Virus record (IMG/VR): IMGVR_UViG_3300032268_000599
Coordinates: 6,363 to 70,362 of that record
Direction: 5' to 3' (one strand)
Length of the DNA: 64,000 bases
Origin: a virus
The translations under genes and the position numbers were made by a program. This document shows, piece by piece, positions 1 to 64,000 of this stretch (positions are counted from its first letter, which is position 1; each line of letters begins with the position of its first letter). The notes under the pieces were generated by a model. The model searched no databases. It saw only the letters and a program-made list of their open reading frames with translations, and was not told the origin of the DNA.

Positions 1-2
1 CG

Positions 3-377
3 GAACGCTGGGAAAAAGAGCGAGATAAACTTCTTTCCTCGTTGAAGGAAAAAGACGAAACACTTACCAAGCTCGAAAGGGCAAACCTGATCGCTGACCT
101 TGCCAGCGAACGCGGGTTGCCGAAGAGCTTCTGGAAGCGAGTCCAGGGCGATGGCGCAGATGAAATCGCTGAAGATATGGACTCCATCATCAAAGACCTG
201 GGCCTGAAAGCCGACAGGGAAGCAAGCAAGGAAAAAACGCCTAGTGCCCCCAAGAAGGGCGCGTTTTATGGCGGCGGTGGCGAGACTGAGGACCCTGATC
301 CCGACACTGATTCGATTGTCTCAAAAATCCCGCGTGGGCCACAAATTCGTGTGGATAAACCCCGCGCTTACAAGTAA
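3..377 (+). CDS. capsid scaffolding protein (5' truncated by window)
   Basis: Frame open from base 3; charged helical protein directly upstream of the major capsid gene. Confidence 0.75.
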   Translation, partial: ERWEKERDKLLSSLKEKDETLTKLERANLIADLASERGLPKSFWKRVQGDGADEIAEDMDSIIKDLGLKADREASKEKTPSAPKKGAFYGGGGETEDPDPDTDSIVSKIPRGPQIRVDKPRAYK

Positions 378-393
378 GGATTAACCAACAACC

Positions 394-1548
394 ATGGCAA
401 ATAGCTTTCTTAAGCCTACAGTTGTGGTGGACACCGCGATCAAGCTGCTTCAGCGCGAAATCGTTCTCCCCCAGCTGGTTTGGCTGAATGGCCTTGGGGA
501 TTTCAGCGGAAAATATCAAGACACCATCACGATCCGCGTCCCCGCCCGTACCGTCGCTCACCGCCGCACCTTCCGCGGTACCGGAGCGGCCCGTAACCTC
601 GTCACCGAGGATCTGACCGAGAACGCAATCGCGGTCACCCTCGATCACGACGTGTACCACGCCGTCTCCCTCACTGATGAGGAGTTGACGCTCGATATCA
701 CCGATTTCGCCGGTCAGGTTTTGAACCGTCAGGTTCGCGCCGTGGCTGAGGATCTGGAAAACGGTCTGGTCGAGACGATTGCCGGTGCGAACTACGCCCA
801 GAACAATCACATCGTCAACACGACCGAAGGCAACCTGTGGCCTGCAATCGTTGAGGCCCGTCGCAAGCTGAACGACGCATACGTTGACCGCGCTGGCCGC
901 GTCCTCGTTGTCGGCTCCGCTGTCGAGGCTGCGTTCCTCAAGGACCCGCAGTTCATCCGTTACGATGCCGCTGGCGATTCGCCCAACTCTGCCCTGCGTG
1001 ATGCCACCATTGGTCAGGTCGCTGGGCTGAATGTCATTGTCTCCGATGCACTTCCGCATCAGGATGCGTTCCTCTTCCATCCAACCGCGTTCATCATGGC
1101 GACCCGGCCCCCGGCCCCGCCGCGTGGCGCTAGCTTCACCTCCGCTGCCACCGCAGCTGGTTTGGCTATCCGCTGGCTGATGGACTACGACTACTCCTCG
1201 ACCACCGACCGCAGCCTGGTGGATACCCTTGTGGGTTACCAGTCTGTTGTCGATCCGGTTGATGGTTTCGTGCGTGCCGTCAAGTTGCACCTGAACGCGA
1301 CCGGTGTCGTCGTCAGTGGCCGTGCCGACGTTACCGCTGCTGCCGGTGCAAACAAGACCTCGCAGCTTGCGGCCACCACCAACTACAACGAGAACGTCTC
1401 GGCCACCGCTACTTGGGCCTCTTCGGTCCCGGCCAAGGCCACCGTTTCTTCGACTGGTCTGGTGACCGGTGTTGCCGCTGGCACCACCAACATCACCGCC
1501 ACCATCGACGGTGTTACCTCGGCCAACTTCGTGGTAACCGTTACCTAA
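394..1548 (+). CDS. major capsid protein with in-frame C-terminal Ig-like (Big_2-type) domain
   Basis: MANSFLKPTVVV N-terminus and DTITIRVP motif typical of P22-coat-like actinophage capsids; C-terminal ATWASSVPAKATVSSTGLVTGVAAGTTNITAT is a Big_2 pattern; AAGGA RBS. Confidence 0.9.
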   Translation: MANSFLKPTVVVDTAIKLLQREIVLPQLVWLNGLGDFSGKYQDTITIRVPARTVAHRRTFRGTGAARNLVTEDLTENAIAVTLDHDVYHAVSLTDEELTLDITDFAGQVLNRQVRAVAEDLENGLVETIAGANYAQNNHIVNTTEGNLWPAIVEARRKLNDAYVDRAGRVLVVGSAVEAAFLKDPQFIRYDAAGDSPNSALRDATIGQVAGLNVIVSDALPHQDAFLFHPTAFIMATRPPAPPRGASFTSAATAAGLAIRWLMDYDYSSTTDRSLVDTLVGYQSVVDPVDGFVRAVKLHLNATGVVVSGRADVTAAAGANKTSQLAATTNYNENVSATATWASSVPAKATVSSTGLVTGVAAGTTNITATIDGVTSANFVVTVT

Positions 1549-1552
1549 GAAG

Positions 1553-2029
1553 ATGGCTTTTGCTGATCCGTTAGCAACCGTGGAGGAACTCTCCACGTTT
1601 ACGCGAACCACCTTTACCGCTGGTGCTGAGTACGATCAGGCAGAACTGATTCTGCAAGTAATTAGCGCCTGGGTTCGCACCCTGGGTCAGAAGAACTGGA
1701 ATAACACGGATCTACTTCCGCCAGGTGATGTGGTTGGGGTTGTGCTTTCAGCATCCCGTAGGGAACTCGCCAACCCCGACCGCATCATCTCGGAATCCAT
1801 GGGTCCGGTTTCAGTTACCAGACTGACGGTGCCGGATGGCTTCTTCACGCTTGGTGAAATGGCCATCATCCGGAAGAAATCTTCCGGTTCGATGTATACG
1901 ATTCCGTTCCGCCGCGAGGATGATCGCTGGGCCATGGGTTATATCCATATGACCGCTGACCTAACCGATGAGCCGTTCCCCTATCTGGATCAGTGGGATC
2001 CCGGCTATTACAACACCATCCGTCCATGA
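1553..2029 (+). CDS. head-to-tail adaptor
   Basis: LATVEEL...RRELANPD...ESMGPVS pattern; follows capsid gene. Confidence 0.8.
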   Translation: MAFADPLATVEELSTFTRTTFTAGAEYDQAELILQVISAWVRTLGQKNWNNTDLLPPGDVVGVVLSASRRELANPDRIISESMGPVSVTRLTVPDGFFTLGEMAIIRKKSSGSMYTIPFRREDDRWAMGYIHMTADLTDEPFPYLDQWDPGYYNTIRP

Positions 2030-2358
2030 GGTTGCGCGGGGGATACACCATTGAGGTGTACCGAACAAGCACTCGTGACCGGTATGGAGATAGTGAACTT
2101 CAGTCCGTTGGAACAATAGAAAATGTTCTGGTGCAGTGGGCTACCGCAAGATCCATGAATTCTGCCGAAGAAGTTGAGTTCATGTCCACTGTTGTTTATT
2201 GCCCTCGTGATGCCGCGATCCGGCTTCAGGAAAAAGATCGGTTCCAACTGATGGGCGAGTGGTGGGCGGTTATTGGTGACCGGATCTGGGATGAGAACCA
2301 TCCCGTTACTGGTCACAATTTTGGGTATTACGTTATGCAAGCGGAGATGATGGCGTAA
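2026..2358 (+). CDS. head-to-tail stopper
   Basis: ATGA overlap with adaptor; RDRYGD and DRFQLMGEWWAVIGD motifs; synteny. Confidence 0.8.
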   Translation: MRLRGGYTIEVYRTSTRDRYGDSELQSVGTIENVLVQWATARSMNSAEEVEFMSTVVYCPRDAAIRLQEKDRFQLMGEWWAVIGDRIWDENHPVTGHNFGYYVMQAEMMA

Positions 2359-3330
2359 ATGGCTCGGGAAACCAGGCTTTTTCGGGTTGGCGATTGGGCT
2401 TTAGATGTACCAGTTCCAAATCCCGGCCTTCAAAAATGGCTAAACGGCCCCGAGTGTGAAGCTGCGCTCAAGGATGTAGTTGAAGAAATTTATCGCTATT
2501 ACATCAATTATCTTCCAGTTAAAACCGGCAGGCTTCGCGGCAAGGCATCTACGGTCGTTAAACGGGTGGGTGTGCCGGGGCAAACCCGGAGGTATCACGG
2601 TTGGGTAACCAACAGCGCGTTGAGCTACCGAAAGACCAAGGGTAAGCCGTACCCAAGATTTATCGAGTACGGCAAGGCCAACGTAGATGCCGAGGGAAAC
2701 CGCACCGGCACAAGGACAGCAGCGGGGATGCAGCTTCGGAATGCCGCGTGGCAGGTTGCAAACAAGCGATTCGGTGCCCAAGCCGCCGCCGCGGTTTTGG
2801 GCGGAATGTCCGGTGCCGGTACCGATCTTGGACAGGCCCGACCTGCCCCCAAGAGGGTTCCGAGCGGCGCGGTGCCGACCTCGGTGGAGAGGTTGGCAGA
2901 GTTGGCCAAGGGTACGCCCAGGAAGAAGCAGCTTTCTCCGCAGGAGAAAGAGGCTCGCCGCGTGGCAATGATTAATGCACAGAGGGCGCGCCGCGCAGGA
3001 GAAGCGGAAAATAAAGAAGCACGCCGCGTGGCGCGTTTGGGCAAAAGTCCCCAGCCCCCTCAGCCGCGCATTCCGCAACCCCCGCAGCGCCCGACAGCGC
3101 CACCACGCGCACAGCCCCCTCAGCCGCCGCAGCCGCCGCGACCGGCTCAGCCACCGCAGCCGCCGCGACCCAGGCCCAACCCGCCTGCCCCAGCCGCGCC
3201 AAGTTTGCCACCTGGCTACAGAAGCAACCCCAAGGGGAAGGGGAGCCAGGTCATCAACTCAAAGGGCCAATTCACTAGGGTTGGCCCCCCAAAGCCGCCT
3301 TCGGCACGGAAGCCGCGGCGTAGAAAGTGA
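2359..3330 (+). CDS. neck protein (HK97 gp10-like N-terminus) with long basic, Pro-rich extension
   Basis: PVKTGRLR and YPRFIEYG motifs; lies between stopper and terminator; PQPP repeats at about 3048-3200. Confidence 0.65.
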   Translation: MARETRLFRVGDWALDVPVPNPGLQKWLNGPECEAALKDVVEEIYRYYINYLPVKTGRLRGKASTVVKRVGVPGQTRRYHGWVTNSALSYRKTKGKPYPRFIEYGKANVDAEGNRTGTRTAAGMQLRNAAWQVANKRFGAQAAAAVLGGMSGAGTDLGQARPAPKRVPSGAVPTSVERLAELAKGTPRKKQLSPQEKEARRVAMINAQRARRAGEAENKEARRVARLGKSPQPPQPRIPQPPQRPTAPPRAQPPQPPQPPRPAQPPQPPRPRPNPPAPAAPSLPPGYRSNPKGKGSQVINSKGQFTRVGPPKPPSARKPRRRK

Positions 3331-3338
3331 GGGAATAA

Positions 3339-3827
3339 ATGGCCCTCTCCCTTCCACCCTGGTACAAGGGTGGATTCATTGATGTTGAAGATTTACTCTG
3401 CGACCTATTCATTTGGTTGCTCGGTGAAGAAATTCCTGTAGTAACATGGTTAGTAGAGGACTACTATGTAAATCCGCGCCCAGTAATCAGGGTCCATAGG
3501 GCAGCGGGTAAAGCAGTAGATGGAATGCCATTCGACCACGCCGTCGTACAAATTGGGGTGTTGAGCCAGAGTCGCCAAGACTCGTGGCAGCTTGCCGAAT
3601 TTGTGCGTCAAGTAATGGCAGCATGTTCAGGCGGTTTTAAGGTTCCGCGCCAAGACGGGACCGTTACACAGATCAATTCTGTGGAGGAATGGGCAGGCCC
3701 CGTTCAGGCACTAGATGAATATGTCGATGACAAATTCATCTCCATAAATTACCGAATTCTGGTTCGGAACCCCCGGAGTGTTTCTCCGGATTACTACCGC
3801 CAGATAATGAATACTCTCCCATCTTAA
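3339..3827 (+). CDS. tail terminator
   Basis: PWYKGGFIDVEDLL, VIRVHRAAG, AVVQIGV motifs; precedes major tail gene. Confidence 0.8.
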   Translation: MALSLPPWYKGGFIDVEDLLCDLFIWLLGEEIPVVTWLVEDYYVNPRPVIRVHRAAGKAVDGMPFDHAVVQIGVLSQSRQDSWQLAEFVRQVMAACSGGFKVPRQDGTVTQINSVEEWAGPVQALDEYVDDKFISINYRILVRNPRSVSPDYYRQIMNTLPS

Positions 3828-3834
3828 GGAAGAA

Positions 3835-4842
3835 ATGGCTACCGATTTTGAATCCATCCGCTCGGCCAAGCAGGAGTTGGTTCTTGCCAACCTGCACCTG
3901 GCCGTGCTTTTCGCTCCCATCACCAGCCCGGTTGTGACCAACCTGGAAGATGCCGCTACCGGCGATATCATTTCGCTGTCCAACTACAGCAGCGCCGGGA
4001 TCATCGAGAAGGGTGCCGGTGTCGATCTCGGCAACGACAACACCACGACCGATATCGAGGCGTATGGCGATGCCGACCCGGTTCGTTCGATCATCTCCAA
4101 GCGCACGGTCACCTTCAAGGCTGACTTCTTGGAGACTAACCTCCAAACCCTGCAACAGTTCTGGGGAACTTCGCTTTCGACCATCGTTCCCAGCGCCCAG
4201 GGTGGCATCGTCATCCAGGCACCGTCCCTGCCGAAGAACATCTACTACCGCGCAATTCTGCTCGGCCAGGACGATGTTGACGGCGAGGATCTGTTCATGT
4301 ACTGGATCATGCCCAAGGTCAAGCTCGACACGGTTGATAACCAGTCGATCAAGGACGACGGCGCTATGTCCTACATGATGACCTTCAAGGCGTTCAAGGA
4401 CAGCGCCGCGGGATTCTCTGTGGCGCAGGGCTTCTGCGGCCCCGGCTGGAACCACCTCGCCTCGCGCGCCGGTTTCGGAACGGCTGTTACCGCCCTGACC
4501 GCGACCATCAGCACCACGCAGGGTGGCCCGACGTTCGCGGCCAACCTGACCGGTACTGCCGCCGCGCTTGCCGGTACTTTCCGCAACATGAAGGTTGTTG
4601 GCCAGAACGGTATCAACTACACGGTCAACTGCTCGTATGGTTCGTCCAACACCGGCAAGGCCATTGTGGACACCAACGGCAAGATCACCATTCCGGTTGG
4701 CGCAAACGCCACTTCGTCTGGCCCCACCAGCGGTGGTGTGGCTTCGACTGCGGCAGCGTCCCCAGCCAACATCGTGGCTACCTACACGCCTGCTGGCTCG
4801 ACCACCCCGTTGACTGTCACCCAGACGGTCCAACTCACCTAA
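3835..4842 (+). CDS. major tail protein with Ig-like C-terminal extension
   Basis: TTDIEAYGDADPVRS and FLETN motifs of actinophage tail tube proteins; YGSSNTGKAIVDTNGKIT Ig-like tail; followed by hairpin. Confidence 0.88.
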   Translation: MATDFESIRSAKQELVLANLHLAVLFAPITSPVVTNLEDAATGDIISLSNYSSAGIIEKGAGVDLGNDNTTTDIEAYGDADPVRSIISKRTVTFKADFLETNLQTLQQFWGTSLSTIVPSAQGGIVIQAPSLPKNIYYRAILLGQDDVDGEDLFMYWIMPKVKLDTVDNQSIKDDGAMSYMMTFKAFKDSAAGFSVAQGFCGPGWNHLASRAGFGTAVTALTATISTTQGGPTFAANLTGTAAALAGTFRNMKVVGQNGINYTVNCSYGSSNTGKAIVDTNGKITIPVGANATSSGPTSGGVASTAAASPANIVATYTPAGSTTPLTVTQTVQLT

Positions 4843-4854
4843 ATCACCACAACC

Positions 4855-4893
4855 GGGTGGGGGTGGCCTTTAACCGGGTCACCCCCACCCACC
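4855..4893 (+). terminator. GC-rich hairpin after major tail gene
   Basis: gggtgggggtggcc...ggtcacccccaccc inverted repeat. Confidence 0.55.
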
Positions 4894-4927
4894 CAAAAAA
4901 TAAATCCAATTGGAGAGGATTACTAAT

Positions 4928-5218
4928 ATGGCACCGCGTAAAACAGATGAGGGCGAAACCCTTTTCGAGAAGTTGCGTAAAGAGGTCATTGTGCCTGACC
5001 CGCTGCGGGTAACGGAAGAAATCGTTCTGTACTGCCCCACAAAAACGCAGCTTGAGAAGTCCCAGAGTGCAGACACAGAGGTTGAGGCCAACAAGCTGCT
5101 ACTGGGCGAAGAAAACTACGAGAAGCTTGATGAGCTTTTTGGTCCCGAATCCCCGCAAATGTGGGTCGAATTCAATAAGGCATACATCTCACATTTTTTC
5201 CCTACCCCGAACGGGTAG
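4928..5218 (+). CDS. tail assembly chaperone (G)
   Basis: Between major tail and tape measure genes; GGAGAGG RBS; slippery T TTT TTC at 5194-5200. Confidence 0.85.
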   Translation: MAPRKTDEGETLFEKLRKEVIVPDPLRVTEEIVLYCPTKTQLEKSQSADTEVEANKLLLGEENYEKLDELFGPESPQMWVEFNKAYISHFFPTPNG

Positions 5219-5634
5219 TCGAGATTGTCAATCGCTTCTGGGAAGCGATTGAGTGGGATTTCCAGCACCTTCTCGGTGTTGACGCTTATGACTATTTCAG
5301 GGAATTGCGTCCTTGGAGCCAGTTTCTGCGATTCTTTGACCGCCTCTTAAAGGTGGAGGGATCGGCTGTGCTTGACGCATACCTCAATGACCCAGATGTT
5401 GTTGATGAAATGGCCAAAAATCTTGAGTTAAATCCCAAGCGAAAGAAACCGTCGCTATTTGGCTGGACGGCGGAACTTTCCGCACTTAGAGACATTCAAG
5501 ATCAACTCATCGCCTCTCGGGGGGGCACCAAGTTCGTGCCCCGACCAGACGTTCCTGGGCATAAAGAAGGTTGGGTTCGCAAGGACACCAAGCTGAATAA
5601 AACCATCGACAGGATTATTGGACCCAAAGAATGA
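4928..5634 (+). CDS. tail assembly chaperone G-T fusion via programmed -1 frameshift at 5194-5200
   Basis: -1 frame reads FPYPERVVEIVNRFWEAIEWDFQHLLGVDAYDYFRELRPW..., continuous with the 5305-5634 ORF. Confidence 0.85.
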
Positions 5635-8600
5635 TTGAAGCTGGCGTACTCGGTCTTAGACTTTCACCAATCGCTACCGGCTTTTGGAGACGAGCCGACG
5701 TTGAACTTAAGGCGCAAAAGGCAAGCAAAGCCGAGGTCAAGGTTGAAGCCGATATCAAGAAGGCTTCAGCCCAAATTGCCGGGTTCCGTATGCGGGAACA
5801 GGCCAATGCGATCAACCTGAGAGTCAAGGTTGACGAGAAATCCATTCGCACCGCGAATGACAAAATTCGATATATTGAGCACACCTGGAAGCAGTCCGAT
5901 ATCAAACGGGCGGTCCGGGTTCAGGTTTTTGTTGCGGGTGCGGCTGCTCTTCCGGCCTTGACGCAGGGGATCGTGTCGGTCACGGCGGCGATGACCGAAC
6001 TGAGCCGGGTCAGCTTGGCCCTTCCGGGCCTTCTTGCCGGTGTGGGCGCGGCGGCGGCGAGCCTCTTTACCGGCCTCAACGGTGTCGGTGCGGCATTCAA
6101 GGCATCGAACGACGGTATGCAGAAATCGGCGCAGTACGCCCGTCAGTATGCGACGGCGAGCAGGGAACTTGAAAATGCCCAGCGCGATGTTGTCAAAGCC
6201 CTCAAGGATGCCAACCGGGAGATTGAGGACCAAAAGACCAAGCTGGCGCGGGGGCAGCTGAGTGTTGAGCAGGCCGCTCTGAATGTTCGCCGCGCAAACG
6301 ACGCGGTTTTCAAGGGCGGCTTCCAGAGCATCACCGAATACCAGCAGGCCCTACTCGATGTTAAGTCGGCCAACCTTGACCTCAGTGAAGCGGTAAAGCA
6401 GAACTCCCGCAACATCCACGACTATTACGAGAGCGCCGGTCGGGGCGCTGCCCAATCCGACAATTACAAGGATTCGTTAGATAGGCTATCCAATTCCCTG
6501 GATAGCTTCCGCAAGGCCCAATTCCAGGCCGCGGGGATGAGCGAGCAGTTCATCAGTGCCATGGAGAACCTGGCCCCTGCCGGTCAGGATTTTGTTCTCC
6601 AAGTCCTAAAGATGAAGGGGGCTTGGCAGGGACTCCAAAACTCCATCCAGACCACCCTGTTCAAGGGGCTGGGCGATGAGATCACTAATCTTGCCAACCG
6701 CCAGCTTCCGGTGCTCAAGACCGGTATGCAACAGGTCGCTGCTGCGATCAATAATGACATTAAGGCGCTATCGCGGACACTGAGCCGCGATTCCAGCGCC
6801 AAGAGCATTGCCAACATATTCCAGAACACCGGTCAGGCAATCACCGCCGCCACCCCTGGGCTGGACTCCTTCACCAGTGGCCTACTGAAACTTTCGGAGG
6901 TGGGAACGCGATTCCTACCCAGGGTGGCGCTCGCCTTCAACAAGGTAATGGGGCGCTTTGAGGCTTTCATCAACAAGGCCGACCGGGACGGCTCACTTAA
7001 CAAATGGATTGATAGTGGCCTGAAGCTTGTCGCAAGCCTGGGCAGATCGCTGTTGAGTGTCGGATCAATTCTCAATTCCATTACCGAGGCATACAACAAG
7101 GCAACCGGTAACGTCGGCGGCTTCGCGGCCACCATGGAACGCGCCCTCTCCGGGCTAGCAAAGAGCTTGGCATCCCCGGAGGGCCAGGGGCAGCTAATCA
7201 AATGGATACGAAGCTCCCGCGAGTTCATGGAGACGATTTCCGAGGCATTGCCTGGAATCAGAAAAATCTTCGCGGCCATTGGTGAGGGTGCAAGGGGATT
7301 TGCCGCGGTATTCTTCCCAATCTTTTCTAGCATTGGCAATACAATCGGTGGCGCAAATGGACCACTGAAAACATTTGTTTCCGGCATGTTGATTTGGCGG
7401 ACCATTGTTCCGCTCGTTAACGGAATGGGCAAGGCATGGCGCTACCTTAATGCCCAGTTCCAGCAATTCACGGAAAAACGTGCGGCTCTTCTTTCATCAA
7501 GAACTGCCGCATGGAAAGCCGCATTCGACGCGGACGGGATTAAGTTTGCCGCTCAAACTCGCCTAAGGGCGCTCAACGATGAGGTCAAGGAGACTGACCG
7601 ACTCTACGCGCGGATGTTCAATTCCCGCGCCGCCGCCGAACTTGAATACACCAAAGCGCAGAAGCGTCGTCAAGACCTTGAAGGCACGGCTAAATCCTCC
7701 AAGAAGGCTGCCAAAAAGGACGGCCTTGACGAAGCCGAGGCCAAGAGGAGGAGGGGCATATACCTGGCCGACGCTAATGCTTTCAAGCAGGCGAAGGCGG
7801 TAGAGAAGCGCGCCCTTGAGGAATTCAACATCAGGGATGAGCGGCTATACAAAGCCGCCGCTGACCGGAGTGAGCTTCGGCGCAGCCTAGAGGTTGCTCG
7901 ACCAAGGGCCTACAGGGATCTTCGGGAAGCCACCAATCTGGCAACCAAGGCGCAAGAGAATTTCAACAGGGTCAACCGCCTGACCGCCGATGGCATGTCC
8001 GGAAAGTGGGCGCGCTCGGTAGCCCTAATGAAGGGCAAGTATGACGGGCTGAAGTCCGCCTTGGGGTTCATCGGCGGTGTCGGTGCTTCGGCTGGCATAG
8101 CGGTCGGTGTGGCCGTGGCCTTCGATCAGCTAACAGCCGCCCAGGACAGAAACAAGGCATCCGCAGATAATCTCAAGGAATCTCAGGACGCGCTTGCCCA
8201 AACCCTTTCCAAGGGAACCGGATCCGCGACAGCGGCCACGCTGGAAGAGAACGCGCGGCAGCTTAGGGACCGCTCCAACCCGGTTCACCCGGACGATCCG
8301 GGGCAGAACTTTGATGCCGCGAAAATCCTTGAGGGCCAGCTTGGAATGTCCCTTTCCGAAGCTGTAAACCTCACCCTTCCAACCGAAGTCAAGAAGCGGG
8401 AGGCCCGTCTCGCCACCGCCGACGCTCAGGTCATCGCCGCCGTTCCCGGCCTCGATGAGTGGAAGCAGTGGGGCAAGGACTTCGAGAAGAATGGTGTCAA
8501 TTCAAGCGTTTACGGCAAGGCCCTCAACGGCGATCCTGGTTCAATCGGAAAGGTCGAGGCCGCTCGTGAGGCAATCCGATACGCCAATACGCCGGGATTG

Positions 8601-11600
8601 AAACTCGGTGCTGCCGTTGCAATCGGATCAGCACCCAATGACCTCGGGGCCGCTCAGGAGCAGCTAGACAGATCGGGTCCATACGGAGGACTGCGCGGAC
8701 TATCTCTTGCGACCGGCGCGGCCAGAAGCATTGGAAATGAATCCCTTGCCAGGAGCCAGGATGCTCGTGAGTCCGCGAATGTAATTCCGCAGCGAGGATT
8801 GAACAGCCGCGGATCCAGCACGTTTGGCAAGTTCACCCTTGGCCCGAATGGGGCGATCATCAATCCGGACGGTTCCGCCGTCGTTGAGGTCGAAACCTAT
8901 CCCGGTGAGGCGTGGATTCAGGCGCAGGCCGATAAGGGAATTTCTGTTGAGCGCAGATTCCCCAACGGCGCGGTCATCACCATCGGCCCGGAGTTCGGTC
9001 GGCAATATTTCAATAGCTACGCTCGCGGTGGCCCAGTTTGGGGGGCGGGTTCCGCAACGTCGGACAGCATCCCGGCGATGCTCTCTAATGGCGAGTTTGT
9101 TATCAACGCCAAGTCTGCCTCTCTGATCGGGCACGACCGGTTGCAACAAATGAACAGCATGAAGTTCGCCAATGGTGGACTTGTGCGCCGGTACGCTCCT
9201 GGCGGTCCGGTTTTGCCGCTTAACCCGCCACCAGATGATGGCGGTAGCGCCGATGTGGTAGACGCTATTCTTGGCGGTAACAACGGGCCTGCGAGTATTG
9301 ACCCGTTCAATCCAGGCGGGGTTTACGGCAATGTCCCGACCCCGGCAGCGCCAAGCCCACCGATTAGGACCGATCCGGTCAATTCGGCTCCGGTGGTCCG
9401 ACCCTATGTTCCACCAGCCCCGGCGATTTCACAGTTCGGCTCTATCGCCAACGGGATTGATTACATCCCAAGGCTTGGCGGCAGCGGAGCGCTTTCAGAC
9501 TATGGAAGCACCGCCGCTTCAGCCGTAGACAAGGCTCCGATCAATCCGGATGCCAACATTCTCGACTATCTGGTTCAGGTGTCGAACGCTTTCGGGCTGA
9601 AGCCCGGTAGCGGACCAGCTGATACCGATGCTGGAAACAAGATTGCCGATGAACTCGGCATTATGAACCACGGTCCGATCCCTGGAAACGGGATGCGACC
9701 CGCACAGCATGATGTTAACCGCGCCCTTGACATGGGAACCGCCGAGCAGTCCCAGGCGGGTGAGATCACTGAATTTGTCAAGGCGTGGATGAGCGATCCG
9801 GCCAAGGTCGCGGCGACCCGTCAACTCATCTACAGAGATCCAAAAACCGGTGAATCTTTCGGAATACATAAGGGCCGCAGGCTTTTTGGAGATGAGCTTC
9901 AGATCGTCTACGGTGACGATCTCCCCGATCACACTAAGCATGTTCATCTCGCCCTAGAGGGCGTTCCGCTATCCGCATTCAAGACAAATCTTCCCACGGC
10001 AAACATCCCCAAGCTGGGCGACATGCCAAAGGCCCCCCAAGGCCCGGTGGCGATTTCTCCGGGGCCAGCCGCCAGCACACCCAAGAGCGACGTTCAGCTA
10101 TCCACCCCTGGGGCAATAAAGGGGCCGTTTGGGGACATTCCGTTCGACCCCATCAGCATCCTCAAGCAAATCGGTGCCGCCATCCTCAACGGCATCTTCG
10201 CCTTCTTCGGGGTTGACGGCTCCGGATTTGTTAATGCGCTCTTCGGGCTGGGTGGCCAGCAGGGGCTTGGGATTGGCAAACAGGTGGAAGAAATTCCGCA
10301 GGCCGATCCGGACCTCGTTGCCGGTCTTGATGCCCAGATCGCCCAGTACGAGGCCGTGGGCACACCGGCTGCCCTGGCGTTGGCCGAAAAGATCAAGGCC
10401 GGAAGGGACGGCTACCTCAAGCAGTTCGATTCAGTCAACGCTGCCGCGAGCGCGGAGTCCGCGGCGGCTTACTTCGACAGCATCGGACAGCCTGACACCG
10501 CGGCGAAGTTGCGCGCCGGGGTGGAGGCCCTTGGCCCCAATCCGAACGAACCGAACCCGGAAAGGTTCGGCCCGGTAACCACCGTCCCCGGAACCGGGGA
10601 GAAGGGGCCGACAGCCCTGCCCCGCTCCGGTGTGTTTGTGGCACCGGCAGCCAACTACTCTGGCGGCACGCCGGAAACCCACAATGCTATCTATCGGGCG
10701 TTCAAGGAAGCCGGTTATCCGGACTCCGAATGGCCCTCCCTTGTTGAGCTTCTGAATCACGAGAACGACACATACGATCCGCTCAGGCCGACCGGTGGCC
10801 CCAACTCGGATGCTTCCGGCATCTTCCAATTCCTGTCCACGACGTGGGACGAAGTTGGAATGCAGTACAGCACGGATCCGTATGTCCAGAGCGTTGCCGG
10901 TATGCGCTACATCAAGAAGCGTTACGGAACGCCAACTGCCGCATGGAATTTCTGGCAGAACCCCAACCCTCCCGGCCCGGACCCCAACTGGCCGCATTGG
11001 TACTCGACTGGCGGAATGGTTGCGCTAGCCAGGGGCGGAATGGTTTCCGGCCCCGGAACGGGCACCTCCGACAGCATCCCTGCGATGCTTTCCAACGGCG
11101 AGTTCGTCATGCGCGCCGATGCGGTGAAGCACTGGGGTAGCGACAAGCTTCACGCGATGAACCGCTATGCCGATGGCGGCTTGGTCGGGTACGCACCCGG
11201 TGGTCTTGTGATACCAAGCGATCCCGAGCAGCAGAAGTCGATGCTGCGGGATGCTTTCAAACCGAGAAGCGACGACCCGAATATGCAGGGTGGCGGCGGC
11301 TCCTTTGACTCCGCGCCGAAGCTGTCCACCGCCCAGAGTATCGGCCAAAATATTGGAAACTGGGGCAAAGGGTTCGCCCAGGCCGCGGATCAGGCGGTTA
11401 CAGGTCTTGCTCCGCTAGTTGGCGCGGGTAACTTGCTGAACGATGCCGTTCGCCTGGAGTCGCAGTTGCTCGGCAGACCCGATCAAAGCATCAAAGACTA
11501 CAAAGCGCCCGGTGTCGCGGATTCATGGAAGGGCGTGGCTTCCGCTATCGCACCCCTAGTGGGGGCCGGAAATGTCGTTAACAACGCATTGGGGATAAAA

Positions 11601-19169: not shown

Positions 19170-21982
19170 TGGCCGGTATTCCTAATCCATTGGTCAACCC
19201 GGCCAATCCTGGGTCATGGAGCAGTGACCCCACCGCCAACGCCCAGGGTGGCGCGGCGGCACAGTATTCAAATTCTTCCGCGACAACAGCGGCCAGCACC
19301 GAGACGGTAACCCTGACAACCTCGGGAACCGTTCGCAACAAATATTACGCAACCTTAACGCTGGCCAATCCGCTGAACGCGGCCATCGAAACGAAGATCA
19401 ACGTCACCGGAATCGAGCCAACCGGGTATCGCGGAACCGATCTGATGATTACCGGTATTTCGGATACCTTCCCGTACAGCGTCACCTACGAGGTGCCCAG
19501 TGCGCTGGGATCGCAGACGGTGGCGGGGACGGTATTAGTGGCCGGAACACGCTTCAATACCGGTGACTACGGCATGGTTAAGACTGGTCGGACCGCACTG
19601 ATGACGGACCGCAATCGGGAAAATGTTGAGAGCTTCTATCAGAACAGCCAGGAAACCGACCTGGACGCGAAGAAGGCTGCCCTTTTCGCTGGTCTGAATC
19701 CAAACCTTCCGTTTCCAATTGCCATCATAGAGGCGGTGGCGAAGGCGCTTCTCCGTGAAGGATACGACCTAGTTGTTGGGGTCATCACCACCGTTGAGCA
19801 GGCAGCGTATTGGATGGGCCAGATAATCAATAAAGTGGTTGACTGGATCGGTGAAGCAATTGATGCCGCTGGAAAGCTCGTAGGGGATATCGCCACGGCG
19901 GTTGTCGATGGTGCCGGTAATCTTGTTGAGGATTTCCTCGACGTACTGCATTGGGTATTTACCGGTGGCCCCTTTGAAGCGTTCCAGAAACTACTCACCG
20001 GCCACAAGACCCTGGACGACGTTAAAGATAAAGCGGTCGAGTTAAAAACTTCGGTTTACCAAACGGAAGTGGAGAGTGGAACCACTACCGACTTCTTCAA
20101 CACGGTAAGGGTTTTGCCTACATGGGTGGGTGGGAAAACTGACGATGTTAACCTTCCGCAGTCATTCATATCTGGGACTTCAACTACGGTAGCGACAAGT
20201 CCATCCATTCTGGGGCTTGATGGCAGACTTGTCCTAATCCCGGTGGTTGCTGGTCAGAACAGAACTTGGTCTGCGGTCAAATTTGGGGTCGCGCAAATGG
20301 CCCTTAATGCGAAGGTTCCGGGCACCCAATACTTTTACGGAACCCCAGATGTACCAGGAAACTACTTAACTTCCGCATCAACCGCAACCCTGCCCGTTGT
20401 TGCGCCAGCTACGGTCGGACTGGTGCAGGCAACCATTGGCCTTCCAAGGCCGAGCTATGTGGACGTAGGGGACACGATTACCGTGTCCGGTTTCCCTACC
20501 TCATGGGCGGGATACAACGGCACTTCTTGGACAGTTTCGGCTAAATCTGATGTAGTTCCTTACAGCGTCAGCTACATCGTTCCCGCACTTTTACCAACAG
20601 CTACACCCACGACACAGACCTATACTGCTACCACCACCGCAACCTCCGGTAACGGTACAACGGCTACAGTGACCTTTAACTCCTCTATTGGTACGTTGTC
20701 TGTGGGGGAATCGGTTCTAATCTCTGGCGTAACCCCGACCGCATATAACGGGCAAAAAACTATTACGGCAAGATCTAATAATCCGCCTTACAGTGTTTCA
20801 TTTTCTTCTACGGCAACCGGAAGCATGACCGTAGCAGGGTCGGTAGGAACCGACCCGGTGTTGACGACCGCGACGTTGCCATCTTATATGCCACCTAGCG
20901 TCACAACTCCTTCTGCCGTCCTTATGGGTGTTTACGATGTTGACGAGACTACCGGTGCCGCGACTAAGGTTATTGACCTTGGAAATGTCAGATCAAAGAT
21001 AAATGTCGGTGCTAACTCGCAGAGAAACTTGCAGGTCATTAGCCTTCCCAGTCCAAAGCCCGTTCAGATGGGCGAAATATACTATATTGGAATTCTTCAA
21101 ATTGGTGACGCAGGATTGACACCGGCTGGGTCAATCGCATTGAGTCACGCATCATCGAGTACCATCCCCTACACCTTTAATACCGGAACATTCCCTAAAA
21201 GAGTCTGCCTCTATTACAATTCTGGAACTCTAGGAGTATTGCCAGCTACATTTACGGACGCGCAGACGAGCGGAAGTTCATCAAACTTCTGGGGCGCTTT
21301 CGGTGACGATGTTCCAAATGTTATTCAACCTCCGGTTGCTTTCGCGGATAGCTTCACTGGGACGAGCGGTGCTGTTATAGACACCCAAAAGTGGTTGACA
21401 AGATACGGAAATGGACTACGCATTGCGTCGGGCCTCGGCGGTGAATTAAGGGCAACCGCCAACTCGACAAACGGTACGAGCATAAACACATATAAGTTCA
21501 AGACGAACTATTTGAAACAGACAGCCCAATGCACAATTGTCACCCAGACTGAGAATCTCGGTCGCCTTGGGGTTGGTGGAAGCATCATTACCCTTCGCGG
21601 TGATGGCAGCGGTAAGTTCATTTACCTTCGCGTTGTGATTGAGGTATACGGACTTTCATGGAGACTTAAGGTTGGGATATATACATCTCTGACTTATTCT
21701 CAGCCCGGAACCCAACTATCCGGTGGAACACTCAGAAAAGAAGTGCTGATAGGAACCGGCCTGAATCCATCTAACGGAAATACCTGGAAGTTTATTGCCG
21801 ATGGATACACCTATGTTGGGTATAGAAACGGTGTCGAGGTAATCAGGTGGGCTGACACCGGGTTTGCCTTTGCCGGTTCCGGTGTTGGAAATGCTAACTT
21901 TAAGGAAGTTGGGATCGGGGCGTTCTACGTCTCGGAATACTCTTGTGTTGATAACTGGACCGCTTTCGACGAATCTGCTTAA
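19169..21982 (+). CDS. minor tail / receptor-binding protein with three internal beta-domain repeats
   Basis: Thr/Gly/Ser-rich; three GxxPxxYxG...PYSVxY/F repeats; lectin-like C-terminal domain (FADSF...VDNWTA). Confidence 0.75.
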   Translation: MAGIPNPLVNPANPGSWSSDPTANAQGGAAAQYSNSSATTAASTETVTLTTSGTVRNKYYATLTLANPLNAAIETKINVTGIEPTGYRGTDLMITGISDTFPYSVTYEVPSALGSQTVAGTVLVAGTRFNTGDYGMVKTGRTALMTDRNRENVESFYQNSQETDLDAKKAALFAGLNPNLPFPIAIIEAVAKALLREGYDLVVGVITTVEQAAYWMGQIINKVVDWIGEAIDAAGKLVGDIATAVVDGAGNLVEDFLDVLHWVFTGGPFEAFQKLLTGHKTLDDVKDKAVELKTSVYQTEVESGTTTDFFNTVRVLPTWVGGKTDDVNLPQSFISGTSTTVATSPSILGLDGRLVLIPVVAGQNRTWSAVKFGVAQMALNAKVPGTQYFYGTPDVPGNYLTSASTATLPVVAPATVGLVQATIGLPRPSYVDVGDTITVSGFPTSWAGYNGTSWTVSAKSDVVPYSVSYIVPALLPTATPTTQTYTATTTATSGNGTTATVTFNSSIGTLSVGESVLISGVTPTAYNGQKTITARSNNPPYSVSFSSTATGSMTVAGSVGTDPVLTTATLPSYMPPSVTTPSAVLMGVYDVDETTGAATKVIDLGNVRSKINVGANSQRNLQVISLPSPKPVQMGEIYYIGILQIGDAGLTPAGSIALSHASSSTIPYTFNTGTFPKRVCLYYNSGTLGVLPATFTDAQTSGSSSNFWGAFGDDVPNVIQPPVAFADSFTGTSGAVIDTQKWLTRYGNGLRIASGLGGELRATANSTNGTSINTYKFKTNYLKQTAQCTIVTQTENLGRLGVGGSIITLRGDGSGKFIYLRVVIEVYGLSWRLKVGIYTSLTYSQPGTQLSGGTLRKEVLIGTGLNPSNGNTWKFIADGYTYVGYRNGVEVIRWADTGFAFAGSGVGNANFKEVGIGAFYVSEYSCVDNWTAFDESA

Positions 21983-21991
21983 GGAAATTAA

Positions 21992-22267
21992 ATGATTGAG
22001 ATTACTCGCCAGTTGAGCGGACTGGCAAAGAAAGTTGAAACGCTCACTGACGTTATCGAGGTAATGCAGTGGGTACTGGATTTGGATGACCTCTACTGCA
22101 CCGCCTCTGCCCGTACCGATGGAACAGTATTCATGGAGGTAGGCGGGGTGGAAGTTCAGTCCATTGAGGTTCAACTTGGGCAATGGGTCATCTTTGATGG
22201 GGTTCGATTCTCCGCTCTCACCCAGGAAGAGTTTGAAGCCCAGGGCTACTCGGAACCTTCCGAATAA
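21992..22267 (+). CDS. hypothetical tail-region protein
   Basis: AAGGA RBS; 91-aa ORF in operon. Confidence 0.6.
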   Translation: MIEITRQLSGLAKKVETLTDVIEVMQWVLDLDDLYCTASARTDGTVFMEVGGVEVQSIEVQLGQWVIFDGVRFSALTQEEFEAQGYSEPSE

Positions 22268-22304
22268 ATTAGACATGCTAAGTGATAGGATTTAGGTGAG
22301 TTAA

Positions 22305-22634
22305 TTGGCTCTAAAGAAATTTATCAAAGACCCAAATGCCAAGCTCGATTACACACTTGATTGGACGGAATGGCTTAGGCCATTTAGTGACACCCTGGCC
22401 TCGGCTACCGCGACGGTTATCCCTACCGGGGGGCTGATGATATCGGGAAGTTCCACCGTCCCCGGAACATTTTCTAGCAGTGCCCAGGTGACGCTCACGG
22501 TGTCTCAATACATTGCAACCCTCTGGGTGAAGGATGGGGCAGCCGGAAGTTCCTACGACGTAACGGTTCGCGTTACTACCTCGGGTGGACGCATAGATGA
22601 TCGGACAATAACCATTACCTGTAAGGAAATGTGA
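22305..22634 (+). CDS. conserved phage tail-associated protein
   Basis: KDPNAKLDYTLDWTEWL...TTSGGRIDDRTI motif common in tail modules. Confidence 0.7.
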   Translation: MALKKFIKDPNAKLDYTLDWTEWLRPFSDTLASATATVIPTGGLMISGSSTVPGTFSSSAQVTLTVSQYIATLWVKDGAAGSSYDVTVRVTTSGGRIDDRTITITCKEM

Positions 22635-22723
22635 TGGATAAAAACAACAACGAGAACGTAGTTCTGACAATGGCCGTCTCCGCTTCTGCGGAGGTTACAA
22701 GGCCGGATAAGGAAGAGGAATAA
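22634..22723 (+). CDS. 29-aa small protein
   Basis: TGATG-coupled start with AAGGA RBS; MDKNNNENVVLTMAVSASAEVTRPDKEEE. Confidence 0.45.
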   Translation: MDKNNNENVVLTMAVSASAEVTRPDKEEE

Positions 22724-22726
22724 GAA

Positions 22727-23134
22727 ATGCCAGCTGGACTTAGTACCGCAAACCTAATTGTAAAAATCCTGAACCACATTAAAGGTTCGGGAGCGACAGC
22801 GTTCACTGCCCCCACGCAGCTGTACGTTCGACTGCACACAGCCACCCCTGGGTCTACCGGGGTGGCTGGGGTTCCGACTGGCGGTGAGGGTGGTCAGACA
22901 GGTCAAGCCATCAACTTCACAACGACCGCGACGAACGTGCTCACCATGTCCAATACGCCTAGCTGGAATATCACGGTTGCGAGTCAGACTGCCAGCCATA
23001 TCAGCATTTGGGATGCAAGCACTGGCGGTAACTTTTTGTGGTCGGCGGATCTCACCGCACCCAAGGCTGTTGTTTCCGGTGACACCCTCACGCTTACCTC
23101 TTGCACGCTGACGCTTAACACGCCTGCGTCGTAA
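22727..23134 (+). CDS. tail fibre-associated protein
   Basis: LYVRLHTATPG...SHISIWDASTGGNFLW...VVSGDTL motif. Confidence 0.75.
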   Translation: MPAGLSTANLIVKILNHIKGSGATAFTAPTQLYVRLHTATPGSTGVAGVPTGGEGGQTGQAINFTTTATNVLTMSNTPSWNITVASQTASHISIWDASTGGNFLWSADLTAPKAVVSGDTLTLTSCTLTLNTPAS

Positions 23135-23160
23135 TAAAAAACTGAACGGATGGGTGGCCT

Positions 23161-24858
23161 ATGCCTTCCCAAATTGATACGTTCAGCACGGCTGGCGCAT
23201 TTACCTACACGATCCCGTCGTGGGCAGCGGTAATTGATATCGTCGTACTGGGCGGCGGCGGCGGTGGCAATGTCGGTGGTGCAGGTCTTCAAAACGGTGG
23301 CGGCGGCGGCAAGGGAAGCTACTCGACTTACACAGCCGTAAGAGGCACTAATGTTCTCCCTTTTGCCACTACCACGATTACCGGCACTGTGGGAGTTGCC
23401 GGAATTGGCGCACCTTCATTCGGAAACTCAACTAACGGTGGTACTTCCACTGCCTCACTACAGGCCGGTGTGAGTGTCACTGGTGCTGGCGGAGTTGGCG
23501 GTTTCGGACACGGCATACAGCAGGCTGGCTATGCGCCCGGTAACACCACCTTTAATGGTCAAACATATGTTGGTGGCACTATCGGCAGTGGCGGCGGCGG
23601 TAATGCTGTTGCTCCCGGTGCTGGCGGTAACGGCGGTACCGGCCCTTTAATCGGATCGACCGCTGGCGGTAACGGTTCCGCTGGCCGGGTTTGGTTCCGT
23701 GCCTACGGTGAAATCGGTCAAGCTGAAACTATAGCTGCTGCTACGACAACAGCCGCCCTTACGAAGGGTGTTAGAACCTCTGCCTCGCAGATCGCTACCG
23801 CAACCACCGCCACCGCTCTAACCAAGGGCGTTAGGGTAGGCGCAAGCACCACAGCGGTAGCGACATTCCTTTTGGAAGAGACTTATAGCGGAAGGATGGG
23901 GGCACCAACCACTGCCGTTGCAACGACTTCCGGAACGGTGAGTCGCGGACAATCTCTGGCCGCTGCGCTCATCGCCAGCGGTAACGCCGGGACGGTAACA
24001 CCCATTCGCGGCGCGGTGGCCGGTGCGCCACTATTTGCAAATACCCTTCCGACCGGGGGGGCACTAAGGACTGCCAATGTTGAGGCCAGCCTGCTGTCCA
24101 CCCATTCCGCTTCCGCGAATCTAACGGAGAATACCGCTGCACAGTCCGCGTTAACGGCTACGGCTGTACCCGGTAGCCGTTTGGCATCAAGCCAGAGAAT
24201 GCAAGCTGCCCTTTCTGCGGCGGCATCCCAGTCGGGTGTTCTTTCCAGGGGGCAGGGGATTTCCCCGGATGCCACGGTAGCTACGGCATCGACTTCTGGG
24301 ACTATCTTGCGCGGCGTGAGGATCGAGGCCAACCTGATGGCTTCCGCGATCACCACTGGCGTGATTGTGAAGGGGAGAACCCTTTCGGGTTCACTGACCG
24401 CTACGGCAACACCTACCGGTGGGGTTGTGGAAAACACAATTGCACAGGCCGCGCTGACGGCTACAGCTACGGGTTCGGCTGGGGTTAGGAGAACTCAACG
24501 AATTGATGCTGCACTTACGGCAACCGCTACTTTCGCATCGAATTTGACGGCGATAAAAACAATTCGTGCAGGACTTGTAGCTACCGCATTTGGAAATGCG
24601 AAAATTGACGAACCTCGGGAGGTTATTTATGTCGAGGCGGAAGATAGAAATACAAAGATTGAGTCAAGTTCAAGAACTGTATATGTAGAGAAGTACACAA
24701 ATACGGTTGCCGTTATTTCCGGTGGAACAAGGAAAGTATTAGTAGCCGAATCTTCACGTTCCTACCAATTGGGAAAAGATGACCGTTCCGTTTCCGTAAA
24801 TGCCGAAGATCGAGATGCCTTGGTCCCGGCGACAAGGCCCGAAAGTTTACTTAAATGA
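23161..24858 (+). CDS. minor tail protein, Gly-rich N-domain plus Ala/Thr repeats
   Basis: YTIPSWA..IDIVVLGGGGGG; about 20-aa LTATAT repeats. Confidence 0.8.
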   Translation: MPSQIDTFSTAGAFTYTIPSWAAVIDIVVLGGGGGGNVGGAGLQNGGGGGKGSYSTYTAVRGTNVLPFATTTITGTVGVAGIGAPSFGNSTNGGTSTASLQAGVSVTGAGGVGGFGHGIQQAGYAPGNTTFNGQTYVGGTIGSGGGGNAVAPGAGGNGGTGPLIGSTAGGNGSAGRVWFRAYGEIGQAETIAAATTTAALTKGVRTSASQIATATTATALTKGVRVGASTTAVATFLLEETYSGRMGAPTTAVATTSGTVSRGQSLAAALIASGNAGTVTPIRGAVAGAPLFANTLPTGGALRTANVEASLLSTHSASANLTENTAAQSALTATAVPGSRLASSQRMQAALSAAASQSGVLSRGQGISPDATVATASTSGTILRGVRIEANLMASAITTGVIVKGRTLSGSLTATATPTGGVVENTIAQAALTATATGSAGVRRTQRIDAALTATATFASNLTAIKTIRAGLVATAFGNAKIDEPREVIYVEAEDRNTKIESSSRTVYVEKYTNTVAVISGGTRKVLVAESSRSYQLGKDDRSVSVNAEDRDALVPATRPESLLK

Positions 24859-25949
24859 TTGATTTATCTAGCGAGCCGTCGCTCGGAACGATGATCCTTA
24901 CGGAGGGCGGGGTTTTGAAATACTCCTATGTCCTACCGCGGGGCATGGAATTTCCGACCGGCTCGGAAGCATACATTGAGTTCAGTGACCGCGCTGGCGG
25001 TGTTTACAATCTGGGCGACTATAAGCATGGATCCATCAGCGACGATTCAACGACCTTCACCTGGGTGATTGGCGAAGTATTGACCAATCAGGTTTCCGCG
25101 GGGGACAACTTTGAGGTTTTCGTCAACATCGACGGCGACACCTACAAGGTTCGGTATGGCCGGGTTGTTCGCAAGCAGGTTTCCTACCCGCTGAACCCGA
25201 TCACCGTCGCATCCCCGCCCCTTATGTATGAGGACGACTTCCAAAGGAATGTTCCCGGCCCCCGGTGGCTTGTCAAGTACGGCGCGGTGTCAATGACTCA
25301 GTTGACATTTACCAGCGGAAACTCCGCTGTGGGGACTAAGTACACCATGGCGGCTAGAAATGCAGTGGACATTTTTGGCAACACCCTATCCCTATTCTCA
25401 AAAGCCTCTGTTCGATGGTATGCGCCCATGCAGTCGGATTCGGTGGACATTTCCGTGAAGCTGGTATCCGGTGCGGCCAACAATGACGGCGAGTGCTTCA
25501 TTGTCTTTGCCAGCAATTCGACCATGACGAGGTGGCTGGCGGTAAGGATCAGCGATCCCAGCACTGGATGGACAAGAACTGCCGACAATATTCAGGTGGT
25601 GATGGGAACCTCCACAAGCGAGCCACCAACCTTCGATGCACTCCTGACCAACTACCTTCCGGCAGTGACTGAGATCGGATCATTTGTAAACTTCGACACC
25701 CCTCACTTCAATCAGGCATCTGCAAGCACTTTCACCTACAGGGTGGTCTACAACGGAACCGGTGTAACACCCTCGGTGGCGGTATACACCCCCGCAAGCA
25801 CAACCACACCAGCACTGACGACAAACCTGGCCAGTAGCGGCTTCTACAGCGGTGCCGGTTACCGGTACTGCGGACTGATGTTCAACGGCTCCCTGGTAAC
25901 CCCAGGGCCAAGGGTTTTCTACTGGAAAGCCAAGGACACGGTTTCATAA
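24855..25949 (+). CDS. minor tail protein
   Basis: VRYGRVVRKQ, MYEDDFQR, GAGYRYCG motifs; ATGA-coupled. Confidence 0.75.
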   Translation: MIDLSSEPSLGTMILTEGGVLKYSYVLPRGMEFPTGSEAYIEFSDRAGGVYNLGDYKHGSISDDSTTFTWVIGEVLTNQVSAGDNFEVFVNIDGDTYKVRYGRVVRKQVSYPLNPITVASPPLMYEDDFQRNVPGPRWLVKYGAVSMTQLTFTSGNSAVGTKYTMAARNAVDIFGNTLSLFSKASVRWYAPMQSDSVDISVKLVSGAANNDGECFIVFASNSTMTRWLAVRISDPSTGWTRTADNIQVVMGTSTSEPPTFDALLTNYLPAVTEIGSFVNFDTPHFNQASASTFTYRVVYNGTGVTPSVAVYTPASTTTPALTTNLASSGFYSGAGYRYCGLMFNGSLVTPGPRVFYWKAKDTVS

Positions 25950-26338
25950 TGAATGGATGGTTTAATCCAGATTCTTGGATGGATGTTTGGTCCCAACTAC
26001 TACTCATTTTGGGGGCACTTTCAATCGCAATTGCCCCTTCCTGGTTTTCTGCCAGGAAAACCCATAGAGATCTGAGGGATGTAAAAGACCAAGTGAAAAA
26101 TGGCCACACCAATACAAATCTTCGTGACGATGTGGACCGGGTTCTAGCGAGGCTGGAAGAGCTTTCTAGGCATGTTACAGAAATGGCCAGGGGGTTCTCC
26201 GGGCTGAAGTCTGAGTTAATTGATGAGGAAATCCGTAGGCGGGAATCGGTCAAGGAATTGCGCGTTGACCTGCGGGATGGAATATCACATATTGAGGGTC
26301 GGCTTAACGATTTGGAAGGGCAGATAAAGCCCAAATGA
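25949..26338 (+). CDS. DUF2746-like membrane protein
   Basis: N-terminal TM helix, then QVKNGHTNTNLRDDVD and coiled coil. Confidence 0.75.
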   Translation: MNGWFNPDSWMDVWSQLLLILGALSIAIAPSWFSARKTHRDLRDVKDQVKNGHTNTNLRDDVDRVLARLEELSRHVTEMARGFSGLKSELIDEEIRRRESVKELRVDLRDGISHIEGRLNDLEGQIKPK

Positions 26339-26571
26339 GTGCTAGACTGAAATTGAGCCGAGAGGCGCTCACGGAAAACATTGCAACAATAAAACGGGCT
26401 TACTATGATTCCGTTTACGGAATTACAAAAGCCGCCCTTGAGCCAGTAGTGGCCGCAACGAGCGATGTGATCCGAGAGTCGGTTTCAGAAGCGGTTAGAG
26501 ATGGCGTTAAAGACGCTTTCTCGTCTACCGATTTTATCGGTGATCTCATATTCGGGAGAAGAAGAAAATAA
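26335..26571 (+). CDS. hypothetical protein
   Basis: ATGA-coupled 78-aa ORF. Confidence 0.55.
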   Translation: MSARLKLSREALTENIATIKRAYYDSVYGITKAALEPVVAATSDVIRESVSEAVRDGVKDAFSSTDFIGDLIFGRRRK

Positions 26572-26645
26572 TAATGTTCTGCTTTCTTCGTGAGCATTTT
26601 CAAAGCAAGTATTTACCGTATCGAATGAATAGGTTGGAAACACAA

Positions 26646-27008
26646 ATGGCTTCTTTTGATCGCGCACTGGCAGCCCTGGCTGCCAAGGTTGACGCAGTAA
26701 TCGCAGTGATCGCTAACGATGCGGTGGCTCTTGAGGCGGCTCGGCAGGCCGTGGCCGTGGCAGAGGCGAAGGCCGCTCAGGTCGTTGCCGATGATGCTGC
26801 TGAGGATGCCGCTGCTGATGCCGCTCGCGCTGACGCGCTGGCCGGTGTCGGGGCGAAGCTCGATGCAGTCCTGAACCCGCCCGTCGTGGAGGTTCCCGTT
26901 GAAGAGGTTCCCGTCGTTGACGAGGTTCCGGTTGTTGACGAGGTTCCCGTCGAGGTAGTTGACGTGCCGGTGGATACCCCTCCGGTTGAGGACGCTCCGC
27001 AGGTCTGA
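26646..27008 (+). CDS. Ala-rich coiled-coil protein with acidic VDEVP repeats
   Basis: ORF directly before lysin A; tandem gaggttcc(c/g)gt repeats at about 26889-26970. Confidence 0.7.
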   Translation: MASFDRALAALAAKVDAVIAVIANDAVALEAARQAVAVAEAKAAQVVADDAAEDAAADAARADALAGVGAKLDAVLNPPVVEVPVEEVPVVDEVPVVDEVPVEVVDVPVDTPPVEDAPQV

Positions 27009-27020
27009 GGCGCATAAGTT

Positions 27021-27770
27021 ATGCCTTCGCCTACACCGTCGAGGCCGGATTTCAACGAGTACTGGGTTTCCTCCCCGTCCGCGCATGGGCGGGGGGGAAC
27101 CAGGGTTGACCTGTTCCTCCTCCACACGCAGGAGGGCAACGGCAACGCCGACTCGCTGGCAAAATACCTTGCCAACCCAGCCAATAAAGTCTCGTACCAC
27201 TACACGGTTTCGCAGGACCCGCGCGATGGCGGTGTCACCGTATGCGACGTAGTTGATACCGATTACTGCTCGTGGTCCGTTCTGTCTGCTAACCCACGTT
27301 CCATCAATCTGTGCTTTGCCGGTTCGTCGGTTCGGTGGACGCGCGAGCAGTGGATGGCGCAGTCCAAGGCCATCGACGTGGCCGCGTTCCTTGCCGTACA
27401 GGACTGCAAGAAGTACGGCATTGCGCTTCGGGTTCTTTCGCCGCCGTATTCCTCACCGCCACCGGGCATTTCGGATCACCGCTATGTGAGCGAGTATCTG
27501 AAGGACGGTAACCATACCGATGTTGGACCTAACTTCCCATGGGATTACTTCCGGCAGTGTGTGTCAAAGTATTCCGGTGGCGAGGCGGCACCCAAGCCCC
27601 AGCCGTTAGCGCCGCCAGCTGGACCTCCCCCCTTCCGATATCCGTCAAGTGACGAAATGATCCGGCAGGTCTGGGAGCAGCTTTTCGGGCCACAGGGCAA
27701 GGGTTGGCCACAGCTGGGTGGAAAGACTCTGGTTGATTCCGTTGCAGAACTCTTACGGCTCAGGAAATGA
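27021..27770 (+). CDS. lysA: lysin A, N-acetylmuramoyl-L-alanine amidase (Amidase_2)
   Basis: LLHTQEG, VSYHY, SINLCFAG, SDH, HTDVGPNFPWD; C-terminal GWPQLGGKTLVD motif. Confidence 0.92.
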   Translation: MPSPTPSRPDFNEYWVSSPSAHGRGGTRVDLFLLHTQEGNGNADSLAKYLANPANKVSYHYTVSQDPRDGGVTVCDVVDTDYCSWSVLSANPRSINLCFAGSSVRWTREQWMAQSKAIDVAAFLAVQDCKKYGIALRVLSPPYSSPPPGISDHRYVSEYLKDGNHTDVGPNFPWDYFRQCVSKYSGGEAAPKPQPLAPPAGPPPFRYPSSDEMIRQVWEQLFGPQGKGWPQLGGKTLVDSVAELLRLRK

Positions 27771-28756
27771 GGATCGGCGGCGCTTACGTCGGACTGGGCC
27801 TGGGGGACTCCTCGGAGGAGATCCGAAAGATCAAGAGCTTCCTTCGTAAGAAATTCAGCTACGCCCGGAACCTGGCCGACACCCCGGACTACGACGATGC
27901 GATGTTCGCCGTCGTGTACCAGATGCAGGCCGCGTACCACAAGCAGGGGAAGCTGCACAATCCCACCGGGATCATCGACGTGGCCACCAAGGTGGTGTGC
28001 GGATACCTCCCTCCCCCCACTCCGGTTGATTCCCGACCGGTGCTGTTCACGGCGTGCGGGACGGGGGTTCCCTGGTGGGTCGGCCCCGACGCTGACGCGG
28101 CCAGGGCGGTCGAGGACCGCTACAAGTGGCAGCCCATTGGCTACCGGGCGGCACCCTTCCCCATGGCCAGGTCGGTGCGCGAGGGGCGCAGTGAACTCAT
28201 TAACCAGTTTGAGATTCACCGCAACAGGGTGCGGCAGCATGGCGCTGCCCTGATGGGCTACTCGCAGGGGGCGATTGTCACTGGCGAGTGCTGGGAGTTC
28301 GATATCAAGCCCGAGAACGGCAGGCTGCACTGGGCCAAGCCGCACATCCGCAAAGCGGTCACGTTCGGCAGCCCCATGCGAGAGGCCGGGAAGGTGTGGG
28401 CGGATCCGGGTGGAGAGCCAGCCCCCATGACTTCTCGCGGCATTGCCGACCAGCTGATGACGGACACGCCCCGGTTTTGGAGGGAGTACGCCCACCGGGG
28501 TGACCTTTACACAGATGTGGAGGGCCAAAGCGGTGAGGACAAGACGGCGATTTACAAAATCATCATGGGCGCAAGGGTTTTCGACGGCCCGGATAACATC
28601 CTGGCTCAATTCCTTGAGCTTGCCCAGGCACCCGCGGTGGAAGCCGTTGCCATGTTCCAGGCGATCATCGACGCGGGAATGTTCTTCCTTCGCGGCACCG
28701 GCCCCCACGTCAACTACAGCGTCAGTCCCGCCATCGAATATTTGCGTTCAGCCTGA
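27767..28756 (+). CDS. lysB: lysin B (cutinase-like serine esterase)
   Basis: GYSQGA nucleophile motif, FGSPMR, GDLY, PH; implies a mycolic-acid-containing host. Confidence 0.92.
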   Translation: MRIGGAYVGLGLGDSSEEIRKIKSFLRKKFSYARNLADTPDYDDAMFAVVYQMQAAYHKQGKLHNPTGIIDVATKVVCGYLPPPTPVDSRPVLFTACGTGVPWWVGPDADAARAVEDRYKWQPIGYRAAPFPMARSVREGRSELINQFEIHRNRVRQHGAALMGYSQGAIVTGECWEFDIKPENGRLHWAKPHIRKAVTFGSPMREAGKVWADPGGEPAPMTSRGIADQLMTDTPRFWREYAHRGDLYTDVEGQSGEDKTAIYKIIMGARVFDGPDNILAQFLELAQAPAVEAVAMFQAIIDAGMFFLRGTGPHVNYSVSPAIEYLRSA

Positions 28757-28772
28757 CGCGAGAGGAAAAGCA

Positions 28773-29036
28773 TTGCTTACTTATACCTTCTGGTCCGAGA
28801 CGCTCCAACGGGCTGTTCGGACCTTCGCGCAGACGATTCTGGCCGGATTCGGGGGGTCGGCCATGAATGTGTGGAGCGCCAACTGGCATCAGGTTATTGG
28901 CCTGGGCCTGGGGGCTTCGGTGCTGTCTATTTTGATGAGCATTGATAGGAGTGGCCATACCCCGTCGCCGGTATCGGTGGCGACACCGGCCTTGAACCCG
29001 CGGTCAGGAATGGCCTGCGGGGATCAGCTTCGCTAA
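28773..29036 (+). CDS. holin (r1t-like)
   Basis: FWSETLQRAVRTFAQT plus two hydrophobic segments; TTG start after GAGG. Confidence 0.85.
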   Translation: MLTYTFWSETLQRAVRTFAQTILAGFGGSAMNVWSANWHQVIGLGLGASVLSILMSIDRSGHTPSPVSVATPALNPRSGMACGDQLR

Positions 29037-29109
29037 GAAGCAAAAACCCATTTGAAACAAGCGGGTGACCCCCGGCGTGGGGCACCCCTTTCCCTGAAAG
29101 GCACTGATT

Positions 29110-29367
29110 GTGTTGATTACTGTTTATAGCCTTCCCGCCGCCAACTGCGTTAAGTGCCGCGCAGTTGAGATTAGTATGCGGAACCGCGGGATCGAATCCA
29201 TCAAGGTGCTTGTCAATGAGGATGCCGATGCCCTTGCCTACATCAAGTCGCTGGGCTATTCAGAGGCCCCGGTGATAGTTGTGACTGAGGGTGATGAAGT
29301 GCTCGATCACTGGTCGGGGTTCAGCGATGAAAAGATTTCCTCCCTGAGGGAGTTGGTGGCTGCATAA
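29110..29367 (+). CDS. nrdH: NrdH-like glutaredoxin
   Basis: ITVYS..CVKC, LGYSEAPV, HWSGF. Confidence 0.88.
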   Translation: MLITVYSLPAANCVKCRAVEISMRNRGIESIKVLVNEDADALAYIKSLGYSEAPVIVVTEGDEVLDHWSGFSDEKISSLRELVAA

Positions 29368-29552
29368 TGGATGATATGGAGTTCACTAAGGGCGAGAGAG
29401 TCACCTATACAGACCCCGATGGGGTTGTCCACGACGGAATTGTGGATAGCTACCGCAGGGGATGGGTGATGGTTGAACTTGACCATCCGCGGGAGACTGA
29501 GCAGGGATGGAGTACCTCAAAGATGATGGTGAGGGCTTCCAATCTTGGGTAG
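29367..29552 (+). CDS. small SH3/KOW-like hypothetical protein
   Basis: FTKGERVTY...GIV pattern; coupled start. Confidence 0.55.
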   Translation: MDDMEFTKGERVTYTDPDGVVHDGIVDSYRRGWVMVELDHPRETEQGWSTSKMMVRASNLG

Positions 29553-29593
29553 CAACGACCAAAACAATCCCAAGGGAGAGGTGGTGAACAAAC

Positions 29594-29683
29594 ATGGCCT
29601 ACAACATGCCCAAACCTAAGGCAAAGCCCGCAGCTTCACCCGCGAAGCCGAAGATGCCGCCGAAGAAGATGCCAAAGAAGTAG
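29594..29683 (+). CDS. 29-aa Lys/Pro-rich peptide
   Basis: GGAGAGGTGG RBS; MAYNMPKPKAKPAASPAKPKMPPKKMPKK; terminator follows. Confidence 0.55.
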   Translation: MAYNMPKPKAKPAASPAKPKMPPKKMPKK

Positions 29684-29695
29684 TAAGCGGGAACG

Positions 29696-29732
29696 AAAAA
29701 GCCCCCCGGATTTTAGTTCCAGGGGGCTTTTT
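29696..29732. terminator. bidirectional intrinsic terminator
   Basis: aaaaagcccccc...gggggcttttt between convergent genes. Confidence 0.85.
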
Positions 29733-29743
29733 CCGTACCTACA

Positions 29744-30058
29744 TCAGGCCAGATTGGAAAGGTTTACCTTGCCTACGGGTCCGTGGGACCGGGTTCGCTT
29801 CCACTCCTTGAGGGCGGTCTTTCGCTTGTCGTCTGCGGCCTTTTTTGCGGCACGACACACCTGACACCGGCACCCCTTGTCGTAGCCGTAGCGACTGTGG
29901 TCGGTAACCACGCCAGTGCGGTCCGCACGAGCCTTGTCCCTGGCCGCGACCCGGCATCCACTACACCTACACCCCCAGTACGCGTACCCCGAGGGGGTTC
30001 CATGCCTGGGGTCTGACATTCCCCGTAGCGGCTTTACCGCCTTGACTGCTTTTCTCAT
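29744..30058 (-). CDS. protein with two H..Y..CRCxxC Zn-finger-like repeats
   Basis: HGTPSGYAYWGCRCSGC and HSRYGYDKGCRCQVC. Confidence 0.7.
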   Translation of the reverse strand: MRKAVKAVKPLRGMSDPRHGTPSGYAYWGCRCSGCRVAARDKARADRTGVVTDHSRYGYDKGCRCQVCRAAKKAADDKRKTALKEWKRTRSHGPVGKVNLSNLA

Positions 30059-30343
30059 GCAGAAAAGCATACACGCGAGGAAACTATTACGTCAAACCTA
30101 GTGACGTACCCGGCTTGGGTGACAACCGCTTATCTGTTCTCTTCGCGTCATGTTTAGCGATTAAACATGACAATCTTGTAGTATCCGCTATGCCAGGACA
30201 CGGAGGGGTGCAGCGGCTATGGGTGTGCCAATGGGTGTCCACTCCTCCGCTGCGCTCCGGAGTGTCCACTAGAGGTAAAGGCATTTTTTTGAACTCGATA
30301 GACGCGACACGCGAACTTTATCTAACTCTTAGAAAACTCTTAC

Positions 30344-30373
30344 TTGACCAACTGAGACGGATTCGGTTATATT
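30344..30373 (+). promoter_or_regulatory. SigA-like promoter, probably leaderless
   Basis: TTGACC-N18-TATATT, with ATG 7 nt after the -10 box. Confidence 0.65.
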
Positions 30374-30380
30374 TAACGGC

Positions 30381-31265
30381 ATGACAGCAATCATGGATGC
30401 CCACAGGGGTATCAATCACAGCGGCGGGGAGATCCCCGCCAACCTGGACATTCGCGTAATGTCCATTTCTTCGGTTCAGGCAGCACAGATGCTTGAACTG
30501 CATAAGGGGCCTAATCGTCGCACTTCGGACAATCAGGTCTTGAAGTTCCAGGCCGACATGGAGAATGGTCGGTGGCACTTTGAGGGTGCCCCCATCAAGC
30601 TCTCCAAGACGGGGAAGCTCCTCGACGGCAAGCACCGCCTGACGGCCTTGGCCAACACGGTGCCCGAAATGGAAATCTCTTTCGTGGTCATCACCGGCCT
30701 CGATGATGATTCCCAGATGTATATGGATATCGGTCAGATCCGCACCGTGGGCCAGCAGCTTGGCCTTCGCGGGATCTCCAACGGTGTTCTCTACGGGGCC
30801 GTAGCCAAGCTCTACCTTGAGTGGACCCGCGGACGCTTGTTCCGGGCATCCAACCGGGGGTCTACGAGTAAGTCTGAGCAGACCGAATGGGTAATCTCCC
30901 ATCAGGACATTCTGACCAGGCTTTCGGAGACTGGCTTCCAGCAGGTGGATGCACCCCCCTCAGTGGTCGGTGCCTTCACCCTGGCGATCTTGCAGATCAG
31001 TCCCGCCAGGGCCACCAAGTTCATCAGTCGCCTGGTAAGCGGTGCCTCACTCGCGGAGGGTGATCCCATCCTCGCTCTTGATCGTCGCCTCAGGAACATC
31101 CGGCGCTCCGGTGTCAGGGTGAGCCAGCGGGAGTACTTGGCGTACTTCATCAAGGCGTGGAATGCCTGGGTGATGGGTGACCGTTTGCAGAAGTTGCAGC
31201 TGTCCTCGCTCACTGAGGACAATTTCCCTGAGCTTCTTTCGGTTATCGACGCGAGCGAACTCTGA
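30381..31265 (+). CDS. ParB/Srx-like N-terminal domain protein
   Basis: NRR..., LLDGKHRLTAL, MDIGQIRT motifs. Confidence 0.7.
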   Translation: MTAIMDAHRGINHSGGEIPANLDIRVMSISSVQAAQMLELHKGPNRRTSDNQVLKFQADMENGRWHFEGAPIKLSKTGKLLDGKHRLTALANTVPEMEISFVVITGLDDDSQMYMDIGQIRTVGQQLGLRGISNGVLYGAVAKLYLEWTRGRLFRASNRGSTSKSEQTEWVISHQDILTRLSETGFQQVDAPPSVVGAFTLAILQISPARATKFISRLVSGASLAEGDPILALDRRLRNIRRSGVRVSQREYLAYFIKAWNAWVMGDRLQKLQLSSLTEDNFPELLSVIDASEL

Positions 31266-31336
31266 GAAGTGCAACTGATCGGGGGGTGGGGAATACCCGC
31301 CCCCCGATCATTGTTTTATCTATTATGATGGAGAGC

Positions 31337-31603
31337 ATGGAAGTTGTTGAGATTGCCCCCGGTTGGGGCGTTGAGCTTGAAACCCCTATATGTGAACTAC
31401 ACCTCGATGATGATTGTGAAACCTTCTGTACGCACGGCATACGAGTACACGAGTGCGGGTTCCACTACTGCTGCGAGGAATGCGCCAAGGTATTCGCCCA
31501 GCGGGTTCGGTGTGGGTTCAAGGATTTCAAAAAGATGCGGTGCGCCGAATGCAAACGAGGCTTCACCAATAACAAAAAATACTACCAAATAATTGAGTTG
31601 TGA
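31337..31603 (+). CDS. Cys-rich hypothetical protein
   Basis: Several CxxC motifs; TATGAT 7 nt upstream of ATG. Confidence 0.55.
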   Translation: MEVVEIAPGWGVELETPICELHLDDDCETFCTHGIRVHECGFHYCCEECAKVFAQRVRCGFKDFKKMRCAECKRGFTNNKKYYQIIEL

Positions 31604-31617
31604 GAGGCAGTGGAAGC

Positions 31618-32235
31618 GTGACTGAACTGGATAAATTGGCACCGGCTGTAGTTAAACTACAGTCGTTGCTTACCCCGGTTGGGAAATCGGCAGACAATCC
31701 ATTCTTTAAGTCCAAGTACGCACCCCTACCGGAGGTCAGGGCGGCTCTTCAGCCGCTCCTGGCCTCTTGTGATCTGGCGTTGGTGACGATGCCGACGATC
31801 ATTGACGGCAACAACGGTCTGCACTTCTACCTGTTTCATGCCAGCGGTCAATATCTTGACGGTCAGTGGATCCTCACCCCGGCTCAGAAAAACCCGCAGG
31901 GGGAGGGTGCGGATACCACCTACAAGCAGAGGTTCGGGATCATGGCGATCACCGGGCTGGTCGCTGATGAGGATGACGACGGAAACCAGGCATCCAAGGG
32001 GTCCGCAGCACCGGTCACCGCTTCCTACACTGCGAAGCTTGCCAAGCCGAAGGCTGCGAGCAGGCTCGACCAGGCCAAGTCCCGGCTGCGTGATGCGATC
32101 AAGTCATCCGGGGTTAAGGGCGATGAGTATGCATGGGTGGCGAAGGCCACCGATTCGGACGCGGAGAAGATAGACGGCCTCGCCGCCGCCCTTGAGTTGG
32201 GCCGGTCGGTAGGGGATTCCACTAAAACGGCATAA
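31618..32235 (+). CDS. ERF-family single-strand annealing protein
   Basis: NPFFKSKYAPL, HASGQY, PQGEGADTTYKQRF, DEDDDGN. Confidence 0.9.
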   Translation: MTELDKLAPAVVKLQSLLTPVGKSADNPFFKSKYAPLPEVRAALQPLLASCDLALVTMPTIIDGNNGLHFYLFHASGQYLDGQWILTPAQKNPQGEGADTTYKQRFGIMAITGLVADEDDDGNQASKGSAAPVTASYTAKLAKPKAASRLDQAKSRLRDAIKSSGVKGDEYAWVAKATDSDAEKIDGLAAALELGRSVGDSTKTA

Positions 32236-32301
32236 TAATAGTTAACCATAAGGGGCGTGTCGCGCCTATGGAAAACATTACGCTCGATCATCATAACTGT
32301 G

Positions 32302-33180
32302 ATGACCGACTTCAACGTAGAACGGGACCGTTGGGGCCGACCCCTTCTGTACCCACCGCAGGGCGGCAAGGCCGTGGCATACACGAGGGCTTCCACGATG
32401 GCCAAGTGGCTTGACTCGCAGGCCGGTTTAATCAACTGGAAGGCATCCATGGCGATGATTGGCATGGCCAGGTCCAAGCCCATTCAGGCCAGGATCGCCG
32501 CCATCGTCGCCCGGACCGAAAATGATGCGTACCGGGAGAACAAGGAAGCCCTGAAGGATCTGGTGGAGAACGCCACCCAGATCGCCCAGGCGCAAGGCCG
32601 CGCAGACCTGGGGACGGCGGTCCACGAGTTCACCGAGCTTCTTGATGCCGGAACGCTGGACTGGCAGTTCGTACCAGAACAGCTGAAGGCCCCCCTTGCC
32701 CTCTACCGCGAGAAGATGCAGGCATTTGAGACGGTGGACACTGAGGTTTTCGTGGCCGTCGATGCTGAAAGCGTTGACGGCAAGGCAATTCGTGGGGCTG
32801 GAAGCCTGGACCGAATCATCCGGCACCCGGAGTTCGGCGTGTGCGTGGCCGATATCAAGACCGGCGCAGAAGAGCCAAAATACCCCCTTGGTGTCACCAC
32901 CCAGGTGGCGATCTACTCGCGTGGGAGCCGATACAGGGACGCAAGATTCTCCGGATCGCCAGCCTTTGATGACGGCGAGCCTAATGCCGATGGCACCGCC
33001 TTCCGCAAGGAGCTTCACCCCGAACTGAACAAGTCCGTGGGAATTATGATCCACCTCCCGCTGGAAAAGGCCGAATGCTCGCTGTACGCATTGGACCTCG
33101 ATCACGGCTGGGAGTCCATGCTCCTTGGGCACCGCGTTCAGGACTCCCGCCGCCCACCCAAACTGCAAAGGATTGGATGA
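32302..33180 (+). CDS. PD-(D/E)xK exonuclease (RecE/Cas4-like partner of ERF)
   Basis: RDRWGRP, GTAVH, AGSLDR, ADIKTG, QVAIY. Confidence 0.85.
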   Translation: MTDFNVERDRWGRPLLYPPQGGKAVAYTRASTMAKWLDSQAGLINWKASMAMIGMARSKPIQARIAAIVARTENDAYRENKEALKDLVENATQIAQAQGRADLGTAVHEFTELLDAGTLDWQFVPEQLKAPLALYREKMQAFETVDTEVFVAVDAESVDGKAIRGAGSLDRIIRHPEFGVCVADIKTGAEEPKYPLGVTTQVAIYSRGSRYRDARFSGSPAFDDGEPNADGTAFRKELHPELNKSVGIMIHLPLEKAECSLYALDLDHGWESMLLGHRVQDSRRPPKLQRIG

Positions 33181-33866
33181 AAGTGCCCGACGACGTGCTT
33201 GAGTCCACAGATGACGTTCACGAGTCCATCGAACTGAGCAAAGCCCTTTCGGAAGCGGAGAAGGCGGCGTTTGAGGCCCGGTTGTCGGAAATTCAGGTCG
33301 CCCGGTCGGAGGTAGAGCTTCTTGAGGCTCAGATCAATTTGGACTACCAGCTATCGGGGCTGTTCACCTTCCATCGTCGCGTGGAGCAGAAGTCGATGAA
33401 CCGCCTGTACCGATCCATGCGCCTGTGGAACAAGCACAATGCCAGCGGTAAGTGGACGATCTACCTCAACTCCGTAGGGGGCGAGGCGTGGGCGGGTATC
33501 GGAATCATTGACGAGTTGATCGCTCAGTCCATTCGCGGCGGCGGTACGCACGACATAACAATCAAGGTCCGCGGAGTGGCTGCGTCGGCAGCGGCGATGA
33601 TCCTTCAGTCCGCGGACCACCGCGTCATCGGTCGCAACTCCCAGTTGATGATTCACAAGGGTTCCTCCGGTATCCAGGGCACCGCCGACGATATCGGTGA
33701 TGAACACGCGTGGTGGGAGTCCAGCGTGGAGCGGATGGCGGAACTGTTCCTTTCCCGCACCGAAAAGATCACCAAGCGCGAGTTCATGCGGAAGATCAAC
33801 CGGCGCGACTGGTGGCTGTCCGCTGACGAGGCTGTCAGGGTTGGGTTCGCTGATGAAATCGGATGA
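33177..33866 (+). CDS. clpP: ClpP-like protease
   Basis: IYLNSVGG, GVAASAAA (Ser), LMIH (His), RDWWLSADEA..GFADEI. Confidence 0.85.
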   Translation: MKVPDDVLESTDDVHESIELSKALSEAEKAAFEARLSEIQVARSEVELLEAQINLDYQLSGLFTFHRRVEQKSMNRLYRSMRLWNKHNASGKWTIYLNSVGGEAWAGIGIIDELIAQSIRGGGTHDITIKVRGVAASAAAMILQSADHRVIGRNSQLMIHKGSSGIQGTADDIGDEHAWWESSVERMAELFLSRTEKITKREFMRKINRRDWWLSADEAVRVGFADEIG

Positions 33867-34215
33867 CCTGATTACTCCCGCCGATGTTGAGCGGGAGATG
33901 GTTGAGCTTACTGCCCGTATTGACCGCGCCCCGGCCACCCTCAAGGAGTATCACGAAAAGGTGAGGGCGGCTCGGCAGGCCCACAAGAAGGCTTACGCCT
34001 TAGCCTATGCAGCGGCGGCGGGAACGCAGATGGACCGCAAGATGCAGGCCGATCTGGACACTGAAGAAACCCTGAAGGCCCTCGATGACGCTGAGATTTC
34101 CTACAGGTTTGTCAACGACACGTTTGACAGCTTGAGCAAGAAACTCCGTGCGCTGCAATCTGTTTCGTCACTAATGAAGGCAAGCATGTTCGGCTCGACG
34201 GCAGGTGGTATCTGA
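33853..34215 (+). CDS. coiled-coil hypothetical protein
   Basis: Helical ORF ending LRALQSV; coupled to neighbours. Confidence 0.65.
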   Translation: MKSDDLITPADVEREMVELTARIDRAPATLKEYHEKVRAARQAHKKAYALAYAAAAGTQMDRKMQADLDTEETLKALDDAEISYRFVNDTFDSLSKKLRALQSVSSLMKASMFGSTAGGI

Positions 34216-34589
34216 TGGCGTGGTTCAAGAAGAGGGGTGATGCTACCCCTGCGGTTCGGTCGGTTCAGATCCCGCGGGAGCATCAGCATCCCGGCGATTG
34301 GATCATGGTTCCGTTTCGGTTTGCTGAGGCCGCGCGGGTGAGTATTCATACGATTGGTTGCCAGGAGGAAATTCCTGCTCCGGTCAGGTTTTGGATTGCC
34401 CAATGGCTTGCGGACTACAACTACCAACTGGTAGCGTATATGAAGGAATATTACGGCCCGGAAATCCTGCCGCTGCTTGACCGGATCACTGATGAGGTTA
34501 AACCTCCCGATTCGGAAGATCAATCGGAAGCCGATGGGCGTAGTACCGCCTGGGATCATTGGGAAAACCAGTTCAAGGAGGACTGCTAG
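34215..34589 (+). CDS. hypothetical protein
   Basis: Coupled 124-aa ORF. Confidence 0.6.
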   Translation: MAWFKKRGDATPAVRSVQIPREHQHPGDWIMVPFRFAEAARVSIHTIGCQEEIPAPVRFWIAQWLADYNYQLVAYMKEYYGPEILPLLDRITDEVKPPDSEDQSEADGRSTAWDHWENQFKEDC

Positions 34590-34939
34590 TGGGGCGATCA
34601 TTTGACCGGCACACCGATCCGGTCAATCTGGTTCACGAGAACGCGTTCCACATTCCCCTGAGGCTGGCGGAACTTCTGCACGCCACGCTTGGCCCCCTGG
34701 CCGAACAGCTTGCCATCGAAGGGCACTCCTGGGAGCCGATGGTCAGACGGGTGCTGGCCGAATACACCGAACTACGAAACGCGATCCTTCGGCAGACCCA
34801 CGGCAGTTCGGTCCTTGCCGATATCAAGCATGAGACTTTCCTTGCTTCCGAATGGCTTTGCACCCTAACGTCCTTGGCCGTGAGTGAGGCCGCGGATTTT
34901 GTGACATGGGCTTCTGAGGTTGAGGGCGAAGCAGTCTGA
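34589..34939 (+). CDS. hypothetical protein
   Basis: GTG start overlapping upstream TAG; AAGGAGG RBS. Confidence 0.55.
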   Translation: MGRSFDRHTDPVNLVHENAFHIPLRLAELLHATLGPLAEQLAIEGHSWEPMVRRVLAEYTELRNAILRQTHGSSVLADIKHETFLASEWLCTLTSLAVSEAADFVTWASEVEGEAV

Positions 34940-35267
34940 GCGCCGCTGCCGGGAGCTAGTGGCAGAACGATCCGATGGCCTGTGCGAGCGTTGCGGTGGA
35001 GAGGCCCACAGCTTTCACCACAGGGTCAAGCGCGGCCAGGGCGGACCCTGGGAACCTCAAAACATTGTGCATCTGTGCGGCCACGGAACTCTCGGCTGCC
35101 ACGGCTGGGTGGAGGGGCACCCCAACGCCGCGGAGGACGAAGGGTTTCATGTTCGGCCCTGGCGAGATCCGGCGCGTGTCGCTGTCGTCTATAGAAAACT
35201 ATTACTGGTACGTTTATGCCCATCGGGTTCGATGGAAAGGTTGGCGAGGATATGTCACTACCAGTAG
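34920..35267 (+). CDS. HNH endonuclease
   Basis: CERCG...HHRVKRGQGG..NIVHLCG..CHGWVE. Confidence 0.8.
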   Translation: MRAKQSERRCRELVAERSDGLCERCGGEAHSFHHRVKRGQGGPWEPQNIVHLCGHGTLGCHGWVEGHPNAAEDEGFHVRPWRDPARVAVVYRKLLLVRLCPSGSMERLARICHYQ

Positions 35268-35629
35268 TCAGCGGCAGAGGGTTCCTTATCTCCCCTGGGG
35301 TTGAGTTGAAGTTCGGTAAGACCGGGACCGCGTATGCGCGACTTCCTTTGTCGTTCAAGAACTCTCGCAAGACCCCGGACGGCTGGACTCACGACAAGGA
35401 AATCCTTATCGAGGGCACCGTGTTCGGGAAGCTGGCCGAGTACCTGTGCGAGGTGGTTACCACCCAACAGGAACTGAACTTTTCGGGCGAGGTTTACGTC
35501 GAGGAGTACGAGGGCAAGAAGTACATCAAGGCCAACATCCTGAGCGCGTGGCCGGTCAAAGAGGGTGGCGGTTCATTTGCGGGTGCCGTATCGGGTTCCC
35601 GTTCCTCCGGGGCTGACCTACCGTTCTGA
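35252..35629 (+). CDS. ssb: single-stranded DNA-binding protein
   Basis: ELKFGKTG, VFGKLAE, C-terminal DLPF. Confidence 0.88.
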   Translation: MSLPVVSGRGFLISPGVELKFGKTGTAYARLPLSFKNSRKTPDGWTHDKEILIEGTVFGKLAEYLCEVVTTQQELNFSGEVYVEEYEGKKYIKANILSAWPVKEGGGSFAGAVSGSRSSGADLPF

Positions 35630-35632
35630 GTC

Positions 35633-36100
35633 ATGGACCGCGCAGAGGCCCGGAAAAGGTACGAAGAAACCTTTAGGGACTTCATGGCGGCGTACCCGCG
35701 CCGCGTGGATCATGCTCGTGCATACGACATTTTCCTAGACCTCGTTCTGGACGAGGGGGTGGAACCATCAATGATTATTTCCAGGGCCGAGTCCTACAGC
35801 CGGAACGTAGACCCTGAAAGCATCAAGTATGTCCCCTCGCCCAGAACGTGGTTACGCGACCGCAGGTTTCACGACGAGGACATTTTCACCGACCGCAAGG
35901 TGTCCGCAAGGGACTGGTTCATCCGGGCCTACAAGGATGCTGACGCGGCGGCGGTGGAGAAGCGTTACGGGTTTGTCTACCCGGACCCCCCAATCCCAGC
36001 GGACGTGACCGACGTTCGTCACTGGTGTGAGGACGACCGAAGGAAGTGGGTTGGCCAGGTGGCCAACCATGTCCTTAACGATGCGCCACTACCGGAGTGA
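35633..36100 (+). CDS. replication initiator/loader-like protein
   Basis: FMAAYPRR...YVPSPRTWL motif; directly upstream of primase-helicase. Confidence 0.55.
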   Translation: MDRAEARKRYEETFRDFMAAYPRRVDHARAYDIFLDLVLDEGVEPSMIISRAESYSRNVDPESIKYVPSPRTWLRDRRFHDEDIFTDRKVSARDWFIRAYKDADAAAVEKRYGFVYPDPPIPADVTDVRHWCEDDRRKWVGQVANHVLNDAPLPE

Positions 36101-37583
36101 TGTGCTAGACGCATACAAGAGGTTCGTTGACGCGGCCAGAGACAAGGGCTTGACCGTTCAGGAATTGGACGGCAGGGCCATGGTTCAGTGCCCCGCCCAT
36201 AACGACGGCAGGCCCTCCCTCAGTGTCCGACCCATCGAGGGTTCGGTGCTGGCGTACTGCATGGCCGGGTGTCAAACCCTTGACGTTGTAGAGGGTTTAG
36301 GTCTGTCCATGTCGGACCTGTTCGATGACAGTTCCGGCTTTGCTTACGAGTATCCCGGTGGCCGGATCGTCAAGCGCACCCCAAGCAAAGAGTTCTTCCA
36401 GTCGGGCAACAAGTCCGACACCTCCCTGTACCGGGCCGACCGTATCGGGGATTCAAAAACCGTCTATGTCGTAGAGGGAGAGAAAGATGTTCTGGCTGTT
36501 GAATCGGTTGGAGGACAGGCTGTATCAGCGCCTAATGGGGCTTCGGCCAAACCCGAAAGATATGATTGGGAACCCCTCCGGGGAAAGACGGTGCGGATTG
36601 TCGCAGACCGGGACGCAGCTGGCGCGAAACGTGCGAAGGAAGTCTCACTACACCTTGAGGGAATTGCAGAAAGCGTTTGTGTCGTTGACCCAGCGGTAGG
36701 CAAGGATGCTGCGGATCATATCGCTGCCGGGTACGGGCTTGAGGATCTTCGGTATCGGTCGCCACCGGATGTAATCACCATGTCTCAGGCGTTCGATTCC
36801 TGGCTTGCGTGGCGCGACAGCGAGAAATCCGAACCCATCCCCACACCCTGGCAGTCCCTCAATAAGGGGCTTGCCGGTGGACTGCATCCGGGTCGTCTGT
36901 ATGTGGTGGCCGCGCGCACCGGGCAGGGAAAGAGCGTCGCCGGTCAGAACATGGTGTCCTACGCCGTGTCCCAGGGCCACCCCTCGCTGGTCGTCAGTGT
37001 TGAGATGCCGGTCGTGGAGGTCGTGTCCAGAATCTTGGCGGCGCAGGCCGGGATCGACTACAGCGTTATCACCAAGCGGGAGTTTGGTGATTCCCTCACC
37101 GCGGTTGATGAATACATTCAGGGCCACCGGTCCATGCCGATGTATCTGTGCGACAACCCGACCGTCACGGTGGAGCAGATCGCCCAGAAGTGCAGGACGC
37201 TCAAGGAAACCACCGGCCTGTCAATGCTGTTCCTTGACTACGCGCAGCTGGTGTCGCCGTCTGACCGCAGAGTGTCCCGCCAGGAGCAGGTAGCCCACAT
37301 CGTCAGGGCCACGAAGCTGATCGCCATGGAGTTGGAGATCGCCGTCGTTCTGGCTGCCCAGCTAAATCGCAATGCCGACTCTGAGGTCGATGGCCGCACC
37401 CCGAAGGTGTCGGATCTGCGGGAGTCCGGTGAGCTTGAGCAATCCGCTGACGTGATTCTCTTGCTGCATCAGGAGCAGAATTCGCCGTCGATCATCGTTA
37501 ACATCGCAAAGAATCGCACCGGCCCACCCAAGTCCATTTCTCTTATTCGCCGCTTCGATCAGGCCAGGTTAGATCCGGTATGA
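36081..37583 (+). CDS. DNA primase-helicase (Zn finger + TOPRIM + DnaB)
   Basis: CPAHND..CMAGC; VVEGEKD, ADRDAAG; AARTGQGKS, DYAQL, AQLNR, DLRESGELEQSAD. Confidence 0.93.
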   Translation: MRHYRSDVLDAYKRFVDAARDKGLTVQELDGRAMVQCPAHNDGRPSLSVRPIEGSVLAYCMAGCQTLDVVEGLGLSMSDLFDDSSGFAYEYPGGRIVKRTPSKEFFQSGNKSDTSLYRADRIGDSKTVYVVEGEKDVLAVESVGGQAVSAPNGASAKPERYDWEPLRGKTVRIVADRDAAGAKRAKEVSLHLEGIAESVCVVDPAVGKDAADHIAAGYGLEDLRYRSPPDVITMSQAFDSWLAWRDSEKSEPIPTPWQSLNKGLAGGLHPGRLYVVAARTGQGKSVAGQNMVSYAVSQGHPSLVVSVEMPVVEVVSRILAAQAGIDYSVITKREFGDSLTAVDEYIQGHRSMPMYLCDNPTVTVEQIAQKCRTLKETTGLSMLFLDYAQLVSPSDRRVSRQEQVAHIVRATKLIAMELEIAVVLAAQLNRNADSEVDGRTPKVSDLRESGELEQSADVILLLHQEQNSPSIIVNIAKNRTGPPKSISLIRRFDQARLDPV

Positions 37584-37873
37584 AAACCTGGCACCGAAAA
37601 GACGAATGGGTTGAGCTTGCCAGATGTGGGGATTCGGCAATTCACACCATGGAGAATCCCGATGAAATGGATCGGCTAGAAGCCGAAGCTATTTGTGGCG
37701 AATGTATTGTTAGACCTGAGTGCATTCAATGGGCCATTAAGGAAAGGGCCTGCTCCGTTTTTGTTGCAGGTATCTATTTACCCGACCCGGCCAATAAGCG
37801 TGAATTAAAATTGCTTTATAGTCAATTGGAGAAGTCGCTTCCCGCGGAGCGAGAATTGATCGGAGAAATATGA
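37580..37873 (+). CDS. whiB: WhiB-like protein (divergent)
   Basis: WVELARC...ICGECIVRPEC; SVFVAG in place of GVWGG. Confidence 0.7.
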   Translation: MKTWHRKDEWVELARCGDSAIHTMENPDEMDRLEAEAICGECIVRPECIQWAIKERACSVFVAGIYLPDPANKRELKLLYSQLEKSLPAERELIGEI

Positions 37874-38046
37874 CCGCCAACGGAGCAATCTTTGACCCGA
37901 TGGATAAATCCCTGGTGATTTCCGCCAAGGTTGCGGACATTTTTGTGCTTCCCGAATCCGATGGCCGGGTCACCATTGGCATATCGAAGCTGGATGAGGG
38001 TATTGAGATTGTGCATGAGGATAGCGCCCTGTGGTGGCCAGTGTGA
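37870..38046 (+). CDS. hypothetical protein
   Basis: ATGA-coupled 58-aa ORF with GGAG RBS. Confidence 0.5.
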   Translation: MTANGAIFDPMDKSLVISAKVADIFVLPESDGRVTIGISKLDEGIEIVHEDSALWWPV

Positions 38047-38330
38047 ACAATAAGAACAGGAAGGTCACCGTCCCCGGTCGGGTGTTGGAGGTTTCCTATG
38101 TCGCCGGGGGCGATCAGGTAAAGAATGCGGTCATTGCAATCCGCCACGCCGACCGCATCATCATGGTGTTTTACGCAAAGGATTCCGGCCCACCATCTGC
38201 CTGGTCAATGACCGCGGTCGAGGCGAATCAGTTCGCGGAGGACGTGAAGGCGGCATATCTAGCCATTGCCGACGACGCGAAGATAGCGCAGCTAGAGAGG
38301 GAGTTCGGCGGAAATAATGATGAAAATTGA
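38031..38330 (+). CDS. hypothetical protein
   Basis: ORF in operon. Confidence 0.55.
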   Translation: MVASVNNKNRKVTVPGRVLEVSYVAGGDQVKNAVIAIRHADRIIMVFYAKDSGPPSAWSMTAVEANQFAEDVKAAYLAIADDAKIAQLEREFGGNNDEN

Positions 38331-38586
38331 ACCTAACTGGAACTGGGGTCCTGCCTGGAACAAGATCCGTGAGGACTTGAACACCCTGGCGTGGCTTTTC
38401 GAGGAGGAAAGGACCATCCAGCGGCTCTATATCGAGAGCGTTTTCTGGGTCTTGAGCGGAACGGGAATGACTATTGAAGAATTCGCCAGAGAAGTGGGTC
38501 TTGGTGCTTCCGCTGAAGGCTCCGATGATGAGTACGAACGGCCAGAGGAGAGCGCACTGGACGGGGGTGGCGAAGGCCAAGGCTGA
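38317..38586 (+). CDS. hypothetical protein
   Basis: ORF in operon; acidic tail overlaps the next gene. Confidence 0.5.
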   Translation: MMKIEPNWNWGPAWNKIREDLNTLAWLFEEERTIQRLYIESVFWVLSGTGMTIEEFAREVGLGASAEGSDDEYERPEESALDGGGEGQG

Positions 38587-38884
38587 TACAGAAATAATAG
38601 TTTTAGCTGCCGCCCGAAAAGCGAAACTTGATCGTGTAGATGGGCTATTATCGGTTCGTATCATTTGGTACGCGCCGGATGCCCGGAAGAGAGACGTTGA
38701 TTCACTCGCGGTTTTAGCTAAATCATCTTTGGACGCGCTCAAAAAAGGAAAGATTATTGATGACGACCATGCGGGAATCGTTCACGAAGTCAGCCTCGGA
38801 CCAATTATTATCGCAAGAGACAACCCGCGAATTGAGATTCACGTCAGAAGATTGGAAGCTGGATGGGGTTTGTCGGACGATTGA
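38474..38884 (+). CDS. RusA-like Holliday junction resolvase
   Basis: RKRDVDSL..KSSLDAL..IIDDD..NPRIEI. Confidence 0.8.
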   Translation: MKNSPEKWVLVLPLKAPMMSTNGQRRAHWTGVAKAKADTEIIVLAAARKAKLDRVDGLLSVRIIWYAPDARKRDVDSLAVLAKSSLDALKKGKIIDDDHAGIVHEVSLGPIIIARDNPRIEIHVRRLEAGWGLSDD

Positions 38885-39074
38885 TCCGGACCTGTGGTTT
38901 CCGGATGCTCCGCAGACCGGGGCTGTGGCTAAGAGGGTATGCCGGTCCTGCCCGGTGATTAAGGAATGCCTTCAGTACGCCCTGGATAACAATGAAATGT
39001 ATGGCGTATGGGGTGGTATGGGCAATTCTGAGCGCAAATTGCTGCGCCGTCGCATGAATATCAGAGCTATTTAG
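38757..39074 (+). CDS. whiB: WhiB family transcription factor
   Basis: C..DPDLWFP..AKRVCRSCPV..C..GVWGG..ER; exact start uncertain. Confidence 0.9.
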   Translation: MMTTMRESFTKSASDQLLSQETTRELRFTSEDWKLDGVCRTIDPDLWFPDAPQTGAVAKRVCRSCPVIKECLQYALDNNEMYGVWGGMGNSERKLLRRRMNIRAI

Positions 39075-39137
39075 ATGCACTATCTAATGGTAGAATTGTA
39101 AGGGGTAGGCTCTATCGCCTTTAAGACTCTGCGCCCT

Positions 39138-39187
39138 GGCCCGGAGGAAGTTCCAGTTCGCCTCTCCCAGCGGACCTCCTCCGGGCC
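39138..39187 (+). ncRNA. hairpin / candidate small RNA
   Basis: ggcccggagga...tcctccgggcc stem downstream of TGG-TAGAAT extended -10 at about 39087-39095. Confidence 0.35.
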
Positions 39188-39202
39188 TCACAAACTTAGA
39201 GG

Positions 39203-39478
39203 TTGGGATGTGGCGTGTCTGATGAAGAGGACTTCGCGGAGCGGCTTGGGCTGCTGCGCGACCATGTTGCAGAAGAAGAAATAGAAGAGATAGTCCGGTG
39301 GCAGATGACCGGAATCCTAACGAAGAAGGCTCCGATGGTTAAGCACCAGGAACAGCCGCTTTGCCACCGATGCCGTGGCGACTGGCACGGACTCCCCAAG
39401 GATGAATGCCCCGGATCCTTCACCTACCGTCACGAACTCGACCACTCTTACGACACGCCCGATAAAGACAAACAATAA
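39203..39478 (+). CDS. hypothetical protein
   Basis: CHRCRGDWHGLP..CPGS motif seen in actinophage proteins. Confidence 0.6.
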   Translation: MGCGVSDEEDFAERLGLLRDHVAEEEIEEIVRWQMTGILTKKAPMVKHQEQPLCHRCRGDWHGLPKDECPGSFTYRHELDHSYDTPDKDKQ

Positions 39479-39508
39479 ATATTACGCAATAGGGTTTAGG
39501 GTTTTTAT

Positions 39509-39739
39509 ATGCGCTCCGCAGAACGCGCCTGGTTCGCCCTAGCAATTGGCGTTTTCGCTTACGAGCTATTCGCCAAGGAGGGCGAGTTGCTTTCGCATCA
39601 GGTTGATCGCTGGCTGGAATCCCATCCCGTTATTACGTCGGCTGTTGTCACCATGACCGCGGCCCACCTACTGAACATCCTCCCCCAGAGAGCGGACCCC
39701 TGGGCGTGGATGTTCGCGTGGAGGAAACTTGTCTACTGA
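39509..39739 (+). CDS. small membrane protein
   Basis: AWFALAIGVFAYE..GELLS..HLLN. Confidence 0.7.
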   Translation: MRSAERAWFALAIGVFAYELFAKEGELLSHQVDRWLESHPVITSAVVTMTAAHLLNILPQRADPWAWMFAWRKLVY

Positions 39740-40499
39740 AATCTGGACAGTCGATATCGAAACCAGACCCAATGAGGTTTATGCCTGGGGTCTGCGGGAT
39801 CAGAACGTCGGCATCAACCAGATCATCCGCCCTGGCGGGTTGCTCATGTTCGCCGCGCACAAGCGCGGCAACAAGCATGTCGAGGCCCACGCCGAATGGG
39901 ATGGGTACGAGTCCATGGTTCGCCGGTCGCACGAAATCTACGATGCCGCTGATTACATTGTGACGTTCAATGGAGTGAGGTTCGATAACAAGCACTTGCG
40001 TGCGGCCTGGGCAGAGATCGGATTGCCGCCGCCGTCACCCTGGCGGGACATTGATCTATTCAAGACGGTCGGCAAGTTCCAATGGCCCAGCAGGAAGTTG
40101 GCCTTTGTGTGCGACAAGCTCGGCCTTGACCTCAAGACCGACCCAGGAGGGTTTAGCACATGGGATCACATCCTCCGGGGGACGGATGCACAGAAGGCAT
40201 CGGCCCAGAAGAGGATGATCCGGTACTGCAAGAACGATGTGAAGATCACGAGCCAGCTGTTCGACCGGCTGCTGCCGTGGATCGACGGCTTAAACATTCC
40301 GTTGATTTCTGGGAGCGACGAGGATGCATCGGGGGCCGCGGCTATGTGTACCAGATGCGGTGGAGTAAACGTCCACCAGAGGGGCTGGGCCTACACGACG
40401 ACGTACCGCTATAAGCGGTACTGCTGTATGGATTGCGGCGGGTGGATGAAGGACAAGAAGTGCGAGCCGGTAGTCAACGCAGACTTGAGGAACGCATGA
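39729..40499 (+). CDS. RNase H-fold 3'-5' exonuclease with C-terminal Zn ribbon
   Basis: DIET, FNGVRFD, YCKNDV, CTRCG..CMDCG. Confidence 0.88.
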   Translation: MSTEIWTVDIETRPNEVYAWGLRDQNVGINQIIRPGGLLMFAAHKRGNKHVEAHAEWDGYESMVRRSHEIYDAADYIVTFNGVRFDNKHLRAAWAEIGLPPPSPWRDIDLFKTVGKFQWPSRKLAFVCDKLGLDLKTDPGGFSTWDHILRGTDAQKASAQKRMIRYCKNDVKITSQLFDRLLPWIDGLNIPLISGSDEDASGAAAMCTRCGGVNVHQRGWAYTTTYRYKRYCCMDCGGWMKDKKCEPVVNADLRNA

Positions 40500-40630
40500 G
40501 GCACTGGAATGAACCCCTTGACGCAGAGCAGATCGCGTGGCTTCAGGAACAGTTTGAATTGGCCAAGCAGAAGATCGAGAGCGTGTGGGGTGGGCAGCCG
40601 CAGCCATGGAAACAGAACAGGCGTGAGTGA
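40496..40630 (+). CDS. small hypothetical protein
   Basis: ATGA-coupled, GAGG RBS. Confidence 0.45.
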   Translation: MRHWNEPLDAEQIAWLQEQFELAKQKIESVWGGQPQPWKQNRRE

Positions 40631-41010
40631 TGCCGAAGTTTGTTGCCACGCCAAAAAGATCAAAGGGCCGGGGTGGTAGGTTGTGGGAGAGGTCAAGGGC
40701 TACCTGCCTTTCCCGCTCTCAGATATGTTGGATCTGCGCGGGAGAGGCCGCGGACGCGGAGTATGCGCCGTTCAGCTGGGACACCATTCCGTTTGAGTCA
40801 ACGGCTATTGACTTGACTTTGGAGTGGCCGAACCCGGCGAGCGCAAGTGTCGATCACATCATTCCGATTTCCATGTTGGATCCCGACGACTCGCGGCTGT
40901 GGAAGGTGGAATACCTTCGCCCCTCCCATCTTCGGTGTAACTCCGCTCGCGGCGATGGCCGCAACGGGGACAGGATTAAGACAGTGACTAGCAGAAATTG
41001 GTTGGCATAG
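40630..41010 (+). CDS. HNH endonuclease (packaging-associated type)
   Basis: CWIC...VDHIIP...HLRCNSARG...TSRNW. Confidence 0.85.
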   Translation: MPKFVATPKRSKGRGGRLWERSRATCLSRSQICWICAGEAADAEYAPFSWDTIPFESTAIDLTLEWPNPASASVDHIIPISMLDPDDSRLWKVEYLRPSHLRCNSARGDGRNGDRIKTVTSRNWLA

Positions 41011-41012
41011 AA

Positions 41013-41306
41013 ATGGCATACGCAGAAGATGGCGACGACGGCTATAGCGTCTCTGAGGCTGGCGGGTTTCGCCTGGGAGACATGGCTACCTGGGATGGCG
41101 GCGAAGGCCGTGTTGAGCATTTGATGACAGAGGGCTGCCTGGGATTGGAGGGTAGCCAGTATTCCATCGAGGCATCCAAAGATGATCCCGCTGCGCTGCT
41201 TCGCATTTACCGCAACGGTCAGCCCACGGAGTATCTGGTGGGCAAGGCGGTCGCGGAACTGAATCCCGACAGCGGTAATAGGCTGGGCAAAAATGGCCGC
41301 AGGTAA
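41013..41306 (+). CDS. Tudor/SH3-like hypothetical protein
   Basis: GDMATW..GRVEH..ASKDDPAALLRIY. Confidence 0.6.
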   Translation: MAYAEDGDDGYSVSEAGGFRLGDMATWDGGEGRVEHLMTEGCLGLEGSQYSIEASKDDPAALLRIYRNGQPTEYLVGKAVAELNPDSGNRLGKNGRR

Positions 41307-41556
41307 AGAGGTCACGCCTAAGGACCGCCAAAACGTCAGGCAGCTTCGCCGGTACTGGGCCTACGAGGAGGGTCGGCAGAAGTGGGTCAATGCCGCCCAT
41401 CCGTACACCACACTGGTGGGGCTGCTCCGCAAGTACATCCCCAACGACGATGAACTGAAGGGATTCGCCGCGAAAGTTTTCCATGATGCCCTCGGGTTTT
41501 GGCCGGGAACTCCCCACAAGGGAAAGACCCCGACACCGGGAAGGGGGAGGGACTGA
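41293..41556 (+). CDS. conserved actinophage hypothetical protein
   Basis: LRRYW..G..KW...ALGFWPG. Confidence 0.65.
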   Translation: MAAGKEVTPKDRQNVRQLRRYWAYEEGRQKWVNAAHPYTTLVGLLRKYIPNDDELKGFAAKVFHDALGFWPGTPHKGKTPTPGRGRD

Positions 41557-41699
41557 TGTTTAAGCGCCTTGTTGCACTGGTATTGGTTTCGGGCTGCTTG
41601 TCGGCCTGTAGCTCGACAATCGAGGATGCCACGCCGGTTCCAGAGCCAAGGAAGATTGACTGCAATTTGATTTTCCCCGGATCAAGCGTGGCGCAATGA
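41556..41699 (+). CDS. small lipoprotein
   Basis: MFKRLVALVLVSGCLSAC lipobox; GGGGAGG RBS. Confidence 0.65.
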   Translation: MFKRLVALVLVSGCLSACSSTIEDATPVPEPRKIDCNLIFPGSSVAQ

Positions 41700-41848
41700 C
41701 CACGTTCTTGGAGATTGAGCGCATCGCGGAACGCTTTGGCGTTCGGGATGAGGATATTCCGGCTTTTATCACCGCTGTTGCCGAATTGGTGAACCGGAAG
41801 CCGGTCGAGGACTGGCACGGTAAGGCCACTAGCCGCGGAATTATATGA
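41696..41848 (+). CDS. small hypothetical protein
   Basis: ATGA-coupled 50-aa ORF. Confidence 0.45.
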   Translation: MTTFLEIERIAERFGVRDEDIPAFITAVAELVNRKPVEDWHGKATSRGII

Positions 41849-41892
41849 ACGGTTCCGTGTTAGAATTAGGCATTGGGAGAATGGATTGAGGA

Positions 41893-42225
41893 ATGACTGC
41901 TAATTCATACATTTGTCCCCCACCGCTGGTAAAGTTAATTCCTGTCACGCTGGGGTGCGACCGGTCATTTACTGTGCAGCGAGTAAACTCATCCGGAACT
42001 CCGGTTAACTTTGATGCCGGGACCACTTCTTATATCTTTATTGACATAAGCCGGGAGAATCCCACAAGGGTCAACGCTGTTATTTCCGGCAGTACCGCGG
42101 CCTTCACCATTAGTTCCACGGTCTGCGACTTGGTAAAGACCGGAACCCGCTGGCGGATCGTTCTTGACTTTGGGGAACTTGAGTCCCCCCTGCTGGTGGG
42201 GAGGTTTGAACGTCACGATGGCTGA
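41893..42225 (+). CDS. tail fibre adaptor-like beta-sandwich protein
   Basis: IPVTLGCDRSF...LLVGRFERHDG; GAGG RBS. Confidence 0.6.
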   Translation: MTANSYICPPPLVKLIPVTLGCDRSFTVQRVNSSGTPVNFDAGTTSYIFIDISRENPTRVNAVISGSTAAFTISSTVCDLVKTGTRWRIVLDFGELESPLLVGRFERHDG

Positions 42226-42598
42226 TAGCTACATCATCAACCAGGACGACCTGATATCGGTGACGGTTACCGATTCCGCCCCGGTGAGCGTCACCGTTAC
42301 CGACCCCGATCCGATTGAGATTGTTGGCTTCCTTGGACCCATGGGTCCGACCGGCCCAAGGGGGGCCGGTAATGAAACGGTTTCTCAGGTAATTTCTGCC
42401 AGCCTTCAGAATGGCGTTACCGCTACCTTTACCCTATCTCAGGCTGCCGATATCACGCAGGCGGTTCAGGTATTTCGCAATGGGCTGTTGGAAATACCGG
42501 TCGTCGGATTCACGGCCACCCAGAACTCTATTACCTTAACAACCCCTCCGCTGAACAGTGATGTTATAGCGGTCATCTACCAGAAAGTTGCATCGTAA
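42218..42598 (+). CDS. fibre-associated protein with short collagen-like segment
   Basis: GPMGPTGPRG; VQVFRNGLL domain. Confidence 0.65.
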   Translation: MADSYIINQDDLISVTVTDSAPVSVTVTDPDPIEIVGFLGPMGPTGPRGAGNETVSQVISASLQNGVTATFTLSQAADITQAVQVFRNGLLEIPVVGFTATQNSITLTTPPLNSDVIAVIYQKVAS

Positions 42599-43332
42599 TG
42601 GCTCAGACCCAGATTAATGGCGGCACACAGATTCGTTCTGGTTCAATTACCGCCGACCGGCTTGCCGCTGGCACCCTCGACAAGAACGCAGTTGGTCTTG
42701 GCAATGTGGATAACACTTCGGATGCCAACAAGCCGATCAGCACTGCCACGCAGACAGCCCTTGATGGCAAGCAGAATACGTCCACTTACGGCTACGCGAC
42801 ACTTGATGCGGGTGGCAAGGTTCCGGTTTCCCAGTTGCCTAGTGCAATCATGGAGTACCAGGGTGTGTGGAATGCCAGCACCAATACCCCGACCCTGGCG
42901 AATGGAACCGGTAATACCGGTGACGTGTATCGGGTTTCGGTTTCCGGCAACGCCCTGTCTCTGAGCTTTGAGGTTGGCGACTACATCATCTACAACGGCA
43001 GCGTTTGGGAGAAGAGCGACACAACCGATGCGGTTGCAAGTGTTGCGGGGCGCACCGGAGTAATCACCCTGACCACCACGGACCTGTCGGACTTCGGCAC
43101 TGCCGTCACCGGAAAATTCGTGACGCGGGAAACCCCGACCGGCGCAGTCAACGGCACTAACACGTCTTTCGTGCTCGCCAACACCCCGGTCGCTGGTTCG
43201 GAGCAGGTGTTCCTGAATGGCATTTTGCAGGAGCCGGGTGTCGGTAATGACTACACCATTTCTGGCAGTGCCATTACCTATCTTTCAGCCCCGGTTACGG
43301 GCGACAAGATTCGGGTCAGCTACGTTAAGTGA
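42598..43332 (+). CDS. tail fibre-like structural protein
   Basis: VGLGNVDNTSDANKPISTA, ATLDAGGKVPVSQLP, YQGVWNASTNTP, VASVAGRTG. Confidence 0.8.
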   Translation: MAQTQINGGTQIRSGSITADRLAAGTLDKNAVGLGNVDNTSDANKPISTATQTALDGKQNTSTYGYATLDAGGKVPVSQLPSAIMEYQGVWNASTNTPTLANGTGNTGDVYRVSVSGNALSLSFEVGDYIIYNGSVWEKSDTTDAVASVAGRTGVITLTTTDLSDFGTAVTGKFVTRETPTGAVNGTNTSFVLANTPVAGSEQVFLNGILQEPGVGNDYTISGSAITYLSAPVTGDKIRVSYVK

Positions 43333-43342
43333 GAGTTGAATA

Positions 43343-44425
43343 ATGCCTAAAACAGAAGTTTCTGGCAGTCAGATCAAGGACAGTTCTGTCGCCCTGTCGG
43401 GTGCGGCATCTCCAACGGGTAATGCTGACGTGGCCGGTGTTTTGCCAGCCGGTAACGGAGGGACGGGGCTTTCCTCACCGGGCGCAAGCGGTAACGTGCT
43501 GACCTCTGACGGTACGGGGTGGACTACTGCTGCGCCTACTGGTGGTGGTGGTGGTGGTGCAGCTAATGCCGGAGTTACTTCTGTTCCTACCGCTGCCGGT
43601 GTTACATTACTGTCGAGTTCCAGTACGGAAAACTATGTGTTTACCGGCGTAAGCACGCAAACGGTGAGGCTTCCTCCCACTGCCACTGTTGGGGCAGTAT
43701 GGACGATCATTAATCAATCGACTGGGTTGGTGACGGTTCAGTCCTCCGCAGCTGCTGCGATTGTGGTTTTGGCTGCGGGTACGTCAGCGATTTTTACTGC
43801 ACTGACTACTGCCCCTACTGCTGCGGCGAACTGGACTGCGGTATACAACGGCTCCCTGGCTGCGACTGGCAAGAAGCTGACGGTCAACAACACCTTGACA
43901 CTATCCGGCACTGATGCGACTACGATGACGTTCCCAACTACGAACGCCACTATCGCCAGAACTGATGCGGCCCAGACCTTTACGGGTGTGCAGACTTTTA
44001 ACACCCCGGTCATCAATGGTATTCCGACTGGCACTGGCGTGGCGACGGCGGCGACTGCCAACACCTTGGTTTTGCGCGGCACTGGCGGCACGGTAACCGG
44101 AACATTTATAGATTCCACCACTGCTGTAGGAACTATCGGCGCGGCGGTGACACTGGCCCTCGCGGGTACGGTGCAGACGGCCACGCTGACTTCAAATACT
44201 CCTTGTACGGTGACGATGCCTGCGGTGGCTTCTGGTGCCTCGTTTGTGTTGTATCTGCGGCAGCCTGCGACGGGTACACCGACGACGGCGACGTTCTCTG
44301 GCGTGCGGTGGGGCACTGGCGGTGCGCCGGTCATCACCAACGTGTTGGGGCGCATGGACATTTTGACGTTTTTCTCTGACGGCACCAACTGGTTCGGACA
44401 AGTGGCGCAGGGATACCAGTACTGA
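43343..44425 (+). CDS. tail fibre-like structural protein
   Basis: LPAGNGGTG, GNVLTSDGT, DILTFFSDGTNWFG. Confidence 0.8.
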   Translation: MPKTEVSGSQIKDSSVALSGAASPTGNADVAGVLPAGNGGTGLSSPGASGNVLTSDGTGWTTAAPTGGGGGGAANAGVTSVPTAAGVTLLSSSSTENYVFTGVSTQTVRLPPTATVGAVWTIINQSTGLVTVQSSAAAAIVVLAAGTSAIFTALTTAPTAAANWTAVYNGSLAATGKKLTVNNTLTLSGTDATTMTFPTTNATIARTDAAQTFTGVQTFNTPVINGIPTGTGVATAATANTLVLRGTGGTVTGTFIDSTTAVGTIGAAVTLALAGTVQTATLTSNTPCTVTMPAVASGASFVLYLRQPATGTPTTATFSGVRWGTGGAPVITNVLGRMDILTFFSDGTNWFGQVAQGYQY

Positions 44426-46257
44426 TGCCGTTAACTAAAGCCGCACTGATCGGCAAGGATAATCCGCTGCCAACATCGTCGGGTGTCACCTTTGAGTCGG
44501 TGGCGGCAGGGTCTTACGTCGGTGCCCTTGCAACGTCGTGGCAGCACGTCATCACTGCGCCTGCGAACTGCCTGCTGGTGCTGGTGGTCAGTCAGTCAAT
44601 TTCGCCACCGGCCATGTCTATCGACACGGGTCAAACATTCACCTTCCTTAATGCATTGGGGTATACGGCCTTCAGTAACATTTACTACTACCTGTACGGT
44701 CTGATGAACCCCACGGTGGGAACCCGCACAATCAGCACGTCGATTGGGGCGTTTGCCGGATATGCGGTGGGCGGCAGCAGTATTGCTTATTCCGGCGTGA
44801 CAGGCTTCGCGGCCAACGTCGCCACGTTTAACACCAGCACCGGACTGACCCTTAGCCTTCCTGCTTTTCCTGGCGGTGTGGCGGTCATGGGAACTAATGT
44901 TGGATGGACTAGCGCGGCACAAACGTCCCGTCAGAATAGCGGCTCGTTTGGGTGGCAGGAGTCCACGACGAACACCGGCAACACTAGGAGCTTCACAACT
45001 ACCTGGGGAACGTCGGAGAACCACCACGCAGTGGGTGTCGTGCTTAAAGGCCAGGTAACCCCGATCCCTTCGCCCGTATTCGTGGATACGGCGACCGGGC
45101 CGTCAGTTACCGGTGCGGGGCAACTCACATCGACGTGGAACCACACGATTGCGGAAGGAACCAACTGCCTTCTGGTGGGCGTATTTAGCAACGACCTGGC
45201 TAATAGGCCGACGGCACTGTCTATTGACTCCGGTGGCCCATTCACGGTGTTGGATCACATCCAGTACAACGCCTTCGGGGTGATCCATTACACGCTGTAC
45301 GGGCTGCTGAACCCGCCTGTCGGCACGCGCACTCTCACCACAACCTGTTTCGGTTACGGCATCCAAGGTGTCAGTGCCGCCTACAGTGGCGTGTCCGGGT
45401 TCGCGGCGACCCACGCTTCGGCGATTGGGGCGGGAACGAACATAAGCTTCGGCCTTCCTGCTTTCCCCGGTGGTGTGGCGGCTGCGTTTGTTTCAAGCGG
45501 CTGGTCAAGCCTTACCCAGACTTCGCGTTCCAATCCGGCCACTGGGCACGGCTGGCAGGAATCGCGCAACAACACTACTGTCCCTGCTGCAACAGTGAAG
45601 GGCACGGCGAATGCGGTGCTGGGAACGTCGGTGACCATCCCAGCCCATGACGTTGGCGACGAGATTGTTGTGTTCGCTTATGCCAACGGCATCAACGCCG
45701 CGCCCACACCACCAGCGGCCTCTGGCACCGTCCCGGCCTGGACCCTGATCCAGGGCGGCGGCGGCAACTCCAACGGCTCCGGTGTGTGGCGCTTCACGGC
45801 GACGGCCAACAACCACACGTCGGGGACGTGGGGAAGCTGCACCGGCCTGATCGCGGTGGTGATTGAAGGTGTCCACCCCACGACCCCGGTCGGTGGTTTC
45901 GCCCAGGCGACCGCCAACGCCAACAGTGTCTCCGGTGCCCCGGCCATTACACAGAATGTGACGGACGGGTCAAGCTGCCTGCTCTACTTCCACGGCCACC
46001 GCAGCAACGTCACCACCTTGGGTGCGCCGCCAGCCGGTTTTACCAGACGGGCCGAGGCTATTGGTTCGTCTGGAATATGCCTCAACACTAAAAACGATAC
46101 AACCTCAGACGGTGCCGCCAACCAGACCGACAACGGCAACGGTGGATACGTCGGGCAGACGGTGGAGATACGGGCGAATACCGTTTTAAGCAGAAACTTT
46201 TCGACCACCTGGGCGACAAGCGGGGGGCGCGGCGCAGTCGCCGTGGTGTTGAAATAA
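44425..46257 (+). CDS. putative receptor-binding / adhesin protein with duplicated domain
   Basis: Two homologous domains (NCLLV..LYGLxNP..PAFPGGVA..GWQES); second one interrupted by an insertion. Confidence 0.7.
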   Translation: MPLTKAALIGKDNPLPTSSGVTFESVAAGSYVGALATSWQHVITAPANCLLVLVVSQSISPPAMSIDTGQTFTFLNALGYTAFSNIYYYLYGLMNPTVGTRTISTSIGAFAGYAVGGSSIAYSGVTGFAANVATFNTSTGLTLSLPAFPGGVAVMGTNVGWTSAAQTSRQNSGSFGWQESTTNTGNTRSFTTTWGTSENHHAVGVVLKGQVTPIPSPVFVDTATGPSVTGAGQLTSTWNHTIAEGTNCLLVGVFSNDLANRPTALSIDSGGPFTVLDHIQYNAFGVIHYTLYGLLNPPVGTRTLTTTCFGYGIQGVSAAYSGVSGFAATHASAIGAGTNISFGLPAFPGGVAAAFVSSGWSSLTQTSRSNPATGHGWQESRNNTTVPAATVKGTANAVLGTSVTIPAHDVGDEIVVFAYANGINAAPTPPAASGTVPAWTLIQGGGGNSNGSGVWRFTATANNHTSGTWGSCTGLIAVVIEGVHPTTPVGGFAQATANANSVSGAPAITQNVTDGSSCLLYFHGHRSNVTTLGAPPAGFTRRAEAIGSSGICLNTKNDTTSDGAANQTDNGNGGYVGQTVEIRANTVLSRNFSTTWATSGGRGAVAVVLK

Positions 46258-46263
46258 ACCCCC

Positions 46264-46292
46264 TTGACCTATCGGTAATAGTTATGTACTCT
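46264..46292 (+). promoter_or_regulatory. SigA-like promoter
   Basis: TTGACC-N17-TACTCT. Confidence 0.65.
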
Positions 46293-46297
46293 TTCCG

Positions 46298-46565
46298 GTG
46301 GGGAAGGGTCGTTACCTAACACTGACCGTGAGGCGCAGTACCCCCCACTTGCCGCCTCCGCAAGGTAGACCCTTCCCCCTTTAAGCTGCGCCCCGGTGCC
46401 GGGTTCCGATATCAAATGCACTGCCTCACGAGGGTTTCGGGAAAGGCACTCCGCCCTGGGCGGCTGGCAGTAGTGAACGCGAGTGGACCGACCCCAGCCG
46501 AGCCGCAGCCCCAAGGGAGGACGACACCCCCATGCACTATTACAGTGTGTGGGGGTGTTGCTTTA
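46298..46565 (+). ncRNA. candidate structured ncRNA, about 265 nt
   Basis: Begins at promoter +1; ggggaagggtc/gacccttcccc stem; crossing pairings; terminal hairpin gacacccc...ggggtgttgcttt. Confidence 0.55.
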
Positions 46566-46590
46566 TGCCTAATAGTGGTACATTGCTTTT

Positions 46591-48936
46591 ATGGAGTATA
46601 TGGACGGCTTCACAGAGATGGGGGCCATGTCCCTCAACATCGTGGAAGCGGACAGGGTAATCATTGGGGTCCTTGAGGACTCTCCGGACCGGGTGGCATT
46701 GGCGCTGGGCAATGATGCGGCGGCACGGTACTACCTGATGCAGCTGCCCCCCGCTCGCGCGCGGCAGCTAGCAGCTTCCCTTCTCAATAAATCTGATTCG
46801 ATTGAGGGGGTCAGGTAATGGCCGGTCGCCGCGGCAGCAGCGAGGACATGCTGCTACAGCAGATCCCGCTCCCCGCAAAGCCGACCGACGAGCAGGTCCA
46901 TCACGCACGCCTGGTGGTGTGTTCCAACGTCGATGACGCTGCCGAAGCGGAGACATTGCTGGCCATGTTAGGGCTGCTGTGATGGGCGCTTATATCAACT
47001 ACGACAAAGAGCCTCTTGAGATTTGGGAGGAACCGTCTTACTCCGTCTATGACCCTTGGCAGGCTCAGGTGTTGGGAACATTCCCCAGCCGCGAGGAAGC
47101 GGAACTCTTTATGAAGGCCGTCCATAAGAGGGCGAAGAAGCGGTGAACGGGGTGTATCAGGCTTACGGAGATATCCGCAAGATCGCCTTGGAGCTTGCCA
47201 TTGAGTCGGCCTCTCTTTTCAGTGCCGATGCCCTCACTACCGATGCGGTGGTCGCCAGGGCTGAGTCATATTTCCTGTTCCTGATGGAGGACTCGTGAAC
47301 GACGATTTGGAAAATCCCCTCCTGAAAGTTGAGGGCACTAACTTTTCGTCCCGCCTCAAACTGGCGGTCTACTGGGTTCTGTGGGCCGTGGTCATGGCAG
47401 CCATTATCGGCTCATCGGTGGGGGCGATCCTCTGGATGTTGATGGTGTATGGGGAGCATAACTTCCGGTGAGTAGCTACGAGAAGTGCCAGATTTACCGC
47501 AGCACCGAATGGGTGATCTGGGATCCCAACAAGAAGATGCTGCATTTGTTCGATGACGGCCAGGGGGCCTTGAAGTTTTTCAACGAAGGTATGCCGGTCA
47601 CCGGCAAAGACGGGTGCTACGAAGGGACGGTAGGCGATGCGTAAATTTACTCCCGACGACGCGACGGCACTGATGGTGCTGAGTTTGTCGTTGCTCTCTG
47701 TGCTGATTTTTGTGCTGTGCGCGGTGGCGTACCTCTAATGGGGTTCAGCACGCTTGAGGCTCAGATCGCCGCGCATCAGTCATGGGCGAAAACGCCGGAT
47801 CGTTCCGCGCGTACTGCGCCTGCACGCAGGGCGATGTTGGCGCGTTTTGAGAAATTGGTAGATCCCGATGGGGTGATGCCGGAAGCTGCACGGCTGGAAA
47901 TGGCGGAATCCGCCCGGAAAGCCCACTACCGGAAAATGGCGTTGAAATCGGCCAGGGTGAGGGCGAGATGAAAGTTCATGGTTTCTATTGGCGTGACACG
48001 ATTTTGCCGAATACGGCGGTGAATGTGATAACGGTGGATGCCGACACCAAAGAGCAGGCCATGGAGACGGCTCAGATGTTATTGAGGAATGGGTGCGGTG
48101 CCGTCGAGGTGGACTGGTCGTGATCGCCATGTCCGAATTCATTGTCCGCTTGAGAATACTTCTCACCGGGCGTACCGAATGGACCGATTCCAATACCGGG
48201 GAAATTGAGGTCTGTTACGAGGATTGGGACACCAGTTGGGCGATTGCCGGTATTCATTCCCATAATTGGTGGTGGGTGCGCAAATACGGGCAATTGGACT
48301 GCGGATGCACCATCAACCCGATCACTCGCCGCCGCGTGCTGACGCTGTGGGGGTGTCATACGCATTGCGACAAGGACGACTGGTTGGACGACGAAGTGCG
48401 TGATTGGGAGCAATGGGGATGAGCGAGGTAGTGCCGGTGGATTGGGATACGACCGGGAATCCGGTGAAATGGCTGGCTTTTTCCCAAACCCATGAGGAGA
48501 ATGAGACGTGCGCTCAGGCGTGCGTGATTCACAATCGCACTGACCACCATATGAGGTACTGGCCGCTGAATTGGCGTGGTGATCGAGGAATTTTTGAGCG
48601 TATCTGCGATTGCGGTATCGGCCATCCCGATCCGGACCAGGGGCCGTATTGGAGTTACAGCGGACAGGATTGGCAGTGGGTTCATGGCTGCTGCGGGTGT
48701 TGCGGTAATCCGGTTCCGGCTTTCAAGCCGCGCACAGCGGAAAAGTTGGGTCTGACCGGGGATGGACAATGACGCTGCACGATGCGATCACGTTCGCTAT
48801 CCGCGACAACTTTTCGCCCCGGATGTGGGCCGATGCCGACGATATGGCCGCTCTTGTTATCCGTACCGTCGCGCAGTACCGCAAGTCGGTCAGTGAGGAC
48901 GAGTTCCTTGACGAAATTCTGGCCGCGGAGGACTAG
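46591..48936 (+). CDS. array of 12 small translationally coupled ORFs (46591-46818, 46818-46982, 46982-47146, 47143-47298, 47295-47471, 47468-47644, 47637-47738, 47738-47971, 47968-48123, 48120-48422, 48419-48772, 48769-48936)
   Basis: Continuous stop/start overlaps (ATGA, GTGA, TAATG, TGATG); two ORFs have TM helices. Confidence 0.65.
47738..47971 (+). CDS. conserved actinobacterial prophage protein
   Basis: IAAHQSWAKTPDRSARTAPAR..FEKLVDPDG..ARKAHY motif. Confidence 0.75.
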   Translation: MGFSTLEAQIAAHQSWAKTPDRSARTAPARRAMLARFEKLVDPDGVMPEAARLEMAESARKAHYRKMALKSARVRAR

Positions 48937-49838
48937 AAGCCCAGGTTTAAGCCCTTGGCTTCATCGAGTGCGCGTTCGGCGGCAGAGGCCCCGGTGTACC
49001 GGTCGATCATGGCCCTGGAACTCCACCCGGCGATAGCCATTAAACCGCCCTCAGAGCCACCGTGCAGCAGCCAGCGGGTCGCCGCGGTGTGCCGGGTGCG
49101 GTGCGGGTGAAATCCCTTCACACCGGCAGACTCAGCGCGAGCTTTCAGCGTCGATACCAGGGTGTGATATTGCATGGGGGTGCCCCAGGCGGTGATCCAA
49201 AACTTGTCGTTACCGGGCTTTACCGCCCTGCGGCGTGCCCGAATGTAACGGTCTACCGCAATGGCCGTGGCCGCGGAGAACGGCACCATCCGGCCCTTGC
49301 CACCCTTGCCCTTGATGATGATGGCTTTCATGGCAGGCAGGTCGAGGTCGTCTATCCGCATTCCCACCAATTCCGCACTGCGCGTTGCTGTCTCAAACAT
49401 GAACCGCAGGATCGCCTCGTCGCGTATGTCGATGAATTTGGAGGACTTGCTGACCCCGGCACGCTTGCACGCTTTCAGCATGGCGTTGACCTGATCGTCC
49501 GATAGTGACGGCACCACCTTGTCGTTCTTGCGCGGTGGCCCCATCCCCAGGAACGGGTCGGCGGTCGTTTCGCCTTCCTCGCGCAGCCACTTGACGAAGG
49601 ATTTCAGCGCATAGTGGCGCAGCCGTGCGGTATTGGGTTCGGTGCCTGCCGCTAGGGTGTCGGCATGAAACTTCTGGATGCTCAGTTTCAGCAGCGGTTC
49701 GGTGGTGCCGGTGGCCTCGCACCATTGCAGGTAGCAGATCACCGACCGGGTGTAGCTGCCCAGGGTTTGGGGCGACTTGTTCAGCGCCGCCAGGGATATC
49801 CGCCACGATTCGACCAGTTCCAGCAAATCTTTGACCAT
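48933..49838 (-). CDS. int: tyrosine integrase/recombinase
   Basis: RDEAIL..TATRSAEL (R), KGKGGKGR (K), HPHRTRH (HxxR), AGW, DRY (Y). Confidence 0.92.
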   Translation of the reverse strand: MVKDLLELVESWRISLAALNKSPQTLGSYTRSVICYLQWCEATGTTEPLLKLSIQKFHADTLAAGTEPNTARLRHYALKSFVKWLREEGETTADPFLGMGPPRKNDKVVPSLSDDQVNAMLKACKRAGVSKSSKFIDIRDEAILRFMFETATRSAELVGMRIDDLDLPAMKAIIIKGKGGKGRMVPFSAATAIAVDRYIRARRRAVKPGNDKFWITAWGTPMQYHTLVSTLKARAESAGVKGFHPHRTRHTAATRWLLHGGSEGGLMAIAGWSSRAMIDRYTGASAAERALDEAKGLNLGF

Positions 49839-49896
49839 GGTCTTATCTTGACATATAGCTCTGTGCCCGGTGTGCGCGACCCGAAAAAAGAACAAA

Positions 49897-49927
49897 CCCC
49901 CTGGTGCGAGGGGTGACACCAGGGGGC
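49897..49927. terminator. hairpin upstream of integrase (terminator for leftward transcripts)
   Basis: ccccctggtg...caccaggggg, with a U-rich tail on the - strand. Confidence 0.6.
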
Positions 49928-50042
49928 TTGAAACTCTTGAAAACACGTTCTTAAACTTGAGTTAGCTCTGTCCGTTGGGCTGTTTTACCTGCACATACAT
50001 TAGCGTTGTGCGGGGTATTATTCTGAGGTTTGCAACCCGCTA

Positions 50043-50300
50043 TCAATCATGTTCTACCATCTCTGCTTTGGTTTTCGTAACCACCACATCCCAGCCACCG
50101 GGGGATCCAATGACCGCGCTAATCTGCGCTACCACCCCGTCAAGGGCGGCGGCGAGAGATTCCGCCTCGCCTTTGGACTGAAGCATGTAGGAGCAAGCTC
50201 CGGTCGATACGAAGTAGTCTCCCAGCCCCCACATTTCCATCCCGGCCGCTTGGCCGATTGGCCGTGCGGTCTTGAACTGGACTTCCAGTTGCACCATCAT
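50043..50300 (-). CDS. hypothetical protein
   Basis: ATGA-coupled 85-aa ORF. Confidence 0.55.
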   Translation of the reverse strand: MMVQLEVQFKTARPIGQAAGMEMWGLGDYFVSTGACSYMLQSKGEAESLAAALDGVVAQISAVIGSPGGWDVVVTKTKAEMVEHD

Positions 50301-51160
50301 GCGGTGTCCCTTCCCAACGTATAGTCGCTCTCGACCACCCCAGACTCGATGGAGCCGCGGATGTTCCAGCCCCACCAGTATGTGCCGACGTGACGACCCA
50401 TGAGTGGTGCATCAGCCGTGTAGGTCTTGAAGTGGCCCCGCACACGGTGGACTGCCGAAGCCCGGTGGTGCGTGCCCGATCCGGTTCCCACCCGCTCACT
50501 TCCGCCACCCGGCAGGATGATGGTCGAGTAGCGGATTTCCTTGGCCGGGATTCCGCGCCGCTTATCCGTTCCGCTCCGTGCCTGCCTGATTCGGCCCCCA
50601 TCCCACAACTTCACGTTGCGGCAGTTGATGAGGCCCAAGGCCGTCAGACAAGCCCTTGCTAGGGCGGCAACGATTGGCGTGAACTGCTGAATGCTTTCTA
50701 AGCTCCAACCAAGATCGTCAGACCAGTAAACGAAAGCCTCAACGGAATTCTTCCCATTATCCACAGCAGCTTTCCAATTACCATTATCGGTATTCTTGCC
50801 GTAAACTAGGAATCCATTCTCATCAATTTTGTATTCCAACTCAATTACGTCGTTCATTGCCCCATCGTTGTCAAAAAGAAAATATGCCTTCATGTAGATG
50901 GAGCGATGGTCGTCGCTTTCTGTGATGAGAAATCCAACCTTGCTGGGGAAGTCCCCATCACCCTTCTTTACCAGCATGGGTTCTCGATATTCCATGAATA
51001 CCGTTGGATACGGCAATCTAACCGGTCCGACCTTACTGAAGTCGATGCCAATGTTTCTTGGCATCAAATCCCGCGCAACCTGGATATCGAACAGTACGGT
51101 GTCGTCGGGAATCATCTTGTTCTTGAGTGCCGCTTTTGCGAGCGGCATCCTATCGCTCAT
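50297..51160 (-). CDS. conserved phage hypothetical protein
   Basis: LPYPTVFMEY N-terminus; C-terminal HRVRGHFKTY...GTYWW. Confidence 0.7.
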   Translation of the reverse strand: MSDRMPLAKAALKNKMIPDDTVLFDIQVARDLMPRNIGIDFSKVGPVRLPYPTVFMEYREPMLVKKGDGDFPSKVGFLITESDDHRSIYMKAYFLFDNDGAMNDVIELEYKIDENGFLVYGKNTDNGNWKAAVDNGKNSVEAFVYWSDDLGWSLESIQQFTPIVAALARACLTALGLINCRNVKLWDGGRIRQARSGTDKRRGIPAKEIRYSTIILPGGGSERVGTGSGTHHRASAVHRVRGHFKTYTADAPLMGRHVGTYWWGWNIRGSIESGVVESDYTLGRDTA

Positions 51161-51162
51161 AG

Positions 51163-51794
51163 TTATCTGTTTACTCCGTAGTTGTATCCCTTGGCCCACT
51201 GCTTTTGGTGCATCCGGCAAATCGGAGTTCCACCCTCTTTGCCAACACCATTGTCATCGACTTCCAGCTTGGCCCGGTTGCCGCAGCCAATCATGGAGTC
51301 GCCCCACCCCGCTACCTCGCACTGGCGGCGCGTCTTGGCCTGACAGAAATTGTCATACCGAATCCTTGGGGTTCTAGCCATCACTCCACCGGCCCATCAA
51401 TCGGGGGCAGTGGCTTTAGGCCCTTGTATACGAAATCCCAAATACCCTCAGCCGTCCCGCACCTGGAACAGATATTGGTCTTGTTATCCACGCGGGACAA
51501 TGCCGGGTATTCCGTGTAATCCTTCTTGCATCGGGGGCAGTTGCCCCCCATCTTGTATTCGCTCATTTTCTACCTTCCTCACAGATACATCTTGTTGATC
51601 CCGTTGCCGGGGGTTACTGAATATCCTGACGGGTGCATCAGATACGAAACCGATCCAACACCACCGAACTGCCACTTGTCCGACAAAAACGACTCAGCGG
51701 TATCGCCCTTGGCGAGAGTGATGACCGCTTCGCGGTAACCATCACCGATATCTACCGCGGCCTGCTCAATTGCGTTCGCATCGTAGTGAACCAT
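51163..51794 (-). CDS. three small ORFs (51163-51381, 51381-51566, 51579-51794)
   Basis: Cys motifs, e.g. CPRC..YPALSRVDNKTNICSRCG; RBS-led starts. Confidence 0.6.
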
Positions 51795-51798
51795 CGTC

Positions 51799-52416
51799 TT
51801 ATATCCTTTCGATCTGATGGAACCCAAGTTCCACCGGGGTATCCCGACCGAATATTGAAACCAGAACGTGAAGCTTCCTGCGTTCAACATCGACCTCGCT
51901 AACGGAGGCGTGGTAGCCGGTGAACGGGCCGTCCATAACGGTAACCGCATCCCCGATTGTGAAGTCGCAAACGATTACGTCCGCTATCGGGAGGTCTGCT
52001 ACGCCAGCCGGTTTCCCGACCTCTTTTGCGGCGGGGGGGAGTAGGAACTTGACTACATCGCCAATGGGAAGCGGGGTCGGGAGGGTGGTGGCCCCCACGA
52101 ACCCGCTGATGCCCGGTGTGTTCTTAACCGCCGCCCAGGACTCATCGGTCAGTTCCATACGGATCAATACATAACCTGGCATGACGGTCTTTTTGGCCAC
52201 CTTTCGTTGGCCATTCTTGAGCGTCACAACCTGTTGGGTTGGAGCTTCCGCCTGAAATATTAGGTGGTCAATCCCCAGGTTTTGGACTCGTTGCATGAGG
52301 TTGGTCTTAGCCAGATTTTCTGCACCAACCTTGGCGCGAGCCACATACCACTCGCCGGGAAGGGCCTGAAGATCGGCCCGTAAAGATTCCGCTGTATCAG
52401 TTGTTTCTGTGGTCAT
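51799..52416 (-). CDS. nusG: transcription elongation factor NusG
   Basis: [39 protein letters not shown] domain [25 protein letters not shown]. Confidence 0.95.
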
Positions 52417-52549
52417 TATCCCTATCTACCATCAAGGCGAAAGCCGCCTCTGCCATTTCCTTGCTGAAGAACTGCCCTACATGCTTGCCGTCAACCTCAA
52501 GGAACCAATTGTCGCTACTCGTGAGCTTGTAGATACTTTTGTGCATCAT
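52397..52549 (-). CDS. small hypothetical protein
   Basis: 50-aa ORF with RBS, overlapping the nusG start. Confidence 0.45.
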
Positions 52550-52601
52550 ATCTCTTACCTATCCTTAATTTGTGTTGGGTTTTACTGCTAATAAAATGGT
52601 C

Positions 52602-52710
52602 GGGATGGGGGCGCAGCGATGACCTCGCCCAGAGGTTTGAATGGTGGGGTCATGGGCCATGCTTTGCGCGGAAAAAGGAGACAAGTAACGCGCTTTCACA
52701 CCCCCATCCC
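52602..52710 (-). ncRNA. multibranch structured element upstream of the nusG unit
   Basis: gggatggggg/cccccatccc closing stem with inner hairpins. Confidence 0.4.
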
Positions 52711-52719
52711 TGTGGTTAA

Positions 52720-53025
52720 CTAAGTATTCTTTTCTGCCTTGCGGCGCATCCTCTGACGCATGTTCAGTTCCTTACGGTTGGCCTTGCGCCATGCGGCGGC
52801 GTAGTCGTACTTCTCGCGGCAAGCTTCCAGGCACTTGGCGCACCGGCACGCATAGTTGCTGTAACCGTTCCAGGTGCCGTGGACGTGTTCAGGGGTCGGC
52901 CCCTTCTGCCGCCGCTCCCTGGGTGTCTTTCCCAGCTTCCGGTACGCCGCTACGCACCCCTCGCACCGGCATTTGTGGTGAACGTACCCCTCAGGCCCAA
53001 CCGGGGGACCGGCAATGTGTTCCAC
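52720..53025 (-). CDS. protein with two CRCxxC Zn-finger-like repeats (paralogue of 29744-30058)
   Basis: GYVHHKCRCEGC; HGTWNGYSNYACRCAKC. Confidence 0.7.
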   Translation of the reverse strand: MEHIAGPPVGPEGYVHHKCRCEGCVAAYRKLGKTPRERRQKGPTPEHVHGTWNGYSNYACRCAKCLEACREKYDYAAAWRKANRKELNMRQRMRRKAEKNT

Positions 53026-56000
53026 TTACAACTCCCCTTCAAGAAGTGCATCGGCCTTTTCAAGCTCTACCATGCGGTCCTCGATCTGCCTGACGCGTTT
53101 GGTTATACGGATTAGCTCGACTTGGAGTTCCATCCGCTCTAACCGGACGGCCCTGACGAGTTCGGCCTTGCTGTACTTCACCATGGAATATTACCGTAGC
53201 GGATGTTGCGGTCGTCCTCAGCCCACTGGTCGTGATACCACCCAATTGGGTCGTGGTGTGAGTGCCAACCGGGGTGACCAATCTCCAACCGGCAGTGCAA
53301 CGCACCATCCGGTGATTCATTCCCGCAGATTATGTGGGAGGGCGCACTATCGGCCTGGTCGTACTTGGCCCACAACTCCCGCAGCCGCTTGTTGCCGCGA
53401 TAGGGCCTGCCCCCAGGCCGTAGACCCTTGAAGAGGGCGTAGGAAAACATCACTGCCGCCAGCAGGAGGTAGGAGTTAGGCAACTTCTTCCTCGCCCTCG
53501 TCGTAGTCGTCGGCAGCGGTTTCCGTATTGACAATCACACCCTTGACCGTATTGACGGTTACCACCTTGCCGGTTTCACAATCCTCGACACCCCAGGCCC
53601 ATCGGCTGTGATCGTCGGCCATCTGACGGGCGATGCGAGCGGCCTCTACCGGTCCGTCAACGTCGAGGACGAAAACTCCCCACGTTGCTACATAGGAACC
53701 CACCTAGACCGCACCCTTGTCGGCATCTGCGATAGCGGAGAAAACTGACTCCCAATAGTATTCGATGCTCTCTACTGCCTTGATGAACTTCTTCTCCTGC
53801 CCGGACTTGATTGCCTGTAGGCGGCGCAGCCTCTTGAGGTCGGGGTCGATGCCGCTGGCTAGGATTGCTGCTTTGTTACGTTCCAACTTGTTTTCCTTCA
53901 TCTTGATAGTGCAATATTACATTCTGCTGCCGGGGTTGTCAAACAACCGGGGGCTTGTAGTTAGCAATCCTGGCTAGAGTCTCCCCGGCGACACGCTGCC
54001 TTTCGCGCACCCTTGTCGCGTCGGCATAGGCCGCATCCGCCTCAGAGCGAAACTCGTCCGTGTCAAACGCCCAGTCCTGAATGGCGATTTCATTGGCGAC
54101 GAAGTGGATTGCCATGGCAATTCCGGCTCGTTCCTCGTCGGTGTTGACTGCTGCGGCGGCGCGGCCAAGCGCCATGGCTACGCGGCGACTGCTGATTTTG
54201 TGCAGTATGGCCTCAGCCTTCACTTCGGGTCTGCCTTGTAAACATTGAAGTGCCCCCTCGCCGGGACGATGGCAACCTTGTGGCCCTTGTTACCGGCCTC
54301 ATGCCACTTGATGGCCTGCTGAACCAGTTGGTTCGGGATGCCATGCGGGTCGTCAATGACCCCGGTGGTGTAGTCACCGCGGTTGCAGTGCAACACCATC
54401 TTCTCGGTCACTCCACCCACACTTTGATTTGCTCAGGATCGAGCTTGGTGATGAATTGCAGTTCTGCCGCGAAGTCGGCAGCAACCTTTTCGGCATCCCC
54501 CGTAGCGCACCGCGTTATTACCAGTGCGATGTCGCACTGAGGGTGATCGTCGCTGTCGATGCTGTACCAGATTGTTGATTTGTTCATTTGTATCCCTTCA
54601 CTTGTAGGTAACTTCCTTGCCTCAGCCTCACATGGCCTCCTCAATCACGCTGACCATTTGGCCGCACAGTTCAGCGATCACACCGTTGTAGCTCGCGGTT
54701 GCCTCGACCCGCTGCACGTCGCTCAACGCGTGGCAGGCGGGGTTGTCACACTCCATAGCCCTTTCAAAGCCATGCCTTACATGCCAGTAAGCGGAGATGA
54801 GGAACTCAAGTTCCTCATGGGCCTCGTAAACTACGTCATTTAATATCCCAAATCTCCCAATCTTCTACGGTTTCATCATTAAATTCTGTGGAAACCAGTC
54901 TGTGTTCGTCGCTACCCATCAAAAACCAGTCCTCAAGGATCTGGTCGCTGTCCTCTGGCTTGTAGTCGTCATCAACCTCGATTTCGTAGGTTGAATACAT
55001 GACAGTCCGGAGGGTCACGGTTAATTTCTTCATCCAATTCCCAATCTCATTGCATCGGCAAACAGCCCCGATATTCCAAGGTCGCTCCCCGAGTCTTTCC
55101 ACGGACCCAGTGTTGGGGGAGCGGATTCATGCCGGTGAATTTCGGCCATGAACACATTCACTGAATCCCTGGTGACGTGGGATAGCATGAGAACTTCCTT
55201 GCGGTCGGGCTGCTCCCTGACCGGCAAATCCAACCCAAGGGGATGGTCAGGCCCACGTTCCACATACCAGGACGACGCAACTAGAACCGCTTCGTCGGCA
55301 TGAACCTTTCTGAGCAGATTTGCGATACCTTCACAAATCTGCTCTTTGTCATCGTCAAACTTCAACATGCAGGGAATTGTCAAGCCCTTTGACTGGATCA
55401 TCAGTACCGGGAACCAGTCATCATCAGGGTTCTTGAATCCCCGCTGAATTTCCTCAGCGCCGTCCTTCATAACGGCCACAATGTCAACTTTCTTCATTTA
55501 ATCCTTTCCCAAGTCAAATGGATCGAACTCATCCATGTCAAAATGCGGCTCCCGCCGCCGCTTAACCCTCGCAAGGGCATCTGAAGCCAACTGGCGATGC
55601 TTTCGGGCGATATCCAGATGCCGTTCGGCAGCCGCCAGGTCTGCCCGATCCTCGTCGGACAGAATGCCTTTCTTAGTCTCCATATCTACCTTTCTTCTTG
55701 TTATGAACAACTTTCACCCGCTCGGGGTAAAAAGACCTGAGTAGGTGCTTACTTGTGCCCCCGCCAACAAAATTGAGGACAACCTTGCCCTCGCTGGTCT
55801 TGGAGTGGCCCAGGTACTTGAACTTGCCGCGCTCTCCGGTGATTGACACTTCGGAGTCGATTTTGAGCCAGCGACCGTTGATCTGGACTTCGCCATTGGC
55901 GTTAACTACTACACTCATCACTCTCCTTCTGATGGATCACAAACCTCGCAGTATTCGCTGATACCTACCTGTGCGTCATTTCCGCACCACATACATTCGG

Positions 56001-57821
56001 GCTTCACGCTGCGGTCTTTAACTTGACCTCGCCTTCGGTTTCAATCCACACCTTGGCCCCGCATGAAAGCGGGTTGTCGGGGCGGTACACGATCTTTGCA
56101 ACGACATTGCCGTCAACAACAATTTCTGCCTCAGACGCATAATCATTGGACTTGTACGTCTTGACAGTCAAAACATCCTGTTCACCGGCACGAATCTTGT
56201 GCTGGTTAACATGAACAATGGTTTTCAAGCCATTCCTTTCACAGTATTGATATCCTCTTAATGTTTCCGGTTTTCACAACCATCGGAACGCAATAGTCTT
56301 GATCTTTCTCAGACCAAACCATCAGATTGGTTACATCGTCGCTACCGGCACCGTCCCACCGGGCTATAAGAATTGTTCTACTCGTTCCAAAATCTGACGC
56401 TACCCAGATACGAGCGCACCATCCGGTGATAATTGAGTGCAGGGTGTCGTAGCTGCAATCTTTTCCCCATTCAATGTTGGGGATGCTTTCGTAGTCTTCC
56501 ACTTCTAGTAGCCGACCTCACTGAGTAATGCTTCCGCTTTACCCATCATGTAAAGCAATGCCTGGTATTCATCCGTACTGTTTCCGCATCATGCGCTGCA
56601 ATCACTTCGCATCGGTGATGGTGTAGTGTTGTTTTATTTCGTCTTCGCATTCACCATCGCAGTATGCGCTTTCAAACACGTTTACGATTTCTTCGTTAAC
56701 ATCGACGCAGGCATCGAAGTAAACTTTGGTGCTTCCGCACCAGTCACACGTTGCAATTTTGGTCAAACCACTATCTCCATGCCTTCCGGATCAGTCGCCC
56801 GGTCGTCATCCCACTCTGCTTTCCACGTCCACATATCGACACCAGCACGGTGCAAACCCTTGTGGTCTATTTGGCGGGTGCAAATCCAGCGGCCACATGG
56901 CGACTCTGAATCGCAGTCGCCCCATTTCCAGTCGATTGGCGGGAGATGCTGCTCGCCGGATTTATCTTGTTTAACTTCGGTGTTATACATCGGTGCGGTA
57001 AATCATCGGTTCGACATAAGCCCGAACATGATCGCTGTCGCCTGGAAGAAAACAGGAGACAAGCTCGACAAGGGCACGGTTGTACTCCGGATTGGAGTTG
57101 TCCGGTGCCGCCAGCATTTGAGCTTCTTTAATCAGGTCTTTTATCAGTGGCATACTTTCCTCTCTTTCTCGTAAAGCCTTGATGGGCTTTGGGAGATTCA
57201 ACGGGCGCATGGGCTTGGGGTTCCCGCCCCCAGCTAGTGGTTTCCCAAATCTGGTTTCCTACTGGCCAGCTTCTGCGGGGATTCCCGCTGAATCTTCCGA
57301 AACCCATCAGGTTTCGGCTCGCTCTCCACAAGTGTTAAAACATAGAATCGTCAATGGCCTCGTCAATTAACGCTTTACGAGCCATTTGACGGGCGTACTT
57401 GTCCTGATGAAGCCTGTTCATCAGCGACATGGTTGCACCGACCAATTCGTCGGAGTTCTTCCGCGAAAGGCGTTCGGAGCGAAGCTTTCCGATGGCCCGT
57501 TCGCACCGGTACATCAGGTCGTCAAGCTCGTCGTCAGTTAATCTCATTGCACCGGTCAATCATGGTTCTATCAACGGACGCGTCAGGCGATCCTTCGGGG
57601 GTCAACTCGTCAATAATGCTAGACGAGAAACGAACACCGGCCAGAAGCTCACTGAGCATTGGTTCACGGCCAATCGACAGACGAAACTGCTCCCGAATTT
57701 CTTCGATAGCGAGATCCATAGTGTCGGCGGGACCGTCACCCCACAGGTGTTCGGTGTCCTCAAATTCAGGCGACAACCCGGTAATCGAAGCCGTTACCGG
57801 GTGTGCTTTCCACCATCCCAT
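53026..57821 (-). CDS. array of about 20 small hypothetical genes (e.g. 53026-53184, 53178-53450, 53476-53703, 53704-53901, 53939-54223, 54220-54420, 54408-54587, 54836-55033, 55030-55497, 55498-55683, 55673-55921, 56004-56228, 56239-56502, 56602-56766, 56763-56990, 56983-57153, 57335-57559, 57534-57821)
   Basis: Co-oriented, abutting or overlapping ORFs typical of a phage early arm; no recognisable catalytic motifs. Confidence 0.6.
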
Positions 57822-57842
57822 TTTCTCTCCTTCTCTTCTTTT

Positions 57843-58268
57843 CTACAGCCCTATGCTGTCGAAAAAGTCGTCATCGCAACCCGAAAGGGCTTTCCGCAGT
57901 TCTTCCGAATGGAAGTTTTCCAAATCGTCCTGCCGGGGCACAAAGAATGTGCCGTGACCATCCTGGCAGCGAACGCCTGCGTGCGAGCCGTAGCGCATGT
58001 GACACTTCTTGCAAATCACGTCATGGTGGACAAGATTGCTCAAGTCACCAGTAGCCAAAATTGCAATGTCCTTCGGCTCATAAAAACGGCTGTCCCGCTT
58101 GCCCGAAGGAAGGATGAAGCAAATCTTGGGACCGCAATCGGGAAGAACCCTGTCGCAGACCAGGGCACCCAATGCCTCACCAGCCACACACATATTGCTA
58201 CGCGTGGCCTGGTTACCCCAGATGAATACATCACCGGGCTTAAGCTCAGAAATCAGTTTTGCGCGCAT
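57843..58268 (-). CDS. hypothetical protein
   Basis: GGGAGG RBS; CKKC..H..C motif. Confidence 0.6.
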   Translation of the reverse strand: MRAKLISELKPGDVFIWGNQATRSNMCVAGEALGALVCDRVLPDCGPKICFILPSGKRDSRFYEPKDIAILATGDLSNLVHHDVICKKCHMRYGSHAGVRCQDGHGTFFVPRQDDLENFHSEELRKALSGCDDDFFDSIGL

Positions 58269-58434
58269 TTCAATCCTCCCTTTTCTCGTTTTTCCGGTCA
58301 GCCGGTCAGTTGACCGGCCTTCCCTCTTTTCTCGTGAAATCGAAAGCAGGGAGTATTCCGGGCACAAGCCAGAGTTTGGTTACTCTGCCCCTTTTAACCA
58401 TGCTTCCATCCAGTGCATGGCACTTTCGACTTCG

Positions 58435-58513
58435 TGGAGCCGTGGGGAATCGAACCCCAGTCCAAACCATTCCGACTTGCGGGTTTAAGGTTTGTCGATA
58501 CCATTCCGGCCCC
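58435..58513 (-). ncRNA. tmRNA tRNA-like domain only (mini-tmRNA, Ala identity, no tag ORF)
   Basis: GGGGCCG GAAUGGUAUCGAC AAACC-20nt-GGUUU GGAC UGGGG UUCGAUU CCCCA CGGCUCC A; G3-U70 pair. Confidence 0.8.
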
Positions 58514-58538
58514 TCGACTTTAGGACAATTTGCCCTCG

Positions 58539-58582
58539 CGACTCGCGCCAGAATCGAACTAGCGATATCACCATGCGAGCCG
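58539..58582 (-). ncRNA. 44-nt tRNA-elbow-like element
   Basis: CGGCUCGC AUGGUGAUAUC GCUAG UUCGAUU CUGGC GCGAGUCG. Confidence 0.55.
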
Positions 58583-58627
58583 ACCCGCAGAACGCGGGTA
58601 ATAGCTGTCTCCCTTACCTGGGGAGAC

Positions 58628-58696
58628 TTAGCTAGAGAGTGCCAAGCCTAAAACTAGCGCAAGGCCAAACATTAACATCCAAGCAACTGTCTCCAC
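58628..58696 (-). CDS. 22-aa hydrophobic peptide
   Basis: AAGAGG RBS, GTG start; METVAWMLMFGLALVLGLALSS. Confidence 0.5.
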   Translation of the reverse strand: METVAWMLMFGLALVLGLALSS

Positions 58697-58794
58697 TTGT
58701 CGTACCTCTTTCTTTTTAGTGCTGACGCACTAGGACCGCCACGGGGGGAAACAGGAGGAGGGAAAACCCCCATGGCGGTCCTGCTACGCCAGAT

Positions 58795-58974
58795 CTACAG
58801 AGCTTTGGCGAATTCCTTATCTGCGGCATAAACCACTTCGATAAAACCCTGAGCCGAGAGTGACTCAAGGTACTCATCTTTGTGATGACCGCAGAACGCC
58901 AACTCACTGTCGGATTCTGACTTGGTAAACCGGGCAAGCGCCCTAGCATTGCACCGGTCACAAAGAATGACCAT
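58795..58974 (-). CDS. small Zn-binding protein
   Basis: AAGGAG RBS; CDRC...LAFCGHH. Confidence 0.7.
   Translation of the reverse strand: MVILCDRCNARALARFTKSESDSELAFCGHHKDEYLESLSAQGFIEVVYAADKEFAKAL

Positions 58975-64000: not shown

What the first reader, a model, noticed from the sequence alone, without database searches (positions are those of the whole stretch)
58432..58513. Phage-encoded mini-tmRNA: tRNA-like domain with no mRNA/tag domain
Seen: the - strand reads GGGGCCG-GAAUGGUAUCGAC-AAACC-(20 nt with a GCAA loop)-GGUUU-GGAC-UGGGG-UUCGAUU-CCCCA-CGGCUCC-A. It has a 7-bp acceptor stem with G3-U70 and discriminator A, a stemless D loop ending UCGAC, a helix-2a equivalent, GGAC, and a perfect T arm. 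CGA follows where CCA would be. Known: these are the hallmarks of the tmRNA tRNA-like domain (AlaRS identity, SmpB-binding elbow), but normal tmRNA has roughly 250-300 nt of pseudoknots and a tag ORF inside helix 2. Here that is a 20-nt hairpin. Inference: either an SmpB/EF-Tu decoy that blocks host trans-translation, or an alanylated RNA that acts on stalled ribosomes without adding a degradation tag, possibly countering mRNA- or tRNA-cleaving defences. Tag-less tmRNAs are known from some protist mitochondria; I do not know of one described in phages.
Basis: partly seen in the sequence, partly recalled or inferred. Interest (0 to 1): 0.92.

Follow-up and report, generated by a model that had tools for sequence, protein, structure and literature searches.

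The report
Phage tag-less mini-tmRNA, already known type
A phage genome carries an 80-base gene for only the tRNA-like end of the bacterial ribosome-rescue RNA (tmRNA), without the part that encodes the degradation tag; one such phage RNA was already described, but it turns out to be one of a large family.

Summary
Window 58432-58513 (- strand) matches Rfam tmRNA RF00023 end to end (61.7 bits, cut-off 47), with 308 model positions replaced by 16 nt. ARAGORN finds no tRNA or tmRNA in the window.

It is not a one-off.
- Two pattern scans of viral contigs gave 96 further loci.
- A covariance model built without the window scores the window at 73.5 bits.
- It finds exactly one copy in each of 98 sources, 65 of them distinct.
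- G3:U70 is present in 65 of 65. Pairing is 97.0% against 69.7% in shuffles.

Mycobacteriophage DS6A is listed as "TLD only" in Hudson et al. 2014. A 2025 database paper says this form inhibits E. coli tmRNA. DS6A's RNA has the same architecture.

This is therefore a new member of a known kind. The most likely role is a chargeable competitor of host tmRNA that captures host SmpB and prevents tagging. Tag-less ribosome rescue is the main rival. I found no description in print of the family's breadth, its conserved inner hairpin or its frequent place in phage tRNA arrays.

The parts
58432..58513 (-). Whole TLD-only tmRNA gene as matched by Rfam. The predicted mature RNA is 58435-58513 (79 nt), with CCA added after transcription.
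   Evidence: RF00023 61.7 bits, model 1-374 matched globally with 308 positions replaced by 16 nt. Family model R1 73.5 bits over 58435-58513.
58507..58513 (-). Acceptor stem, 5' strand, with G3 of the G3:U70 pair
   Evidence: 7 of 7 pairs with 58436-58442. G3:U70 in 65 of 65 distinct family members.
58494..58506 (-). Stemless D-loop analogue ending UCGAC, the elbow region that SmpB contacts in full tmRNA
   Evidence: Aligned to the conserved tmRNA consensus at high posterior probability. UCGAC is invariant in alignment A1, but both scan patterns required it.
58489..58493 (-). Helix 2a, 5' strand (5 bp)
   Evidence: Pairs with 58464-58468. Every helix 2a position in the family shows changes on both sides, with 5-6 pair types per position.
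58469..58488 (-). Inner 20 nt that replace the pseudoknots and tag ORF: an A-rich 5' side, a 3-bp CCG/CGG hairpin with a 5-nt loop (58472-58482), and a 3-nt 3' side
   Evidence: Sequence. The hairpin is conserved in the family: the outer pair is C:G in 58 of 60 scored cells. A purine-rich 4-mer (AAAA, AAAG, AAGA or AAGG) precedes it in 38 of 65.
58464..58468 (-). Helix 2a, 3' strand
58460..58463 (-). GGAC linker before the T arm, a tmRNA hallmark
   Evidence: Matches the Rfam consensus. The first scan pattern required it, so its constancy in the family is not independent. DS6A has GCAC here.
58443..58459 (-). T arm: 5-bp stem and 7-nt loop UUCGAUU
   Evidence: 5 of 5 pairs. Stem positions 1 and 2 covary in the family, with 5 and 4 pair types.
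58435..58442 (-). Acceptor stem 3' strand (58436-58442, with U70) and discriminator A73 (58435)
58432..58434 (-). 3' trailer CGA. CCA is not encoded.
   Evidence: In the family nt 74 is C in 64 of 65, and full CCA is encoded in 13 of 65.
58539..58581 (-). Second, smaller tRNA-like minihelix 25 nt upstream on the same strand. It has a 7-bp acceptor-like stem (G2:U71, no G3:U70), an 11-nt linker, and a perfect T arm with the same 7-nt loop. It lacks helix 2a and GGAC. Its relation to the mini-tmRNA is unknown.
   Evidence: Own script. R1 and Rfam do not score it. A variant contig in another sample carries it identically between unrelated flanks.
58368..58715 (-). Intergenic gap in a run of small - strand genes. 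It holds both RNA elements.
   Evidence: ORF list. The RNA is on the same strand as the flanking genes. No sigma-70-like promoter and no terminator lies next to the RNA.

Best explanation
This is a real, selected gene for a TLD-only tmRNA. It keeps the acceptor stem with the alanine identity pair, the SmpB-binding elbow, helix 2a and the T arm. A short conserved hairpin closes it where a normal tmRNA has its pseudoknots and tag reading frame.

Proposed mechanism:
- It is transcribed with its neighbours and processed like a tRNA.
- It receives CCA and alanine.
- It binds the host's SmpB, since the phage encodes none.
- It then competes with host tmRNA for SmpB, EF-Tu and stalled ribosomes.
- Having no resume codon or tag ORF, it lowers or blocks ssrA tagging of proteins made during infection.

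Shown here: the identity, the architecture, selection on the structure, the family, and the absence of a phage SmpB or a full-length tmRNA.
From the literature: a similar molecule inhibits tmRNA in E. coli.
Inferred: processing, charging, SmpB capture in the natural host, and the benefit to the phage.
For: Identity:
- RF00023 61.7 bits against 47.
- R1 73.5 bits, with the window left out of the model.

Selection on the structure:
- 65 distinct sequences are 97.0% paired against 69.7% in shuffles (0 of 500 shuffles reach it).
- Covariation score is 0.662 against 0.135 shuffled and 0.05-0.11 for slid partners.
- The ungapped 25-sequence alignment, not fitted to a model, gives 95.2% against 72.8% and 0.603 against 0.152.

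Strain comparison: a related variant in another sample keeps 58323-58537 with 3 changes and no gaps. The neighbouring 57800-58267 has 44 changes and 12 gaps.

Dependence on the host:
- No SmpB in the window's 70-kb contig.
- 0 of 5 phage genomes at 98-100% estimated completeness that carry minis encode SmpB.
- In all 5 the mini is the only RF00023 hit above the cut-off.

Handled like a tRNA: 12 of 60 loci have a canonical tRNA on the same strand within 160 nt, in some cases 0-5 nt away.

Literature:
[quoted passage not shown] - DS6A's RNA shares the architecture and the inner hairpin and scores 58.4 bits with R1.
Against: - There is no expression, charging or SmpB-binding data for this RNA or for any natural host.
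- The inhibition experiment (Mao et al. 2009) could not be read. As summarised, it was done by expression in E. coli.
- According to Hudson et al., inhibition did not need chargeability. Yet G3:U70 and A73 are kept in 65 of 65, and neither scan pattern constrained U70. This suggests that charging matters in nature, which fits an active role on the ribosome better than pure titration.
- Sitting among phage tRNA genes and near RNA ligase genes looks like a module that supports translation rather than one that inhibits it.
- No promoter or terminator consensus was found next to the RNA.
Confidence: 0.5

Rival explanations
1. Tag-less ribosome rescuer. The alanine-charged mini-tmRNA, with host SmpB and EF-Tu, enters ribosomes stalled on broken mRNAs and accepts the nascent chain. 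The peptidyl-RNA is then released, by drop-off and peptidyl-tRNA hydrolase or by a release factor-like protein. Ribosomes are recycled without marking the protein for degradation. The selected function is to keep translation running, for example when host nucleases cut mRNA or tRNA, rather than to inhibit it.
For: - G3:U70 in 65 of 65 and A73 in all, with U70 not imposed by the scan patterns. C74 in 64 of 65.
- Location in phage tRNA arrays in 12 of 60 loci.
- RNA ligase genes in DS6A (RtcB-like gp76) and about 1.8 kb from the mini in Streptomyces phage pSt2308.
[quoted passage not shown] Miller and Buskirk 2014 cite Shimizu and Ueda 2006 for this (PMC3895274, passage).
- Tag-less mitochondrial tmRNAs co-occur with mitochondrion-targeted SmpB and are thought to help with incomplete mRNAs (PMC11915505, passage).
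Against: - No release step is known for a peptidyl-TLD that has no stop codon to offer.
- Himeno et al. 2014 state that forms without a tag sequence argue against the bacterial type of trans-translation (PMC3985003, passage).
- As summarised in print, the only experiment reports inhibition, not rescue.
Confidence: 0.3
2. Decoy or trigger in host defence. The RNA acts on host immune proteins that carry SmpB-like RNA-binding domains, or is sensed by them, rather than acting on the rescue pathway itself.
For: CoCoNuT type IV restriction systems carry SmpB-like OB folds that are predicted to bind tmRNA-like RNA (PMC10542128, abstract and passages). The SmpB-contacting elements of the mini-tmRNA are strongly conserved.
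Against: This is purely inferential. No such system was looked for in any host, and the host of this phage is unknown. The idea does not explain why the alanine identity pair is kept.
Confidence: 0.05
3. tRNA-like processing signal. The structure serves only as an RNase P or RNase Z cleavage site that cuts a polycistronic transcript, with no role in translation.
For: It lies inside a same-strand gene run. A second tRNA-like minihelix lies 25 nt upstream. Some family members abut tRNA genes.
Against: A generic tRNA-like fold would do that job. Instead the tmRNA-specific features are kept across phages whose loci range from 31% to 71% GC: the stemless D-loop analogue, helix 2a, the linker, G3:U70 and A73.
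Confidence: 0.05
4. Relic: an attP core copied from a host ssrA gene, a decayed full-length phage tmRNA, or an assembly artefact.
For: The phage has a tyrosine integrase (window 48933-49946). Phages often integrate into tRNA and tmRNA genes (PMC10865867, passage).
Against: - The RNA is 8.5 kb from the integrase. It carries both halves of the TLD in perfect register, whereas an attP core holds only the 3' part.
- DS6A integrates at a tRNA-Lys site, not at ssrA (PMC10865867, table passage).
- Compensatory changes across 65 distinct sequences show selection on the fold.
- An independent contig from another sample has the same short form.
- Five complete phage genomes carry only the mini form.
Confidence: 0.03

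Closest known systems
TLD-only tmRNA of mycobacteriophage DS6A (tmRNA Website entry; Mao et al. 2009; Hudson, Lau and Williams 2014; the 2025 tmRNA database paper)
   Same: - About 80 nt, phage-borne, on the same strand as its neighbours.
- The acceptor stem is identical over all 7 pairs and includes G3:U70. Discriminator A, an 11-nt spacing before TCGAC, a 5-bp helix 2a, and an A-rich stretch followed by a small CCG...CGG hairpin are shared. CCA is not encoded.
- Both match R1, the window at 73.5 bits and DS6A at 58.4 bits.
- Both phages are temperate by gene content, each with a tyrosine integrase.
   Different: - The 3-way alignment of window, DS6A and phiPsal1 has 81% mean column identity, and the differences lie mostly in the paired stems.
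- DS6A has GCAC where the window has GGAC. It falls below the Rfam cut-off (43.2 against 47), while the window passes (61.7).
- The genome contexts and the phages are unrelated: no DNA match, and DS6A is absent from the listed best protein hits.
- The window has an extra tRNA-like minihelix upstream.
Full-length bacterial and phage tmRNA (Rfam RF00023), for example the 407-nt tmRNA of Mycobacterium phage Kumao
   Same: Both ends of the molecule (the TLD) are shared. The Rfam model aligns globally at its positions 1-27 and 336-374.
   Different: The mini form has no pseudoknots, no resume codon, no tag ORF and no stop codon: 16-20 nt stand in place of about 300. Kumao's gene is 407 nt. With R1, the 3' ends of full-length tmRNAs score only 21.7-37.5 bits, against 53-95 bits for minis.
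Tag-less tmRNAs of jakobid and oomycete mitochondria, and the ~65-bp forms in Mallomonadaceae plastids
   Same: They have lost the mRNA-like domain but keep the TLD, and they depend on an SmpB encoded elsewhere (PMC11915505 passage; PMC3985003 passage).
   Different: They are organellar, vertically inherited products of genome reduction. Here the gene is on a virus that meets a host which, like bacteria in general (PMC3985003), is expected to have its own complete tmRNA, so competition is possible. No sequence comparison with those forms was made here.
Engineered TLD fragments used for SmpB co-crystals and kinetics (for example PDB 2CZJ, the two tmRNA ends joined by a UUCG loop)
   Same: The design is the same: the 5' and 3' ends of tmRNA joined by a short loop that closes helix 2a. 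Such fragments bind SmpB (PMC3985003 figure legend) and accept peptide in vitro (PMC3895274 passage).
   Different: The engineered fragments are artificial. The natural family has a conserved A-rich internal loop and a CCG/CGG hairpin rather than an arbitrary tetraloop.

Membership tests
tmRNA tRNA-like domain (Rfam RF00023) | Score at or above the curated gathering score, with both ends of the model matched | tested here: met
   61.7 bits against 47, model positions 1-374, not truncated
tmRNA tRNA-like domain (Rfam RF00023) | 7-bp acceptor stem with G3:U70 and discriminator A73 (the alanine identity set) | tested here: met
   Sequence; 7 of 7 pairs; G3:U70 in 65 of 65 family members
tmRNA tRNA-like domain (Rfam RF00023) | Stemless D-loop analogue ending UCGAC, helix 2a, GGAC linker and a T arm with a UUCGAnU loop | tested here: met
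   cmscan alignment to the consensus; R1 alignment
Complete (functional) tmRNA | mRNA-like domain with a resume codon, a tag reading frame and a stop codon | tested here: not met
   Only 20 nt lie between the helix 2a strands, and 308 model positions are absent
Complete (functional) tmRNA | Pseudoknots PK1-PK4 | tested here: not met
   There is no room for them. The inner region is a single 3-bp hairpin.
Complete (functional) tmRNA | Alanylation by AlaRS, SmpB binding and EF-Tu delivery | not testable with these tools
   The sequence determinants are present, but there is no biochemical data
Phage TLD-only tmRNA (DS6A type) | About 80 nt, with the two TLD halves joined by a short hairpin, carried on a phage genome | tested here: met
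   79-nt core. The contig is a virus record with tail, integrase and primase-helicase genes.
Phage TLD-only tmRNA (DS6A type) | Homology to the DS6A RNA | tested here: met
   Alignment A2. One model, R1, finds both, at 73.5 and 58.4 bits.
Phage TLD-only tmRNA (DS6A type) | Inhibits host trans-translation | not testable with these tools
   Known only from summaries of Mao et al. 2009. The paper itself is not held.
Canonical tRNA | Anticodon arm and D stem; detected by a tRNA finder | tested here: not met
   ARAGORN finds 0 genes in the window. Real tRNAs score below 15 bits with R1.
attP core derived from host ssrA | Holds only the 3' part of the host gene and lies next to the integrase gene | tested here: not met
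   Both halves are present. The integrase at 48933-49946 is 8.5 kb away.
Mitochondrial tag-less tmRNA (RF02544) | Match to the mitochondrial model better than to the bacterial one | tested here: inconclusive
   In the permissive scan only the best family of the clan is kept, and that was RF00023. No separate score was seen.

The most novel reading that the evidence does not exclude
TLD-only tmRNAs are not a DS6A oddity. They are a widespread class of phage RNA that ARAGORN did not call as tmRNA in any of 61 sequences searched, so surveys that rely on ARAGORN would miss them. The 65 distinct sequences found here come from loci of 31-71% GC. Their conserved alanine identity, their conserved A-rich loop and CCG/CGG hairpin, and their place among phage tRNA and RNA-ligase genes point to an active role on the ribosome. 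That role would be tag-less rescue or hijacking of trans-translation, as part of a module that keeps phage translation running when host defences cut RNA. The inner hairpin would then be a new functional element, for example one that recruits a release activity or replaces the missing mRNA-like domain in contacts with SmpB or the ribosome.
Probability: 0.25. Interest if true: 0.75.

Novelty: new member of a known kind. Interest (0 to 1): 0.45.

Why it matters
Trans-translation is the main ribosome-rescue and protein quality-control route in bacteria. A small viral RNA that captures SmpB, or that works on stalled ribosomes without adding a degradation tag, would be a compact natural tool against that route.

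The single published phage case (DS6A) can now be placed in a family of at least 65 distinct sequences with clear covariation. That gives a covariance model for annotation and several cultivable systems in which to test function: Streptomyces phages pSt2308, LuckySocke and GiJojo, and Pontimonas phage phiPsal1. The invariant alanine identity pair also gives a concrete way to tell titration apart from action on the ribosome.

For this window alone the finding is an ordinary member of that family.

Tried and rejected
- ARAGORN finds nothing in the window. It never calls the mini form a tmRNA in 60 loci. In one locus, L045, it calls an overlapping tRNA-Arg, so that member is ambiguous.
- Single-sequence folding gave a non-native minimum-energy fold and z = -1.47. 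I did not use it.
- RNAalifold on the MAFFT alignment A1 found only the acceptor and T stems, because indels shift helix 2a. I replaced it with anchored counts, an ungapped subset and a model-based alignment. The last leans towards the model's structure.
- megablast of the 600-nt region against phages gave no match.
- The single genome-contig scan used a pattern without the 5' acceptor. It mostly hit the 3' ends of ordinary tmRNAs: 115 of 120 hits have no 5' acceptor strand within 10-23 nt upstream of TCGAC. Of the 5 that passed my filter, 3 are false. Only L156 and L169 are true minis.
- blastn with the L212-type mini against phages gave no match. With the L012 type it gave only partial 3' matches.
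- The closest cultured relatives by protein, prophiFSQJ01-1 and Gordonia phage Fryberger, have no RF00023 hit at E <= 0.01. There is therefore no syntenic full-length tmRNA to compare with.
- Promoter and terminator scan: 0 promoter-like sites, and 3 overlapping terminator-like sites at 58757-58771, not next to the RNA. This is uninformative for an unknown host.
- Expression: no RNA holder is listed among the sequencing runs.
- A weak R1 hit at 50350-50373 (16.1 bits), near the integrase gene, lies inside an ORF and is a plain hairpin. I rejected it as an attP trace.
- Possible homology of the inner hairpin to a part of full-length tmRNA: the Kumao tmRNA shows nothing comparable after helix 2a. 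A shared GCA[CT]G core occurs in 28 of 65 minis against 5.2 expected. It also occurs in a palindromic motif near the 3' end of ordinary tmRNAs. This was noted and left unresolved.
- Mao et al. 2009 is not held.
- Searches behind the statement that I found no description in print of a broad phage TLD-only family.
- Complex prediction, structure prediction and the large protein searches were not used, because the feature is an RNA.

Full report
**What is there.**

The window is part of a 70,362-base virus record.

It has a 7-bp acceptor stem with G3:U70 and discriminator A. A stemless 13-nt D-loop analogue ends in UCGAC. A 5-bp helix 2a follows, then 20 inner nucleotides, GGAC, a perfect T arm, and CGA in place of CCA.

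Rfam's tmRNA model RF00023 matches it globally at 61.7 bits (gathering score 47, E 1e-21). Positions 1-27 and 336-374 of the model are aligned, and 308 model positions are replaced by 16 nt. It is the only gathering-level Rfam hit in the 64 kb.

ARAGORN reports no tRNA or tmRNA in the window. One detail needs correcting. The inner segment forms a 3-bp CCG/CGG hairpin with a 5-nt loop. It is not a closed GCAA tetraloop.

**It belongs to a family.**

blastn found a similar unannotated 82-nt element in Pontimonas phage phiPsal1 (RF00023 54.6 bits).

A motif pattern with a short variable gap found 85 stretches in IMG/VR. The window's own copy does not fit that pattern, because its D-loop spacing is 11 nt. 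A second pattern found 11 more stretches, one of them a 60,588-base IMG/VR record, the same length as the DS6A GenBank record.

In an ungapped alignment of 25 of these sequences, the proposed structure is 95.2% paired against 72.8% in shuffles. Its covariation score is 0.603, against 0.152 for shuffles and 0.07-0.13 for slid partners.

I built a covariance model, R1, from those 25 sequences, with the window left out.
- R1 scores the window at 73.5 bits. The next best hit in the window scores 16.1 bits.
- Over 98 sources (861 kb) it finds exactly one copy per source, at 53-95 bits.
- The 98 hits are 65 distinct sequences of 67-89 nt.

On the model-fitted alignment, which leans towards the model's structure:
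- 97.0% of cells pair, against 69.7% in shuffles.
- 16 of 21 pairs show changes on both sides.
- The covariation score is 0.662, against 0.135 for shuffles (0 of 500 reach it) and 0.05-0.11 for slid partners.

G3:U70 is present in 65 of 65. Neither viral pattern constrained the 3' acceptor strand, so U70 was not imposed. Nucleotide 74 is C in 64 of 65, and full CCA is encoded in only 13 of 65.

R1 separates the mini forms from other RNAs.
- Mini forms in sources added later score 62-85 bits.
- The 3' ends of ordinary tmRNAs score 21.7-37.5 bits.
- Real tRNAs score below 15 bits.

**Not an artefact or a one-off deletion.**

A contig from another sample of the same study carries a related variant. 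It keeps 58323-58537 with 3 changes and no gaps. The adjoining gene region 57800-58267 has 44 changes and 12 gaps.

Five virus genomes at 98-100% estimated completeness (73-181 kb) that carry minis have no full-length tmRNA and no SmpB gene. The window's contig has no SmpB either.

**Prior art.**

Hudson, Lau and Williams 2014 list 'Mycobacterium phage DS6A (TLD only)'. [quoted passage not shown]

The 2025 tmRNA database paper repeats this. It also reports ~65-bp forms without a coding sequence in some plastids (passages).

I located the DS6A RNA at 28478-28560 of its record. It is not annotated in that GenBank record, and it scores below the Rfam cut-off at 43.2 bits.

It has the same acceptor stem as the window, the same 11-nt spacing, a 5-bp helix 2a and the same kind of inner hairpin. 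R1 scores it at 58.4 bits.

Mao et al. 2009 itself is not held, and supplements were closed.

My searches found no description of a broad phage family of this kind. The one phage survey I read used ARAGORN (PMC9004378 passages). ARAGORN did not call any mini form a tmRNA in the window or in 60 loci.

**Context.**

The phage looks like a temperate siphovirus related to actinophages.
- It has a ReqiPepy6 Gp37-like tail protein and a primase-helicase.
- The primase-helicase is 36-38% identical to those of Mycobacterium and Gordonia phages.
- An AAA-ATPase is 34-38% identical to those of M. abscessus prophages and Gordonia phages.
- A tyrosine integrase lies at 48933-49946.
- The host is unknown.

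The RNA lies in a 348-nt gap within a run of small - strand genes of unknown function. It is 8.5 kb from the integrase.

In the family, 12 of 60 loci have canonical tRNA genes on the same strand within 160 nt, in some cases 0-5 nt away. Streptomyces phage pSt2308 carries an unannotated mini inside its tRNA array, about 1.8 kb from an RNA ligase gene. DS6A encodes an RtcB-like ligase. Locus GC ranges from 0.31 to 0.71, so the hosts are probably diverse.

**Mechanism.**

What is shown is a selected, compact TLD that keeps everything needed to be recognised by RNase P, AlaRS, SmpB and EF-Tu, and nothing that could be translated.

Engineered RNAs of the same design bind SmpB and accept peptide in vitro. 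Together with the published inhibition result, this makes competition with host tmRNA through SmpB capture the best-supported reading (0.5).

Three observations point towards an active, charged role on stalled ribosomes, that is, rescue without tagging (0.3).
- The alanine identity pair is invariant, although inhibition is said not to need charging.
- The genes often sit among phage tRNA genes.
- RNA ligase genes occur in or near some carriers.

The two readings share their first steps. They differ in the fate of the ribosome.

A role as a processing signal (0.05), a role against SmpB-like defence domains (0.05, idea drawn) and a relic or attP origin (0.03) are less likely, for the reasons given under the rivals.

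**Verdict.**

The RNA is a new member of a known kind.

Interest for this window is moderate (0.45). It would be higher if the family proves to act on ribosomes.

Noticed in passing
window 58539-58581 (-): A second tRNA-like minihelix lies 25 nt upstream of the mini-tmRNA on the same strand. It has a 7-bp acceptor-like stem (G2:U71, no G3:U70), an 11-nt linker that resembles the D-loop analogue, and a perfect T arm with the same 7-nt loop. It has no helix 2a and no GGAC. The same script run on about 100 viral loci gave only one other short hit, and that one lies inside a normal tRNA-Glu in L079. In variant contigs from other samples the 46 nt at 58537-58582 recur (0 changes in run X2, 2 in run X4), with about 160 other letters between them and the mini-tmRNA spacer and an unrelated flank beyond 58582. 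It may be a degenerate duplicate, a processing signal or a separate small RNA.
   Followed up: partly
phages: MG835450.1 5569-5650; PV588686.1 33356-33433; OR725497.1 17977-18044; PP725410.1 17025-17092: Cultured phages carry mini-tmRNAs that their records do not annotate as RNA genes: Pontimonas phiPsal1 and Streptomyces pSt2308, LuckySocke and GiJojo. In GiJojo the place lies under a 'hypothetical protein' CDS. phiPsal1 and pSt2308 were confirmed with RF00023 or R1. LuckySocke and GiJojo rest on blastn only, with 87% coverage.
   Followed up: partly
L207 (JN698994.1) 28478-28560: The published DS6A TLD-only RNA scores 43.2 bits, below the RF00023 gathering score of 47, and has GCAC instead of GGAC. 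A gathering-threshold Rfam annotation would miss it, while the window and 5 other minis pass.
   Followed up: yes
window 33075-33866 (+): A ClpP-family protease gene (PF00574, 80 bits; best PHROG match is head maturation protease) sits among non-structural genes, about 2 kb upstream of the primase-helicase gene (36027-37583) and far from the tail genes at 5-26 kb. It may simply be the prohead protease in an unusual gene order. It is worth a look, because ClpXP degrades ssrA-tagged proteins.
   Followed up: partly
window 59118-59480 (-): A 120-aa ORF has a threefold Cys-rich repeat (C-x2-C pairs with a GDSDWC motif) and matches no Pfam or PHROG family. It lies two genes upstream of the RNA.
   Followed up: no
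window 5631-16037 (+): A very long ORF of 3468 aa lies just upstream of the minor tail genes. From its position it is presumably an unusually long tape measure protein.
   Followed up: no
window 58268-58322 and 58537: In the variant contig of run X2, 55 nt are replaced by 412 other letters and about 160 letters are inserted at 58537. The intergenic region around the two RNA elements is therefore mosaic between strains.
   Followed up: no
L088-L206 (genome contigs): The 3' ends of ordinary bacterial tmRNAs from many phyla share a palindromic motif of the form CTA-nGCAnG-TAG about 40 nt before GGAC. Its GCA[CT]G core also occurs in the inner hairpin of 28 of 65 minis, against 5.2 expected from shuffles. 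Whether this reflects homology is open.
   Followed up: partly
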